Positions 1-64,000 of a stretch of 64,000 nt of DNA are shown one piece after another (the stretch's first letter is position 1; every line of letters starts with the position of its first letter). The DNA comes from Melioribacteraceae bacterium (GTDB lineage: Bacteria > Bacteroidota > Ignavibacteria > Ignavibacteriales > Melioribacteraceae): positions 220,684 to 284,683 of the forward strand of contig WYBN01000007.1 in assembly GCA_011525875.1 (NCBI GenBank), in the 5' to 3' direction. The notes under the pieces were generated by a model. It was not told the origin of the DNA, did no database searches, and saw nothing but the letters and a program-made list of their open reading frames with translations. The position numbers and the translations under genes are program-made.

Positions 1-707
1 CGACATGGAAAGCTGAGGATATGAGTGAAAACTGGGCGGTAAGCTATTCGACAAACGGCGGCGCCGGCTGGCAGATTTCATTGCCCGGCGAAAGAGCTCA
101 CAATTTTGGCTATAAATATTACGGCGATTTGAACAATCCGAATAATTCGAATGTATTTTCGGCGACCGATAACGGTATTTTCAGATCAAGCGATTACGGC
201 AGAACTTGGTTTGCTCCCAATTCAATTGTTGATGCGGATTCAAAAGTTCCGATCGCAACGAACATTTTTTATTCCGTCAATACGATGAGGCGTGAAAACG
301 CCTCAACAGATATATGGATTGGCTCTTCGAATGGGCTCGCAAGACTGAACGAAGAGACGGGATTTTGGAGCGGCAGCTGGAAAGTATTTTTAGCCTCGCC
401 TGCTATCACTAAAAAACAAGAATCATTCGCTTTTCCTAATCCATTTTCACCTGAATTACAAAACGTAAAAATCAAGTTTAACTTAAGTATGAATGATGCT
501 AAGATAACCGTCAGGGTTTTTGACTTCGGAATGAATCTTGTCCGTACAATTTTACAGAATGTTTCGAGAAGCGCCTCCGACGAGCAATTAGTCTTCTGGG
601 ACGGCAGGAACGAAAACGGAAGCATAGTACCAAATGGAGTTTATTTTTACAGAATTGATATTAATTCCGAGGAGCCTCTCTACGGAAAAATATTGGTGTT
701 AAGGTGA
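1..707 (+). CDS. C-terminal part of a secreted BNR/Asp-box repeat protein with a T9SS C-terminal sorting domain; 5' end lies outside the window
   Basis: The frame is open from nt 3 to the window edge, with no stop before the ATG at 21. Asp-box SxDxGxTW is present (SSDYGRTW, also STNGGAGW). The C-terminal beta-sandwich tail FPNPFSPE...VRVFDFGMNLVRTI...WDGRNENGSIVPNGVYFYRI...GKILVLR is typical of FlgD-Ig/Por_Secre_tail cargo tails. Confidence 0.75.
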   Translation, partial: TWKAEDMSENWAVSYSTNGGAGWQISLPGERAHNFGYKYYGDLNNPNNSNVFSATDNGIFRSSDYGRTWFAPNSIVDADSKVPIATNIFYSVNTMRRENASTDIWIGSSNGLARLNEETGFWSGSWKVFLASPAITKKQESFAFPNPFSPELQNVKIKFNLSMNDAKITVRVFDFGMNLVRTILQNVSRSASDEQLVFWDGRNENGSIVPNGVYFYRIDINSEEPLYGKILVLR

Positions 708-744
708 TGACCTTTTAATTCAAACTTTTATTGAAGGAAGGATT

Positions 745-1746
745 TTGAAAATCTTCAAATTGATTTTAATATTTCTCGTGCCGGCGCTGCTGACTGCTCA
801 ATCAGAATTCAGCTCAATCGCCGGTAAACCCGGCGCATTCAGCAGAATGGGTTTCGGCGCGCGCGGGAAGGGGATGGCTAACGCAATGAGCTCTGTGACC
901 CAGGGGAATTTATCGTCATATTACAACCCCGCTTTAATTGTTTTTCAGAAAGATAATTCGTTTCAATCTTCATATTCATTTCTCTCATTAGATCGGACGC
1001 TTAACTTTCTCAGCTTCACCCGCAACTTCGAATTCGGCTTTCAAAATCCCGACGGATCTAAAAGAGATAAACCCAGAGCAACAGCAGGATTAAGTATTGG
1101 TCTTATAAATGCTGGGGTGGGGGAGTTTGATCAAAGGGATAATCAGGGTATGGTAACTGGTAAATTATCTCCTTTCGAAAATCAATTTTTTCTTGCTTTT
1201 GCCAATAAATTCTCTGAGCGGTTGGCCATAGGCTTCGGTGCTAAATTTTATTATGCAAAACTTTACGATGATATTACCTCTACATCATTCGGCTTCGACC
1301 TTGGCGCACTTTATAAATGGAATGACAATTTGAATTTCAGTTTTGCTTTAATTGATATCAACAGCAGATACAAATGGGATACAAATAAGATTTATCAGCA
1401 GGACGGAAGAAACAGCAACGATGAATTCCCACTGCTTAAGAGAATCGGAGCATCGTATATATTTGATAATCCATCCTTGCTTATTTCTATTGAATTTGAA
1501 GGTATAAATTCCAGTACGAACTTTTTAAGATTTGGCGCGGAATACCTTATACACGAAAATCTTTTCCTCCGCGGAGGCGTGGATAATTTTAACATTAGTA
1601 ATACAGATTTACCTGTAAGACCTTCTTTAGGTTTTTCTTATCTCTATAGTTTCGGAACATTTATAAGCAATATTGATTATGCTTTCTCGATTGAACCATA
1701 TTCAACACACGATCAGCATATTATCGGGATTGGGATTAATTTTTAA
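745..1746 (+). CDS. PorV/PorQ-family-like outer-membrane beta-barrel protein
   Basis: Signal peptide ending LLTAQSE. N-terminal motif GAFSRMGFGARGKGMANAMSS...SSYYNPALI resembles the PorV/PorQ signature. The rest shows an alternating aromatic/hydrophobic beta-strand pattern with a C-terminal aromatic (GINF). Confidence 0.6.
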   Translation: MKIFKLILIFLVPALLTAQSEFSSIAGKPGAFSRMGFGARGKGMANAMSSVTQGNLSSYYNPALIVFQKDNSFQSSYSFLSLDRTLNFLSFTRNFEFGFQNPDGSKRDKPRATAGLSIGLINAGVGEFDQRDNQGMVTGKLSPFENQFFLAFANKFSERLAIGFGAKFYYAKLYDDITSTSFGFDLGALYKWNDNLNFSFALIDINSRYKWDTNKIYQQDGRNSNDEFPLLKRIGASYIFDNPSLLISIEFEGINSSTNFLRFGAEYLIHENLFLRGGVDNFNISNTDLPVRPSLGFSYLYSFGTFISNIDYAFSIEPYSTHDQHIIGIGINF

Positions 1747-1762
1747 CTGCTGACAGGCTAAT

Positions 1763-2662
1763 ATGAAAAAAATATTATTATCAATTTTATTATTTACAGA
1801 AATCCTAATCGGACAGAATGCCGGAAGCACCGGCTTATCTTTTTTGAAGTCTTCATTCGGCGCAAGAAACTTAGCAATGGGGGACTTGGGCGTCGCCGGT
1901 CCGGAGGATATGTCGTCATTCTATTATAATCCTGCGATGCTGAGCAATTTTATTTCATCTCAATTATTCATCGCTCACAATCAAGCCATGCAGGATTTGA
2001 GCAGTCAAATTTTTGGCGCCAGCTTTGAAGTATTTGATATGCCTTTCGCCGTTAGCATGAATACTACTTCTGTTGACGGTATTGAAGTACGCACCCAGCC
2101 CGGAGAAATCGAATCAAAATTTAAAGCTCATTATTTTTTTACAGGACTTTCAACCGGTTTCTCTTTATACGAAAACTTTTCCGCGGGTCTTACAATCAAA
2201 TATGTTTATGAAAATCTTTTTAGTGACGAATCTTCGGGCTTAAGCTACGATTTAGGGCTTTATTATTCGGATCTTTACGAAAATCTGAACGTAGGCGTAT
2301 CTTTCAGAAACCTCGGCTCTATGAACAAACTCCGCAATGAAGCTTCCAGGCTGCCTAAGGATTTTCGACTAGGTGTAAGTTATGAATCGCTTCTTGAGAT
2401 GATCAACTCTGAGATATTATTGACCGGCGGGTATCAAAAATATACTGACCTTGCTGATTCCCACATTCATTTAGGAGGGGAGATATTTTACGATAATTTA
2501 CTCGCACTGCGTGCCGGATATATCACAGGATATGATTCCAAAGGATTAACTTTTGGTACAGGAATATCCTGGAACAATATTAACTTCGATTATGCATTTG
2601 TGCCCTATGAATACGATTTAGGCAACTCGCATACGATTTCATTAATGTATACTTTCAATTAG
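1763..2662 (+). CDS. PorV/PorQ-family-like outer-membrane beta-barrel protein (paralog of the preceding gene)
   Basis: Signal peptide present. GSTGLSFLKSSFGARNLAMGDLGVAGPEDMSSFYYNPAML closely matches the PorV N-terminal motif (FL.i..dARa.gMGd.gvA...d....fyNPA.l). Beta-barrel strand pattern ends in YTFN. Confidence 0.65.
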   Translation: MKKILLSILLFTEILIGQNAGSTGLSFLKSSFGARNLAMGDLGVAGPEDMSSFYYNPAMLSNFISSQLFIAHNQAMQDLSSQIFGASFEVFDMPFAVSMNTTSVDGIEVRTQPGEIESKFKAHYFFTGLSTGFSLYENFSAGLTIKYVYENLFSDESSGLSYDLGLYYSDLYENLNVGVSFRNLGSMNKLRNEASRLPKDFRLGVSYESLLEMINSEILLTGGYQKYTDLADSHIHLGGEIFYDNLLALRAGYITGYDSKGLTFGTGISWNNINFDYAFVPYEYDLGNSHTISLMYTFN

Positions 2663-2713
2663 CGCAAGCCAGCGGTAATTTGTTAAATTTTATTTGATAA
2701 ACAGATTAGTTTT

Positions 2714-3673
2714 ATGGAAATAATAGAATACACCGGGAAATGGAAAGATAAATGGGATAGTTTTGTTCAAGATTCAAATAACGGCACGATGTTCCATCTG
2801 CAAAAGTTTTTCGATTACCACACCCCGGGAAAATTTTCATTCAATCATTTAATCTTTCTTAACAAAGACAAAATTGCCGCGGTGCTTCCCGGTTCAAAAA
2901 TCGGTAACCGCTATGAATCGCCGATTGGAGCAAGCTACGGTTCCATTGTCACGAAGGATATCAAGTTTAACGAAGCGATGGAGATTGTAGGAACATTAAT
3001 CGAATACGGCAGAAAGAACGGTTTAAAAGAAATCGAGTTAACAGCCGCGCCTGTAGTTTATGAGAACAAGCCGAACCAGAATCTAGATTTTGCCATGCTC
3101 TGGCAAGGGTTTACGTATAAGCTGCATTATATTTCAAGCGCAATTAAACTTGATCCGAACATTGATATCATCTCTCGATTTTCTCAATCAATTAGGCGGA
3201 ATGTCCGCAGGTCCCTTGAGAACCCCGATATTTCGATAGAGATAAATGATCGCTACGATGAATTTTATCCCATATTATTAGAAAACAAATCCCGGCATGG
3301 AGTAAAGCCTACTCACACTTTCGAGGATCTGCTAAAATTAAATTCTTTGCTGCCTGAAAACTTAAAACTGTTTATGGTTTACTTTAAAGATAAACCTATT
3401 GCAGGCTCACTAATGTTTTTTGTTAATAGAACCTGCGCACTTTGTTTTTATAATATGCTGCTGTACGATTATCAGGAATTAAAACCTATTCAAAGAGTGA
3501 TGTACGAAGTTGTAAAATATTCTACCGAAGCAGGGTATAATTACGTCGATATCGGGGTTTCGCAAGATACTATGGCGTCAAACCCGATGACTCCGAGTTT
3601 AAGCCTTATCGAATTTAAAGAGAAGTTCGATGCAAAAACCGTAATGCGAAATACACTGCATATCAGATTATAG
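2714..3673 (+). CDS. FemAB-like / BioF2-like GNAT-fold acyl(aminoacyl)transferase family protein
   Basis: 319 aa with the N-terminal pattern W..FV....NGT.FH...F..Y typical of FemAB/Acetyltransf_6 proteins in polysaccharide or cell-wall loci. Recognised at family level only. Confidence 0.5.
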   Translation: MEIIEYTGKWKDKWDSFVQDSNNGTMFHLQKFFDYHTPGKFSFNHLIFLNKDKIAAVLPGSKIGNRYESPIGASYGSIVTKDIKFNEAMEIVGTLIEYGRKNGLKEIELTAAPVVYENKPNQNLDFAMLWQGFTYKLHYISSAIKLDPNIDIISRFSQSIRRNVRRSLENPDISIEINDRYDEFYPILLENKSRHGVKPTHTFEDLLKLNSLLPENLKLFMVYFKDKPIAGSLMFFVNRTCALCFYNMLLYDYQELKPIQRVMYEVVKYSTEAGYNYVDIGVSQDTMASNPMTPSLSLIEFKEKFDAKTVMRNTLHIRL

Positions 3674-3695
3674 AATTTTTTCTACGGATTGAAAA

Positions 3696-4808
3696 TTGAA
3701 AAAAATTTGTATTGCATTTTTAGGAAATGCTTTTAATGATACCCGCGTTACCAACTTAACAAACTCGTTGATACAGGATTCGTGTAAAGTAAATGTAATA
3801 TCATTTGATTGGACTTCCGACTCTACAGAAGATATTCTTGGCGATATTTCCGTATATAAACTTGATAAATCAACATCTTCAATTAAATTTTACCTGTCTT
3901 TTCTTAGCATCCTTAGACGCAGTCTTTCGAAAGTAAAAGCGGATATTTATATTGCCGAAGATGTTTATACTCTTCCTTTGGCAGTTTTTTTTGCGAAACT
4001 GAGAGGCAAGAAGGTTTACTATAACTGCAGAGAACTTTATCCTTTCCTTGCCGGACTGCGGAATAAAAGAGTAGTTCAAAATATTATAAAGTTTGTCGAA
4101 AGGTCGTTCATTAAACGAGTTGATTTAGTATTAACCACAGGAGAGATGGACGCTCAATTCATTCAGCACTATTATAAGATAACGAACACGCTTGTAATAA
4201 GAAACCTCCCTATCATAAAGCAGCCTTCGCGAAAAGTTGCATTGAAACAAAAATTCGGGATACCGGCAGAACATAAAATACTTTTATATCAAGGGGTAAT
4301 CTTTGAGGGCAGGGGGATCGATAAAGTAATAATCGCTATAAAGTATCTGCCTAACGTTCATCTAATATTATTAGGTGACGGAGTTAAAAAATCGGCTTAT
4401 CAGAAATTAGCTGATGATATCGGTGTAAGCTTGCGGGTTCATTTTGCAGGGACTGCTTCTCAAGATGATTTAATTAATTACACCGTCGAGGCTGAAATAG
4501 GCTTAGCGCTGATAGAAAATATAAGCCTCAGCTATTACTATGCCCTTCCAAATAAATTATTTGAATACATTGCGGCGGGTGTTCCGGTGCTTAGTTCAAA
4601 CTTACCGCAGATGAAATTAATAGTCGATAAATACAAAGTCGGAAGAGCGATAAATATCGATTCAAATGAAACGGTCGCAAAAGAAATTAAATCTATGCTT
4701 GAAGATGGGGAGGAACTAGAAACTTTCAAACAGAATGCAAAGACTGCGGCGGCGGAATTGAACTGGGATGTAGAATACTCTTCCGTACGGTCAAAACTTT
4801 TAGGCTGA
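3696..4808 (+). CDS. Glycosyltransferase, GT4 (GT-B fold) family
   Basis: GT-B C-terminal motifs EGRGID...LLGDG and ALPNKLFEYIAAGVPVLSS (E-x7-E type). Confidence 0.8.
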   Translation: MKKICIAFLGNAFNDTRVTNLTNSLIQDSCKVNVISFDWTSDSTEDILGDISVYKLDKSTSSIKFYLSFLSILRRSLSKVKADIYIAEDVYTLPLAVFFAKLRGKKVYYNCRELYPFLAGLRNKRVVQNIIKFVERSFIKRVDLVLTTGEMDAQFIQHYYKITNTLVIRNLPIIKQPSRKVALKQKFGIPAEHKILLYQGVIFEGRGIDKVIIAIKYLPNVHLILLGDGVKKSAYQKLADDIGVSLRVHFAGTASQDDLINYTVEAEIGLALIENISLSYYYALPNKLFEYIAAGVPVLSSNLPQMKLIVDKYKVGRAINIDSNETVAKEIKSMLEDGEELETFKQNAKTAAAELNWDVEYSSVRSKLLG

Positions 4809-4854
4809 TCTATTTTACACTGTGATTAATAATCATTAATTTTGCACACTAATT

Positions 4855-4950
4855 GCCAAGCGCTAATTAACAGGTTGTTGCCCAACCCCGTCAGGTCCGG
4901 AAGGAAGCAGCGGTCAGCATTCAATCTGTGTAATTAGTTAGCTTGGCTTT
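4855..4950 (+). ncRNA. ffs: Signal recognition particle RNA (small 4.5S type)
   Basis: Contains the invariant domain IV core GTCAGGTCCGGAAGGAAGCAGC. The flanks GCCAAGCGCTAATTAACA and TGTAATTAGTTAGCTTGGC pair into the long closing helix, followed by a T-run. Confidence 0.9.
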
Positions 4951-4951
4951 T

Positions 4952-5399
4952 TTATTCTTTAATAATATTCAAAAGTCTGCCGTAACTTTTATTTGTCATT
5001 TCAATTGAAATAATCCGACCGGTCGCAATATCTTCCAGATGAAAAGGTTCAATTAGAATATTAATTAAAAACCCTGATAAACCCGGCTGATGCCCGCTGC
5101 CGGCAATATCAAAGCCATAGAACTCGGGGATAATACACCAAGCAGATTTTGAAAAGAAGCGCCGGGTTATAATTTTTTATAGATAATAATATCTTCTCGT
5201 ACATTCATTTTCCGTTTAATAAATCAGCCGTTTGCAGCGCGCGTAATTTAAGCGAGCTGATTAGATAATTAATAGTAATGCTGAAATCCTTAAAGGATTT
5301 GATTTTACTCATGAATTTTTTCTGCCCTGCTTCGCTTACTGTTTTTTCAGTACCGCTTCCGCTTACCGCCTTGGCAAGACGAATCAGAAATAGCTTCAA
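4952..5399 (-). pseudogene. Disrupted SixA-like histidine phosphatase gene (frameshifted, catalytic His lost)
   Basis: The N-terminal 64-aa ORF (5205-5399) reads MKLFLIRLAKAV...SSLKLRALQTADLL. The family consensus is LIRHAKA...RA.QTA, so the RH catalytic dyad has become RL. The C-terminal half (5176-4952) reads ...GSGHQPGLSGFL...IATGRIISIEM and sits in a different frame with no start codon. Confidence 0.6.
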
Positions 5400-5590
5400 A
5401 AAATTCTCCTAAAAACTTTTTTAATTTTTCGAAACATTAATATATTTACCGGCATCATTGAAAACTTATTACTAAGGGGACTTAGCTGAGAAAATTAATA
5501 ATTTTAATAAAACTTTTTTTCCTAATTAGCAATTTAACAGCTCAGGAAATAAATGTATCTAATCTCAATCTTAAAGGCGTCGAATTCGAA

Positions 5591-7363
5591 TTGCAAATTA
5601 AAGACCTCCCCGATTCTCTTCGTAGCGTAAATATAAAACTAATTGACAACGAATACCAAATCGAGCATACACTAACTGTACTGAAAGGGAGTGTGGATAC
5701 TTCAATTGTTATTGATAGAGCAGGGAATTATAACATCATTTTAGACGGGCTTACGGAAGAAAGATTTGTTCGTATTCTTCCCGGCTGGCTGAGTATTATT
5801 CCGCCTCTACTGGCAATTTTATTGGCACTAATTATACGGCAGGTCATAGTATCGCTTGCCGCCGGAATATTTATCGGAGCATTGTTTATTTATGAGAATA
5901 ATCCGCTCACTGCTCTGCTTCGTTTCGCCGATAAATTTATGCTTGAGGCACTCATAGACCCTGATCACATGTTTATTATTTTGTTTACACTTTTGATTGG
6001 CGGAGTAGTCGGGATAATTTCTCGAAACGGCGGGACAACCGGTTTGGCAAATCAAATAACTAAGCTTGCTAAGAATTCAAGAACCGGTATCCTTGCAAGC
6101 TGGCTGATGGGTGTAGCTATTTTTTTTGATGATTACGCAAACTCTTTAATAATAGGCAATATGATGAGACCGATAACCGACCGGCTTCGGATATCGCGTG
6201 AAAAACTTGCTTATATTGTTGATTCAACAGCGGCGCCCATTGCAAGTATCTTTTTCATAAGCACGTGGATTGGATACGAAGTCGGGCTTATTGAAGACGG
6301 GTTACGCTCAATCGGCTCCGAGATGAATGCATACGATGTATTTATTAATTCAATACCATACAGCTTTTATCCCATCGCTGCTATTGCTATGGTTTTCTTT
6401 GTCGCATACCTAAACCGGGATTTTGGACCCATGTATAAGGCGGAGTTACGTGCGAGAGAATCAGGCCAAGTCAGTAATTCAAAAGTTACTACTGAAAATT
6501 CTTTTGATGATTCAAAAGATTTTTATCAGGGCAATAAATCAAGATGGATTAACGGCGCTGTGCCGATACTTATAATATTATTCGGCACTATACTCGGACT
6601 TTTTTTTACCGGCAGAACCAAATTGGAATCTTTGGGTATTTATGATTACGGAATACAAGAGATCATTAATCACTCCGATTCTTACTCTTCATTACTATGG
6701 TCGAGTTTTATCGCATGTGTGACTGCGATTATTATGAGCGTCAGCCAGCGCATCATCAAACTTGAAGAAACGATAAACGCATGGACAAAAGGCGTTCAGT
6801 CAATGATGGTGGCTGTACTAATACTCGTATTTGCTTGGGCTATAAGCTCGGTTACAGTCGAATTAAAAACTGCCGACTATATTATTTCGATAATTAGCGA
6901 TAAGATGGACCCGAGATTTTTACCGGGAATTGTTTTTATTGTCTGTGCTCTCACAAGTTTTTCAACAGGAACAAGCTGGGGAACCATGGCTATTGTTGTC
7001 CCGATTGTAATTCCGTTAGCTTCAAAAATGACGGCATTAGCGGGAATGAGTCCTGAATTAAGCAGCACAATACTTTACGGGGTTATCAGTTCTGTTCTAG
7101 CGGGATCTGTTTTCGGTGATCATTGTTCGCCTATTGCAGATACAACAATTCTAAGTTCATTGGCTTCAAAATGTAATCATATCGATCATGTCAATACGCA
7201 GCTTCCCTATGCTATTGTTCCAGGAATGATGTGCATGGTTTTTGGTTATGTCCCTGTTATATTTGGTTTAAGTCCATTTGTTGCTATTGGGCTAATAATA
7301 TTAAGTTTATTCTGTGTAGTACTGCTTGCGGGCAAAAAGCTTCCGGTTTATTCTGAAGATTGA
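5591..7363 (+). CDS. nhaC: Na+/H+ antiporter NhaC family protein with an N-terminal soluble domain
   Basis: Multi-pass membrane protein with the NhaC-type motif FFDDYANSLIIGNMMRPITD. The TTG at 5591 is the first canonical start, but the frame is open from 5486 and encodes a signal-peptide-like segment (see findings). Confidence 0.75.
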   Translation: MQIKDLPDSLRSVNIKLIDNEYQIEHTLTVLKGSVDTSIVIDRAGNYNIILDGLTEERFVRILPGWLSIIPPLLAILLALIIRQVIVSLAAGIFIGALFIYENNPLTALLRFADKFMLEALIDPDHMFIILFTLLIGGVVGIISRNGGTTGLANQITKLAKNSRTGILASWLMGVAIFFDDYANSLIIGNMMRPITDRLRISREKLAYIVDSTAAPIASIFFISTWIGYEVGLIEDGLRSIGSEMNAYDVFINSIPYSFYPIAAIAMVFFVAYLNRDFGPMYKAELRARESGQVSNSKVTTENSFDDSKDFYQGNKSRWINGAVPILIILFGTILGLFFTGRTKLESLGIYDYGIQEIINHSDSYSSLLWSSFIACVTAIIMSVSQRIIKLEETINAWTKGVQSMMVAVLILVFAWAISSVTVELKTADYIISIISDKMDPRFLPGIVFIVCALTSFSTGTSWGTMAIVVPIVIPLASKMTALAGMSPELSSTILYGVISSVLAGSVFGDHCSPIADTTILSSLASKCNHIDHVNTQLPYAIVPGMMCMVFGYVPVIFGLSPFVAIGLIILSLFCVVLLAGKKLPVYSED

Positions 7364-9198
7364 ACAGAATTCTTTTTGTGGAAATGTTCATACACAAGCT
7401 TTGCCTTTGATTTGGCAATGTGACTTTCAAGTTCTTTAAGCCGGGCATTTCTTATACTATCAAAATCTATAAAGTTCTTCAACAATTTACCCGCTATCTT
7501 TTCTCCGATACCTTTAATCTCCTGAAGCTCTGAGGTGAAAGTGCGTTTATCCCTTCTCTTTCTGTGAAATGTAATTGCAAACCTGTGCGCTTCATCTCTT
7601 ACCTGCTGCAGCAGTTTAAGGCTTGAGGAAGTTTTGGGTATTACCAATGCTTCCGAACTGCCGGGTTGAAACACTTCTTCCAGTCGTTTTGCAAGCCCAA
7701 TTATATTATAGTTAGTTATTCCCAACCGGTTAAGAATTTTTACCGAACTGCTTAACTGACCTTTTCCTCCGTCAACCATTATTAGATCGGGCAGCAGTTC
7801 ATTTTCTTCTAAGAGTTTCTTATACCTTCTCTGAATTACTTCCTGCATCGAAGCAAAATCATCCGGACCGTCGGCTGACTTAATAATGAATTTTCTGTAT
7901 AAACTTTTTTTCGGTTTCCCGTCTATGAAAACAACCATGCTCGCAACCGTATCGCTTCCCTGTAAATTCGAAATGTCGAAACATTCAATTTTTCTTGGAA
8001 TAACATTTAGTGACAAATCTCTTTTCAATGCCGAAAGCACATAAGGCAGATTACCGTCCTTTTTCATTCTCTGCAATTGAATTTCTTTTAACTGCAGTAT
8101 AGCGTTTTGTTTGCACATCCGCAGAAGAGAAAGCCGATCGCTTTGGCGTTGAGGAATAACAAAATTTACTTTTCTGCCAGCTTTACTGCTCAGAAAGTTT
8201 AAGATACTTTCTTTATCAGAAGGAAGTTTTTCCAAAATTATTTCTTTCGGTATATCAACAAACTCATTGTAATAAAATTTTATAATTGAGGAATAAATCT
8301 GCTCAATCTCTTCGCCTGGTTCTGCGTTTAGTTTGAACTGCTGCTTCCCAATCAATTTACCCGAGCGTATGTTAAGAATTGTTACAGAAGCATCTTTGCC
8401 TTCGCTTGCGGCGCTTATAAAATCTTTATCTTCCTGATCATTGCTGAGAATTTTCTGTCTGCCAGAATATACTTTCAATTGTTCTACCTGATCTCTGATT
8501 TGTGCCGCTTTTTCGAAATTCAACGAATCAGCCGCCGTTTTCATCTCTTCGAGCAAATCATTAATCAAATCATCTGTTTTTCCTCTCAGAAGTTTTGCAA
8601 CCTGAGTAACAATTTTGTTATAATCTTCTTTACTAATCAAACCTTCGCAAGGGCCGTCGCATTTCTTGATATGATAATCGAGACAAAGCTTAACTTTTCT
8701 TTTTTCAATTACATCATCATCAATATAATACTTGCAGCTTCTTATACGGAAAATTCTGTTGATAAGCGCAAGCGAATTTTTCATTGACTTTACGTCCGTA
8801 TATGGTCCAAAATATTTTGACCCGTCCTTTATTATCTGCCTTGTCTGAAATACTTGCGGAAATGGTTCGTTGGTTATACGGATATATGGAAATGATTTAT
8901 CATCCTTAAGATTAATATTATAACGCGGCTTTAACTTTTTTATCAGGTTATTTTCGAGTATAAGCGCTTCTACTTCGCTGTCTGTGGCAATTATTTGAAT
9001 ATCGGCAATCTTTGAAACAAGTATCAATGTTTTAGGAGAATCAACCGTGCTATGAAAATAGCTCCTGACTCTGTTCCTCAAATTCTTTGCCTTCCCGACA
9101 TAAATTATTTTACCGCTTTTATCTAAAAATTGATAAACTCCGGGAAGCGGCGGTAAGGATTGAATTCTGTCTTTGATGAAATTATTAAATTCAGGCAT
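7348..9198 (-). CDS. uvrC: Excinuclease ABC subunit C
   Basis: GIY-YIG N-terminus (GVYQFLDKSGKIIYVGKAKNLRNRV), a UVR domain (FEKAAQIRDQ), an Endo V-like domain and C-terminal HhH (GIGEKIAGKLL). Confidence 0.95.
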   Translation of the reverse strand: MPEFNNFIKDRIQSLPPLPGVYQFLDKSGKIIYVGKAKNLRNRVRSYFHSTVDSPKTLILVSKIADIQIIATDSEVEALILENNLIKKLKPRYNINLKDDKSFPYIRITNEPFPQVFQTRQIIKDGSKYFGPYTDVKSMKNSLALINRIFRIRSCKYYIDDDVIEKRKVKLCLDYHIKKCDGPCEGLISKEDYNKIVTQVAKLLRGKTDDLINDLLEEMKTAADSLNFEKAAQIRDQVEQLKVYSGRQKILSNDQEDKDFISAASEGKDASVTILNIRSGKLIGKQQFKLNAEPGEEIEQIYSSIIKFYYNEFVDIPKEIILEKLPSDKESILNFLSSKAGRKVNFVIPQRQSDRLSLLRMCKQNAILQLKEIQLQRMKKDGNLPYVLSALKRDLSLNVIPRKIECFDISNLQGSDTVASMVVFIDGKPKKSLYRKFIIKSADGPDDFASMQEVIQRRYKKLLEENELLPDLIMVDGGKGQLSSSVKILNRLGITNYNIIGLAKRLEEVFQPGSSEALVIPKTSSSLKLLQQVRDEAHRFAITFHRKRRDKRTFTSELQEIKGIGEKIAGKLLKNFIDFDSIRNARLKELESHIAKSKAKLVYEHFHKKNSVQSSE

Positions 9199-9237
9199 AT
9201 AGCTTTAGTATGTTGGAAGTATTCATCAGATTAAATA

Positions 9238-9260
9238 ATGAGGGGTTATGCAACCCCCCA
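9238..9260 (-). terminator. Hairpin downstream of glgC
   Basis: On the minus strand GGGGTT-GCAT-AACCCC is followed by the U-rich TCATTATTT, about 25 nt past the glgC stop. Confidence 0.45.
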
Positions 9261-9283
9261 TTTCTAAGCAATTGTGGGCTAAT

Positions 9284-10519
9284 TTAAAACACATAATTTT
9301 TTGGTATCACAACTATGCCGGTTTCCGAAACAGTGAATCTTTTTTTATCAGTTTCAGTATCGAAACCAATCTCAGTCCCTTCGGGAACAGTAACATTTTT
9401 GTCAATTATTGCCCGTCGAATACGGGAATGCCTGCCAATGTTACAGTTGTTCATTATTATTGAATCGGTCACATAACTGTAGCTGTTAACTCTGACATTG
9501 GGGCTTAGGATTGACCGCTCGACTAATCCGCCGGAGATCACCGACCCGTCGCTGATAAGCGAGTTAAACGCCCGCCCGACGCGCTCGCCTTCGTGTGAAA
9601 TTGTTTTAACTGGCGGCGACTGAATCTGTATTGTTCTCAAGGGCCAGTTAGCATCGTAAAGATTAAATTCCGGAGTTACACTTATTAAGTCCATACTCGC
9701 AGCATAATAACTGTCGAGTGTGCCCACGTCAACCCAATAGGGTTTTTCTTTTTTGTTTTCGTCTTCAAATCTAAAAGCTTGTATGTTGAAATTCTGCTTA
9801 ATCATATATGGTATTACATGCTTGCCAAAATCGGAGTTGTCAAGTTTTTCTTTCTGCATATTTTCAAGAACATCTTTTAAGATTTTTGCGTTAAAGACAT
9901 AAATCCCCATATTAACAAATGACTGTCCCGGTCTATCCGGAATTTCAGGCGGTCTTTTTGGTTTTTCGACGAAAGATATAACCTTATAATTCTTATCAAT
10001 TTCTAAAACGCCGAATCTTGAAGCAGTATCTTTGGGAACGTAAAGTGAAGCGATAGAGAGCGCAGCTTTTTTTTCGACGTGGTACTGAATCATTTTCAAA
10101 TAGTCCATCTTGTAAATATGATCGCCCGATAAAAGCAACACATAATCAACCAAATGATCTTCGAATAAATTTAAATTCTGGAAGATAGCGTTGGCTGTTC
10201 CAGTGTACCAGTTATTGCTGATTTTCTGCTGAGGTGGAATAGAATAAATAAATTCTCCCAGTTCGGGGTTAAAAATATTCCAGGCTTCGTATATATGCCT
10301 GTTTAGCGAATCAGATTTGTATTGTGTCAAAACATAAATTTTTCTCAAACCGGAATTCAAACAGTTTGAGAGTGCAAAATCGATGATTCTGTACTTTCCG
10401 CCAAAAGGTACGGAAGGCTTTGTTCTGTGCAAGGTTAACGGCGATAATCTTTCGCCCTGACCTCCTGCTAAAATCATTGTTAGGGTTTTTCGGATAATTG
10501 CAGAACCGGTATAAGCCAT
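9284..10519 (-). CDS. glgC: Glucose-1-phosphate adenylyltransferase
   Basis: N-terminal LAGGQGERLSPLT nucleotidyltransferase motif, FVEKP, and a C-terminal left-handed beta-helix region. Confidence 0.92.
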   Translation of the reverse strand: MAYTGSAIIRKTLTMILAGGQGERLSPLTLHRTKPSVPFGGKYRIIDFALSNCLNSGLRKIYVLTQYKSDSLNRHIYEAWNIFNPELGEFIYSIPPQQKISNNWYTGTANAIFQNLNLFEDHLVDYVLLLSGDHIYKMDYLKMIQYHVEKKAALSIASLYVPKDTASRFGVLEIDKNYKVISFVEKPKRPPEIPDRPGQSFVNMGIYVFNAKILKDVLENMQKEKLDNSDFGKHVIPYMIKQNFNIQAFRFEDENKKEKPYWVDVGTLDSYYAASMDLISVTPEFNLYDANWPLRTIQIQSPPVKTISHEGERVGRAFNSLISDGSVISGGLVERSILSPNVRVNSYSYVTDSIIMNNCNIGRHSRIRRAIIDKNVTVPEGTEIGFDTETDKKRFTVSETGIVVIPKNYVF

Positions 10520-10550
10520 AAATTACTCTGTTTTATTTCGAATTAGTTTT

Positions 10551-12311
10551 GTGAATATTTCTACTACTAATTACATTTTGTTAAATTTCATAATAAAAAC
10601 CATAATTTATTTAATGATTCAACGCATGAAAGTCAAGAGCAAAAAATATTTTATTTTTATATTATTCTCTATGATGATGACCGGGGTCTTGTTTCTCTTC
10701 TTATTTTTTCGCGAACCGGTATCCATTCTGATCGAATTGAAATCACTCAGTGCATCTGCAACGGAATTGTATAATGACGAAACGGACTTCATTGACGTTC
10801 TGCACTACAAAATAGAATTGGAATTATTCCCTGAAAAAAAATATGTCAAAGGGCAAACAATTATTACTCTAAGAATTCTGCCGGCTAAGAATTCTGACAA
10901 AATCTCACTCGATTTTTATGATAATATGAAGATCGAGACTCTTGAAATAAATGGGACTGCGAAAAATTTCCTTCATGAGGATAATAAAATAGTAATTTCA
11001 TCTTCTGCCGAAGCTGACAGCAGCTATCAGATTAAAATCATATATTCGGGCTCACCCAAAAGCAAGGGACTGGGCTCTTTCAATTTTGCTAAATACCACA
11101 GCGGCGAAAACTTTGTTTATACTTTAAATGAGCCGATCTTCGCACCTACATGGTTCCCTTGCAACGATAAGCCTGATGACAAAGCGAAAGTTGATATAAT
11201 TATAACTAACGACAGCAGTATGGTTTCCGTATCAAACGGTTTATTGATTGACATAAAAAAAATTGACTCTAGAAAAGTCTATCATTGGCGGAGCAATTAT
11301 CCAACCTCAACTTATCTGATTGGATTTTATTCGGCTTCCTATAAAGAATTCTCACAGGAATATATTTCACTTGATAGTTCCCGCTTAATGACTCTGCATT
11401 ACTATGTAATGCCCGATAAATATGAAGATGCTCTATATGACTTCAGCGTCCATCCTGATATACTGACAGTTCTTTCTAAATTATTCGGTGAGTATCCTTT
11501 CATTGATGAAAAGTACGGGGCTGCTCAATTTTTATGGAATTATGGCGCAATGGAACATCAGTCTATAACAGGTATTGGAACAAATTTTATCTCAGGGAAA
11601 GGATTTCATAAAGACCTATACATTCATGAAACTGCCCATCATTGGTGGGGCAATGCGGTTGGGCCTAAATCTTGGAAAGATATCTGGCTAAACGAAGGAT
11701 TTGCAAAATATTCAGAAGCGCTTTATCATGAGGTAAAAAGCGGTCGAAATTCGCTCAAATCTTCAATGCTTGCAATTAAACAGGATTTTGAGGATGAAAC
11801 TGTGTATTATCCCCGCGCGAATTTATTCTCAAGGGTTGTTTATGATAAAGGCGCATGGGTTCTGCACATGCTTAGAAGAGAAATTAGTGATACAATATTT
11901 TTCTATTTACTCCGCGGATATTTCGAAAAATATAAATACACTAATGCATCCACGGATGACTTTAAGAACATAGCGGAAAAATTTTCGGGAATTTCACTCC
12001 ATAAATTCTTCGACCAATGGGTATATTCAGGAAAAGGGATAATTGAAATTGATTACAAGTTTAAGATTAAACCCGGGGATAATGCCGGCGCTACCGCAGT
12101 TATTTATTTGAATCAAATTCAAGATGGTTATGACTCTTATTCATTTCCTTTAGATATAAAATTTATGGCTGATTCTCATTCCGAAATAAAAACCTTTTAT
12201 ATTTCCTCGCGCGAGACTGTGATTTCGGCTGATTTAAGCTTTACTCCGGACAACATATTTTTTGATCCAGAAGACTGGCTTCTCGCAAGATTTCAAAGAA
12301 TTGACCGATGA
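10551..12311 (+). CDS. M1 family metallopeptidase (aminopeptidase N-like), membrane-anchored
   Basis: GAMEH exopeptidase motif, HETAHHWWGN zinc motif (HExxH) and downstream NEGFAKY glutamate. The true start may be an internal ATG (10614 or 10626) just before the TM anchor. Confidence 0.88.
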   Translation: MNISTTNYILLNFIIKTIIYLMIQRMKVKSKKYFIFILFSMMMTGVLFLFLFFREPVSILIELKSLSASATELYNDETDFIDVLHYKIELELFPEKKYVKGQTIITLRILPAKNSDKISLDFYDNMKIETLEINGTAKNFLHEDNKIVISSSAEADSSYQIKIIYSGSPKSKGLGSFNFAKYHSGENFVYTLNEPIFAPTWFPCNDKPDDKAKVDIIITNDSSMVSVSNGLLIDIKKIDSRKVYHWRSNYPTSTYLIGFYSASYKEFSQEYISLDSSRLMTLHYYVMPDKYEDALYDFSVHPDILTVLSKLFGEYPFIDEKYGAAQFLWNYGAMEHQSITGIGTNFISGKGFHKDLYIHETAHHWWGNAVGPKSWKDIWLNEGFAKYSEALYHEVKSGRNSLKSSMLAIKQDFEDETVYYPRANLFSRVVYDKGAWVLHMLRREISDTIFFYLLRGYFEKYKYTNASTDDFKNIAEKFSGISLHKFFDQWVYSGKGIIEIDYKFKIKPGDNAGATAVIYLNQIQDGYDSYSFPLDIKFMADSHSEIKTFYISSRETVISADLSFTPDNIFFDPEDWLLARFQRIDR

Positions 12312-12407
12312 TTCATTCTGCTGCTAAAATAAATTCCATTTACTTGGTAACATTTTGTAATAATAAGTATTAATTTACGGTAGAAAATATTTAATAAGGG
12401 TTCAAAC

Positions 12408-13121
12408 ATCCATTACTTCATATCCGATCTCCATTTAGGGCTACAGTCGAAAGAAATTGAGTCAAAAAAAGAATTGCTTCTTGTGAATTTCCTCGATTCT
12501 ATCAGGGGGTCTGCTAAAAATTTATTCATTTTAGGCGACTTATTCGATTCCTGGTTTGAATATAAATATGTTATTCAAAAAGGATATTATATGACTTTTA
12601 CCGCGCTAAAAGAACTAAGCGATACCGGCTGCAAGATTCATTATATAATCGGCAATCATGATTTCCTCCACAGAAACTTTTTTGAAACAGAATTCGGAGC
12701 CGAAATGTATCAAGATGCGCTTTCATTAGTTCTTGATGGTAAAAAGTTTTTTTTGGGTCACGGTGACGGGCTTGTAAAAAATGATGTTGGTTACTTGATT
12801 TTAAAAAAGTTTCTCAGAAACCGTATTATTCAAAATATTTATTCGTTTATACATCCGGATATTGGTCTTTGGTTAGCAAGCACAACAAGCAAAAAAAGCA
12901 GGGATTATACTGCGGGTAAAAGCTACGGCGAAATTGATGGTGTTTTTGAATCGGCAAAGAATAAAATCAGGCAGGGATATAACTATGTCCTCTTCGGTCA
13001 TACGCATCATCGGAGTTATGAAAAATATGAAAGTGGAATTTATATTAATCTGGGAAGCTGGCTTAATAAACCATGTTATGGAGTTTTCTCAAATAATGAA
13101 TTTAAAATCATTGATCTTTAA
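12408..13121 (+). CDS. lpxH: UDP-2,3-diacylglucosamine diphosphatase
   Basis: Calcineurin-like metallophosphoesterase motifs ISDLHLG, LGDLFD, GNHD and GHTH. The first canonical start (TTG 12474) lies downstream of the essential DxH motif, so the 5' end here is placed at an in-frame ATC preceded by AAGGG (uncertain; see findings). Confidence 0.8.
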   Translation: MHYFISDLHLGLQSKEIESKKELLLVNFLDSIRGSAKNLFILGDLFDSWFEYKYVIQKGYYMTFTALKELSDTGCKIHYIIGNHDFLHRNFFETEFGAEMYQDALSLVLDGKKFFLGHGDGLVKNDVGYLILKKFLRNRIIQNIYSFIHPDIGLWLASTTSKKSRDYTAGKSYGEIDGVFESAKNKIRQGYNYVLFGHTHHRSYEKYESGIYINLGSWLNKPCYGVFSNNEFKIIDL

Positions 13122-13135
13122 TCCCCGGTGATTTA

Positions 13136-15421
13136 ATGACGGCAAGAAAAAATAATAAATCCGGCAGTCTAAAAAAAATACTTTGGAGCGGCTTTGTGCT
13201 TATAGTATTAGCAATAGCACTATCGGCATATTTCTATTATCAATATATAATCAACGGTTTACCGGGTCTTGAAGAACTTGAGAACCCAAGGCAAAGTTTA
13301 GCAAGTATTGTTCTCGATTCGAATGGTGAAGAGATCGGACGGTTTTTCCGCGAAAGCCGTATTGAAGTTTCACTCGACAGCATCCCCCAAACAATTATTA
13401 ATGCATTGATAGCAACCGAAGATAAAAAATTCTATAGGCACTGGGGGGTAGACCTTGATAGATTTGTTAAAGCCATGATCAAAACTATGATGGGGCAGAG
13501 ACAGGGGGCAAGTACCATAACTCAGCAGCTCGCAAAAAATTTATATGATTTGAAAATTATTGACGAGTCAATCTTTGACACAATAACCAGAAAAATACGC
13601 GAATGGATCACCGCTGTTCAGATTGAAAAATCCTATACAAAGAAGGAAATATTGGAGATGTATTTTAATACTTCTTACTTTGGGAGAGGGGCTTACGGTA
13701 TCGAGATGGCATCACGCATGTTTTTTAACAAAAGGGTAAAAAACCTGACTATCCCAGAAGGCGCCGTGCTTATTGCACTGCTCAAATCGCCTGTTTTTTA
13801 CGACCCCGTAAGAAGAAATATAAATTCGATAAACAGAAGAAATCTTGTAATGCGCGAAATGGTTAAAGACGGCTTCCTCAGCGAGACAGAGTATGATCAT
13901 TACCGCGAGCAGCCAATAGTTGTTCAACTTGAGAGGACAACAAAAAAATTCCGGGGCACTAACGCGCCTTACTTTATCGAGCATGTTAGACTACAAATGG
14001 AAGAGTTATCGGAAAAATACGGTTTTAATATATATGAAGAAGGTTTGACGATTCATACTACTTTGAATACAAAAATGCAGGAGTTTGCTAATAAAGCATC
14101 CGTTGAACATCTGGATGAATTCCAGAAAGAATTTGATAAACGTTGGAATTGGGACAAAAATCGTAATGTACTAAATGATCTTCTAAAAAAAGCAGTGCGT
14201 GAAAGAGGGGAGTATCTTTCCGCCAAGACTCTTGAAGAGAAAAACGAAATATTTGAAAGACTTAGTAAGAATGTAGCGTTCGTTGATTCCGTTCAGAAAT
14301 ATTGGCAGACTATTGAAGTCGGGTTTGTTGCTCTCGACGTTAGAGACGGTCATATCCTTGCTATGGTTGGGGGAAGGGATGTAAGAAACGGCACCGGGCT
14401 TAATCATATCACGCAGATTAGAAGACAACCGGGCTCGGCATTCAAACCAATTATTTATACTGTCGCTCTTGATAACGGCTTATATCCGGCATATCCGATT
14501 CTTAACCAGCCGTTCGATTATGAAGGCTGGCAGCCATCAAATTTTGAAGTTGATTTCCTCAGCGGATTTATGAGTTTGAGAGACGCTATAAAACAGTCTG
14601 TGAATCTTGTTGCAGCAAGATTAATCATTGAAGGGCATGTTCCCCTTTGGCAGGTTGGAACGTATGCGCATAAACTCGGGATTAAATACAGACTTAATTT
14701 ATTCCCGGCTATTTCACTCGGCGCCTCTGAAGTTTATCCAATCGAGTTGACTTCGGTTTTTGCGACATTTGCCAATAAAGGAATTTACAACGAACCGATG
14801 TCAATATTACGAATTGAAGATAAGGACGGAATATTAATTGATGCTTTCAGTTCGCAGAGCAGAGAAGCAATAAGCGAGGAAACTGCCTATATGATTACTA
14901 ATCTATTGGAAACAGTTGTAAATGAAGGAACGGGAATAAGAATTAGAGCAATACACAATTTCCAAAGACCATGCGCAGGTAAGACCGGCACTAACTCCGA
15001 CTATAAAGATGCATGGTTTATGGGGTATACTCCTCAAATCGCTGCAGGCGTATGGGTAGGTTTCAACGATCAAAGAATTTCATTTACTGGCGCTTATGGA
15101 CAAGGCGCAAAAGCGGCAGCCCCAATCTGGGCTAATTTTATGAAGATGACTTACGATTCGTTGAATTTTCCAATCGAATACTTCGAACCCCCGAGCAACG
15201 GCGAAATTGTTTCGGTAAACTTCTGCAAAGAATCTATTTATGAATTCGGCGATCCGCGTATTTACTCCAGCGACTGCAATTCTGGAGTTGTGTCTGATAT
15301 TATCAAATTAAAAGATATTCCTCCGAGTTTTAATTCGAGCAAGGATAAGGTTATAAAAATTTTCGATAAATATTCGATAAAAGATACAACAGGGAACGAA
15401 GCGACTGAAATTATAAAATAG
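13136..15421 (+). CDS. mrcA: Class A penicillin-binding protein (PBP1A; transglycosylase/transpeptidase)
   Basis: N-terminal TM segment; GT51 motifs ATEDKKFYRHWGVD and ITQQLAKN; transpeptidase motifs SAFKP (SxxK) and KTGT. Confidence 0.93.
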   Translation: MTARKNNKSGSLKKILWSGFVLIVLAIALSAYFYYQYIINGLPGLEELENPRQSLASIVLDSNGEEIGRFFRESRIEVSLDSIPQTIINALIATEDKKFYRHWGVDLDRFVKAMIKTMMGQRQGASTITQQLAKNLYDLKIIDESIFDTITRKIREWITAVQIEKSYTKKEILEMYFNTSYFGRGAYGIEMASRMFFNKRVKNLTIPEGAVLIALLKSPVFYDPVRRNINSINRRNLVMREMVKDGFLSETEYDHYREQPIVVQLERTTKKFRGTNAPYFIEHVRLQMEELSEKYGFNIYEEGLTIHTTLNTKMQEFANKASVEHLDEFQKEFDKRWNWDKNRNVLNDLLKKAVRERGEYLSAKTLEEKNEIFERLSKNVAFVDSVQKYWQTIEVGFVALDVRDGHILAMVGGRDVRNGTGLNHITQIRRQPGSAFKPIIYTVALDNGLYPAYPILNQPFDYEGWQPSNFEVDFLSGFMSLRDAIKQSVNLVAARLIIEGHVPLWQVGTYAHKLGIKYRLNLFPAISLGASEVYPIELTSVFATFANKGIYNEPMSILRIEDKDGILIDAFSSQSREAISEETAYMITNLLETVVNEGTGIRIRAIHNFQRPCAGKTGTNSDYKDAWFMGYTPQIAAGVWVGFNDQRISFTGAYGQGAKAAAPIWANFMKMTYDSLNFPIEYFEPPSNGEIVSVNFCKESIYEFGDPRIYSSDCNSGVVSDIIKLKDIPPSFNSSKDKVIKIFDKYSIKDTTGNEATEIIK

Positions 15422-15479
15422 TTTTCAATTATTTTTTTTATGTGTTATTTTTGCAGCCGAAAATGTGAAGTTAAATTAC

Positions 15480-15563
15480 GCCCGGATGGCGGAATTGGTA
15501 GACGCGCTAGCTTCAGGAGCTAGTTGGTGCAAGCCAGTGCAGGTTCGAGTCCTGTTCCGGGCA
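15480..15563 (+). tRNA. tRNA-Leu (anticodon CAG)
   Basis: Acceptor stem GCCCGGA/TCCGGGC; anticodon stem CTAGC/GCTAG with loop TTCAGGA; long variable arm; T-loop GGTTCGAGTCC. No encoded CCA. Confidence 0.92.
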
Positions 15564-15724
15564 CATTACAGGTCAAATTACCCCGCGATGAGATTCCGCT
15601 CAATTCTTGCCGATTAAATATTAACTCTTCTTTTATCCCCACACCCGCCTTGTTTGGTAGTAAACTGAAAATCTTTTTTGTTAAATTCGAATAGCGGATA
15701 AGAATTCTTAAATAAATTTTGGTA

Positions 15725-16825
15725 ATGATAGTGAATAAATTAAAATTGTTCTTAATATTCTGTCTAATATATCCCACATTGTTTTTTTCAGCTGATAGAC
15801 CCAAGAATATCATCATTATGATCGGCGACGGGATGGGGTTAAATTATGTCAGCGCTTCTGTGCTTTCGGATAGAAATAGTCCTTTTATTAAATTCAATTC
15901 AATCGGGCTGTTGAAAACTCCTTCTTCAAATAAATTGATAACCGATTCGGCAGCTGGCGCAACGGCGATATCCACCGGTTATAAAGTTCCTAACAAGGCA
16001 ATCTCTAACGATACTGCCGATAAAAACTATGAGACCATTTTCGCTATTGCCAAGAAAGAAGGAATGTCAACAGGCATTGTAGTTACAAGCAGCGTTACGC
16101 ATGCTACTCCCGCGGCGTTTTACGCCAACTCGAAAAGTAGAAGCGAACATGATAATATTGCGCTTCAACTAACTTACGCCGACTTGAACGTTGCCATCGG
16201 GGGAGGATATAAATATTTTGCTAACTCAAAAAAACACGGCTCGAGAACTGATGATAAGGACCTGTTTGAATCAATGAAAGCATCAGGCTATGAAATTGCG
16301 TTAGACTATAATTCCCTCGTAAAAATTAAGTCTGGCAAAGTTTTAGGCTTACTGGGCGAAGACGGATTAAACCCGGCGTCAAAACGGGAATATTCATTAG
16401 CGGACCTGACAAAAATCGGGCTTAAAAAACTCAGCTCTAACCCAAACGGATTTATTCTTATGGTTGAAGGTTCGCAGATTGATTGGGCGGGGCATAATAA
16501 CGATACTGATTACCTGCTTTCCGAAATGAAAGATTTTTCTGAAGCTGTTGACTTGGTTCTGGAATTTGCAAAGACCGATGGCAAAACATTACTCGTTGTT
16601 ACTGCCGATCATGAAACCGGAGGAATGACTATTACCGGCGGTGAAAAAGACGGCTCTAATCTTAGTTTAAGTTTCGCTACCACGGGACATACGCCTGAAC
16701 TTGTCGGGATATTTTCCTTTGGCCCCTCACAAGAAAAATTTTCGGGCATATTTGAAAATCATATCGTCGGAAGAAAATTGATTAAACTTATCAACCCGGA
16801 TTTTGTATTCACCGGAGACGAGTAG
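15725..16825 (+). CDS. Alkaline phosphatase family protein (secreted)
   Basis: Signal peptide; MIGDGMG; active-site Ser motif TDSAAGATAISTG; DWAGHNND; ADHETGG. An alternative TTG start lies at 15719. Confidence 0.88.
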   Translation: MIVNKLKLFLIFCLIYPTLFFSADRPKNIIIMIGDGMGLNYVSASVLSDRNSPFIKFNSIGLLKTPSSNKLITDSAAGATAISTGYKVPNKAISNDTADKNYETIFAIAKKEGMSTGIVVTSSVTHATPAAFYANSKSRSEHDNIALQLTYADLNVAIGGGYKYFANSKKHGSRTDDKDLFESMKASGYEIALDYNSLVKIKSGKVLGLLGEDGLNPASKREYSLADLTKIGLKKLSSNPNGFILMVEGSQIDWAGHNNDTDYLLSEMKDFSEAVDLVLEFAKTDGKTLLVVTADHETGGMTITGGEKDGSNLSLSFATTGHTPELVGIFSFGPSQEKFSGIFENHIVGRKLIKLINPDFVFTGDE

Positions 16826-16846
16826 AGTAATGGTCTCTTTATAATT

Positions 16847-17701
16847 ATGGAAGAAGACTTTAATCTCGAAACAGCTTATAAGAACGCATTAATATTTGCG
16901 AAACAACATTACGAGAATTTTCCGGTGGTTTCCGCATTTCTTCCTAAACGGCTTCGCAGACACGTAGCGGTGATTTATCAATTTGCACGTCAAGCAGACG
17001 ATATTGCCGATGAAGGTCAATTCTCTCCGGCTGAACGGCTGGCAAAATTAAATCACTTCGAATTATTATTTAATAAAACACTTTCCCGTGAATACGAAAG
17101 CAAATTTTGGTATGCACTACACAACACAATAAAACAATTCGGGCTAAGTGAAGATAATTTCTTGAACCTTCTAAGCGCATTCAAACAGGATGTTGTTAAA
17201 AAACATTATGAAGATTTTGATGAACTGCTGGATTATTGCAGCAGATCGGCTAATCCGGTTGGAAGGCTGATATTGGAACTGAATGGGATAAAAAACGAGA
17301 CTGCGGGCACTTACTCAGATTATATATGCTCCGCTCTCCAGCTTACAAATTTTTTCCAGGATGTATCCATTGATCTTAAAAAAGACAGAATTTATATCCC
17401 CCAAGATGAAATGGAAAAATTCGGAATTTCGCGGAAACAACTTGAGTTAAAGCAAAATAATTCGGATTTTAAGGCATTATTAGAATTCCAAATTAATAGA
17501 ACACGCGGTCTTTTTCATAAAGGTCTTAATTTGCTCGAATTTCTTCCCGGACTTTTAAAGCTTCAGATAAGACTAACGGTTTTAGGCGGTTTTAGTATTC
17601 TTGATAAAATTGAAAAGTCAGGTTATGATATTTTGAAGTTACGACCTGCTTTGTCTAAAATAGATTATCTAATTTTATTTATTAAAGCGTTAAAGTTCTA
17701 A
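16847..17701 (+). CDS. hpnC: Squalene synthase HpnC (squalene/phytoene synthase family)
   Basis: SQS_PSY fold with YQFARQADDIADE and NFFQDVSIDLKKDRIYIP. It is the first of two tandem SQS_PSY paralogs followed by an amine-oxidase-type flavoprotein. Confidence 0.75.
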   Translation: MEEDFNLETAYKNALIFAKQHYENFPVVSAFLPKRLRRHVAVIYQFARQADDIADEGQFSPAERLAKLNHFELLFNKTLSREYESKFWYALHNTIKQFGLSEDNFLNLLSAFKQDVVKKHYEDFDELLDYCSRSANPVGRLILELNGIKNETAGTYSDYICSALQLTNFFQDVSIDLKKDRIYIPQDEMEKFGISRKQLELKQNNSDFKALLEFQINRTRGLFHKGLNLLEFLPGLLKLQIRLTVLGGFSILDKIEKSGYDILKLRPALSKIDYLILFIKALKF

Positions 17702-18543
17702 TGCAGGATATCGGCAAGCAAATATCGAAAAAAAGCAACAGTAGTTTTTACTATGCTTTCAGCCTGCTCCCTGATGCTAAAAGGGATGCAATGAATACAG
17801 TTTATGCTTTCTGCCGTAATACCGACGATATTGTTGACGAAGGTAATGATGAGATTACTTATAAATATGAAAAACTTCGTCACTGGAGGTTTGAACTTGA
17901 GCGAGGATTAAAAGGCAATTCTGAGCATCAGTTATTAAATAAGTTAGCAGTAATTATTCAAAAGTTTAATATCCCTCTCGAACCTTTCTTTGAACTTATT
18001 AAAGGTGTTGAGATGGATCTGGAGATAAACAGATATGACAGCTTTGAGGACCTGCTAAAATACTGCTACAGAGTTGCTTCCACTGTCGGGCTGATGTGCG
18101 TTGAAATTTTTGGATATAAAAATCCTTCCGCAAGAAATTATGCTGTTAATCTTGGTCTTGCAATGCAGTTGACAAATATACTTAGGGATGTAAAAAAAGA
18201 TGCGGCAAACGGAAGAATTTATCTGCCGCGTGAAGACTTCGTGAACTTTAACTATACTGAAAAAGAATTATTTGAAAGCAAATATAACAGCAATTTTTTT
18301 AATTTAATGAATTATCAAGCTGGAAGAGCAAACGATTTTTTTATAAAGGCTGACGACTCTTTAGATTATGACGATAAACCTTCGCTGTTTGCCGCGAGGG
18401 CAATGCAGCATATTTACTTCAAACTTCTGAAGAGATTAGAGGAAAAAAAATTTGATGTTTTTAATAATGACATCAATGTTACGAAATTTGAAAAGGTCGG
18501 AATCTCCCTCGGAGTTTGGGCTAAATACCGTCTAGTTTATTAA
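17701..18543 (+). CDS. hpnD: Presqualene diphosphate synthase HpnD (squalene/phytoene synthase family)
   Basis: FCRNTDDIVDE and NILRDVKKDAANGRIYLP Asp-rich motifs. The start overlaps the hpnC stop (TAATG). Confidence 0.75.
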   Translation: MQDIGKQISKKSNSSFYYAFSLLPDAKRDAMNTVYAFCRNTDDIVDEGNDEITYKYEKLRHWRFELERGLKGNSEHQLLNKLAVIIQKFNIPLEPFFELIKGVEMDLEINRYDSFEDLLKYCYRVASTVGLMCVEIFGYKNPSARNYAVNLGLAMQLTNILRDVKKDAANGRIYLPREDFVNFNYTEKELFESKYNSNFFNLMNYQAGRANDFFIKADDSLDYDDKPSLFAARAMQHIYFKLLKRLEEKKFDVFNNDINVTKFEKVGISLGVWAKYRLVY

Positions 18544-18596
18544 ACATCAGCCCTTGCATAAACCGGTTCTATTTTTTCTTAAAGTTAAAACTCCTA

Positions 18597-19895
18597 ATGA
18601 AAAAAGTAATTATTATTGGCGGCGGGTTTGCCGGATTAAGTACAGCTGTTTTTCTTGCCGATGCAGGTTATGATATAATTCTACTCGAAGCCTCGCCCAA
18701 GCTCGGCGGTCGTGCGTACTCATTTTACGACAAAGAGCTTTCCTGTACAATCGATAACGGTCAGCACATTATGATGGGATGTTATTCCAACACATTACAA
18801 TTCCTTGAAATAATCGGCGCCGCTGATGAATTGGAAATCCAGGAAAGATTGAATGTAGTTTTCGTGAACAGCCAAGCTCAACAGCATGAGTTGGCGCTTA
18901 AGTCAGATATTTATCCGCTTAATCTTACGAGAGCGCTGCTGAATTTCAAAGCTATCGGGATGAAAGAAAGACTAAAAATAGTTGATTTCTTTTTGGATCT
19001 TGCATTTACAGAAGATACTGATCTGGAAGACATCACCGTATTTGAATGGTTAAAAGAAAAAGGTCAATCAGACAGTTCAATAAAATCTTTCTGGGAAATA
19101 CTATCTATCGGTACGCTTAATTCCAGAATAGAAGAAGCCTCGGCTGCCACATTCAGCAGAGTATTAAAAGCTGTATTCTTACAAGGAAATGATGCCTTGA
19201 AAATTATTCTCCCTAAAAGAGGATTAAGCGAAATGTACTGCGGCTGCTCCGAAAACTTCCTAAAACAAAAAGGAGCGCAGATAAAACTTGGCGAAAAGGC
19301 AGCTTATATTGAAATTAAATATAACAGAGCAGTGAAACTAAAAACGAATAGCTCCGTCTATGAAAATTTTGATTACATTGTCTCTGCAATACCGCTTTAT
19401 TCTTTTCAAAAATTGATATTCGAGAATAGCAGCATTAAAACTCCCCGACTGGAATTGGAATATTCGCCCATTATTTCGCTGAATATTAAACTAAAACAAA
19501 ATCCGTTTGATAAAAAATTTTATGGATTAATCGACAGTTCGGCACATTGGGTGTTTAATCACGGGAATTTTGTCACAATTGTCTCAAGTGCTGCATTCGA
19601 ATTGCTAAACAAAACTAACGAAGAGATTTTTGATCAGTTTATTTTTGAACTTGAGAATTATTTCCCTGTATTTTCTCGGAATTTTGTTTTAAGTTACAAA
19701 GTGATAAAAGAAAAAAGAGCTACATTTATCCCGTTTCCAGGTTCAGAAAAAGATAGATGGAATATAGATTTTAATTGTGATAATTTGTTGTTAGCCGGCG
19801 ATTGGACTGCAACCAAACTTCCAGCTACTATCGAAGGCGCGGTTAAAAGCGGGTTTAATGCCTTTACCCGGATTACTGAAAATAATGTTCTGTAA
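18597..19895 (+). CDS. hpnE: Hydroxysqualene dehydroxylase HpnE (FAD-dependent amine-oxidase/phytoene-desaturase family)
   Basis: Rossmann N-terminus VIIIGGGFAGLSTAVFLADAGYDIILLEASPKLGGRA and C-terminal LAGDWT...PATIEGAVKSG. Confidence 0.75.
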   Translation: MKKVIIIGGGFAGLSTAVFLADAGYDIILLEASPKLGGRAYSFYDKELSCTIDNGQHIMMGCYSNTLQFLEIIGAADELEIQERLNVVFVNSQAQQHELALKSDIYPLNLTRALLNFKAIGMKERLKIVDFFLDLAFTEDTDLEDITVFEWLKEKGQSDSSIKSFWEILSIGTLNSRIEEASAATFSRVLKAVFLQGNDALKIILPKRGLSEMYCGCSENFLKQKGAQIKLGEKAAYIEIKYNRAVKLKTNSSVYENFDYIVSAIPLYSFQKLIFENSSIKTPRLELEYSPIISLNIKLKQNPFDKKFYGLIDSSAHWVFNHGNFVTIVSSAAFELLNKTNEEIFDQFIFELENYFPVFSRNFVLSYKVIKEKRATFIPFPGSEKDRWNIDFNCDNLLLAGDWTATKLPATIEGAVKSGFNAFTRITENNVL

Positions 19896-19951
19896 ATAAA
19901 TCTTGTGTTCTTTAGTATAAGTCATTTATCACAAATCAAAAGAGGTGAAAG

Positions 19952-21259
19952 ATGTCAAATTTAAAGGAAAAACTTTACGAAAAAATTGCTGAATGGCGTC
20001 CGCGAACTACCCGTTTGCTCAAGGAACATGGTGATGTAAAAATCGGCGAAGTTACAATAGCACAGGCAATCGGAGGGGCAAGAGGAGTTAAATGCCTTGT
20101 AACTGATATCTCATATCTTGACCCGTTTGAAGGAATTCGTTTCCGTGGTTTTACCATCCCTGAGGTCTTGGAAAAACTTCCTAAAGTTCCCGGCTCGGAA
20201 ATGCCGTACGTCGAAGGATTCTTTTATTTGTTGCTTACCGGCGAAGTGCCCACTATGGAAGAGGTAAATGCAGTTGCCGAGGAATTCAACAAAAGAAAAA
20301 AAGTTCCGCAGTATGTGTTTGATATGCTGCGCGCTCTGCCAGATGACTCGCATCCAATGGCAATGATTTCGGCTGCAATCGTCGGAATGCAGAGAGAATC
20401 GGTATTTGTTCGTAAGTACAATGAAGGTATTAACAAAATGGATTATTGGGATCCGGCGTACGAAGATGCCTTAAACCTTCTCGCTAGACTTCCTGAAATC
20501 GGCGCTTTTATTTATCGGCTTAAATATAAAAACGGCGATATAATTCCACCCGATCCAAAATTAGATTTTGGCGGAAACTTTGCTCACATGATGGGTATTC
20601 CAACACCCTATGACGATGTCTCAAGATTATATTTTATTCTTCACAGCGACCACGAAAGCGGGAACGTCAGCGCTCATACCGGGCATCTGATTGCAAGTGC
20701 TTTATCGGATGTTTACTATGCAATATCGGGAATGATTAATGGATTAGCAGGCCCATTGCATGGGCTGGCAAATCAAGAAGTGCTTGCATGGATACAGCAG
20801 GTTCACGAAAAAATGGGAGGGAAAATCCCGACAGAAGAAGATATGAAAAAATTTGTTTGGGATACTCTAAATTCGGGACAGGTAATTCCAGGGTTTGGTC
20901 ATGCCGTGCTGAGAAAAACCGATCCGAGATATACCGCTCAGAGAGAATTCTGTCTGAAACATTTGCCTGATGACCCTCTCTTTAAATACGTCGATGTACT
21001 TTACAAAGTTACTCCGCCGATTTTACTGGAACAAGGTAAAGCAAAAAATCCCTGGCCAAACGTTGATGCTCAATCAGGCGTTATTCAGTGGTATTACGGC
21101 GTGAGAGAATATGATTTCTACACTGTTCTATTCGGTATTGGCAGGGCGCTTGGTGTATGTGCAAATATTATCTGGGATAGAGCGCTGGGTTATCCAATAG
21201 AAAGACCGAAATCCGTTACTACAGCTATGCTCGAGGAATCTGCCGGAATTAAAAACTAA
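19952..21259 (+). CDS. gltA: Citrate synthase (eukaryotic-like type)
   Basis: 435 aa with GPLHGLANQE, GFGHAVLRKTDPRY and NVDAQSG catalytic motifs. Confidence 0.93.
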   Translation: MSNLKEKLYEKIAEWRPRTTRLLKEHGDVKIGEVTIAQAIGGARGVKCLVTDISYLDPFEGIRFRGFTIPEVLEKLPKVPGSEMPYVEGFFYLLLTGEVPTMEEVNAVAEEFNKRKKVPQYVFDMLRALPDDSHPMAMISAAIVGMQRESVFVRKYNEGINKMDYWDPAYEDALNLLARLPEIGAFIYRLKYKNGDIIPPDPKLDFGGNFAHMMGIPTPYDDVSRLYFILHSDHESGNVSAHTGHLIASALSDVYYAISGMINGLAGPLHGLANQEVLAWIQQVHEKMGGKIPTEEDMKKFVWDTLNSGQVIPGFGHAVLRKTDPRYTAQREFCLKHLPDDPLFKYVDVLYKVTPPILLEQGKAKNPWPNVDAQSGVIQWYYGVREYDFYTVLFGIGRALGVCANIIWDRALGYPIERPKSVTTAMLEESAGIKN

Positions 21260-21267
21260 TTTTTTTT

Positions 21268-21293
21268 TGACGGCTTGGTTCGCCGAGCCGTCA
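21268..21293 (+). terminator. Terminator-like GC hairpin after citrate synthase (non-canonical)
   Basis: TGACGGCT...AGCCGTCA forms an 8-bp stem. The T-run precedes rather than follows the stem, so this is not a classical intrinsic terminator. Confidence 0.3.
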
Positions 21294-21350
21294 GCTTAAT
21301 ACTGTTAAATTCTACCCCGAACTATTTTCTTTATTCCGTAAGTACAGCCG

Positions 21351-24300
21351 ATGATTGAATTGATAAATAAACTTACAACAAGGATACACGCAGGCAAAAT
21401 TTCGCTTGATCCGACAGAAATGGAAAGTACATTAAGCGATATTTTCAAGCTGATTGATCATATATGTGCCGGCAATAATTATTTTACTAACCGCGAATCG
21501 CAACTGAAAACTATCAATATTTTCGAAAACTTAACCAGAGCTGGATTGAGCGAAGCATTAATGGAAAAAGTTGATGCAGAGTTATTCTATAGATTTGGTT
21601 CGGCGCTTCTTGATGATCACGCTTCAGACGGATTTGACACTAAAATTATTTACGAATATTTGAACCTATTTCGCAGCTCGAAATTTCTTATAAGACTCAG
21701 CGAAGACATAAAATGGGAAAGACTTATTCTCGGCTTGATTAACAAGAGTGACTACACTACCCGCACTATGTTTTTTCAACGTACAAGGGATTATCCGGGC
21801 AAGACTTTATTTACAGAATTTTCCGGCGGTGAATTGATTAAACATTCATGGGAAAATGTATCTGCAAAGGTTGAAGTTTACGCAAAAGCCTTTTTATCTC
21901 TGCTGTCCCGAAACATGGATAAAGAAATCCATTGCGCATTTATTCTGGAAAATTCTTTAACTATGGCATTGCTTGACATTACATGTCTTGTAAACGGAAT
22001 TATCAATGTAATGATTCCTGCCAATTCAGTTGCAGAACATATAGAATTTATTTTGAATGAGACTAAAGCGCCTGTTGTTTTTGCCAATGACGAAAAACAG
22101 CTTGCAAAAATTAAATCTATAAAGAGCAAGCTGGCTTACTGCGAGATAGTGGTTTTGGTTAACGGTTCGAGCAGCGAGAAATGGGTGGAAAATTTTGAAA
22201 ATTTCTTAAAGTATCCGGCAGAATCCAGCAATGCGCTAACGAGCTTGCACGAAAGAAATGTGAGCGTTGATAAACTTGCAACTATTATGTACACTTCAGG
22301 CACTACTGGCGATCCCAAAGGCATAATGTTCTCGCATAGAAATATTATTTATAAAAGATTCTGCAGAGCGCTTGCCATTCCTGCTATTGGTGAGAATGAT
22401 AGATTTTTAGCCTACCTGCCGCTCTTCCATACTTTTGGAAGATACCTTGAAATGATGGGCTGTATGTTCTGGGCTGCCGAGTACATATTTATGAAGGATC
22501 CTTCTCCGCAAACGATGATCTCAAATATGCAGAGAATTAAGCCTACGGTTTTTATCAGCATACCGAAGAAATGGCTTCAGCTTTTTGAATTCATAACAGC
22601 AAAATTGAATATTGAAATCGAACCCGACGATGCGATTAGAAATATACTTGACGATACAACCGGCGGACAATTGAAATGGGGCTTGTCTGCCGCAGGCTTT
22701 TTGCCTTCTGAAGTTTTCACTTTTTTCCAGTACTACGGGATTGAACTAATGAGCGGCTTCGGAATGACAGAAGCAACGGGCGGTATTACTATGACCCCGC
22801 CCGGAAGATTCAAAGTGAATTCGCTCGGCAAAAATCTGCCAGGCATTAGTATTAAACTTGCCGCTGACGGCGAGCTTTTAATCAAAGGCGATTATGTGAT
22901 GATGGGATATTTTAACCAGGCTCCCTCCGAAGTCTTTGATGATGAAGGATGGTTTCCCACAGGGGATATTATGGTGATGGATGATGATAGCTTCATCCAA
23001 ATTATTGACAGAAAAAAAGAGATTTATAAAAATATAAAAGGCGAAACGGTTGCCCCTCAGAAAATCGAGAATCTCTTTAAGGATTTCGTAACCGTAAAGC
23101 AGGTGTTTTTAGTCGGTGATCACAGACCATTCAACACTGCATTAATTTTCCCCAACTACGAAGAAGAAAATTATATGCTCGATAAAATGAACGAAGAAGA
23201 TAAAATTAAATATTTTTCTTCAATCGTTGTTACAGTTAATAATTTTCTCGCTCCTTTCGAACGCATCGTGGATTTCAGAATAATAAGCCGTCCTTTCTCC
23301 GATGAGTTCGGAGAATTGACGACAAAAGGAACATATAAGCGGCGGGTAATTGAAAAGAATTTTGAAAATGAAATTGATTCGATGTATCAAAAGCCTCACG
23401 TCGAACTTATAGTTGACGACCTTGAGTTAAGAATTCCAAATTGGTTCTTACGTGAAAAAAGTTCGCTAAGCGGCGATATAGTTGCAATAAAAGACGGCAT
23501 AGCCATACCTAAATTGAATATTTCCCTTTGCGTGAAAACTATTGACAAAACCAGAAGACTTGTGCGTGTTGGTGATTTTATTTATAAGCTGAACAAACGG
23601 TACGTTGATTTCCAATCTGTATTTACTTCGCCGGAGGTCTGGCTCGGGAATAAAAGTCTTGTCGATTTTACCGGTGATGCCATTGTGATTTGGCAGAGAC
23701 AGTTTACAGATCGGATTGCGATAGAATACGATTCATGTATTAAAGTGGAAAACGGATTTGCCAAATGTTTTGACGAATTGGTCAAGTTTTTAAACGGAAA
23801 TGAAATCTCCACGGCAGGTCTGCACGAGGCAGCAATACTTCTTCAATCAATCAATGATGATCAAGTCGAATTAGCCGTAAAATATTTCAATATGGTTTTG
23901 ATCAAGGATGAATTCTCAGTACACTCGTTTGCTGTTGAGATATTGAAACGACCGAATTTGGTTAAATCAAAGGATGGCAGGCGTAAACTCTTTAAAATGA
24001 TTGCTAATCTATTCAGCGAACAGAATTTTCAAAATTATTTGAAGATTTATCTCTCTACCGATTATGATTTAATAAATGAAGATCTTATTAATTCGATATT
24101 AAATTCCGGAAGGAAACCCGATAAGCTTGACGCCCTTCTGAATTTAATTCAATATTATTTTAACGAGTCGGCTTATGCTGATGATTCGGTATCTCCTCTG
24201 CCGTCGCTGATAAAACTTATCGGGCTTTATGGGATACAACATCCCAGTACTTATGAGCGTGTCAGACAGGTTTTAGCGGAAATCCAGTTGAGAAGGGATA

Positions 24301-26135
24301 TAAAAAATTTTTCTGGTTATGCTGCCGAAGCAAGGGTTAAGTTGCGCGAAGGATTTAGAAACTGGATTGGTCCGAATCAAACCGTTGCCGTTGACCTCGA
24401 AACCGGCGATGAATATACCTGGGAAGATGTTATAACTTTTGAGGAGGGGATTGACGAAGAAGACCTTGCACGTATGAAGAATGCCATAATCAAACTCCCT
24501 GTAATAAGAGAAGCGGTGTTCCTTTTCTCGCGCGGCAAAATAATAACATTGAATAATCTTTTAACAGGCAGCATCTGGGTAAGCATACTTAGAAGTTATC
24601 ACAATAAAACCGTTTATAGAATCACGGTTCAGACAAGATTTCAAGGCTCCTTTGACCTTGTCTTAAATTTAAACAAGGGCAGAAAAATCGAAAATGTTAA
24701 GGATGAAATAAATCTTTTAATATTAGCCGGGTCGCGGAAATACATTCAAGAAAGAGTGGAAGACTTCGGCGGATATTGGGAAGAGTACGATTTGTGGAGC
24801 GGGAAATTCGTGCCTGGCGATCCAGTAGAAAAATTACTTCTGAAAGAATCCAGAAAAACGGATTTTGATTACGAAAGAAAATTGTATAATCTCTGGCCTT
24901 TTTTTGTTTGGAATGCCTCTGCGGCTTATTTCAACTTTTGGAGATTGACAGCTTATAAATTTATTCTGGCAGATCCGTCAACATCTAACTTTATTATACC
25001 TCCGCATGACTATCAAACAGGCACTAAGGTAATTTCTCTGTCGGAGAAAATACAATTCAAAAGCCTCATGGATATGTTTAGAAATTTTCATTCTCTTTTT
25101 ATAGAAGCCGCCGAAAATAAATATCCGTTCTTGAAAAATGAATCGGTATGGAGTTTTGTTTTTTCCGGGTTAATTAACGCCGAAGGAGAAGAGAAAGGTT
25201 TAACCATATTAAAAAACTTCAAGGAAGAGCTGATTAAAAATCCCTCGGAAGAAAAGGCCCGCTCTTTGATAAGTCAGCTTGAAGAATTTATTGAAATTGT
25301 TTCAAACGGAGATTTTATCCCCAAGCAGCTTTTCTTTTCGATCAAAAGATTTCACCGGTGGTTCGGTATAAATAAGGAAGCCGATTATACGGCACAGGCT
25401 CAGATGCTTATTGAACTGTTCGATACATACCGTTTGTTTGAACTTGAGGACGTTTATCCCGAAACACGGACATTGCTTTACCTTAAAACAGTATTCAGCG
25501 AATCTGAAGATCAGTTCAAACAAAGTCTTAAAGAAATTTTCAAGAAATATGGTTCCGGTAAAATCACAAAAGATCAGCATACAAGCTTATTAAGCAGTTT
25601 GTCGGTTTCTCTTAAATTATCGGAAAAGGAAAAGTATTTTCTCGCACGCCTTACTTATCCGCATTTAAAACCTTTAGACAGCGCAGAACTTATCGAGTTC
25701 AGCTCGGAAGGCAAAGCTACTACTAATTTAGTCGTTCACTGCGAAGATTATGACGGAGTGCCGTTCTACATCCGCAAGCCCGTATCTCCCAAGGAAATTT
25801 CCCGCCTTCATCAGCTTTTTCTTGAAGCCAATTTGCTTGTTACCTTTAAACAAGAGCATGAGTTCCTCGTAGCTATTTCCGAAAGGGGATTCATTATCGG
25901 CGGTCTTTTTTATAACCTTATAGATTCCAAAACAGCCCACATGGAAAAAATTGTTGTCGCTAATAATTTTAGGAGAAAGGGGATAAGCGATAGACTTATG
26001 AACGACTTTTTCGACCGCATGATTAGCGAAAAAATTGAAAATGTAACCACAGGTTTTTTCCGACCGGAATATTTCTACAAATTCGATTTCAAAGTTGAAA
26101 AAAAGTATGCGGGACTGGCAAAAAAACTCCGATAA
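21351..26135 (+). CDS. 1594-aa multidomain protein: N-terminal extension, AMP-forming long-chain acyl-CoA/acyl-AMP ligase (ANL), about 770 aa uncharacterised, then a C-terminal GNAT acyltransferase
   Basis: ANL motifs are YTSGTTGDPKG (nt 22290-22322), GFGMTEATGG, GWFPTGDI, DRKKEIYKNIKGETVAPQKIE and an A10-like GELTTKGTYKRR. The C-terminus has a GNAT motif A (IVVANNFRRKGISDRLM). The ORF is uninterrupted, with no internal stop. Confidence 0.85.
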   Translation: MIELINKLTTRIHAGKISLDPTEMESTLSDIFKLIDHICAGNNYFTNRESQLKTINIFENLTRAGLSEALMEKVDAELFYRFGSALLDDHASDGFDTKIIYEYLNLFRSSKFLIRLSEDIKWERLILGLINKSDYTTRTMFFQRTRDYPGKTLFTEFSGGELIKHSWENVSAKVEVYAKAFLSLLSRNMDKEIHCAFILENSLTMALLDITCLVNGIINVMIPANSVAEHIEFILNETKAPVVFANDEKQLAKIKSIKSKLAYCEIVVLVNGSSSEKWVENFENFLKYPAESSNALTSLHERNVSVDKLATIMYTSGTTGDPKGIMFSHRNIIYKRFCRALAIPAIGENDRFLAYLPLFHTFGRYLEMMGCMFWAAEYIFMKDPSPQTMISNMQRIKPTVFISIPKKWLQLFEFITAKLNIEIEPDDAIRNILDDTTGGQLKWGLSAAGFLPSEVFTFFQYYGIELMSGFGMTEATGGITMTPPGRFKVNSLGKNLPGISIKLAADGELLIKGDYVMMGYFNQAPSEVFDDEGWFPTGDIMVMDDDSFIQIIDRKKEIYKNIKGETVAPQKIENLFKDFVTVKQVFLVGDHRPFNTALIFPNYEEENYMLDKMNEEDKIKYFSSIVVTVNNFLAPFERIVDFRIISRPFSDEFGELTTKGTYKRRVIEKNFENEIDSMYQKPHVELIVDDLELRIPNWFLREKSSLSGDIVAIKDGIAIPKLNISLCVKTIDKTRRLVRVGDFIYKLNKRYVDFQSVFTSPEVWLGNKSLVDFTGDAIVIWQRQFTDRIAIEYDSCIKVENGFAKCFDELVKFLNGNEISTAGLHEAAILLQSINDDQVELAVKYFNMVLIKDEFSVHSFAVEILKRPNLVKSKDGRRKLFKMIANLFSEQNFQNYLKIYLSTDYDLINEDLINSILNSGRKPDKLDALLNLIQYYFNESAYADDSVSPLPSLIKLIGLYGIQHPSTYERVRQVLAEIQLRRDIKNFSGYAAEARVKLREGFRNWIGPNQTVAVDLETGDEYTWEDVITFEEGIDEEDLARMKNAIIKLPVIREAVFLFSRGKIITLNNLLTGSIWVSILRSYHNKTVYRITVQTRFQGSFDLVLNLNKGRKIENVKDEINLLILAGSRKYIQERVEDFGGYWEEYDLWSGKFVPGDPVEKLLLKESRKTDFDYERKLYNLWPFFVWNASAAYFNFWRLTAYKFILADPSTSNFIIPPHDYQTGTKVISLSEKIQFKSLMDMFRNFHSLFIEAAENKYPFLKNESVWSFVFSGLINAEGEEKGLTILKNFKEELIKNPSEEKARSLISQLEEFIEIVSNGDFIPKQLFFSIKRFHRWFGINKEADYTAQAQMLIELFDTYRLFELEDVYPETRTLLYLKTVFSESEDQFKQSLKEIFKKYGSGKITKDQHTSLLSSLSVSLKLSEKEKYFLARLTYPHLKPLDSAELIEFSSEGKATTNLVVHCEDYDGVPFYIRKPVSPKEISRLHQLFLEANLLVTFKQEHEFLVAISERGFIIGGLFYNLIDSKTAHMEKIVVANNFRRKGISDRLMNDFFDRMISEKIENVTTGFFRPEYFYKFDFKVEKKYAGLAKKLR

Positions 26136-26318
26136 AAGAAGCTGATCTAATGAAGAATAAACTCTCTTAATGAAACTGATAATTTATTCCGCCGAACATA
26201 TTTCTACCTGCCCGATTAATCGAATACAAAATATGAAGTACTGCATAATGGCTATTCTATCCCGATTGTGTTTGAAATTTTTTGCAAAACAGGAACTCTT
26301 TTTAGTTTACCTCTATAG

Positions 26319-29502
<3,184 letters not shown>

Positions 29503-29577
29503 GTGTGAATAAACATAAAATTCGATACTTTTCATTATATTTCACAACAAGAAAATCATTAATCAATTCGTTTCAAA

Positions 29578-30192
29578 ATGCTTAAAATAGCCGTTTTTGT
29601 TTCGGGTCGCGGTTCAAATTTAAGTGCTGTTATTAATTCTATTAAATCAGATGATTTGAATGCTGAAGTGGAATTTGTTGTTAGTGATAAAATTTTTTGC
29701 GAAGCCTTCAACATTGCCGCCGAAAATAATATCGCCACCTATTCCGTTTCCGAAACCCCAAAAGATGGCTGCGTTGATTATAATTTGCTTGCCGATGTAT
29801 TTAAAAAGAACGGAATCGGTTTGATTGTTCTGGCGGGATTCTTAAAGAAAATACCCGCCGAATTTATTGGCGAGTTTAATGAAAAGATAATTAATATTCA
29901 CCCGGCGTTGCTTCCTTCATTTGGAGGAAAAGGCATGTACGGGTTAAACGTTCACAAAGCCGTATTCGATAGATCGTGCAAAGTTTCCGGCGCTACTGTT
30001 CATTTTGTCGATAATGTTTATGATAACGGAAAAATTATCGCGCAGTACTGCACTGAAATTTATGAATGTAAATCTCCGGAAGAAATTGCGGCTAAAGTTT
30101 TAAAGTTGGAGCATAAGCTCCTTCCTTTTGTGATCGGGAAGTTTGCAGATAATAAAGTAATTATTAATAAAAGAGTTGAAATTTTAGAATGA
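29578..30192 (+). CDS. purN: Phosphoribosylglycinamide formyltransferase
   Basis: VFVSGRGSNL and NIHPALLPSFGG motifs. Confidence 0.92.
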   Translation: MLKIAVFVSGRGSNLSAVINSIKSDDLNAEVEFVVSDKIFCEAFNIAAENNIATYSVSETPKDGCVDYNLLADVFKKNGIGLIVLAGFLKKIPAEFIGEFNEKIINIHPALLPSFGGKGMYGLNVHKAVFDRSCKVSGATVHFVDNVYDNGKIIAQYCTEIYECKSPEEIAAKVLKLEHKLLPFVIGKFADNKVIINKRVEILE

Positions 30193-31721
30193 CAGATAGT
30201 AGTTCGAAAAAGTATGCTATACTAAGCGTTTCAAACAAAGATCAAATTGAAAATTTCGCGCAAAGATTATTCGCATCTGGTTATAGAATTTTAGCGACTG
30301 GCAATACCGCGAAGGCTATTAAGAATTCAGGCATTGAGTGCATTGAAATATCTGACTTTACCGGCTTCCCTGAAATATTTTCTGGTAGGGTAAAGACCCT
30401 TCAGCCGTCAATTTTTGGAGGGATTTTAATGCGGCGTGACAACGAAGAGGATAAATTCCAAGCTGAAGAAAATAATATTCCTCAAATTGATATTGTCTGT
30501 GTGAACCTTTATCCTTTTCCCGACGTGGTAAAAAATAAGAACGCTGAATTGAGTCAGAAGATAGAGAATATTGATATAGGCGGACCAAGCTTGATTAGAG
30601 CGGCAGCAAAAAATTATAAATTTGTTTCCGTGTTGACCAACCCTTCGCAATACAAGGATTTTCTTAATGAACTCGAGAGCGGCGGAGTTTCATTAGATAC
30701 AAGAATTAAATTAGCTTCGACAGCATTTTCTTATACTTCTTTTTATGATACCGTAATTGCAAATTTCTTTGAAGAAGAATTTAATCTGGATAAATCCGCT
30801 ATCAGATTAAATTACCCCATGGTTAATAAGCTCCGCTACGGGGAGAATCCTCATCAAAAAGCTTATCTGTTTGGGAACATGTCTGAATATTTCGAAATAC
30901 TTCATGGCAGAGAAATATCATACAATAATATTATAGACCTCGCAGCGGCGGTTGATCTTGTTAATGAATTACCTCCTTACTCGTGTGCAATAATAAAACA
31001 TACAAATCCATGCGGAGCGGCAAATGGGCGTACGACTCTTGATTCCTACAAAAAAGCACTCTCATGCGATCCAGTTTCTGCCTTCGGCGGCATTGTCGCT
31101 TTCAACTCAAAAGTTGACACTCAAACTGCCAACGAGCTGAACGAACTATTTCTTGAAATTGTCGCAGCGCCCGATTATGAAGAAGCGGCAATTCAGATAC
31201 TTCAAAAGAAGAAAAACAGAAGAGTAATAAAAATAGTTAAATTTTCAGAAGATGATCGTCTGAGGATAAAGGATATTCCCGGGGGATTGATCGGGCAAGA
31301 ACCTGACAAATCTTCGTTAAATGAGTTTGAATTTATATCCGTCACCGGACGCGAATGTAGTGCTGATGAAATTGAAGATTTGAAGTTTGCATGGACTGTT
31401 TGCAAACATACAAAATCAAATTCAATTGTTTACGTTAAAGACAAAAAATCTATCGGAGTCGGAGCGGGGCAAATGTCAAGAATTGATTCAGCAAAAATTG
31501 CTGCGGAGAAAGCCGCCGCTAATGGATTCAGCCTAAAGGGTGCTGTTGCGGCATCCGACGCATTTTTTCCCTTTGCCGACGGACTCACTGTTATAGCCGA
31601 AAACGGAATCAGCGCCGTAATACAGCCGGGCGGTTCGGTTAGAGACGAGGAAGTTATAGCCGAAGCAAAAAAGTATAACATCGCAATGGTTTTTACAGGC
31701 ATAAGAAATTTTAAACATTAA
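30189..31721 (+). CDS. purH: Bifunctional AICAR transformylase / IMP cyclohydrolase
   Basis: MGS-like N-terminal domain (ALLSVSNKD type; GGPSLIRAAAKN), LRYGENPHQ, and C-terminal FFPFADG...IQPGGS. A 4-nt overlap with purN. Confidence 0.95.
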   Translation: MTDSSSKKYAILSVSNKDQIENFAQRLFASGYRILATGNTAKAIKNSGIECIEISDFTGFPEIFSGRVKTLQPSIFGGILMRRDNEEDKFQAEENNIPQIDIVCVNLYPFPDVVKNKNAELSQKIENIDIGGPSLIRAAAKNYKFVSVLTNPSQYKDFLNELESGGVSLDTRIKLASTAFSYTSFYDTVIANFFEEEFNLDKSAIRLNYPMVNKLRYGENPHQKAYLFGNMSEYFEILHGREISYNNIIDLAAAVDLVNELPPYSCAIIKHTNPCGAANGRTTLDSYKKALSCDPVSAFGGIVAFNSKVDTQTANELNELFLEIVAAPDYEEAAIQILQKKKNRRVIKIVKFSEDDRLRIKDIPGGLIGQEPDKSSLNEFEFISVTGRECSADEIEDLKFAWTVCKHTKSNSIVYVKDKKSIGVGAGQMSRIDSAKIAAEKAAANGFSLKGAVAASDAFFPFADGLTVIAENGISAVIQPGGSVRDEEVIAEAKKYNIAMVFTGIRNFKH

Positions 31722-31729
31722 GAGGTCTC

Positions 31730-32755
31730 ATGGGCATTCTCAACATTCTTGCAAATGATATTGCAATTGATCTTGGAACTGCAAATACACTGATTTATAT
31801 AAAAGGCAAAGGTATAGTTCTCAACGAACCCTCTATAGTTGCTTTTGATAGGAATACCAAAAAAATAATTGCACTCGGAAACAAAGCAAAAGAAATGCAG
31901 GGCAGAGAGCATAGAGAAATAAGGGTTTCACGCCCAATGCGCGACGGAGTAATTGCAGATTTTGAAATTGCCGAAGGAATGATCAGAGCATTTATCAAAA
32001 GAATTAGTTCGGGAATGCTGACAAGCAGGCGTATTATTGTAGCTATCCCGAGCGGCGTTACAGAAGTAGAAAAACGTGCTGTTCGGGATAGCGCCGAACA
32101 TGCAGGCGCAAAGGAGGTTCATTTAATTGCCGAACCTATGGCTGCTGCTATTGGTGTTGGTATTGACGTCGAAGCCCCCTACGGTAATATGATTATTGAT
32201 ATAGGCGGAGGTACAACTGAAATAGCAGTTATAGCTCTCGGAGGAATTGTAAACGAAGAATCAATAAGAATTGCCGGCGATGAAATGAATAACGCAATTA
32301 TGCAGTTCTTTAAAAAGAACTATAATTTACTGATCGGTGAAAGAACTGCTGAATCAATAAAGTGTGAAGTCGGATCAGCCATTCCTTTGAAAGAAGAAAT
32401 AACAATTCAAGTTAAAGGCAGAGACCTTGTCGGCGGTATTCCAAAAACAGCAGAAGTTAGTTCTGTCGAAATTCGAGAAGCATTAAATGAAAATATTGTT
32501 CAAATCGTTGAAGCTGTAAAACAAACGCTCGAGCGAACGCCCCCAGAGCTTTCGGCTGACATTTTAGACCGCGGAGTGATGCTTACCGGAGGCGGTGCGC
32601 TGCTGAAGGGATTGAACGAAAGAATCCGTATGGAAACTAATCTGCCCGTTCACGTGGCTGAAGACCCGCTTACAGCAGTTGTAAGAGGAGCCGGTAAATG
32701 CATCGAAAGTATCAACAAATACGCGAAGGTATTCATACGTAAAAGAACTTATTAA
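31730..32755 (+). CDS. mreB: Rod shape-determining protein MreB
   Basis: Actin-fold motifs DLGTANTLIY, DIGGGTTE and LTGGGALL. Confidence 0.96.
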   Translation: MGILNILANDIAIDLGTANTLIYIKGKGIVLNEPSIVAFDRNTKKIIALGNKAKEMQGREHREIRVSRPMRDGVIADFEIAEGMIRAFIKRISSGMLTSRRIIVAIPSGVTEVEKRAVRDSAEHAGAKEVHLIAEPMAAAIGVGIDVEAPYGNMIIDIGGGTTEIAVIALGGIVNEESIRIAGDEMNNAIMQFFKKNYNLLIGERTAESIKCEVGSAIPLKEEITIQVKGRDLVGGIPKTAEVSSVEIREALNENIVQIVEAVKQTLERTPPELSADILDRGVMLTGGGALLKGLNERIRMETNLPVHVAEDPLTAVVRGAGKCIESINKYAKVFIRKRTY

Positions 32756-33597
32756 TGAAATCTTTTTTAAGTAAATTCATTGATAGAAACAGGAATTATT
32801 TTCTGCTAATTATATTTCTTTTAATAAGTCTGTCCATACTCCCCTTAAATAATCATCCGCAAGTATCAAAAATTAAATCATACGCTTTCGGAGCATTTGC
32901 TGTTTTTACATCGGCAGTGAATTTTTTAATAAATATAGTTTCATCTGATGACGAACTCGAAAAGCAAAAGCTGCTCAATGCGGAATTGATGTTAGAAAAC
33001 AGCAGGCTGAAAAGTCTCGGGCTTGAAAATAATCAACTGAGAAAGATGCTTAGTTTGAAAGACACTTCTAACTATCCTCTAATTACTGCAAGCGTAATTT
33101 CCAAAATTGTTGATAATATCCACGGCAATATGATAATTAACATCGGCGCGGATAATAATATCACGGCAGGCATGCCTGTAATAAACGAACGCGGATTACT
33201 CGGTGTCATTTCTGACGTAAGCAGAAATTTCTCCGTCGTTAGAACTTTATTTAATGCAAACTTTAAAATAGCCGTTATGGATCAACGAAGCGGAATCGAA
33301 GGAATATTAGGGTGGAACGGTTCTAATCTTGTTATATCCAATATTGCGGTTACCGAAGATATTAAAATAGGGGACAAAATTATCACCTCAGATTTCAGCA
33401 CTCTTGTTCCTCCTGCTATCCCGGTTGGTGTCGTCATATCTAAACGAGCATCGTATTCGGGACTTCTTAACGATATAATCGTTGAGCCTTTTGTAGATTT
33501 TGGAATTTCCCGTAAAGTTTTTGTAATGAGTATTGTAACCGATGACGAGATAATTGCGTTAAGGAAGAAGATTGAGCGGGGGAAAAATGACCAATAA
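32755..33597 (+). CDS. mreC: Rod shape-determining protein MreC
   Basis: N-terminal TM segment, coiled coil (ENSRLKSL..ENNQLRKML), then beta-barrel domains. Positioned between mreB and mreD. Confidence 0.88.
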   Translation: MKSFLSKFIDRNRNYFLLIIFLLISLSILPLNNHPQVSKIKSYAFGAFAVFTSAVNFLINIVSSDDELEKQKLLNAELMLENSRLKSLGLENNQLRKMLSLKDTSNYPLITASVISKIVDNIHGNMIINIGADNNITAGMPVINERGLLGVISDVSRNFSVVRTLFNANFKIAVMDQRSGIEGILGWNGSNLVISNIAVTEDIKIGDKIITSDFSTLVPPAIPVGVVISKRASYSGLLNDIIVEPFVDFGISRKVFVMSIVTDDEIIALRKKIERGKNDQ

Positions 33598-34069
33598 AAT
33601 TCTTCTGCCCGCCGGATTATTTTTAGTCGCTGCATTTTTGCAGCTTACAATTGCACCGCTCTTAACTCTTAATTCGATCGGTCCCGATTTTATTTTAATA
33701 CTTGTTGCATACTATGGAATGAAATTCGGTCAAAGATTCGGTATGATTTATGGATTTTCGGCAGGATTATTTTTTGATATTGTGAGCGGAGGTATGATAG
33801 GAAGCTCAATGTTTTCAAAAACAACCGCAGGCTTTACCGCAGGATTTTTTTATGTTGAACCGGGAAGCGAACTCCGCATTGACTCGTTAAGATTCTTAAC
33901 GGTTGTATTCTTTTGTGCATTACTTGATTCTTTTTTTTACAGTATATTTAGCACGGTTGAAATTATATTCAACTTTTATCAGTTAGTTTTTATAAGGAGT
34001 ATTTTGCCTTCGGTTTACACGACGATCTTGAGTTTGCCGGTAATATTTTTAAGAAATAGAGGCGCGTAA
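33587..34069 (+). CDS. mreD: Rod shape-determining protein MreD
   Basis: Small polytopic membrane protein directly after mreC. ATG 33587 is preferred over TTG 33572. Confidence 0.8.
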   Translation: MTNKILLPAGLFLVAAFLQLTIAPLLTLNSIGPDFILILVAYYGMKFGQRFGMIYGFSAGLFFDIVSGGMIGSSMFSKTTAGFTAGFFYVEPGSELRIDSLRFLTVVFFCALLDSFFYSIFSTVEIIFNFYQLVFIRSILPSVYTTILSLPVIFLRNRGA

Positions 34070-34071
34070 GA

Positions 34072-35877
34072 ATGGATGATAATACCTTCGCTTCGCCTTA
34101 CAGAAGAAGACTGCTTTTTTATGCGGTCATTTTACTTTTCCTCTTTTTAATTATGCAATTGTTCCGGCTTCAAATCGTTACAAATAAATTCTATAGCGAC
34201 AAATCAAATGAAAACAGTATCAAAGCCGAAGTCCTTTCTCCGCCGCGCGGGATATTTTATGACAGGAATATGCACATACTAGTCGGCAATAAACCGGCTT
34301 ATACGCTCGAAATAACCCCGGCTTATTTTGATTCAAGCCTCGCACCCCTTGTTGAAAAGGCGATAGGTGAAAACGAAGGTTATATTAGTTCCGTTTTAGA
34401 CCGCACAAAAAAAATTCCAAGCTTTTTACCAAGAAAAATAAAAAGAGATATAAATTTCAAAGCTCTTGCACTGTTAGAAGAAAATCATGAGCATTTTGAT
34501 GGGACAAAATATGTGATAGAACTGAAACGGGATTATTCATTCGGAATCAACGGCGCACATCTTTTCGGATACACAAAAGAAATTGATCCGGAACTGCTTA
34601 GAGAAAGGAAGGATCAATATCAAATCGGCGACTATATTGGGTACGGCGGCATAGAAAAAAATTACGAATATTTAGTTAAAGGAACTAAAGGCTATTTATA
34701 TTATCTTGTTGATTCGAGGCAGCGAATAATATCGAGATATGAAAACGGCAAAAAAGACATTCAACCCGATCGAGGATATGATTTAGTGCTTACGATCGAC
34801 AAAAGTGTTCAGAAGGTTGCCGAGCTTGCATTCGAAGGAAAGAAAGGAGCTTTAGTGGCAATCGAACCTTTAACGGGGGAGATATTGGCGCTGGTGAGTG
34901 CACCTGCATTTGATCTGCAGGAATTTGCAACGACAACTTCTTCTGAGTTTCTTAACAGTCTTAATTCAAATGTTGATAAACCGATGTTCAATCGTGCTAC
35001 TATGTCGCGTAATCCCCCCGGGTCGACATTCAAAATGCTTCTCGCAATCACAGCGCTCGAAGAAGGAATAATTACTACAAAATATACCGTAACATGCGGC
35101 GGTTCTTTTCAATTCGGCAATCGACCTTTTAAGTGTACACATGTTCATGGTTCGGTTAATGTAACAAGAGCCATCGAAAAATCGTGTAACGTATTTTTTT
35201 ATAACCTAATGCTGAAAGTCGGATTGGATAAATGGTCTGAGTACGGAAGCAGATTCGGATTCGGCGAAAAAACTGGAATAGATATCAGTGAAGAGTCAAA
35301 CGGAATAATGCCGAGCCGGAATTACTTTGACCGGGTCTACGGCAAAGGTAAATGGACAGACGGATATTTGATAAGTCTGGCAATCGGGCAGGGGGAGGTT
35401 GTTACTACTCCGGTTCAACTTGCACAATATGCAGCTCTCTTAGCTAACGAAGGGAAAACAAAAATCCCGCATGTTTTAAAAGGTTACATTGATAACCAAA
35501 ACAACTCATTCGTACCTATTGAATTCGGAGATTTTACTGTTGATATCAGTAAGGAAACATTTAACATTATCAGAGAAGGAATGAGGCTCGTAGTTGAGGG
35601 AGAGGGAACTGCAGCGCACATTCGTCAAAAAAAATTTGATATTGCCGGCAAAACGGGAACGGCTCAAAACCCTCATGGCGAAAATCATGCTTTGTTTATC
35701 GGCTTTGCACCGTTTAATAATCCACAGATTGCTGTTGCCGTGATAGTTGAAAACGCAGGATACGGAAGTACGCATGCCGCGCCGATTGCCCGGGATGTTA
35801 TGAAAGAATATTTGAAAAACATAACGACAAATAAAAGCGAGCTTATTGCAAAGAATGCCGGAGGCATAATAAATTGA
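34072..35877 (+). CDS. mrdA: Penicillin-binding protein 2 (elongasome transpeptidase)
   Basis: N-terminal TM segment, PBP dimerisation domain, and GSTFK (SxxK), SCN and KTGTAQ motifs. Confidence 0.94.
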   Translation: MDDNTFASPYRRRLLFYAVILLFLFLIMQLFRLQIVTNKFYSDKSNENSIKAEVLSPPRGIFYDRNMHILVGNKPAYTLEITPAYFDSSLAPLVEKAIGENEGYISSVLDRTKKIPSFLPRKIKRDINFKALALLEENHEHFDGTKYVIELKRDYSFGINGAHLFGYTKEIDPELLRERKDQYQIGDYIGYGGIEKNYEYLVKGTKGYLYYLVDSRQRIISRYENGKKDIQPDRGYDLVLTIDKSVQKVAELAFEGKKGALVAIEPLTGEILALVSAPAFDLQEFATTTSSEFLNSLNSNVDKPMFNRATMSRNPPGSTFKMLLAITALEEGIITTKYTVTCGGSFQFGNRPFKCTHVHGSVNVTRAIEKSCNVFFYNLMLKVGLDKWSEYGSRFGFGEKTGIDISEESNGIMPSRNYFDRVYGKGKWTDGYLISLAIGQGEVVTTPVQLAQYAALLANEGKTKIPHVLKGYIDNQNNSFVPIEFGDFTVDISKETFNIIREGMRLVVEGEGTAAHIRQKKFDIAGKTGTAQNPHGENHALFIGFAPFNNPQIAVAVIVENAGYGSTHAAPIARDVMKEYLKNITTNKSELIAKNAGGIIN

Positions 35878-37103
35878 AGATAAGTTATAAACTTCAAGAT
35901 AAGTTCGATCTCTGGATATTCATTCCTGTATTATTACTTCTTGGAATAAGCCTCGTCGTTATTTATAGTGCAACGACTAACCATCCATTCGCTTCGGGAA
36001 GTTTTGACAAACAGTTTTTCTGGGCATTAATTTCGCTGGGAGCCTTTTTTGTTTTTTATCTATTGCCTTCCCAGTTAATCAGATTATCTGCTGTCCCGGC
36101 ATATGTCATTTCACAATTTCTTTTAATTGCAGTACTGGTGGCGGGTAAAGTTGTGAAAGGATCAAAAAGCTGGATAGCAGTCGGTTCAATAGGCTTCCAG
36201 CCTTCTGAAGCGGCTAAAATTGGGCTTATTCTTTTTTTGGCGTACTGGCTTGTTGCAAAGAAAGATGAACTTAATACCTTCAAAAACCTGACTGTTACTA
36301 TACTATTTGCATTTATTCCCACCGCTTTAATACTTTTGGAGCCAGATACCGGCACAGCTATAGTCTTCGGGTTTATTTCTTTAGTTATGATCTATTGGGG
36401 GGGTATTAGTTTATTTGGATTGTTCGTTGTGCTGTCACCAGTAATAGTAGTATTCTCATCACTTTTCGGTATTTATGCATTGATTGGAACTTTGACCCTG
36501 ATATTGATTGCCCTTATCTTTTTTAATAAAGATCTTTTTACTAGTGTTTCAGTTTTTGTTTTCAATCTTGCTGCAGGATTCATATTTGAAATTGTTGTGA
36601 AATTTTTACAGCCGCACCAGCAGAAAAGAATAGCTTCATTCCTTGATCCGACGGCGGATCCGCTGGGTTCTGGTTATAATGCTCTACAGGCAAAAATTGC
36701 TATCGGCTCGGGCGGGCTTATTGGTAAAGGGTTTATGCAGGGCAATCAAACCCAGTTAAGATTTATTCCAGAGCAATGGACGGATTTTATCTACTGCGTT
36801 ATCGGCGAAGAATTTGGATTTATCGGCGGTCTGTTTGTGCTGTCTTTGTATTTAATTATTCTGCTAAGACTGCTTATTATCTCAAAAAATATTAATGATG
36901 ATTTCAGCACATTAGTTGTAATAGGTGTATTCGCATTGTTCTTTATTCAACTCGGGATCAATGTTGGAATGAATATAGGCATCGCTCCAGTAATAGGCTT
37001 GACTCTTCCACTGCTAAGTTACGGCGGCAGTTCGCTTTTTGCTAGTATGATTTTGCTTGGCATAGTCTTTAACATATATAGAAACAAACGGCTTCATAGT
37101 TAA
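35874..37103 (+). CDS. rodA: Peptidoglycan glycosyltransferase RodA (SEDS family)
   Basis: Ten-TM FtsW/RodA/SpoVE pattern with QPSEAAK, PEQWTDFIY and LPLLSYGGSS. A 4-nt overlap with mrdA. Confidence 0.93.
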   Translation: MKISYKLQDKFDLWIFIPVLLLLGISLVVIYSATTNHPFASGSFDKQFFWALISLGAFFVFYLLPSQLIRLSAVPAYVISQFLLIAVLVAGKVVKGSKSWIAVGSIGFQPSEAAKIGLILFLAYWLVAKKDELNTFKNLTVTILFAFIPTALILLEPDTGTAIVFGFISLVMIYWGGISLFGLFVVLSPVIVVFSSLFGIYALIGTLTLILIALIFFNKDLFTSVSVFVFNLAAGFIFEIVVKFLQPHQQKRIASFLDPTADPLGSGYNALQAKIAIGSGGLIGKGFMQGNQTQLRFIPEQWTDFIYCVIGEEFGFIGGLFVLSLYLIILLRLLIISKNINDDFSTLVVIGVFALFFIQLGINVGMNIGIAPVIGLTLPLLSYGGSSLFASMILLGIVFNIYRNKRLHS

Positions 37104-37112
37104 GGAAGTGTT

Positions 37113-37922
37113 ATGACAGCTTTAGAAAAATTTAAAGGAAGGATCAAACGCGGATTTCACGTCTGCATCGGATTAGACTCGGAAATATCGAAAATACCGT
37201 CTCATCTGCTTAGTAGGAAAGATCCGGTTTTGGAATTTAACAAAGCAATAATTGATTCTACTTGCGATTACGCCTCAGCTTATAAAATCAATTTTGCATT
37301 TTACGAAAGAGACGGCTCCTACGGTGCTGAACTCTTGGCAAAGACAATTGAATATATTCCCAAAGATATTCTGATTATCGGCGATGCAAAACGCGGCGAT
37401 ATAGGAAATACTTCCCAGCTTTATGCAAAATCATTATTCGAATATTATAATTGCGATGCATCCACTTTAAATCCCTATATGGGATTTGATTCCATAAGTC
37501 CTTTTATAGATTATGAAGATAAACTCAATTTTGTGCTGGCTCTAACCTCAAATACTAGTGCGGCTGATTTTGAAAAATTGAAATTATACTCCGGAGAATT
37601 TTTATTTCAGAATGTCATATCCAGAGTTAAGGATTGGAATACAAAAAAAAATCTGGGAATTGTCTTCGGCGCTACAAAGTGCGATGAATTGAAAGAAAAT
37701 ATCAGACTATTCGGAGATCTCCCTGTACTACTTCCAGGTATCGGCGCACAGGGCGGAAGTCTGGAGGACGTTGTTAATACTTTCAAAGCCGAGGGGAAAG
37801 ATTTATTTATTATAAATATCAGCCGCGGATTAATTTATCTTGATGACTCGATATCTTTTGCAGCTAAGGCTAAAAATGAATTGGTTAAATATAATGAAAT
37901 GATTATTTTTCTAATGAGTTGA
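37113..37922 (+). CDS. pyrF: Orotidine 5'-phosphate decarboxylase (type 2)
   Basis: GDAKRGDIGNT and PGIGAQGG motifs. Confidence 0.9.
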   Translation: MTALEKFKGRIKRGFHVCIGLDSEISKIPSHLLSRKDPVLEFNKAIIDSTCDYASAYKINFAFYERDGSYGAELLAKTIEYIPKDILIIGDAKRGDIGNTSQLYAKSLFEYYNCDASTLNPYMGFDSISPFIDYEDKLNFVLALTSNTSAADFEKLKLYSGEFLFQNVISRVKDWNTKKNLGIVFGATKCDELKENIRLFGDLPVLLPGIGAQGGSLEDVVNTFKAEGKDLFIINISRGLIYLDDSISFAAKAKNELVKYNEMIIFLMS

Positions 37923-38005
37923 ATATTTTGACTCGGTTTACATTTTCTTTTCCTCCTTGTGTATTAGAATATTAGTAGAGGAAAAAGTGCATAAAAGAGG
38001 TTCGC

Positions 38006-39481
38006 ATGGATTCAAGAATTAAGCTTTACGAAAAAAAATTATTCAATATTTGGAAAAACCAATCATTCAAATCCAACCTTAAGACAAATTCCGGCGAAGA
38101 TATTTCAGTGATAGATGCCGGAGTTTTCAATGAAGACTCTGCCGGTCCCGATTTTTTAAATGCGCGGGTAAGAATTGGTAATCTGCTATACGTCGGTGAC
38201 ATCGAAATTGACTGTGAGTATTCTTATTGGAAAACGCATGGGCATAATATCGACAGCAAACATAATAAAGTGATATTACACGTCTGCTATTCGAATAATC
38301 AGAACCAACAGTATGTCTATACAAAGGACGGACGGAGAATCCCGACAGTTTCTCTTTCGAAGTTCGTTAGTACAGATGAAATTCCGGAAATAGATAATGC
38401 TTTTGCCATTCCGGATGAAAAAAACAAATTCAAATGCTCGCATGTAATTGACAAAGTTGATTATGACTTAAAAAAGAAATTTATATCCGAACTCGGGATG
38501 GAAAGGTTTGACAAAAAATGTAAACGTGCATATGACAGGCTGAAGGAGTTATCTTTCTTAAATAAATTGAAGATCAACGAACCCGTAATAAGATATGAAT
38601 TAAGACCCGGATTTGAGAATCAGAAATTTACACACGAAGATTTTACGGATAAAAATCTTTGGGCGCAGTTATTTTACGAGATGGTCTTTGAAGCGCTAGG
38701 CTATACTAAAAATAAATCTGCAATGCTCAAGCTTGCTCAGTCTGCGAATATTGACTTTATTCTAAGACTCGGTGACGATGCGGATACACTTAGCAGGCTG
38801 GAAAGCGCTCTCTTCAATATAAGCGGTTTGGCGCCCGATGTTCAAAAACTGCCTGCTGAAAAGGTAAGCGAATATACCAAAAAGATTGCGGCTGAGTGGA
38901 CAACTATCAAACGCCTTTACGACGGACAGATGTTATCGGAAACAGATTGGCATTTTTTGCAGCTGCGTCCGTTGAATTTTCCTACAATTAGAATTGCAGG
39001 CGGTGCGAGGCTTTTATATTCAATTGTATATCAAAATCTTATCGGAGTTATGATCAAAAAATTAAGCGAGATTCGGAGTATTAACGTCTTGCTGAATTCC
39101 CTCAAATCCCTTCTGATTACTAAATCAAGCGGCTTTTGGAAAAGTCATTATGTGTTTGACAAACCTGCAAAAGATGAAATCAAATACTTCGTCGGCGCAA
39201 GCCGCGTGGATGAGATAATTGTAAATGTAGTGCTTCCTTTTCTATTTGTTTATTTCGACATTTTCGGGAAGAAAGATTTGTCTAAAAAAGTTTTGCAGTG
39301 TTATAATATTTTTAATCAAAGCTCCGGGAATCAAGTTGTAAAAGACGTAGCTGATGCGCTAAACACTCAAGATTTCTTAAAGAAAACGCTTTTAACTCAA
39401 GGTATGCTGGAGTTATTCCGGAATTACTGTTCAAAAAAAAGATGTTTGGAATGCGAGATCGGCAAAGCGGCATTTAATTAG
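38006..39481 (+). CDS. DUF2851 family protein (function unknown)
   Basis: The N-terminal pattern LF..W......L.T..GE.I.VID.G..N.D.GPDF.NA.V.IG...YVGDIEID...S.W..HGH......NKVILHV matches my recollection of DUF2851. There is a C-terminal Cys cluster CSKKRCLECEIG. Confidence 0.6.
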   Translation: MDSRIKLYEKKLFNIWKNQSFKSNLKTNSGEDISVIDAGVFNEDSAGPDFLNARVRIGNLLYVGDIEIDCEYSYWKTHGHNIDSKHNKVILHVCYSNNQNQQYVYTKDGRRIPTVSLSKFVSTDEIPEIDNAFAIPDEKNKFKCSHVIDKVDYDLKKKFISELGMERFDKKCKRAYDRLKELSFLNKLKINEPVIRYELRPGFENQKFTHEDFTDKNLWAQLFYEMVFEALGYTKNKSAMLKLAQSANIDFILRLGDDADTLSRLESALFNISGLAPDVQKLPAEKVSEYTKKIAAEWTTIKRLYDGQMLSETDWHFLQLRPLNFPTIRIAGGARLLYSIVYQNLIGVMIKKLSEIRSINVLLNSLKSLLITKSSGFWKSHYVFDKPAKDEIKYFVGASRVDEIIVNVVLPFLFVYFDIFGKKDLSKKVLQCYNIFNQSSGNQVVKDVADALNTQDFLKKTLLTQGMLELFRNYCSKKRCLECEIGKAAFN

Positions 39482-40073
39482 CTCTGCCTCTCATCTTATT
39501 AATTTCATCCCTTAATTTTGCAGCGCGTTCATAATCTTCTTTCTCAATTGCCTCGCGAAGCTGGTCTTGCAGACTTCCCAACTTAGTTTCGGTTTTTTTA
39601 GGTTTCAGTTCCGCATCGCTTTCGGGGATATTCTTTTCGTTAAACATTTCATCAGCGTCTTCACCGCTGGGCTCGAAAGATGCAATCTGCATCACTTCTT
39701 CTGAAACGAAAATTGGAGAGTTTGTTCTAACGGCGACCGCAATAGCATCGCTGGGTCTTGAATCTATTTTGCTTTCGATAGAAGCCACATCCAGTATTAT
39801 TTTAGCGTAGAAAGTATTATCCCTCAGTTCATCAATGATAATTTCGGTTACTGCAACGCTTAAATGATCAATAAACGTTTTTAGCAAATCATGCGTAAGC
39901 GGTCTGGGGGGTTTTATTCCTTCCATCTCAAGGGCGATTGCCTGCGCTTCAAAAGCGCCGATAATGATTGGAAGTCTTCTAGTACCGTACATCTCCTTAA
40001 GAAGCAGTGCGTAAGCGCCCCCGGTAGAAGGGCTTGCGGACAACCCTAATATTTCGACTTGAACTTTGCTCAA
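39474..40073 (-). CDS. Bifunctional nuclease (BFN/DUF151) family protein with a C-terminal UVR motif
   Basis: VQVEILGLS......ALLLKE....RLPIIIG..EAQAI......IKPPRPLTHDL is the BFN core. The C-terminal LREAIEKEDYERAAKLRDEI is a UvrB/UvrC-type motif. Confidence 0.75.
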   Translation of the reverse strand: MSKVQVEILGLSASPSTGGAYALLLKEMYGTRRLPIIIGAFEAQAIALEMEGIKPPRPLTHDLLKTFIDHLSVAVTEIIIDELRDNTFYAKIILDVASIESKIDSRPSDAIAVAVRTNSPIFVSEEVMQIASFEPSGEDADEMFNEKNIPESDAELKPKKTETKLGSLQDQLREAIEKEDYERAAKLRDEINKMRGRAN

Positions 40074-40082
40074 AACAATTCC

Positions 40083-41054
40083 TTAGTTTGATTTTATTTT
40101 CTTTATCTCTTCAATCAATGCGGGTACAATTTCAAAAGCATCGCCTGCAATGCCGTAATCAGCAATCTGAAATATCGGGGCATCCTTATCCTTGTTAATT
40201 GCAACAATATATTTTGAAGAACGCATGCCGGCTAAATGCTGAATCGCTCCTGAAATACCTATGGCAATATATAAGGAAGGCGAAACAGTTTTTCCGGTTT
40301 GACCAACCTGCTCCGAATGAGGTCGCCAGCCTGCATCAACAACTGCACGCGAAGCGCCTTGTGCAGCACCAAGTACTTTTGCGAGTTCTTCGATCATTCC
40401 AAAATTTTCGGCTTCTTTTAAGCCGCGTCCGCCCGAAACAATTATATCGGCTTCAGTAACATCGAGTTTATTTTCGGATGTTTTTACTTCAACAACTTTA
40501 TTGTTAGTGCTGACCTCGGCAATTTCATTCAATATTATCTCCGCGTTATCATCAGAAACTTTCTCAGCTTTGAATATATTAGGCCGGAAGGTTATGACTT
40601 TTCTTTGAGACGTCAACCTGATTTCGCATAAAATTTTACCTGCATAAACCGGACGCGTAAGATGCAACTCCGAATCAATTACCGAAACTTCAGTGCAGTC
40701 AACTGCAATGCCTGCATCAAGCTTTACGGCGACTCGCGGCGCGAGGTCTTTCCCGAGCGAAGTATTCGATAATAATAAATAAGTGAAATTATTTTTGTCT
40801 GTATAATCAGCTATAAGTTTCGAGTAATCATTTGGCGCATAATAGCCAAGTTTTTCATTGCGGAAGTGTGCTATTTTTTTAACTCCGTAATTGCCGGCGT
40901 CTTCAAGCATTTCAATATTACTCCCGACTGTAGCGGCTTCAATTTCGGCATTCAACTTTACGGAAATATCATAAGCCAATTTTAAGACTTCAAGCGAAGC
41001 TTTTTTGATCTGTCCGTTTCTCTGTTCTAAAAAAACTAAAATTTTCTCTGCCAT
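40083..41054 (-). CDS. etfA: Electron transfer flavoprotein subunit alpha
   Basis: FAD-binding C-terminal domain with VVSGGRG, GASRAVVDAGW, QVGQTGKTVSP.LYIAIGISGAIQH and IVAINKD. Confidence 0.92.
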   Translation of the reverse strand: MAEKILVFLEQRNGQIKKASLEVLKLAYDISVKLNAEIEAATVGSNIEMLEDAGNYGVKKIAHFRNEKLGYYAPNDYSKLIADYTDKNNFTYLLLSNTSLGKDLAPRVAVKLDAGIAVDCTEVSVIDSELHLTRPVYAGKILCEIRLTSQRKVITFRPNIFKAEKVSDDNAEIILNEIAEVSTNNKVVEVKTSENKLDVTEADIIVSGGRGLKEAENFGMIEELAKVLGAAQGASRAVVDAGWRPHSEQVGQTGKTVSPSLYIAIGISGAIQHLAGMRSSKYIVAINKDKDAPIFQIADYGIAGDAFEIVPALIEEIKKIKSN

Positions 41055-41063
41055 AGTTTCTCC

Positions 41064-41810
41064 TTAAATAACCTTTGCTTCTTCTCTTAATAATCTAACC
41101 AATTCTGGAACGGCTGAAAGGTCTTCTCCGATTATTCTTCCGGGTTCTTTCGGTTTAGGTTTTTTCATCCCAATTATCTCCGAGTAAGATTTTTGCGGTA
41201 AAGCGTCTTTCTCTTCGATGGTCTTTTTCTTTGCAGCCATTATTCCTTTCAACGATGCATATCTTGGGTCATTCAAACCTTTCTGAGTTGTAATGACAGC
41301 CGGCAGCGCTGTTTCCACTACTTCTTTTCCACCTTCGATTTCTCGTTCTGCAGTTATCTTTCTGCCGTCAATCTTAAAATCAACCACCACCGAGACGCAA
41401 TTATAACCGAGTAATTCGCCTATGAGCTGACCGGTAATTGAAGCGTCAAAATCAACTGACTGCTTGCCTGTGAAGACAAGTTCGGCATTTTGATTTTTTA
41501 TTTCCTCGGCTAACAATTTTGCGGTAGCAAGCGAGTCGAGGTGTTCGTTAGTCTTTAAAAGAACGCCGCTGTCGCATCCCATTGCAAGAGCTTTTTTTAT
41601 AGTTTCCTTGTTGGAATCATTCCCTGCGCTTATAACAACGACTTCGCCGCCAAATTTTTCTTTTGTCTTCAAAGCTTCTTCGACAGCGAATTCATCGTAG
41701 GGATTAATTACGAATGTTATGTTTGTATTATCAATTGATTTATTGCCGGCGCCGATGTTTATTTTAGCAGCAGTATCCGGGACATGACTTACACAAACAG
41801 CAATTTTCAT
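41064..41810 (-). CDS. etfB: Electron transfer flavoprotein subunit beta
   Basis: MKIAVCVSHVPD, INPYDEFAVEEAL and a C-terminal recognition loop. Sits immediately upstream of etfA. Confidence 0.92.
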   Translation of the reverse strand: MKIAVCVSHVPDTAAKINIGAGNKSIDNTNITFVINPYDEFAVEEALKTKEKFGGEVVVISAGNDSNKETIKKALAMGCDSGVLLKTNEHLDSLATAKLLAEEIKNQNAELVFTGKQSVDFDASITGQLIGELLGYNCVSVVVDFKIDGRKITAEREIEGGKEVVETALPAVITTQKGLNDPRYASLKGIMAAKKKTIEEKDALPQKSYSEIIGMKKPKPKEPGRIIGEDLSAVPELVRLLREEAKVI

Positions 41811-41947
41811 TATTCCTCCGTTTATTCCTTAAACTGCAAAACGAAAATAATAAAGTCTCGACTTAAAACGAAAAATTAATACTCTGCATTTTGTCTTTAA
41901 TTATTGCTCTGTAAAAATTAAATTTATATTAAACAAAATTATTTTCT

Positions 41948-42235
41948 ATGAGCAAAGATAAACCAGAGTTTCAATCTGAGGAATTTGAAGAAACCACAAC
42001 AGATATTGGACTGCCTTTCAAGGTATTGTTATATAACGATGACTGGCATACATTCGACGAAGTGATTAATCAGCTGATCAAAGCAATTGAATGCTCTTAT
42101 GAAACAGCAAGAGGTTATGCGTTCGAAGTGCATGTGAAAGGCTTGGCGGTTGTTTACAAAGGAGAACTTCAAAAGTGCTTAAAAGTTAGTTCGGTGTTGG
42201 AAGAAATAGAACTTCATACACAGGTTGTATCTTAA
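41948..42235 (+). CDS. clpS: ATP-dependent Clp protease adaptor ClpS
   Basis: 95 aa with the VLLYNDDWHTFDEVI and A....EVH..G motifs. Confidence 0.9.
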   Translation: MSKDKPEFQSEEFEETTTDIGLPFKVLLYNDDWHTFDEVINQLIKAIECSYETARGYAFEVHVKGLAVVYKGELQKCLKVSSVLEEIELHTQVVS

Positions 42236-42346
42236 TGTTTATATCTTAATCTGCAGCTTGATTATTCGCCTTTTCTCTGAAACTTTTTTATTATAAAATT
42301 TCTATATTGTCCCATACGATTCAATAAAAATAGAGGCTTTCTTTTT

Positions 42347-43429
42347 ATGCAGATTGGTTTGGTTGGACTTCAGTTCTCGGGAAAAACTACTCTATTTAAT
42401 ACATTTGTTGATTCTGAGCAGCCGCAGATTTCTGGAGCAAATGAAGAGGCGGTTATAGAAGTAGTTAAAATTCCCGATGATCGCCTCGATGAACTGACTT
42501 TAATTTTTAATCCACGGAAAAAAGTTTCTGCTACTATTGAGGTCTATGATATACCGGGATTAAAAATGGGAGACGATAATAAAGTTAAAATTACATCCGG
42601 TTTTTTGAACAATGTAAGAAATAATGATGCCCTTTTTTATGTGATACGTCAGTTCGAAGATGATACCGTCTCTCATCCTATGCTTGTGGTTGACAGCTGG
42701 AGAGATATTGAATTCTTAGAAACCGAATTTCTTTTCTCAGATTTAAGCTTTTTGGAAAGCAGACTCGAAAAGCTCCGCAAAGAAGTTATGAAATCCAAAG
42801 ACGAAAAATTAAATCGAGAATTGCCGTTAATTGAAAAATGTTTTGCTCACGTAGAAAAAGAAAATCCACTACGAAATCTTCAGTTAGATGACAATGAACT
42901 AAAAGTGCTTTCGGGTTATCAACTCCTTACGATTAAACCGCTGATAATCGGCATTAATTTCGACGAAAACTCAATGGATATTGTCGATGAAAAAACTAAT
43001 GAAATCAAGTCAAAGATTATTGATAAATCAACAGAAGTCATACCGTTTTTTGCAAAGATTGAATACGAACTTTCGAGACTGAGCCTCGAAGATAAAAAAG
43101 CTTTCATGAACGACTATAATATTAAGGAATCGGCATTAAGTAAAATTCTGCGCAGTTCATATAAAGTGCTTGGATTGCAGTCCTTTTTTACTGTGGGGGA
43201 AGATGAATGCAGAGCCTGGACTATAAAACAAAACTATACAGCTCAGCAAGCTGCTGGAGTTATCCACACCGATTTTTACAATAAATTCATCAGAGCAGAA
43301 GTAGTAGCTTACGATGACTTTATGAGGAATAAGTCTTTTGCTAAATGCAAAGAAGCTGGGGATTGGAGACTTGAAGGCAAAGATTATATTGTTAAGGACG
43401 GAGATATACTCAATATCCGTCATAGCTAA
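42347..43429 (+). CDS. ychF: Ribosome-binding ATPase YchF
   Basis: P-loop GLVGLQFSGKTTLFN and the C-terminal YchF/TGS-like FFTVGEDECRAWTI..N.TAQQAAGVIHTDF...FIRAEV. Confidence 0.88.
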   Translation: MQIGLVGLQFSGKTTLFNTFVDSEQPQISGANEEAVIEVVKIPDDRLDELTLIFNPRKKVSATIEVYDIPGLKMGDDNKVKITSGFLNNVRNNDALFYVIRQFEDDTVSHPMLVVDSWRDIEFLETEFLFSDLSFLESRLEKLRKEVMKSKDEKLNRELPLIEKCFAHVEKENPLRNLQLDDNELKVLSGYQLLTIKPLIIGINFDENSMDIVDEKTNEIKSKIIDKSTEVIPFFAKIEYELSRLSLEDKKAFMNDYNIKESALSKILRSSYKVLGLQSFFTVGEDECRAWTIKQNYTAQQAAGVIHTDFYNKFIRAEVVAYDDFMRNKSFAKCKEAGDWRLEGKDYIVKDGDILNIRHS

Positions 43430-43455
43430 TTTTATAATAATAAACAGAGGTTAAT

Positions 43456-44919
43456 ATGTCAGAACAAGCAATTGAAGGGCTGAAACCCGAACTGCTATGG
43501 AAGTATTTCTATGAGATTTCACAAGTGCCCCGTCCATCAAAAAAAGAAGAGAAAATTAGACAGTTTATCAAAGATTTTGCGAGCGAAAATAATTTTAATT
43601 TTATTGAAGACATAGCAGGGAATATCGTAATTAAAGTTCCTGCATCCGAAGGTTATGAGAATTCTGAAACGGTAATCCTCCAGGGTCACCTTGATATGGT
43701 AGCTGAAATGAATAAGGGGACTCAACATGATTTTGATAACGACCCTATCAGACTAAAGAGAAGCGGCGGATGGATCGAAGCAGAGGGAACAACTCTTGGC
43801 GCAGATAACGGTATCGGAGTTGCTGCTGCTCTCGCAATCGCAATGGATAAAGAAAGTATTCACGGTCCGCTTGAAATACTCTGCACAGTTGATGAGGAAA
43901 CCGGATTGACAGGGGCCAACTCTTTAGAACCCGGGTTTGTTTCGGGTAAACTACTGTTAAATATGGATTCTGAAGAGGACGGAGTTTTTTATGTGGGTTG
44001 TGCCGGAGGCATTGACACTGTCGGACTTTTCAAGATAAAATGGAATACTAATAAAAATGGACTTAAGCCTTATAATTTGATGATCGGAGGATTGAAAGGC
44101 GGGCACTCAGGGTTAGACATTTCAATTGGCAGAGCAAATGCTATTAAACTTCTTGCCATATTGCTGCACCGTCTTGAGGATATTAAATATAGACTTGCGG
44201 CTGTTAGCGGAGGCTCAAAGAGGAATGCAATACCGCGCGAAGCTGAAGCGACAATTCTTATTGACCCGCATGATGAGAAGAAAGTGAAAAAGGTGATTTC
44301 AGTTTTTATAAAAGATATGCTGAAAGAATATCAAAAAAATGACGGAGGATTGAAAGTCACTTTCGAAAGACAAAAGGGGAAAGTGCAATCGGTTTTCACT
44401 AAAAAATTTACGAGACGAATTCTGAATTCTTTACTTGCTCTTCCACATGGCGTTTTATCAATGAATCCTTACATCCCGGGCTTAGTCGAATCCTCAACAA
44501 ATCTTGCGACCGTTACTATGGAAGATGATAATATTAGAATCGGCACAAGTCAGCGGAGTTCAATAGATACCGCCATTCGTATCGCTTCCCAAACTGTGCA
44601 ATCAATATTATATCTTGCTGATGCATCTGAAATAATCCAGGGAGACGGATACCCCGGCTGGCAGCCAAATATGGATTCTGCTTTATTAAAAAAATCGCGC
44701 GATGTTTATAAAAATTTATTCAACCAGGAAGCTGAGGTTAAAGCGATACATGCAGGATTGGAATGCGGCATACTCGGCGCAAAATATCCCGGTCTTGACA
44801 TGATTTCTTTCGGACCGACTATTACAGGCGCTCATTCACCGGATGAAAAAGTAAATATCGCCGATGTTGAAAAATTTTACGATTTGTTAAAATCGCTTCT
44901 TAAAAATTTAGCGACTTAA
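43456..44919 (+). CDS. pepD: Aminoacyl-histidine dipeptidase (M20C, PepD)
   Basis: PRPS.KEE, QGHLDMV, GADNGIGVA, VDEETGLTGA and GLECG motifs. Confidence 0.9.
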   Translation: MSEQAIEGLKPELLWKYFYEISQVPRPSKKEEKIRQFIKDFASENNFNFIEDIAGNIVIKVPASEGYENSETVILQGHLDMVAEMNKGTQHDFDNDPIRLKRSGGWIEAEGTTLGADNGIGVAAALAIAMDKESIHGPLEILCTVDEETGLTGANSLEPGFVSGKLLLNMDSEEDGVFYVGCAGGIDTVGLFKIKWNTNKNGLKPYNLMIGGLKGGHSGLDISIGRANAIKLLAILLHRLEDIKYRLAAVSGGSKRNAIPREAEATILIDPHDEKKVKKVISVFIKDMLKEYQKNDGGLKVTFERQKGKVQSVFTKKFTRRILNSLLALPHGVLSMNPYIPGLVESSTNLATVTMEDDNIRIGTSQRSSIDTAIRIASQTVQSILYLADASEIIQGDGYPGWQPNMDSALLKKSRDVYKNLFNQEAEVKAIHAGLECGILGAKYPGLDMISFGPTITGAHSPDEKVNIADVEKFYDLLKSLLKNLAT

Positions 44920-45063
44920 AAATATTTGCAAAGTAATTTGAAAGCGGTTTCCAGTATTTTTTTTGAAGAAAATATCGTTTTTTATTCTTCGCTTCTGAAG
45001 TACTTGGTTATGTTTGGTGATGACCGGCTATGAATTCATTCATCAATAAATATAGAGAAGAAA

Positions 45064-46773
45064 ATGAAATCTAAAAGCGCATTATTTGAAGTCCCTTACA
45101 TTACTTCAGTACAGGATATGTTCTTAAAATCAACCGAAAAATATTCTTCTAAGCTTGCATTGGAAGACCTCACAAATACGCCGATAAACCGGGTTACTTA
45201 CCACGACTTAAGAATTAATGTGCTCAAGTTCGGCGATGCTTTAACAAAATTGAATTTGCACGAACGGACTCATGTAGCAATTATTGGCGAAAATCGTGTT
45301 CAATGGGCAATTAGTTATCTAACTCTTATGACATTTAATTATGTGGTAGTTCCGATTGATAAAAACCTGACCGAGAATGAGATTATTAACATACTGCACG
45401 AATCGGATGCCGAAGCAATTATTTTTTCTGAAGCTTACATGGGTCTAATGAAAGAGATTAAAGGCTCTTTGAAAAAGCTTAAGCACTTTATTTGCATGGA
45501 CAAATGCTCCGGTCAGAACGGATATTTAATTATGACCGACTTAATTGAAAAAGCAGAGACCGTTAAGATTGATAAACTTCCGGGTATTAATCCGGACTCA
45601 CTGGCTGAGATCATTTTTACGTCAGGTTCTCTGGGGCGCGCAAAAGGTGTTATGCTCACTCAAAAAAACCTTTGTTCTAATTTAATGGATATGGTCAGTA
45701 TGTTATTTATGTATCCTGAAGATCGTTTTTTGTCTTTTCTTCCAATGCATCATACTTATGAATGTACCTGCGGAATGCTTTGCCCGATATACTGCGGCAG
45801 CTCTATACATTTTGCGCGTTCCCTAAAAACTATTGTTGATGATCTTCAAATGGTTAAAGCTACTATTCTATTAGGCGTGCCGCTGCTGTATGACAAAATG
45901 TTCAAGAAAATTGTAAAATCGATTAGAGAAGACAAAGTAAAATCGAAGATAGTTCCACCGCTTGTTGCGGCAACTAATCTTATTTATCTGCTCGGTTTAA
46001 AAGATATTAAGAAAAAAGTTTTTAAGGAACTGCATCATAAGTTCGGCGGCGCAGTTAGATTGTTTATTGCCGGAGGCGCGGCGCCCGATCCGCTAGTTGC
46101 TAAAGGATTACGCGGACTTGGATTTAACTTTTTACAAGGTTATGGTCTTACAGAGACTTCGCCTATTCTAACTCTGAATCGTTTGGATAATTTTAAGGAT
46201 GACTCCGCTGGATTACCACTCCCGAATGTGAAACTTAAGGTAAACAATCCGGATGAAAATGGCAGTGGAGAAATATGGGCTAAGGCTCCGAATGTTATGC
46301 TTGGATATTATAAGAACGAATCAATGACTGCCAGTGTATTTGATGACGGCTGGTTTAAGACCGGAGATGTTGGTTATATTGATGAAGACGGCTTCCTTCA
46401 CATTAACGGGCGGAAGAAAAACGTGATAATTTCAAAGAGCGGTAAAAATGTATTCCCTGAAGAAATTGAGGATATTCTGAACAGAAGCCCATTTATTCTT
46501 GAATGCCTCGTCTTCGGAGAGAAGGATGATAAGGATGATGAAACTATAAGCGTAAAAGTTGTTGTTGACGCTGAGTCTTTAATAGAGGTCTCTGAACGAG
46601 ATAATATCCAGATCTCTCCGGAATTTATTAATAAAATAATAAAAGAAGAAATTGACAAAGCAAATAGACAATTGGCTTCGCACAAACGTATAAAGAAATT
46701 CTATATCCAAGAGAAAGAATTTGAGAAAACAACAACACAAAAAATTAAACGATATGCTTCCGGCAGTGAATAA
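45064..46773 (+). CDS. AMP-forming long-chain acyl-CoA synthetase (FadD/FAA1-like)
   Basis: ANL motifs FTSGSLGRAKGV, GYGLTETSP, GWFKTGDVGYIDEDGFL.I.GRKK and QKIKR (A10). Confidence 0.88.
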   Translation: MKSKSALFEVPYITSVQDMFLKSTEKYSSKLALEDLTNTPINRVTYHDLRINVLKFGDALTKLNLHERTHVAIIGENRVQWAISYLTLMTFNYVVVPIDKNLTENEIINILHESDAEAIIFSEAYMGLMKEIKGSLKKLKHFICMDKCSGQNGYLIMTDLIEKAETVKIDKLPGINPDSLAEIIFTSGSLGRAKGVMLTQKNLCSNLMDMVSMLFMYPEDRFLSFLPMHHTYECTCGMLCPIYCGSSIHFARSLKTIVDDLQMVKATILLGVPLLYDKMFKKIVKSIREDKVKSKIVPPLVAATNLIYLLGLKDIKKKVFKELHHKFGGAVRLFIAGGAAPDPLVAKGLRGLGFNFLQGYGLTETSPILTLNRLDNFKDDSAGLPLPNVKLKVNNPDENGSGEIWAKAPNVMLGYYKNESMTASVFDDGWFKTGDVGYIDEDGFLHINGRKKNVIISKSGKNVFPEEIEDILNRSPFILECLVFGEKDDKDDETISVKVVVDAESLIEVSERDNIQISPEFINKIIKEEIDKANRQLASHKRIKKFYIQEKEFEKTTTQKIKRYASGSE

Positions 46774-46819
46774 CATCTTGGTAATTCAGAAAACAAATAT
46801 GAGGCGGCAATTAGGTTAA

Positions 46820-48175
46820 ATGCGTTTCAGCTTAATTATTTTGATTAGCATATTGGTTGCATCTAATTACACGGATGCTCAATCATATTATCATAGATAC
46901 AATATACTCGACTCGCATGAACTCTTTATTTCACAAGGGTTAGGACCTACTTTGTCGAGAACCGATTATGATTTGATTGGTATTGGTTTCAATCATCAAT
47001 TCAGCGCAGAATATTTTGTAAAGGATTTCAGCGGTTACCATCTCGGAATACGATCCTTTTTAAACGGGTTGCACATTACTGGATTTGACAATAACAAAGT
47101 CCCGGACGAATTCGTTACCAGTTTATTTTTAGTTGGATTTGCGCCTGTTATCAGCCTGCAGATTGATGAATTTTGGTACCCTTATTCTTCTATCGGATTA
47201 GCGTTTAATTGGTTCGATCCGAGGCAGATTGATGGATTACGTATGCCGAATAACAGAAAAAATAAATATGATAAAATAGCAGCGGACATTTTTATTAATG
47301 CCGGAATAAAATACAGACTATCGAAGGATTGGCTGATTTATTTTGACGGTTCTTTGATGATAAATTCTTATGATAATCTTGATGATATTGATAAATATGA
47401 ATTTGCTGACTTTTACGGGACAATCCAATTCGGGATTTCCTATGCAATATCCTTCAAGTCAGATGATGACGCTGACGGCATAGTCAACGAATGGGATAAA
47501 TGCCCGTTTACACCGTTGGGAGTTGAAGTGGACGAATTTGGTTGTCCCTATGACGATGATCTGGATGGAGTGCCGAATTATTTGGATGAATGCCCCGATA
47601 CTCCTCTGGGGGTTTTTGTGGATTGGTACGGTTGTCCTGTTGACAGCGATAAGGATGGAGTGCCGGATTATTTGGATAAATGTCCCAATACACCCATTAA
47701 AGTAGAAGTTGACGAATCCGGCTGTCCGGTTGATTCGGATAAAGACGGTGTGCCTGATTATATCGATCTTTGTCCTGAAACTGAAGCAGGCGTAGAAGTA
47801 GATTCAACCGGCTGCGTTAAAATGGAATCAAAAAATCAATTCTTTCAGAGCGACGTAATTTATTTCGAATCTGGCAGCGCTGATTTAGATGCTGAGTCAA
47901 GATCTAAGCTCGAAAGATTATCGCATTACATGCTGAATTATTCCGGGATATTGTGGTATATCGAAGGTCATAAGGATAATATCGAGAAAAATATCTTTGA
48001 TGAAGAAATATCTTTAACAAGGGTTAAAAAAATACTCGATTTTCTGATACTCCAAGGGGTTCCTCTCGAGATATTGAAAGTTGAAGACAGAGGATCGCGC
48101 TTTGCAATCGCAGATAATAACTCTATTACAGGTAGAGCTAAGAATAGAAGAGTGGTTATCTTTAGTGTGAAATAA
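46820..48175 (+). CDS. OmpA-family outer-membrane protein with thrombospondin type 3 (TSP3) calcium-binding repeats
   Basis: Signal peptide, N-terminal beta-barrel-like region, four 30-aa D.D.DGVPD..D.CP.TP repeats, and a C-terminal OmpA-like domain (GH.D........LS..R......L...G, NRRV). Confidence 0.85.
   Translation: MRFSLIILISILVASNYTDAQSYYHRYNILDSHELFISQGLGPTLSRTDYDLIGIGFNHQFSAEYFVKDFSGYHLGIRSFLNGLHITGFDNNKVPDEFVTSLFLVGFAPVISLQIDEFWYPYSSIGLAFNWFDPRQIDGLRMPNNRKNKYDKIAADIFINAGIKYRLSKDWLIYFDGSLMINSYDNLDDIDKYEFADFYGTIQFGISYAISFKSDDDADGIVNEWDKCPFTPLGVEVDEFGCPYDDDLDGVPNYLDECPDTPLGVFVDWYGCPVDSDKDGVPDYLDKCPNTPIKVEVDESGCPVDSDKDGVPDYIDLCPETEAGVEVDSTGCVKMESKNQFFQSDVIYFESGSADLDAESRSKLERLSHYMLNYSGILWYIEGHKDNIEKNIFDEEISLTRVKKILDFLILQGVPLEILKVEDRGSRFAIADNNSITGRAKNRRVVIFSVK
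47462..47821 (+). repeat. Four tandem 90-nt coding repeats (TSP3 units) inside the OmpA-family gene
   Basis: The units DDDADGIVNEWDKCPFTPLGVEVDEFGCPY, DDDLDGVPNYLDECPDTPLGVFVDWYGCPV, DSDKDGVPDYLDKCPNTPIKVEVDESGCPV and DSDKDGVPDYIDLCPETEAGVEVDSTGCV are also visibly similar at the DNA level (GATGGAGTGCCG.ATTATTTGGAT.AATG.CC). Confidence 0.85.
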
Positions 48176-48258
48176 TTCTTAACCTTGCTTAAATAAGTTT
48201 TGTGTAATATATTTACACCTCAAATTTGAGCCGAATTGTTCTTAAAATATTTTATTAT

Positions 48259-48331
<73 letters not shown>

Positions 48332-48335
48332 CGAT

Positions 48336-48367
48336 GAATCCCGATTTATTCGGGATTTCTTTTTTTT
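48336..48367 (+). terminator. Rho-independent terminator after tRNA-Gly
   Basis: GAATCCCG-ATTTATT-CGGGATTT hairpin followed by a run of about 9 T. Confidence 0.7.
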
Positions 48368-48387
48368 AGTAACCGTATTTACTTGAC

Positions 48388-48461
48388 GGCGCTGTACCCA
48401 AGCGGTCTAAGGGGAAGGTCTGCAAAACCTTTATTCGTGGGTTCGAATCCCACCGGCGCCT
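48388..48461 (+). tRNA. tRNA-Cys (anticodon GCA)
   Basis: Acceptor GGCGCTG/CGGCGCC (one G-U pair); anticodon stem AAGGT/ACCTT with loop CTGCAAA; T-arm GTGGG-TTCGAAT-CCCAC. Confidence 0.88.
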
Positions 48462-48550
48462 CAATCTCTTACCGTCTTTAAGCAAGTATTTATATAGAAT
48501 ATTCTCTGGTTATTCCATATCTTTAATGTGTTAAATGAAAAGGGTCTTAA

Positions 48551-48928
48551 ATGAGTGATTTTCTAAAACTATTTTTTGGACTTGGAATTGTAGCCGGCCT
48601 CATTGTATTAGGCGCGCTTTATTTCGAAAAATTCTTAACGGAAGAAGAAATAATAATCGAAATAGAAAAAGTTGAGCAGATTTATAAGGATGAACAGTTA
48701 TATTATTTGGTCTATTCTAAAGATGAGATTTTCGAAAATCGTAATAGTTTTTTTCATCAAAAGGATAATGCAGAATACTTAAATGGTGAATTCCGAAAAG
48801 GAAGAAAGCTTAAAGTGCGGGTAGTTGGTTATAAATTTGGAGTGAAACTACCGTTTCTGATGGAATATAGGAATATAATTGACATAATTACTAAAGATGA
48901 TTTGATTAAAGATAAAATCCGCTACTAA
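48551..48928 (+). CDS. Hypothetical membrane-anchored protein
   Basis: A single N-terminal TM segment (LFFGLGIVAGLIVLGALYF) followed by a charged soluble domain. I recognise no family motif. Confidence 0.5.
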   Translation: MSDFLKLFFGLGIVAGLIVLGALYFEKFLTEEEIIIEIEKVEQIYKDEQLYYLVYSKDEIFENRNSFFHQKDNAEYLNGEFRKGRKLKVRVVGYKFGVKLPFLMEYRNIIDIITKDDLIKDKIRY

Positions 48929-49046
48929 TTCACCGCTTTATATACCGATCTAATAAATTTTTTCAAACTGCTTTCGCTTAAAACTTTTTTGATTCTTAAT
49001 GCGTCTATTTAATTGTAGATCAAAAAAAATATTTAAGGAGGTAGTC

Positions 49047-49502
49047 ATGAAAATGTCATATTTCAAAGTACTTGTTCTGTCCTCTTTGCTTTTATTAAGC
49101 TTTACTGTCCTCGCAAATCCAAAGCAATCTGATAAAATGAATTTAAACTACGGGAAAATTGAAGCCAATTTAATTGAAGGATTGAATTCCGGCAACACCG
49201 GTCTTAGTGTCAGTTCTGCTTTTATGCTGGGTGAAATAAAATCTGAGAAAGCAGTTCTACCACTTACCAGATTGCTTCGCGAATCCGAAAACCCGAAAAT
49301 GAGGTTGATTGCGGCTCTGTCATTAATAAAGATAGGGTCAGAAAGAAGTGTATATGTGGTTAAACAGGCTAAGAGATTTAACAACGATTCGAATACGCGT
49401 TTGATGTGTGGAAGACTTTACAACGGTTATATTTCATCTGAGCGTATCAAAGTTTCATCTGAAAGAGACGGACATAATTCTATCGCTTTGGGGGACAAAT
49501 AA
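49047..49502 (+). CDS. Secreted HEAT-repeat-like protein
   Basis: ATG 49047 is preceded by AAGGAGG. Signal peptide MKMSYFKVLVLSSLLLLSFTVLA. SAFMLGEIKSEKAVLPLTRLL....NPKMRLIAALSLIKIGSERSV resembles PBS-lyase/HEAT repeats. Confidence 0.5.
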   Translation: MKMSYFKVLVLSSLLLLSFTVLANPKQSDKMNLNYGKIEANLIEGLNSGNTGLSVSSAFMLGEIKSEKAVLPLTRLLRESENPKMRLIAALSLIKIGSERSVYVVKQAKRFNNDSNTRLMCGRLYNGYISSERIKVSSERDGHNSIALGDK

Positions 49503-49524
49503 TCCTTATCCGTTATTCTGGTTA

Positions 49525-49563
49525 AAATTTCCCGGGTCGAATAGCCGGCTCGGGAAATTTTTT
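49525..49563 (+). terminator. Rho-independent terminator
   Basis: AAATTTCCCG...CGGGAAATTT forms a 10-bp stem running into a T-run. Confidence 0.7.
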
Positions 49564-49648
49564 ACTTACTGCCTTTAGCCCCACCCAATTCAATTCCAAA
49601 TCTTTCAAAAATAAATTTTATTTTTGCCCTTGAAACTTTTGAGGGTAA

Positions 49649-50287
49649 ATGTACGAAGAAGAACGCAAACAGTTAGTTGAATTATTGAAGAAAAAAGGGA
49701 TCAAGGATGAAAGGGTCCTCGATGCTATTAATTCTATTCAAAGGCATTTGTTTATTCCGGATGTAATCGGATTTCATGCTTACAAAGATACTGCTCTCCC
49801 CATTGGATATAATCAAACAATTTCTCAACCTTATACCGTGGCTTTTATGACTGAAGCGCTTGAGCTAAAAAGAGGGTATAAAGTACTTGAAATAGGAACC
49901 GGCTCCGGCTATCAAGCTGCAGTTCTAATTCATATTGGGATGAAAGTTTACTCTATCGAGAGAAATTTTGAAATATACAGTCGCACGCAAAAACTTTTTG
50001 ATCGGATGGGTCTGCGCGCTGCAATACGCTGCGCCGATGGCACACTCGGCTGGGAAGAATTTGCCCCTTACGATGGGATAATAGTAACTGCCGGAAGCCC
50101 GATAGTGCCGGATAATTTACTAAAGCAATTAAAAATCGGTCGTAAATTAGTAATTCCTGTGGGTGATAAACAAACGCAGTCTATGAAGATCGTTACAAAA
50201 ATCTCCGAAGATGAAAATGATATTAAAAGCATCTCGAGTTTCGCTTTTGTGCCACTAGTTGGGAAACAAGGTTGGAAAGAAGAGTAA
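49649..50287 (+). CDS. pcm: Protein-L-isoaspartate O-methyltransferase
   Basis: QTISQPYTVAFMTE and the SAM motif VLEIGTGSGYQAAVL. Confidence 0.92.
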   Translation: MYEEERKQLVELLKKKGIKDERVLDAINSIQRHLFIPDVIGFHAYKDTALPIGYNQTISQPYTVAFMTEALELKRGYKVLEIGTGSGYQAAVLIHIGMKVYSIERNFEIYSRTQKLFDRMGLRAAIRCADGTLGWEEFAPYDGIIVTAGSPIVPDNLLKQLKIGRKLVIPVGDKQTQSMKIVTKISEDENDIKSISSFAFVPLVGKQGWKEE

Positions 50288-51228
50288 TTGTGATAGTCGG
50301 TCCTACTTGCACCGGCAAAACAAAAACTGCGGCTGAACTTGCCTCCATTATTAAAGGCGAAATTATATCCGCCGATAGCCGGCAAATCTATAAACATTTG
50401 AATATCGGAACGGCAAAGCCAGATGAAAAATTACTTAAAAAAATTAAACATCATTTTATCGATTCTCTAGAATTAAATGAAAAGTATAATGTAAGCCGAT
50501 TTGAAGTCGAATCCTTAAAATTGATAGAGCAGATTTTTCAGAAAGGGAAGAGCCCTGTTGTTGCCGGCGGCTCCGGACTTTATATTCGTGCTTTAACTGA
50601 TGGCATATTCAATTCGGTTGATACAGACAATGAATACAGAGAAGAGTTGATGATTCTACGAAGACAGAAAGGGAATGAGTTCATTTATAAAATGCTTGAA
50701 GAGATAGACCCATTGAGCGCAAAAAAAATGCTGCCGCAAAACTGGAAAAGAGTAATTCGCGCGCTGGAAGTTTTTTATCTCAGCGGTAAATCTATCTTGG
50801 AATGGCAAAAAAATTATGAGAGAATCACACCATTTACATTTTTGCAGTATGGCTTAAAGTGGGATCGCGAAAGGCTTTATCTGAACATTGAAAAACGAGT
50901 TGATGAGATGATTAAGGAAGGGCTTATTGAAGAAACAGAAAATATTTTATCGAGAGGATTCCATAAGGATTGCAACGCTTTGAATACCGTCGGGTATAAG
51001 GAAATTATCTCATATCTTCAAAATGAGATTTCATTGGAAAGAGCGATTGAATTAATTAAGATTAATACAAGGCGATATGCCAAAAGGCAATTGACCTGGT
51101 TTAATAAAGATAAAAGAGTTAAGTGGATAGAAATTTCCGTCGAAGAAGACTTAAGCAGCGCTGCAGCCAAGATTGCCGAAGAATACCTTGATTTGAACCG
51201 TAAAGAATCTTTGAATATATTTGATTAA
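50272..51228 (+). CDS. miaA: tRNA dimethylallyltransferase
   Basis: P-loop IVGPTCTGKT, ISADSRQIYKHLNIGTAKP and RRYAKRQLTWF. The start is uncertain (TTG 50272 or GTG 50290). Confidence 0.92.
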   Translation: MERRVIVIVGPTCTGKTKTAAELASIIKGEIISADSRQIYKHLNIGTAKPDEKLLKKIKHHFIDSLELNEKYNVSRFEVESLKLIEQIFQKGKSPVVAGGSGLYIRALTDGIFNSVDTDNEYREELMILRRQKGNEFIYKMLEEIDPLSAKKMLPQNWKRVIRALEVFYLSGKSILEWQKNYERITPFTFLQYGLKWDRERLYLNIEKRVDEMIKEGLIEETENILSRGFHKDCNALNTVGYKEIISYLQNEISLERAIELIKINTRRYAKRQLTWFNKDKRVKWIEISVEEDLSSAAAKIAEEYLDLNRKESLNIFD

Positions 51229-51245
51229 GAAAGCTTGGAATTAAA

Positions 51246-52616
51246 ATGAAAGAAAAAATAAGAATCGCATCAGGGCAGGGCTTCTGGGGAGATTTAATCG
51301 AAGCGCCTTATTTGCAGGTAACCCGCGGGCAAATCGATTATCTTGTTATGGATTATTTAGCAGAAGTCACAATGTCCATTCTTCAAAAACAAAAAAATAA
51401 AAATCCGCTGCTCGGTTATGCTAAAGACATTCCGCCTTTAATGAAACGCATTCTCCCTGTGTGTATTGAAAAAGGGATTAAGATTATTACAAATGGAGGG
51501 GGCGTAAATCCTTATGCATGTGCTGATGCTGTAATTGAAGTTGCAAAAGAAATCGGAATCAAAAAATTAATCGTTGCGGTTGTATCCGGCGATGATATAC
51601 TTAACAAAATTGATGCAATAATTTCATCTGGGTGTGAATTGAATAATATGGATTCCGGCGAACCGATAACCGGAATTAAGGATAAACTGTTGAGCGCGAA
51701 TGTGTATTTTGGCGCTTTCGCTATAGTAGAGGCGTTAAAGCAGTCGGCTGATATTGTTATTACCGGCAGAACTACCGATACCGGACTAACGCTCGCACCT
51801 ATGATTTACGAATTTGGCTGGGAAGAAGACGATTACAATAAACTTGCAGCCGGAACTGTTGCAGGTCATATTCTTGAATGTGGAGCTCAAGCCACCGGCG
51901 GAAATTTTTTGGGCGACTGGGAATCAATTGAAAATTTTGCAGAAATAGGGTTCCCTATAGCCGAAGCATATCCAAACGGCGAAACAATAATTACAAAACA
52001 TGACTCGCTGGGCGGTAAGGTTTCTTTTGAGACTATAGCCGAACAAATTGTATATGAAATCGGAGATCCAAAAATGTATATAACCCCTGACTGTATCGCT
52101 GACTTTACAACAATTAAGCTTGAGAATGCAGGTGCAAATAGAGTGCGAGTTTATAATGTTAAAGGGTATAAACCGACAGAATCATATAAGGTTTCTTGTT
52201 CCTACGAAGACGGATTTTCTGCAGTCGGCACATTAACCTACTCTGCCCCGGCTGCGCTAAAAAAAGCCGACGCTGCCGATAAAATATTGCGAAAAAGATT
52301 GGAACTTCTCGATCTAAAATTTGACGAAGTCCATACGGAGTATGTTGGCTTTAATTCCTGTAACGGTTCGCTCGCTGGTAAGACTAATCCGGACGATTTG
52401 AACGAAGTTGTACTCCGGGTGGGAGTGCGATCGAAGGATTATAAATCCGTTGACAGATTCACCCGCGAGATTGCGCCGTTGATACTGACAGGGCCCCCGG
52501 CAGTAACGGGTTTTGCCGGCGGAAGACCAAAGCCAAGCGAAGTCGTAGCCTATTGGCCGGCTCTTATCCCTAAATCATTAGTCGAACATCAGATAAAAAT
52601 TATGAGCTTGTTATGA
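51246..52616 (+). CDS. DUF1446 / AtuA-like (acyclic terpene utilisation family) protein
   Basis: IRIASGQGFWGD...DYLVMDYLAEVTMSIL, ITGRTTDTGL and AGHILECGAQATGGNF match my recollection of AtuA N-terminal domain signatures. Confidence 0.65.
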   Translation: MKEKIRIASGQGFWGDLIEAPYLQVTRGQIDYLVMDYLAEVTMSILQKQKNKNPLLGYAKDIPPLMKRILPVCIEKGIKIITNGGGVNPYACADAVIEVAKEIGIKKLIVAVVSGDDILNKIDAIISSGCELNNMDSGEPITGIKDKLLSANVYFGAFAIVEALKQSADIVITGRTTDTGLTLAPMIYEFGWEEDDYNKLAAGTVAGHILECGAQATGGNFLGDWESIENFAEIGFPIAEAYPNGETIITKHDSLGGKVSFETIAEQIVYEIGDPKMYITPDCIADFTTIKLENAGANRVRVYNVKGYKPTESYKVSCSYEDGFSAVGTLTYSAPAALKKADAADKILRKRLELLDLKFDEVHTEYVGFNSCNGSLAGKTNPDDLNEVVLRVGVRSKDYKSVDRFTREIAPLILTGPPAVTGFAGGRPKPSEVVAYWPALIPKSLVEHQIKIMSLL

Positions 52617-52930
52617 AAAAAAAAATAAGTGAAATCGCGCACGGCAGAAGCGGCGATAAAGGTGATGCGGCAAATATTGGTATTATCGCTTATGATGATG
52701 AAGGCTATCAGCTTATCCAAAAACTCTTGACTGCAGAAACAGTCAAGAAATATTTCGAGGGGATTTGTTTCGGTAATGTTGAAAGATACGAACTCCCAAA
52801 TATTAGAGCATTAAATTTTGTTTTGCACAATACTCTCGGGGGCGGCGGGACTGTTTCTCTTAAACTTGATGCGCAGGGTAAGACTCTGGCTGCTGCTCTG
52901 CTGAATATGGAGATTGAAATTAATAATTAA
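52613..52930 (+). CDS. Small AtuA C-terminal-like partner protein (DUF4387-like)
   Basis: 105 aa with an ATGA overlap with the DUF1446 gene. HGRSGDKGDAANIGIIAY resembles the C-terminal module of full-length AtuA proteins. Confidence 0.5.
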   Translation: MKKKISEIAHGRSGDKGDAANIGIIAYDDEGYQLIQKLLTAETVKKYFEGICFGNVERYELPNIRALNFVLHNTLGGGGTVSLKLDAQGKTLAAALLNMEIEINN

Positions 52931-52950
52931 TAACATAGAAGGAAATACTT

Positions 52951-54052
52951 ATGTACGATGAGCAGTTAAAAATAGTTAATTCACTCGGCGAAAGAATTTA
53001 TAAGCTAAGAGGTTATCTTTAAGTTAGATATTAAAGAAAAAGAAATTGATGAGCTGAAAGCTAAGACAAACGAGAACGGTTTTTGGAATGATCAGAAAAG
53101 CGCTCAATCTACTCTTCAGAAAATTAATTCTTTGGAGTATTGGCTTGAACTTTGGCGGGAAGAGCACACAAAATTCACAAACCTAAAAGATTTAATAGAA
53201 CTTTCGGCTTCAGAAGAAGACGCATCACTCGAACGTGAAATCTTATTCGAGACGGAAAAACTTTCGGCTTCCGTTGAATCTCTTGAATTAAAGAGCATGT
53301 TAAGCGGAAAGGATGACGATAAAAACTGCATTCTTACAATTCATTCAGGCGCAGGTGGAACTGAAGCACAGGATTGGGCTGAAATGCTTCTCAGAATGTA
53401 CATGAGATGGGGCGAACAGAACGGATTTAAGATGACCATACTTGACGTTCTTGACGGCGATGGTGCAGGAATAAAAAGTGCTACAGTGGAAGTTGACGGC
53501 GAATTTGCTTACGGTAATTTAAAGGCTGAGAACGGCGTTCATAGATTGGTTAGAATTTCTCCCTTTGATGCAAACAAAAGAAGACACACTTCTTTTGCAT
53601 CCGTTTTTGTTATTCCGATAGTTGACGATACAATCGAGATTGATATAAATCCTTCGGATTTAAGGATTGACACTTATCGCTCGGGAGGAAAAGGCGGACA
53701 GAATGTTAATAAAGTTGAAACAGCTATCCGGATAACACACATCCCTACTGGTACGGTTGCGGCATGCCAGAGTGAAAGATCTCAGAACCAGAATAAAGTG
53801 AATGCAATGAGACTGCTTAAATCAAAGTTGTATCAGATTGAAAAGCAAAAGAAAGAAGCGGCGATTGACGAGATTGAAAAAAGCAAAATGAAAATCGAAT
53901 GGGGAAGTCAAATTAGGTCTTATATTTTCCACCCGTATAATCTCGTAAAAGATCATAGAACCGAAATTGAAACCTCAAACACTCAGTCTGTTATGGACGG
54001 AAATTTAAATAGTTTTATTAAGGAATACTTGCTTAAGTTTTCTGATAATTAA
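52951..54052 (+). CDS. prfB: Peptide chain release factor 2, requiring a programmed +1 ribosomal frameshift (join 52951..53019, 53021..54052)
   Basis: Frame 0 encodes [23 protein letters not shown] and then stops. The +1 frame continues as [15 protein letters not shown]... and carries SPF (RISPFDA) and GGQ ([14 protein letters not shown]). Confidence 0.93.
53008..53023 (+). promoter_or_regulatory. prfB +1 frameshift cassette: SD-like AGAGGT, TAT spacer, slippery CTT, in-frame TAA, then G
   Basis: AGAGGT TAT CTT TAA G compares with the E. coli paradigm AGGGGG TAT CTT TGA C. Spacing and slippery codon are identical, but the stop codon differs. Confidence 0.85.
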
Positions 54053-54054
54053 TT

Positions 54055-54432
54055 ATGACTAAGAAAATCAAACGTAAGAAGAAAGAACAGGATAAAGATT
54101 TCTTCGATAAAGTTTATGGTTTTGTAGAATTAATACCGTACGGAAAAGTTACAACATACGGCGCGTTAGCTGAAGCCAGCGGAATAAAATCCTCAGCAAG
54201 AACAGTTGGTTGGGCGATGAATGCTGCCGCAGGATCTAATCTGCCGTGCCACCGAGTAGTTAACAGAAACGGTGAACTAACCGGCAAGCTGCATTTCGGG
54301 GATCCGAATTTAATGGAAGATCTTCTCCGTTCTGAAGGAGTGGCATTTACAAAAGAAGGGAATGTAGTCATGTCAAAACACTTTTGGCAGCCCACTAATG
54401 TTGCCAAAAAAAAGTTAATTCGGAATAACTAA
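54055..54432 (+). CDS. MGMT-family (O6-alkylguanine-DNA alkyltransferase DNA-binding domain) protein
   Basis: IPYGKVTTYGALA and the active-site-type motif LPCHRVVN. Only the C-terminal Ada/Ogt-like domain is present, preceded by a Lys-rich tail. Confidence 0.75.
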   Translation: MTKKIKRKKKEQDKDFFDKVYGFVELIPYGKVTTYGALAEASGIKSSARTVGWAMNAAAGSNLPCHRVVNRNGELTGKLHFGDPNLMEDLLRSEGVAFTKEGNVVMSKHFWQPTNVAKKKLIRNN

Positions 54433-54440
54433 GCGGATAA

Positions 54441-55349
54441 TCAATAACGGTTCACTTTTATAGTAGAAACGCCCCCTTGAATATCAATCAAGATTTTATT
54501 TTCAGCTTTTTCAAAATTTTCAGTGATATAATTATTTGAATCATTTTTAGAAAATCCATTGATATTCTTTATCATCATTACCATCTCGCCGGTGATCTGA
54601 CAACCGGCTTCAGACGGGATTAATATTTCCAAAGAAGCAGCTCCCATTTCGATATCTACGTCAAGCATTTCAACCCGGCTGCCTAATTTCAATCTTGTTT
54701 TACTCGCTCCTGTCTTAATATTAAGTTCTTTTAATTTTAATTCATGGAGATCGAAATCAGTTTTAGCAGCCCCGATTTCAAGATCAATCTCCCAAAACGG
54801 CTCGGGATTTAATTTCAATTCGAGTTTGTTCTTAAAATTATCTTTAATCGGATTAGAGTCGGAATCGTTAAATTCAATTCTTATATCAGCATTTTCATCC
54901 GATAGAGTTTTATTCAGCTGAATATTAAATAAACCGCCGCGGTGTTTTCCCGAGATCAACTCTTCTGTTGTTCCGTTTAGTATAAATACTCCGGCGCCTG
55001 CCGAAATTTGCAGGCTGGCTGTTTCAATTCCTTCAACGTAAGGTTCGGAGAAAGTCTCGGAATCGTAAGTCGTACTGCTCTTCCACTCCTCGCTGTTGAA
55101 TCTCATATCGCTTAGGTCGCTTATCGAACCTATGATGAACACAGCCAGTAACAACGCAAAAAGCACTGTGGTAACCGGTTTGAATATTGTGTCTTTCGCA
55201 AGAAGAGATAATCCCCAGAATACGAAGACAAGAGGCCATAAATCCCAAACAAAACTAAAATCGATATAGACAATATCATTTCTTACAAGAAGAAAAAGCG
55301 CGCCGAGTGTTAAAAGAAATACTCCCCAAAATATTTGTCCCGTTTTCAT
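54441..55349 (-). CDS. LiaF-like membrane protein with a C-terminal repeated beta (toast-rack-like, DUF4097/DUF2154-type) domain
   Basis: Three N-terminal TM segments, then repeated beta-strand units (LELKLN.., IDLEIGAAKTDFDL, LNIKTGASKTRLKL, VDIEMGAASLEILIP). An ATGA overlap with the upstream PspC-domain gene. Confidence 0.5.
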   Translation of the reverse strand: MKTGQIFWGVFLLTLGALFLLVRNDIVYIDFSFVWDLWPLVFVFWGLSLLAKDTIFKPVTTVLFALLLAVFIIGSISDLSDMRFNSEEWKSSTTYDSETFSEPYVEGIETASLQISAGAGVFILNGTTEELISGKHRGGLFNIQLNKTLSDENADIRIEFNDSDSNPIKDNFKNKLELKLNPEPFWEIDLEIGAAKTDFDLHELKLKELNIKTGASKTRLKLGSRVEMLDVDIEMGAASLEILIPSEAGCQITGEMVMMIKNINGFSKNDSNNYITENFEKAENKILIDIQGGVSTIKVNRY

Positions 55350-55819
55350 AGTCTGCCTCTGTTTCTTGTTGAATTAATAATTAAATATATGCCTCCGATA
55401 ATGAATAAGAGCGGGAAGATATCAACGAAATCAAAAAACGGCAAAATGTTTTCCGCCAAAAAAACAAAACCTATAACAATCAAAATCACCCCAAAAGTCA
55501 CCCTGCCTTTATTGCTTCTCGGAGGGATGGGAGTTGAGCCTGAAGATAAATCTTCAAACTTCACATCTTCTGCATTTCCAGGATTCGTTTCCGGTTGCGA
55601 TGACGGTTTGGAATAATTTTGATAAGAATGATCAAAAGGTTCTTCGGGAATAATTATCCAAAGGATTATATATAGTAATACACCTATTCCGTTAAAAATA
55701 GTTGCGGCGATGAACAGAACTCTCACCAAAACGGGGTCGAGATTTAAGTAATCAGCAAGTCCTCCGGCAACTCCGCCAAATACTTTCTTTATGCGCGAAC
55801 GATACAATTTTTCTTTCAT
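55346..55819 (-). CDS. PspC domain-containing membrane protein
   Basis: LYRSRIKKVFGGVAGGLADYLNLDPVLVRVLFI is the canonical PspC domain, followed by TM segments. Confidence 0.82.
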   Translation of the reverse strand: MKEKLYRSRIKKVFGGVAGGLADYLNLDPVLVRVLFIAATIFNGIGVLLYIILWIIIPEEPFDHSYQNYSKPSSQPETNPGNAEDVKFEDLSSGSTPIPPRSNKGRVTFGVILIVIGFVFLAENILPFFDFVDIFPLLFIIGGIYLIINSTRNRGRL

Positions 55820-56008
55820 TATAGTCCCTCTGTTATTTTCAATCCTTTAGACGGCAATATTACGGATTTGTTTTCTTTTTAATTGAAACACCTCAACATT
55901 TGTCCAAGAAAATAAATGGATGTTGAGAGAATTCAAGTTTTTTTGCTATACCTTGGTAACTTCATTAAGTTTCCTCATCAAAATATAAAAATTATCCAAT
56001 TATTAATA

Positions 56009-57646
56009 ATGAAAATAGCCTTATGTCAGATAAATACAATTATCGGTGATATAGAAGGTAATAAGGCAAAAATTCTAAACTGCTATAAAAAGGGTGTCAG
56101 TAAAAAAGTTGATTTGGTAATTTGTCCCGAATTATCTCTTTGCGGATATCCTCCACAGGATCTGGTTGAAAAAAAAGAATTCAGATTAGCAGTTGAAAAA
56201 GCTAATTCCGAACTTTCGGCATCGACAACAGACACAGGTCTAATTTTCGGTTCCATTTCCGAGGAATTTGATAATGTAGGAACCGGAATTTACAATTCTG
56301 CATTTCTCTCCTATAACGGGGAAATTCAATTCATTCAGAAAAAGACATTGCTCCCTAATTACGATGTTTTTGATGAAGTAAGGTATTTTGAATCGGCAAA
56401 GGATGTTTTCATTCACGTCTTTAAGGGCGAAAACTTAGGCATTTCAATATGCGAGGATATTTGGAACGATGCAGACTACTGGAAAAAAAGACGATATGAA
56501 AAAGACCCTGTGCAGAGATTGGTTGATAAAGGGGCTACTTTGTTAATCAATATTTCCGCCAGCCCCTACGCTTATGGCAGGAGAGAAGAAAGAAGACGCA
56601 TGCTTTCCGTATTAACTAAGACGGATAAAATGCCTTTGGCTTATGTCTGCTGTGTAGGCGCTCAGACGGATTTAATTTTTGACGGCGGCAGTATGTGCTT
56701 TGATAAAAATGGCAAGCTCGTTATGCTTGGTAAAACCTACGAAGAGGATTTTATTGTTTTTGACACTGATGCAGAATTGCCTGAATTGGTAAAAGTCGAA
56801 TCATCATATGAAGAAGAAATTTTAAATGCGCTGATACTCGGCGTAAAAGATTATGCGCACAAAACAAAATTTAATAAAGCACTTATTGGATTAAGCGGTG
56901 GGATTGACTCAGCGTTGGTTGCATATATAGCTGTTAAAGCTCTAGGCAAAGAAAATGTAGTTGTTGTAATGCTGCCAACAGAGTATTCCAGCCAAGGAAG
57001 CTTGAACGATTCCAAGAAATTAATCCAAAATCTCGGGATTGCATCTAACGTTATTAATATTCAAAGTGTATTTGAGAATGTTAAAGATGTCTTGAAAGAT
57101 TCATTCGAAAATATGCAGGAGGACGTGACTGAAGAAAACATCCAATCGAGGATACGCGGTTTAGTTTTAATGGCATTGTCAAATAAATTCAATTATTTAC
57201 TTTGCACGACAGGCAACAAATCGGAAATGGCAGTCGGTTACGCAACATTATACGGCGATATGTGTGGTGCGCTGGCTGTTATTGCCGATGTGTACAAAAC
57301 TCAGGTTTATCGAATTGCTGAATATATCAACAAGGAAAAAGAAATTATACCAGTCGAGATAATTACAAAGGCGCCATCCGCCGAGCTTCGTCATAACCAA
57401 ACCGATCAAGATAGTCTGCCTCCTTATGATCTTCTGGATAAAATTCTGATGATGTATCTCGAGGAATATAAAGAATACAATGAAATCGTTAAGAAAATTG
57501 GTCAGCCGGAACTTGTTAAATATATTCTTGGATTAGTGGATAATAACGAATTTAAGCGGAAGCAAGCTGCGCCTGCTTTAAGGGTAACGACAAAAGCGTT
57601 CGGATACGGCAGGAGATTCCCTATAGTTCAAGGCTGGAAAAGGTAA
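56009..57646 (+). CDS. nadE: Glutamine-dependent NAD+ synthetase
   Basis: N-terminal CN-hydrolase domain (MKIALCQIN.., ICED.W) and a C-terminal synthetase domain with GLSGGIDSA. ATG 56009 is preferred over ATG 55916. Confidence 0.92.
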   Translation: MKIALCQINTIIGDIEGNKAKILNCYKKGVSKKVDLVICPELSLCGYPPQDLVEKKEFRLAVEKANSELSASTTDTGLIFGSISEEFDNVGTGIYNSAFLSYNGEIQFIQKKTLLPNYDVFDEVRYFESAKDVFIHVFKGENLGISICEDIWNDADYWKKRRYEKDPVQRLVDKGATLLINISASPYAYGRREERRRMLSVLTKTDKMPLAYVCCVGAQTDLIFDGGSMCFDKNGKLVMLGKTYEEDFIVFDTDAELPELVKVESSYEEEILNALILGVKDYAHKTKFNKALIGLSGGIDSALVAYIAVKALGKENVVVVMLPTEYSSQGSLNDSKKLIQNLGIASNVINIQSVFENVKDVLKDSFENMQEDVTEENIQSRIRGLVLMALSNKFNYLLCTTGNKSEMAVGYATLYGDMCGALAVIADVYKTQVYRIAEYINKEKEIIPVEIITKAPSAELRHNQTDQDSLPPYDLLDKILMMYLEEYKEYNEIVKKIGQPELVKYILGLVDNNEFKRKQAAPALRVTTKAFGYGRRFPIVQGWKR

Positions 57647-57656
57647 AGGAGAAAAA

Positions 57657-59420
57657 ATGTTCAGTATAAAAACAGTATTTTTATTTATTTTCTTACAATC
57701 CGCTGCATTTGCTCAGTTCGGATTTGATCAAGAAATCTTAATAGTCAATTCTTTTTTGTCTTTCGAAAAAGTTCATCCGAAAAGCGAATTAAAAGCGGCA
57801 ATAAAAGTTGACATATCGGGCGAGTGGCATATTAATTCGAACAAACCTAATGAGGATTTTTTAATCCCGACTGTTTTGGAAATAACCAGCGATCTAAATA
57901 TCGAGGTTGGCAGCATACAGTATCCTTCGGCAAAGAATTTGAATTTCAGTTTCAGCGATAATCCTGTTTCAGTTTTTGACGGAGATATTTTAATCGGAGC
58001 CAAATTACTAATTCCGGCAGATGCGGAAGAAGGGAAATATAATATAATCTTTACTTTAAATTATCAGGCATGTAATGATGTTTCGTGCCTGCCCCCGAAT
58101 ATAATTAAAGACACACTTGAGGTTGAGGTTGTAAATCTTCAGACGCAGATAGTGGAGGTTAATTCAGAAATATTTTCCCAGTTAGATTTAGCTTATTATT
58201 CCAGCGATACAGGAGGTGATGAAAAAAGCATTGCAGGCAGACTTGAAGAAAGTGGATTATTACTTAGCATCATACTTGTGTTTATCGGCGGTCTTGCGCT
58301 AAACCTCACACCGTGTGTCTATCCGTTAATCCCAATAACGATAGGATATTTCGGCGGACAGAGTGAAGGAAGCACTGGCAAATTATTCCTTCTTGGCATT
58401 CTGTATGTATTAGGGATGGCGCTGACATATTCGGTCATTGGAGTCATTACTGCGTTAAGCGGAGCGGTCTTCGGGGCTTTACTTCAAAATCCTTTAGTTA
58501 TAATTGCAATTGCCGCGGTATTCGTTGTTCTTTCGCTCAGCATGTTCGGCTTTTATGAGTTCAAACTTCCCGACAGCTTGGTTATGAAAGCTGGCGGCGC
58601 ACGATCGGGTGTTTTTGGAGCATTTTTTATGGGGCTTACACTCGGAATCGTTGCAGCGCCATGTATAGGACCTTTTGTCGTGGGTTTATTAACTTATGTC
58701 GCTGCAAAAGCCGATGTATTCTATGGATTCATTATGTTCTTCTTCCTGGCAGTAGGACTGGGCACGCCATATCTTTTCCTCGCGTTATTTTCTGGTAAGA
58801 TCAAAAGTCTTCCGCGTGCCGGACTATGGATGGAAGGCGTTAAACATATTTTCGGATTTATTCTGCTTGGCATGGCTCTATATTTTCTTCTGCCTCTTTT
58901 ACCGAAAGAAGCCTCCTCGTTTACGCTGCCGGTATTTATGGTAATCACAGCAATTTATCTTTTCTTTTTCGATAAGACTGGTAATGAAGTAAAAGGGTTC
59001 AAAATTTTTAAATTTGCGTTTTCTATTCTTTTGATCTCCATCGCTTCTTATTTTCTCTATCCGGGCGAAGAAAATTCGCCTGATTGGCAAAAATATTCTG
59101 ATAGAGTATACGACGAAGCCCTTGAGAACCGCAGCAAAATTATAATAGATTTTTATGCAGATTGGTGTATCCCTTGCAAGGAACTGGATGCACTTACATT
59201 TTCCGATGAACGAGTAATAGCTCAATCAAAAGAATTTGTAAACATCAAAGTCGATATGACAAAAACAATGTCGGATGAAACCGAACGCATAAGAAATAAA
59301 TTCAATATTGTAGGCATGCCTACGGTATTAATTATAGATTCAAATGGTGCAGAGATACACCGCCTAACCGGTTTTGTAAACGCTGACGAATTTTTGAAAT
59401 TGATGCAGAGTACCAAATGA
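57657..59420 (+). CDS. dsbD: Thiol:disulfide interchange protein DsbD-like (N-terminal domain, CcdA-type membrane core, C-terminal thioredoxin)
   Basis: Signal peptide; YQACNDVSCLPP; membrane-core Cys motifs LTPCVYPLIP and AAPCIGPF; thioredoxin WCIPCK. Confidence 0.88.
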   Translation: MFSIKTVFLFIFLQSAAFAQFGFDQEILIVNSFLSFEKVHPKSELKAAIKVDISGEWHINSNKPNEDFLIPTVLEITSDLNIEVGSIQYPSAKNLNFSFSDNPVSVFDGDILIGAKLLIPADAEEGKYNIIFTLNYQACNDVSCLPPNIIKDTLEVEVVNLQTQIVEVNSEIFSQLDLAYYSSDTGGDEKSIAGRLEESGLLLSIILVFIGGLALNLTPCVYPLIPITIGYFGGQSEGSTGKLFLLGILYVLGMALTYSVIGVITALSGAVFGALLQNPLVIIAIAAVFVVLSLSMFGFYEFKLPDSLVMKAGGARSGVFGAFFMGLTLGIVAAPCIGPFVVGLLTYVAAKADVFYGFIMFFFLAVGLGTPYLFLALFSGKIKSLPRAGLWMEGVKHIFGFILLGMALYFLLPLLPKEASSFTLPVFMVITAIYLFFFDKTGNEVKGFKIFKFAFSILLISIASYFLYPGEENSPDWQKYSDRVYDEALENRSKIIIDFYADWCIPCKELDALTFSDERVIAQSKEFVNIKVDMTKTMSDETERIRNKFNIVGMPTVLIIDSNGAEIHRLTGFVNADEFLKLMQSTK

Positions 59421-59504
59421 AGTATACTTTTTTAATATTCTTGAATATTTCTTTATTTTTAACTAATAAATAAAAAAAATTATAGGAGCAATTAAGAAAC
59501 ACTC

Positions 59505-61346
59505 ATGGCAAAAACAGTTCAGGTTGTAGAAGATGTTACCGTTCGTTTTGCAGGCGATTCAGGCGATGGAATGCAGCTCACAGGTTCACAATTTACCGAT
59601 ACAACAGCGATAGTTGGCAATGATTTAAGTACTTTACCGGATTTCCCGGCTGAAATACGCGCCCCCGCCGGTTCGCTCGCTGGTGTTAGCGGCTTTCAGC
59701 TGCATTTCAGCAGCAGCGATATTCAAACCCCGGGCGATTCTCCTGATATTTTGGTGGCAATGAACCCCGCTGCATTAAAAGTTAATTTAAAGGATATGAA
59801 ACCCAACGCAACAATTATTGTCAATACAAACGCATTTGACTCGAAAAATCTTAAACTCGCAAAGTATGATTCAAATCCTCTCGAAGATGGTTCTCTGTCA
59901 GGATATCAGGTGATTCCGGTTGAACTCGCTAAGTTAACTTCGATGGCTCTTGATGGACTTTCACTTTCACCTAAGGAAAAAGATAAATGTAAAAATTTCT
60001 TTGCACTCGGGTTAATGTACTGGATGTTTAATAGACCAATTGAAATTACACTAAATTGGCTTGAGACAAAATTCAAGAAAAAACCGGAAATTATGGAAGC
60101 AAATCAGCGTGCATTAAAAGCTGGTTTTTACTACGGTGAATCTACAGAGATTTTCACTACACGCTACGATGTTAAGCCGGCTAAACTGCCTTCAGGAATT
60201 TACAGAAACGTTATGGGCAATGAAGCCACTGCGCTTGGTTTTGTTGCGGCTTCGGTTAAAAGCGGATTACAATTATTCCTTGGTTCTTATCCAATTACAC
60301 CCGCTTCAGAAATATTGCAAGAACTGAGCAAGTATAAGGATCATGGTGTTGTAACATTTCAAGCAGAGGATGAAATTTCTGGTATTGTTTCGGCAATTGG
60401 CGCTTCATTTTCAGGATCTCTTGCACTTACAACTACTTCGGGTCCTGGATTATCGTTGAAAACGGAAGCCATAGGATTAGCGGTGATGACAGAACTGCCC
60501 TTAGTGGTTGTGGATGTTCAGCGTGGCGGTCCGAGCACCGGACTACCAACGAAAACCGAACAAGCAGATTTATTCCAGGCGTTCTATGGCAGGCATGGTG
60601 AAGCTCCAGTCTGCGTAGTTGCAGCAAAAAGCCCAGCAGATTGTTTTATCATGTCACTCGAAGCTTCGAGATTAGCCCTGAAATACATGACACCTGTAAT
60701 TCTTCTTACGGATGGATATCTTGCTTTTGGCTCTGAGCCTCTCAACATACCAAAATTTGAGGATCTGCCAGATGTTAAAGCAGAATTGAGGACTGATCCC
60801 GAAGAATTTCATCCGTATTTAAGGAATGAAAATCTCGTTAGACCATGGGCGGTTCCTGGAACACCAGGACTTGAACACAGAATAGGCGGTTTGGAAAAGA
60901 AAGATGTTTATGGCGGAATAAGTTATGAACCAGAAAATCATGAGATAATGATAAATTATCGAAAAGCTAAAATTGAAAAGATCGTCAATGACATTCCGGA
61001 TATTGTTGTAGAGGGCGATCAAAGCGGCGAACTTTTGTTGTTAAGCTGGGGCAGCACATACGGAGCTATCAGAGAAGGGATTAGAGGAGCAGCCAGACTG
61101 GGGTATAAATCTTCCCATGCACATTTAAATTATCTAAATCCATTTCCCAAAAATTTGAAAGAAGTTTTAAGCAACTTCAAGAAAGTATTAGTGCCCGAAC
61201 TCAATTTGGGTCAGCTTGCGACGATAATACGAAGCACATACTTGCTTGAGGTTTTGCAATACAATAAAGTTCAGGGGCAGCCGTTTAAGGTCGCTGAAAT
61301 AGAGAAAAAAATTATTGATGTTCTCGGAGGGAATAATGGAAACTAA
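59505..61346 (+). CDS. korA: 2-oxoglutarate/2-oxoacid:ferredoxin oxidoreductase subunit alpha (fused gamma-alpha)
   Basis: 613 aa with N-terminal FAGDSGDGMQ and GNEA.A.G...A......GSYPITPASEI, a typical OFOR alpha subunit. Confidence 0.85.
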   Translation: MAKTVQVVEDVTVRFAGDSGDGMQLTGSQFTDTTAIVGNDLSTLPDFPAEIRAPAGSLAGVSGFQLHFSSSDIQTPGDSPDILVAMNPAALKVNLKDMKPNATIIVNTNAFDSKNLKLAKYDSNPLEDGSLSGYQVIPVELAKLTSMALDGLSLSPKEKDKCKNFFALGLMYWMFNRPIEITLNWLETKFKKKPEIMEANQRALKAGFYYGESTEIFTTRYDVKPAKLPSGIYRNVMGNEATALGFVAASVKSGLQLFLGSYPITPASEILQELSKYKDHGVVTFQAEDEISGIVSAIGASFSGSLALTTTSGPGLSLKTEAIGLAVMTELPLVVVDVQRGGPSTGLPTKTEQADLFQAFYGRHGEAPVCVVAAKSPADCFIMSLEASRLALKYMTPVILLTDGYLAFGSEPLNIPKFEDLPDVKAELRTDPEEFHPYLRNENLVRPWAVPGTPGLEHRIGGLEKKDVYGGISYEPENHEIMINYRKAKIEKIVNDIPDIVVEGDQSGELLLLSWGSTYGAIREGIRGAARLGYKSSHAHLNYLNPFPKNLKEVLSNFKKVLVPELNLGQLATIIRSTYLLEVLQYNKVQGQPFKVAEIEKKIIDVLGGNNGN

Positions 61347-62376
61347 AACTATAGAAGGAATACAAGAATTAAAATACACTGCAAAAGACTTTTCATCCAA
61401 CATTGATGTGAAATGGTGCCCGGGCTGTGGTGATTACTCTATTCTTGCTCAGGTGCAAAGGACTTCGCCGGATTTTGGCGAAAAATTAGAAAACATCGTT
61501 TGGGTATCGGGCATTGGATGTTCAAGCCGTTTTCCTTACTACATGAGCACATACGGATTTCACGGCATACACGGAAGGGCGGCTGCGCTCGCAACCGGCG
61601 TTAAATTGGCAAATCCAAAGCTGCAGGTTTGGGTCGCTACTGGAGACGGCGATATGCTCAGTATCGGCGGCAATCATTTCATCCACGCATGCAGAAAAAA
61701 TATAGATATTAAAATTCTTCTTTTTAACAATAGGATTTATGGATTGACCAAAGGACAGTATTCGCCTACTTCCGAAAAGGGAAAAGTAACTAAGACAACC
61801 CCGTACGGTTCGGTTGATTTCCCCTTCAATCCACTACGCTTAGCAGCTGGTTCCGGCGCAACGTTTGTCGCACGGTCCATGGACAGAGATCCCAAACACC
61901 TTCAGGAGATGATTTCGAGAGCCGCTAAACATAAAGGCACCGCTTTTATTGAGGTGCTTCAGAACTGTCCTATCTTCAACGACGGCGCATATTTTCAGTT
62001 AACAGAAAAAGACACAAAACCGGATAACACAATCACTCTTGAGCATGACAAACCTTTAGTGTTTGGAACGAATAAAGATAAAGGTATTAAACTTGATGGA
62101 TTAACCCCGGTCGTATTTAATATTAACGAGGGCAGTAATTCTATTAATGACTGTTGGGTGCACGATGAGTTTGATGAAAACCCCACTCGTGAATTCTTGC
62201 TCTCAAGGTTTACCGACATGCCGGGTTTGCCTACACCGCTTGGAATTCTGCGCCAGCATTTAAAACCAACTTATGATGCGGATTATCATGAACAAGTACA
62301 AAAAGTAAAAGTAGAAAAAGGGCATGGAACATACGACAAGTTGATGTTTGCCGCGAGCACATGGGAAGTAAAATAG
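61336..62376 (+). CDS. korB: 2-oxoglutarate/2-oxoacid:ferredoxin oxidoreductase subunit beta
   Basis: WCPGCGDYSIL, GIGCSSR and the TPP-binding GDGD...IGGNH. ATG 61336 is preceded by GGAGGG and overlaps the korA stop. Confidence 0.88.
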   Translation: METKTIEGIQELKYTAKDFSSNIDVKWCPGCGDYSILAQVQRTSPDFGEKLENIVWVSGIGCSSRFPYYMSTYGFHGIHGRAAALATGVKLANPKLQVWVATGDGDMLSIGGNHFIHACRKNIDIKILLFNNRIYGLTKGQYSPTSEKGKVTKTTPYGSVDFPFNPLRLAAGSGATFVARSMDRDPKHLQEMISRAAKHKGTAFIEVLQNCPIFNDGAYFQLTEKDTKPDNTITLEHDKPLVFGTNKDKGIKLDGLTPVVFNINEGSNSINDCWVHDEFDENPTREFLLSRFTDMPGLPTPLGILRQHLKPTYDADYHEQVQKVKVEKGHGTYDKLMFAASTWEVK

Positions 62377-62396
62377 CGGATTATTTATTGCTGGAT

Positions 62397-62426
62397 AAAG
62401 GCGAAGTTTTATCTTCGCCTTTTTTA
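62397..62426 (+). terminator. Rho-independent terminator after korB
   Basis: AAAGGCGAAG-TTTTAT-CTTCGCCTTT hairpin followed by a T-run. Confidence 0.8.
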
Positions 62427-62474
62427 TTTACAAACAACAATTCATAAACATATTTCAGGTTATCAAATTCTAGA

Positions 62475-63470
62475 ATGCTGGACTTTACGAAGATTTTACA
62501 AATAATTCAAAAGTATAATAGTTTTTTAATTACAACACACTTAAATCCCGATGCTGATGCTATCGGCTCGGAGCTGGCTTTGCACGACTATTTAAGAATA
62601 CTTGGGAAAAAAGTTTCGGTAATTAATGCAGACGCCACCCCTTATACTCTTGAATTCTTAGATAGAGATAGAATCATTGAAACTTACGATAATAAAAAGC
62701 ATCGCGAAAAAATAAATAGCTTTGACGTTCTCTTTGCTCTTGATTTCAATCAACTTAAACGCATTGGTGTTATGGAAAATGTTTTTCGTCAGAGCAATGC
62801 GCTCAAAATTTGTATTGATCACCATGAAGAGCCGGAGAATTTTACCGAATATTTATTTGTTGATATTTCTTACGCATCAACCGGGGAGATAATTTTTGAC
62901 CTTCTAAAATCCGATAATTCCTTTCAGCTCGATTTGCCGATTGCCGAAGCGATTTATGCAGCAATAATTACCGACACAGGCTCATTCCGGTTTGAACGCA
63001 CTTCGCCGAAAACTCATTTGACTGCTGCAGAACTTATCAGTGCAGGGGTTAACCCAAAAACAATTTACGAGAAAATTTATGATCAGGGTTCGCTTAATCG
63101 TTTGAAGCTTCTTGCATCTGCATTAAAATCTATTAATTGCAACTCCGATCAATCAATCTGTTATATGCGGATTACGCTTGATGATCTCCGGCAGAATAAT
63201 TGCGGCGAAGCCGACCTTGAAGGTTTTGTAAATTATTGCTTGAGTGTCAAAGGGACAAAAATCGGGATGTTATTTCAAGAACTTGAGGATACTGTTAAGG
63301 TAAGTTTAAGATCATCCGGGAATTTTCCCGTTAATAAAATAGCAAATCAGTTCAACGGCGGCGGTCATTTCAACGCAGCGGGAATTAGGATAAAAGGCAG
63401 AAATCTTGATGAAGCAATAGAAATGATTTTATCTGCCGCTCAATCGTATTTAAATAAGGAAGAGGAATAA
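62475..63470 (+). CDS. nrnA: DHH-family oligoribonuclease / pAp phosphatase NrnA
   Basis: H.NPDADAIGS, IDHHE, DTGSFRF and a DHHA1 GGGH motif. Confidence 0.88.
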   Translation: MLDFTKILQIIQKYNSFLITTHLNPDADAIGSELALHDYLRILGKKVSVINADATPYTLEFLDRDRIIETYDNKKHREKINSFDVLFALDFNQLKRIGVMENVFRQSNALKICIDHHEEPENFTEYLFVDISYASTGEIIFDLLKSDNSFQLDLPIAEAIYAAIITDTGSFRFERTSPKTHLTAAELISAGVNPKTIYEKIYDQGSLNRLKLLASALKSINCNSDQSICYMRITLDDLRQNNCGEADLEGFVNYCLSVKGTKIGMLFQELEDTVKVSLRSSGNFPVNKIANQFNGGGHFNAAGIRIKGRNLDEAIEMILSAAQSYLNKEEE

Positions 63471-64000
63471 ATGATTTTTAATATTCGTACAGAAATAATA
63501 AATAAATTTCAGTTGAACAGAAATAAATCTGCTGCCGTATTGTTTATTGTTGATTCAAAATCCATGAAAAATGAATTGGCAGCAACACTTAATGAATTGG
63601 GAATTGAATTGAACAAAATCCAGTTGGAAAAATTCCTAAAAAAAGATGAAACCGAATTAATCAGCGTGCTGCCCAAAGGGAAACCTGATTTGATGCTTAT
63701 CAAAAAAATTAATGCAGATAAATCTTTCAATCAAGATTTTTTCAGAAATTATCTATCCGACGTCATACAAAAGTTAAACGACTACGAAATAGACAACTTG
63801 CAGTTACAAATACCTGATGAAAAAAAAGTTGAAAGAAAATTCCCATCTTACAATTATTGTCTTCAAACAATTGCCGAAGGGATATATTTAGGAAACTACA
63901 ACTTCAATATTTATAAAAGCGATAAAAAGAAACCTAAAAATATAATGGTATCATTAATTACCGGTGACGCCGCCGCGGTTAAAACTGCATTTGAGAAAGG
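63471..64000 (+). CDS. pepA: Leucyl aminopeptidase (M17), N-terminal part; continues past the window end
   Basis: The ORF from ATG 63471 is open to the window edge and absent from the ORF track. The M17 N-terminal domain pattern is ...IAEGIYLGNYNFNIYKSDKKKPK..., and the start abuts the nrnA stop (TAAATG). Confidence 0.65.
   Translation, partial: MIFNIRTEIINKFQLNRNKSAAVLFIVDSKSMKNELAATLNELGIELNKIQLEKFLKKDETELISVLPKGKPDLMLIKKINADKSFNQDFFRNYLSDVIQKLNDYEIDNLQLQIPDEKKVERKFPSYNYCLQTIAEGIYLGNYNFNIYKSDKKKPKNIMVSLITGDAAAVKTAFEK

What the first reader, a model, noticed from the sequence alone, without database searches (positions are those of the whole stretch)
21351..26135. Giant 1594-aa fusion of an AMP-forming acyl ligase and a C-terminal GNAT, joined by about 770 uncharacterised residues
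One uninterrupted ORF carries four parts. (i) An N-terminal extension of about 135 aa. (ii) A complete ANL/FAA1-type adenylating domain (YTSGTTGDPKG, GFGMTEATGG, GWFPTGDI, DRKKEIYK..GETVAPQKIE, A10-like TTKGTYKRR). (iii) Roughly residues 690-1440, where I recognise no motif. (iv) A C-terminal GNAT fold with motif A RRKGISDRLM. Stand-alone FadD/FAA1 enzymes are about 550-650 aa, and the paralog at 45064-46773 in this window is the ordinary 569-aa form. Covalent coupling of acyl activation to an N-acyltransferase suggests either a one-polypeptide N-acylation machine (N-acyl amino acid/lipid or protein acylation) or a self-regulating enzyme. In the second case the GNAT would modify the ANL A10 lysine, by analogy with Pat/Acs regulation. 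I cannot assign it to a described system from sequence alone. It is the strongest candidate for novelty in the window.
Basis: partly seen in the sequence, partly recalled or inferred. Interest (0 to 1): 0.7.

Follow-up and report, generated by a model that had tools for sequence, protein, structure and literature searches.

The report
Giant acyl-ligase, pseudokinase-like, acetyltransferase fusion
This is a real, widely conserved but unstudied 184-kDa bacterial protein that joins a fatty-acid-activating enzyme to a histone-acetyltransferase-like domain through a previously unrecognised kinase-like module, and its gene repeatedly sits beside citric-acid-cycle genes.

Summary
ORF 21351-26135 (+) is uninterrupted and encodes 1594 aa: an N-terminal extension, a complete FAA1/FadD-type adenylating (ANL) domain, about 760 residues with no family match, and a C-terminal GNAT. 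It is not a chimera. The identical protein occurs on 18 contigs from separate runs, and the same layout occurs in 192 GTDB species.

The family covers Ignavibacteria, Candidatus Marinimicrobia and other FCB-group lineages. Domain lengths stay constant down to 25% identity.

The "motif-free" middle is not featureless. AlphaFold models (pLDDT 87-89) and Foldseek show a small beta domain, a helical domain and a divergent protein-kinase-like (PKL) domain. Helical plus PKL resembles VPS34/PI3K in layout. The canonical kinase catalytic residues are not conserved.

ANL and GNAT catalytic motifs are conserved, but the canonical A10 lysine column holds Thr/Ser, with an invariant Lys two residues upstream. 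The GNAT is closest to GCN5/PCAF lysine acetyltransferases.

The gene lies next to citrate synthase, aconitase, isocitrate dehydrogenase or fumarase in all three clades, in different arrangements.

Best reading (about 0.35): a PatZ-like metabolic acyltransferase whose regulatory region is an active acyl-CoA synthetase plus a pseudokinase scaffold. No published characterisation was found. It is a new variant of known kinds.

The parts
21351..26135 (+). Whole gene: 1594-aa, 184-kDa soluble protein, pI 5.9, no transmembrane segment
   Evidence: The start is supported by 100% coverage of homologs.
21351..21773 (+). N-terminal extension, residues 1-141. Fold not determined.
   Evidence: No Pfam, NCBIfam or PDB match. 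Its length varies by clade: about 145 aa in the close clade and about 94 aa in the far clade. Only L104 and W122 are conserved family-wide.
21774..22913 (+). ANL large (N-terminal) domain, residues 142-521, carrying motifs A3 (313-324) and A5 (469-478)
   Evidence: PF00501, E 1e-55. The motifs are invariant in all three clades.
22947..23393 (+). ANL hinge and C-terminal subdomain. It holds the fatty-acyl-CoA-synthetase signature GWFPTGDI...IIDRKKEIYK (533-560) and the A10-like loop ELTTKGTYKRR (655-665).
   Evidence: PF23562 at 562-681 and conservation data. The canonical A10 Lys column is T661, as shown by alignment to the paralog and to carboxylic acid reductases. K659 is invariant.
23406..23750 (+). 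Small beta-rich domain, residues 686-800, starting with the invariant motif IPNWFLREK (695-703)
   Evidence: AlphaFold model, pLDDT about 90. Conservation. The fold was not identified.
23751..24371 (+). All-helical domain, residues 801-1007; the least conserved part
   Evidence: Model. It aligns together with the next domain to the VPS34 helical + kinase region. Identity per domain.
24372..25676 (+). Divergent protein-kinase-like (PKL) domain, residues 1008-1442. It includes the acidic motif AVDLETGDEYTWEDV (1013-1027), R1090, the loop LADPSTSNFII (1206-1216) and HDYQTG (1219-1224, with D1220 conserved in 173 of 183 family members).
   Evidence: Domain-only model: pLDDT 89.2, pTM 0.83. Foldseek gives 233 PDB hits at E<=1e-3, and all 50 listed have protein-kinase-like folds. 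Conservation. No sequence-family match.
25677..26132 (+). GCN5-like GNAT domain, residues 1443-1594. Features: beta4 acid E1532 and motif A RRKGIS (1541-1546).
   Evidence: Pfam. The family profile matches Tetrahymena GCN5 at E 1e-7 and PCAF/KAT2B at about 4e-3. Foldseek matches. Conservation.
19952..21259 (+). Citrate synthase gene 91 nt upstream, a recurrent neighbour of the family
   Evidence: Pfam. Synteny counts.

Best explanation
This is a cytoplasmic three-module enzyme that ties carboxylic (probably fatty) acid activation to lysine acylation at the entry to the TCA cycle. It works on the same logic as the large bacterial protein acetyltransferases (PatZ/Pat).

Shown:
- An ANL domain of the long-chain acyl-CoA synthetase type with intact adenylation and thioesterification motifs.
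- A GCN5-like GNAT with intact acyl-CoA-binding motif A and a conserved beta4 acid.
- Between them, a beta + helical + protein-kinase-like module whose canonical kinase catalytic residues are not conserved.
- A recurrent gene-neighbourhood link to citrate synthase, aconitase, isocitrate dehydrogenase and fumarase.

Inferred:
- The ANL converts a free acid plus ATP plus CoA into an acyl-CoA.
- The GNAT uses acetyl- or acyl-CoA to modify protein lysines. The most likely targets are the lysines of its own ANL A10 loop (K659/K663), giving built-in Pat/AcuA-type feedback, and/or the TCA enzymes encoded next door.
- The helical + pseudokinase module is a scaffold and a sensor of a nucleotide or other anionic ligand. 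It sets GNAT activity, as the acyl-CoA-synthetase-like regulatory domain does in PatZ.
For: - The architecture is conserved, with constant domain lengths, in 183 full-length members down to 25% identity. It is present in 192 GTDB species.
- ANL motifs A3, A5, A7 and A8 are essentially invariant in all clades, and the position equivalent to the acetate-gating Trp of acetyl-CoA synthetase is Gly471 (the Trp-gate rule is my own knowledge).
- The GNAT profile matches GCN5 at E 1e-7 and PCAF at about 4e-3, above all other solved GNATs. Motif A and E/D1532 are conserved in all clades.
- ANL and GNAT are the two most conserved parts: 61% and 64% median identity in the close clade, against 30-49% for the middle domains.
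- The middle region is PKL-like by fold. The HRD-like Asp is D/N/E or lost, there is no beta3 Lys, and only R1090, N1213, D1220, R1333 and R1373 persist.
- TCA neighbourhood: citrate synthase lies within the flank in 49 of 75 close-clade loci. It is convergent in 2 of 2 Marinimicrobia loci, which also have glutamate dehydrogenase upstream. In the far clade it is divergent or convergent, or the gene is flanked by aconitase, citrate synthase and isocitrate dehydrogenase, or by fumarase; 10 of 35 far-clade loci have a TCA gene.
[quoted passage not shown] AcuA and AcsA form a stable complex (abstract of PMC11255334, seen). The PatZ regulatory domain, about 80% of that protein, derives from an acyl-CoA synthetase, binds acetyl-CoA and ATP, and is needed for activity (PMC12184503).
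Against: - No biochemical data exist for any member.
- The canonical A10 lysine column is Thr/Ser, and the Pat-type motif (Pro, four residues, Gly-Lys; from my own knowledge) is absent.
- GNATs known to acetylate ANL enzymes (Pat, AcuA, MtPat) did not appear among PDB matches at E<=1.
- A long-chain-type ANL and a GCN5-like GNAT, which usually prefers short acyl groups, do not obviously share an acyl-CoA.
- The mapping of kinase motifs rests on secondary-structure order only, because model coordinates and residue-level superpositions were not available.
- Foldseek TM-scores to kinases are modest: 0.26-0.33 of the query, with the best target-normalised value 0.60 for Bud32.
- The TCA linkage is absent from about 70% of far-clade loci, and inside Ignavibacteria it may partly reflect inherited gene order.
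- A fused 1:1 cis-regulator is unusual.
Confidence: 0.35

Rival explanations
1. One-polypeptide N-acylation machine for a small molecule or lipid. The ANL makes a fatty acyl-CoA or acyl-AMP and the GNAT transfers that acyl group to an amine acceptor, giving an N-acyl amino acid or aminolipid. The middle module binds the acceptor or membrane lipid.
For: - Both catalytic ends are intact, and the ANL product class is the GNAT substrate class.
- The ANL is of the long-chain type, with the fatty-acyl-CoA-synthetase signature and best NCBIfam hits to FadD11 and long-chain ligases.
- The helical + kinase-like layout resembles the lipid kinase VPS34.
- Precedents from my own knowledge: Aas (ANL + acyltransferase), and FadD33/MbtK (ANL plus a GNAT lysine N-acyltransferase) in mycobactin synthesis.
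Against: - There is no carrier (PP-binding) domain.
- The GNAT is specifically GCN5/PCAF-like, not like known long-chain N-acyltransferases.
- The protein is soluble, with no membrane segment.
- The neighbours are TCA enzymes, not lipid or amino-acid-lipid genes.
- The gene is not in a biosynthetic cluster.
Confidence: 0.2
2. Tri-catalytic regulator. The PKL domain is an active, atypical kinase or ATPase that phosphorylates TCA enzymes, playing an AceK-like role, or drives a conformational cycle as Bud32 does. GNAT acylation is a second output.
For: - The PKL fold is confidently predicted.
- N1213 and D1220 sit where the Mg-binding Asn and the DFG Asp are expected and are conserved. The loop DPSTSNFII resembles the Bud32/RIO catalytic loop DLTTSN (motif from my own knowledge).
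- Bud32 gives the best TM-score, 0.60.
- Isocitrate dehydrogenase and citrate synthase are neighbours. AceK has the same order of a helical regulatory domain followed by a PKL domain (my own knowledge).
Against: - The catalytic Asp column is D/N/E in the close clade and lost in the far clade.
- There is no beta3 Lys, and the alphaC Glu becomes Thr in the far clade.
- No kinase family HMM matches.
- hhalign against PKA and against E. coli AceK gives probability below 1%.
Confidence: 0.12
3. The ANL activates a TCA-related or short acid (acetate, citrate or another di- or tricarboxylate) rather than a fatty acid. It works metabolically with the adjacent citrate-synthase-family enzyme, for example in acetyl-CoA supply or a citryl-CoA route. 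The GNAT acts as an acetyl-CoA sensor.
For: There is a persistent link to citrate synthase in three orientations across phyla. Citryl-CoA lyases are citrate-synthase homologs (my own knowledge).
Against: - The ANL carries the long-chain fatty-acyl-CoA-synthetase signature and has Gly at the acetate-gate position.
- The best family matches are fatty-acid ligases.
- The neighbouring citrate synthase is an ordinary, highly conserved housekeeping type, 74-86% identical across Ignavibacteria.
Confidence: 0.08
4. Artefact: an assembly chimera or a read-through of separate ligase and GNAT genes.
For: None, apart from one locus where the gene is split into pieces of 469, 186 and 923 aa.
Against: - The identical ORF occurs on 18 contigs from independent runs.
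- The layout is contiguous in 80 of 80 genome loci and in 183 full-length proteins from several phyla.
- The split case is a frameshifted long-read assembly whose pieces sum to the full length.
Confidence: 0.01

Closest known systems
Type I bacterial protein acetyltransferases (PatZ/YfiQ/Pat)
   Same: A large multidomain protein with a C-terminal GNAT making up 10-20% of the chain. The rest derives from an acyl-CoA-synthetase-type enzyme plus an ATP-binding fold. Pat-type enzymes have a role in carbon and energy metabolism, and their best-known targets are ANL enzymes (PMC12184503, PMC4053389).
   Different: The Pat regulatory domain is homologous to an NDP-forming (ADP-forming) acetyl-CoA synthetase. 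Here it is an AMP-forming ANL with all core motifs intact, plus a helical/PKL module. No CoA_binding_2, Succ_CoA_lig or ATP-grasp domains are present. The GNAT is nearer to GCN5 than to any solved bacterial GNAT. None of the five described GNAT types has this regulatory region.
FAA1/FadD11/FadD15-type long-chain fatty-acid--CoA ligases (COG1022; ANL superfamily)
   Same: AMP-binding plus AMP-binding_C_3 domains, motifs A3, A5, A7 and A8, and the fatty-acyl-CoA-synthetase signature.
   Different: About 140 extra N-terminal and about 910 extra C-terminal residues. Scores are far below every NCBIfam cutoff (FadD11: 205 bits against 950). The canonical A10 lysine column is Thr/Ser, with invariant K659 two residues upstream.
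GCN5/PCAF histone (lysine) acetyltransferases
   Same: The best sequence and fold match of the GNAT domain: 20-21% identity, TM 0.60-0.61 normalised to the target. Motifs A and B align.
   Different: This is a bacterial protein with no bromodomain or partner subunits. The GCN5 catalytic Glu aligns with H1530, which is not conserved; the conserved acid E/D1532 lies two residues further along the same strand.
VPS34/class III PI3K (helical + kinase domains) and minimal atypical kinases (Bud32/RIO)
   Same: The order of a helical domain followed by a bilobal kinase-like domain; Foldseek top hits at E 2e-5 with 600-660 aligned columns for VPS34. The Bud32 core superposes best (TM 0.60). The catalytic-loop-like DPSTSN resembles Bud32's DLTTSN (the Bud32 motif is from my own knowledge).
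   Different: No sequence similarity. The DRH and DFG motifs are absent, and the catalytic Asp and the ATP-binding Lys are not conserved. Overall TM-scores are low (0.2-0.3). There are about 200 extra helical residues in the C-lobe.
AcuA-AcsA complex, and Aas (acyl-ACP synthetase / 2-acyl-GPE acyltransferase)
   Same: These are precedents for a physical 1:1 pairing of a GNAT with an ANL (AcuA-AcsA, abstract seen) and for fusion of an ANL to an acyltransferase (Aas, which matched the ANL part only).
   Different: AcuA is a separate small GNAT acting on a Gly-Lys A10 lysine. Aas uses a PlsC-type acyltransferase and an acyl carrier protein. Neither contains a kinase-like module.

Membership tests
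ANL superfamily, FAA1/FadD-type acyl-CoA synthetase | AMP-binding large domain plus C-terminal subdomain | tested here: met
   PF00501 (189 bits) and PF23562 (56 bits), both above their cutoffs.
ANL superfamily, FAA1/FadD-type acyl-CoA synthetase | Core motifs A3 (T/S-S-G-T-T-G-x-P-K-G), A5 (G-x-T-E), A7 (T-G-D) and A8 (D-R-x-K) | tested here: met
   Essentially invariant in 183 members of all three clades.
ANL superfamily, FAA1/FadD-type acyl-CoA synthetase | Catalytic A10 lysine at the canonical position | tested here: inconclusive
   The column that aligns to the A10 Lys of the window's paralog and of two carboxylic acid reductases holds T661, which is T/S in all clades. K659 is invariant and K663 is variable.
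ANL superfamily, FAA1/FadD-type acyl-CoA synthetase | Orthology to a named ligase (NCBIfam cutoff) | tested here: not met
   Best hits are FadD11 at 205 bits against a cutoff of 950, and PRK06187 at 187 bits against 476.
GNAT superfamily (GCN5-like) | GNAT fold with motif A Q/R-x-x-G-x-G/A | tested here: met
   Pfam Acetyltransf_1 scores 26.7 bits against a cutoff of 20.7. Fold matches appear. R1541-x-x-G1544-x-(S/G/A)1546 is conserved.
GNAT superfamily (GCN5-like) | General-base acid on strand beta4 | tested here: inconclusive
   The GCN5 Glu aligns with H1530, which is variable. E/D1532, two residues on, is conserved in all clades.
Type I/II bacterial protein acetyltransferase (Pat/PatZ) | Regulatory domain homologous to an NDP-forming acyl-CoA synthetase | tested here: not met
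   No such Pfam or NCBIfam domains anywhere in the protein. Fold hits for the middle region are kinases.
Type I/II bacterial protein acetyltransferase (Pat/PatZ) | Acetylates the active-site lysine of ANL enzymes | not testable with these tools
   Needs an in vitro acetylation assay or mass spectrometry.
Protein-kinase-like superfamily | Bilobal kinase fold | tested here: met
   233 PDB hits at E<=1e-3; all 50 listed are protein kinases or kinase-fold small-molecule phosphotransferases, each at probability 1.00. TM-scores are modest, best 0.60 to Bud32.
Protein-kinase-like superfamily | Catalytic set: beta3 Lys, alphaC Glu, catalytic-loop Asp and Asn, DFG Asp | tested here: not met
   There is no beta3 Lys. 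E1119 becomes Thr in the far clade. D1208 is D/N/E or lost. Only N1213 and D1220 persist. The mapping is by secondary-structure order, not by superposition.
Protein-kinase-like superfamily | Match to any kinase sequence family | tested here: not met
   Pfam on 12 members at E<=10 gave none. NCBIfam gave none. hhalign against PKA gave probability 0.2%.
AceK (isocitrate dehydrogenase kinase/phosphatase) | Sequence homology to AceK | tested here: not met
   hhalign of the family's helical+PKL profile against E. coli AceK gave probability 0.3-0.4%.
Anti-phage defence systems | Match to a PADLOC model | tested here: not met
   No hit for the whole protein or for the middle region.

The most novel reading that the evidence does not exclude
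A sixth, undescribed type of bacterial multidomain GNAT acyltransferase. An enzymatically active long-chain acyl-CoA synthetase and a PI3K-like helical/pseudokinase module together form the sensing and regulatory region. The protein gates carbon entry into the TCA cycle by acylating citrate synthase, aconitase or isocitrate dehydrogenase, or its own ligase domain. It does this across FCB-group bacteria, including the abundant marine Marinimicrobia (SAR406).
Probability: 0.3. Interest if true: 0.75.

Novelty: new variant of a known kind. Interest (0 to 1): 0.62.

Why it matters
If the reading is right, these bacteria hard-wire fatty-acid activation, an ATP-binding-fold sensor and lysine acylation into one polypeptide placed beside the first enzymes of the TCA cycle. 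That would be a compact solution to the acetyl-CoA/CoA homeostasis problem, which other bacteria solve with separate Pat/AcuA, sirtuin and AceK proteins.

It would add a new regulatory-domain type to the current five-type scheme of bacterial GNAT acetyltransferases. It would also define a 760-residue module, including a very divergent kinase-like fold, that no sequence library recognises.

The family is a near-universal marker of Ignavibacteria and is present in Marinimicrobia, which are abundant in the ocean. A function would therefore annotate a large, currently uninformative gene in many environmental genomes. Cultured hosts (Melioribacter roseus, Ignavibacterium album) make it experimentally reachable.

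Tried and rejected
- **Assembly chimera or split genes.** Rejected. The only "short" forms are contig-edge fragments or a frameshifted long-read copy.
- **Middle region as a Pat-like NDP-forming acyl-CoA-synthetase domain.** This was my first idea. It is rejected because no such domains are found and the fold is kinase-like.
- **Sequence-level identification of the middle region.** Pfam on 12 members, NCBIfam, PADLOC and a PDB profile search all gave nothing.
- **Other architectures sharing the middle module.** An exhaustive HMMER search of 1.84 billion representatives gave only 407 hits. The 150 listed are proteins of the full architecture's length or shorter fragments; the remaining 257 were not visible.
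- **Homology of the PKL domain to PKA or AceK by hhalign.** No support.
- **Operon signals around the gene.** The promoter and terminator scan was no better than shuffled sequence.
- **CTP synthase as a functional partner.** It is adjacent in only 23 of 70 close-clade loci and absent elsewhere, so I treat it as lineage synteny.
- **Expression evidence from Melioribacter roseus proteomics.** The gene between citrate synthase and CTP synthase, MROS_2825, is named 'Lytic transglycosylase catalytic' and was seen with single peptides. A related MAG has a separate 312-aa SLT gene at that spot. The ortholog's tag could not be settled.
- **First metagenome scan with a six-sequence far-clade alignment.** It failed for lack of conserved stretches. 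A two-sequence alignment worked.
- **Inter-domain geometry.** Whether K659 docks into the GNAT could not be examined, because the tools return no coordinates or PAE and the full protein exceeds the 1200-residue limit.
Full report
**1. The observation**

The ORF at 21351-26135 on the + strand is uninterrupted and encodes 1594 residues.

Pfam places AMP-binding at residues 142-521 (E 1e-55), AMP-binding_C_3 at 562-681 (E 7e-15) and a GNAT (Acetyltransf_1) at 1498-1564, above its gathering score. Nothing matches residues 1-141 or about 686-1475. NCBIfam matches only the ligase part, all far below family cutoffs; the best is FadD11 at 205 bits against 950.

The second ligase in the window, at 45064-46773, is a normal 569-aa ANL and is only 23% identical to the fused one. 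The protein is predicted to be soluble, at 184 kDa with no transmembrane segment. The gene has the same GC content as the window, 38.2%.

**2. It is a real, conserved gene**

The identical protein is encoded on 18 independently assembled contigs from several sequencing runs. A search of 5.8 billion proteins returned more than 120 homologs of 1587-1622 aa at 48-57% identity, nearly all covering 96-100% of the query. Their only names are 'GNAT family N-acetyltransferase', 'AMP-binding protein', 'long-subunit acyl-CoA synthetase/GNAT' or 'FadD15'.

A scan of one genome per GTDB species found 192 species encoding it. The 80 best loci are almost all Ignavibacteria (Melioribacteraceae and Ignavibacteriaceae, including MAGs labelled Melioribacter roseus and Ignavibacterium sp.). 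A few are labelled Calditrichota. All 80 have the ligase, middle and GNAT parts contiguous.

I then ran an exhaustive HMMER search of 1.84 billion representative proteins with a profile of the middle region only. It found just 407 proteins. The full-length ones among the 150 listed are 1426-1710 aa, with the middle region in the same relative place.

Apparent short forms are contig-edge fragments. One is a long-read assembly in which the gene is broken into pieces of 469, 186 and 923 aa.

More divergent members (30-40% and about 25% identity) come from Candidatus Marinimicrobia, 'FCB group bacterium', Candidatus Eisenbacteria and MAGs labelled Bacteroidota or Ignavibacteriaceae. Across 183 full-length members the domain lengths are nearly constant: beta about 115, helical about 206, kinase-like about 430 and GNAT 152 residues. 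This holds even where identity in the middle falls to 15-25%.

**3. What the 'motif-free' middle is**

An AlphaFold2 model of residues 686-1594, built on a 98-sequence alignment, is confident (mean pLDDT 87.1, pTM 0.73). It contains, in order:
- a small beta-rich domain (686-about 800);
- an all-helical domain (about 801-1007);
- a bilobal alpha/beta domain (about 1008-1442);
- a compact GNAT (1443-1594).

Foldseek against the PDB puts human and yeast VPS34/PIK3C3 (helical + kinase domains) on top, at E 2e-5 to 7e-4 with 600-710 aligned columns. Bud32, Eph, JAK, CDC7 and BRAF kinases follow, then small-molecule kinases (corramycin phosphotransferase, PsiK). The C-terminus matches NatD, GCN5, Ard1 and other GNATs.

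A second model of residues 1008-1442 alone (pLDDT 89.2, pTM 0.83) gives 233 PDB hits at E<=1e-3. All 50 listed hits have protein-kinase-like folds. The best superposition is Bud32, with TM 0.60 of the target over 225 columns.

TM-scores normalised to the query are only 0.26-0.33. The domain is therefore a very divergent member of the fold, with about 200 extra helical residues. VPS34 is not among the top hits of the domain-only search. Its rank for the larger model therefore comes from the helical domain and the kinase-like domain matching together, meaning the layout is PI3K-like.

No sequence method sees any of this. Pfam on 12 members at E<=10, NCBIfam, PADLOC and a PDB profile search all gave nothing, as did hhalign against PKA and E. 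coli AceK.

**4. Are the catalytic sites intact?**

*ANL.* Motifs A3, A5, A7 and A8 are essentially invariant in all three clades. The hinge region carries the fatty-acyl-CoA-synthetase signature (GWFPTGDI...IIDRKKEIYK). The position equivalent to the acetate-gating Trp of acetyl-CoA synthetase is Gly471, which points to a medium- or long-chain or bulky acid. That rule is established knowledge of the family, not something tested here.

There is one deviation. In alignments to the window's own paralog and to two carboxylic acid reductases, the canonical A10 lysine column falls on T661, which is Thr/Ser in every clade. K659, two residues upstream, is invariant. K663 is Lys in the close clade only. 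K659 probably takes over the A10 role, but this needs testing.

*GNAT.* Motif A (R1541-x-x-G1544-x-S/G/A1546) and an acid on strand beta4 (E/D1532) are conserved in all clades. A profile of the domain matches Tetrahymena GCN5 at E 1e-7 and PCAF/KAT2B at about 4e-3 to 5e-3. The only other match below 1e-3 is an uncharacterised S. aureus GNAT (3d8p, E 6e-5). Pat, AcuA and MtPat do not appear at E<=1.

*Kinase-like domain.* I mapped motifs by the order of secondary-structure elements; this is inference, because no coordinates were available. On that mapping:
- The loop LADPSTSNFII (1206-1216) follows the long helix where the catalytic loop is expected, and HDYQTG (1219-1224) sits where DFG is expected.
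- N1213 is largely conserved, and D1220 is conserved in 173 of 183 family members.
- The Asp in the HRD position (D1208) is D/N/E in the close clade and lost in the far clade.
- There is no conserved lysine on the strand before the C-helix.
- The C-helix Glu (E1119) becomes Thr in the far clade.
- The conserved polar residues are mainly arginines: R1090, R1333 and R1373.

This is the pattern of a pseudokinase or ligand-binding domain, or of a very atypical enzyme, not of a canonical kinase.

ANL and GNAT are the most conserved parts (61% and 64% median identity in the close clade). The kinase-like domain is at 49%, the beta domain at 41%, the helical domain at 30% and the N-terminal extension at 28%.

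**5. Genomic context**

In the window the gene follows citrate synthase by 91 nt. CTP synthase, a TPR protein, purN, purH and the mre/rod genes come after it. A class A penicillin-binding protein, an alkaline phosphatase and a squalene-synthesis trio (hpnCDE-like) lie upstream.

*Close clade (Ignavibacteria).* Among 68 loci with enough flank, citrate synthase is directly adjacent upstream on the same strand in 40. It is within 5 kb in another 10. CTP synthase is adjacent in only 23 of 70.

*Middle clade (Marinimicrobia).* In both loci examined, citrate synthase is downstream and convergent, and glutamate dehydrogenase is upstream and divergent.

*Far clade.* I examined 59 metagenome loci plus 5 others. 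Four arrangements occur:
- One group has citrate synthase directly upstream and divergent, and some loci have a class I fumarase downstream.
- One locus has citrate synthase downstream and convergent.
- A third group of eight loci has aconitase directly upstream; citrate synthase lies beyond it and isocitrate dehydrogenase downstream where the flanks reach.
- The remaining loci have no TCA gene in the flank.

These neighbours were confirmed by Pfam.

Counting loci of at least 9 kb, a TCA-enzyme gene lies in the flank in 49 of 75 close, 2 of 2 middle and 10 of 35 far loci. My rough expectation by chance is a few percent; this estimate was not computed.

The partners are the same pathway in three orientations across phylum-level distances. 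I therefore read this as a functional association with acetyl-CoA entry into the oxidative TCA branch. It is not universal, and inside Ignavibacteria it may partly be inherited gene order.

**6. Most likely mechanism**

The nearest working analogy is the large bacterial protein acetyltransferases. In E. coli PatZ, about 80% of the protein is a regulatory domain derived from an NDP-forming acetyl-CoA synthetase. That domain binds acetyl-CoA and ATP and is required for GNAT activity. The current five-type scheme of bacterial GNATs lists only that domain and cAMP-, ACT- or NADP-binding regulatory domains (PMC12184503).

[quoted passage not shown] AcuA forms a stable complex with its ligase target (abstract of PMC11255334).

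Here a GCN5-like GNAT is covalently joined to an AMP-forming ligase and an ATP-binding fold, and the gene sits beside TCA genes. I therefore favour, at about 0.35, a metabolic lysine acyltransferase with two features:
- Its regulatory region is an active acyl-CoA synthetase plus a pseudokinase scaffold or sensor.
- Its targets are its own ligase loop (K659/K663) and/or the neighbouring TCA enzymes.

The architecture, motif conservation, fold and synteny are shown. Every catalytic step and every target is inferred.

The rivals are:
- a small-molecule or lipid N-acylation machine (0.2);
- an active atypical kinase with an AceK-like role (0.12);
- a ligase for acetate, citrate or a related acid working with citrate synthase (0.08);
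- an artefact (0.01).

The remainder is 'something else'.

**7. Membership and novelty**

The protein is a member of the ANL and GNAT superfamilies by their defining features. The A10 position and the exact general base remain open.

It is not a member of several families I considered:
- It is not a Pat/PatZ-type enzyme, because the regulatory domain is different.
- It is not an ortholog of any named FadD.
- It belongs to no kinase sequence family.
- It is not detectably related to AceK.
- It is not a known defence protein.

Five full-text literature searches found no description of this domain order. It is best called a new variant of known kinds: known folds in an undescribed, ancient and widely distributed architecture that includes a 760-residue module invisible to sequence libraries.

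**8. Limits**

- No coordinates, PAE or residue-level structural alignments were available.
- The whole chain exceeds the structure-prediction limit, so inter-domain contacts could not be examined. This includes whether the A10 loop can reach the GNAT site.
- The folds of the N-terminal extension and the beta domain remain unidentified.
- Only the best 150 of the 407 middle-region hits were visible.
- Organism labels are those of the deposited MAGs.
- The expression evidence from Melioribacter roseus proteomics could not be tied to the ortholog.

Noticed in passing
window 16847-19895: Two squalene/phytoene-synthase-family genes plus a flavin amine-oxidase gene (hpnC/hpnD/hpnE-like squalene route) lie just upstream of citrate synthase. 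This trio is syntenic with the giant gene in 33-36 of 80 Ignavibacteria loci.
   Followed up: partly
window 23313-23345 (residues 655-665): The ligase's A10 loop reads ELTTKGTYKRR. The column that holds the catalytic lysine in the paralog and in carboxylic acid reductases is Thr661 (Thr/Ser family-wide). An invariant Lys lies two residues upstream.
   Followed up: yes
window 31730-37103: A cell-shape cluster follows purH. By synteny with locus L004 it reads mreB, mreC, mreD, PBP2 and rodA; Pfam confirmed rodA. It is ordinary housekeeping context.
   Followed up: partly
L006 6005-10772: In one long-read MAG the family gene is split into three ORFs of 469, 186 and 923 aa. This is most likely frameshift errors or a pseudogene. 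It explains the apparent 'ligase-less' 923-aa form in the protein databases.
   Followed up: yes
L040 4002-4940 (about nine other close-clade loci show a comparable gap): L040 carries a 312-aa SLT lytic transglycosylase gene between citrate synthase and the giant gene. In the Melioribacter roseus annotation the gene at this position (MROS_2825) carries that name, so published proteomics could not be assigned to the ortholog.
   Followed up: partly
L071 and L072: Two separate contigs of the same MAG (MFD02979.bin.1.207) each carry a full copy of the family gene. This is either a true duplication or a mixed bin.
   Followed up: no
L091 1-341: A far-clade genome also encodes, about 7.7 kb upstream, an 819-aa AMP-binding + PP-binding + PlsC-acyltransferase protein (Aas-like). 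This shows that the classical ligase-acyltransferase fusion coexists with this family.
   Followed up: no
L123 10068-12146 and up to 12 other far-clade loci: A sensor histidine kinase lies near the gene; in L123 it has ferredoxin and Fe-hydrogenase-like sensory domains. The cluster was defined by BLAST single linkage and may be heterogeneous.
   Followed up: partly
window 26343-28013 and 27961-29502: The mechanical ORFs for CTP synthase (TTG start, 556 aa) and the following TPR protein overlap by about 50 nt. Gene calls on identical contigs give 545 aa for CTP synthase, so the listed start is probably too early.
   Followed up: no
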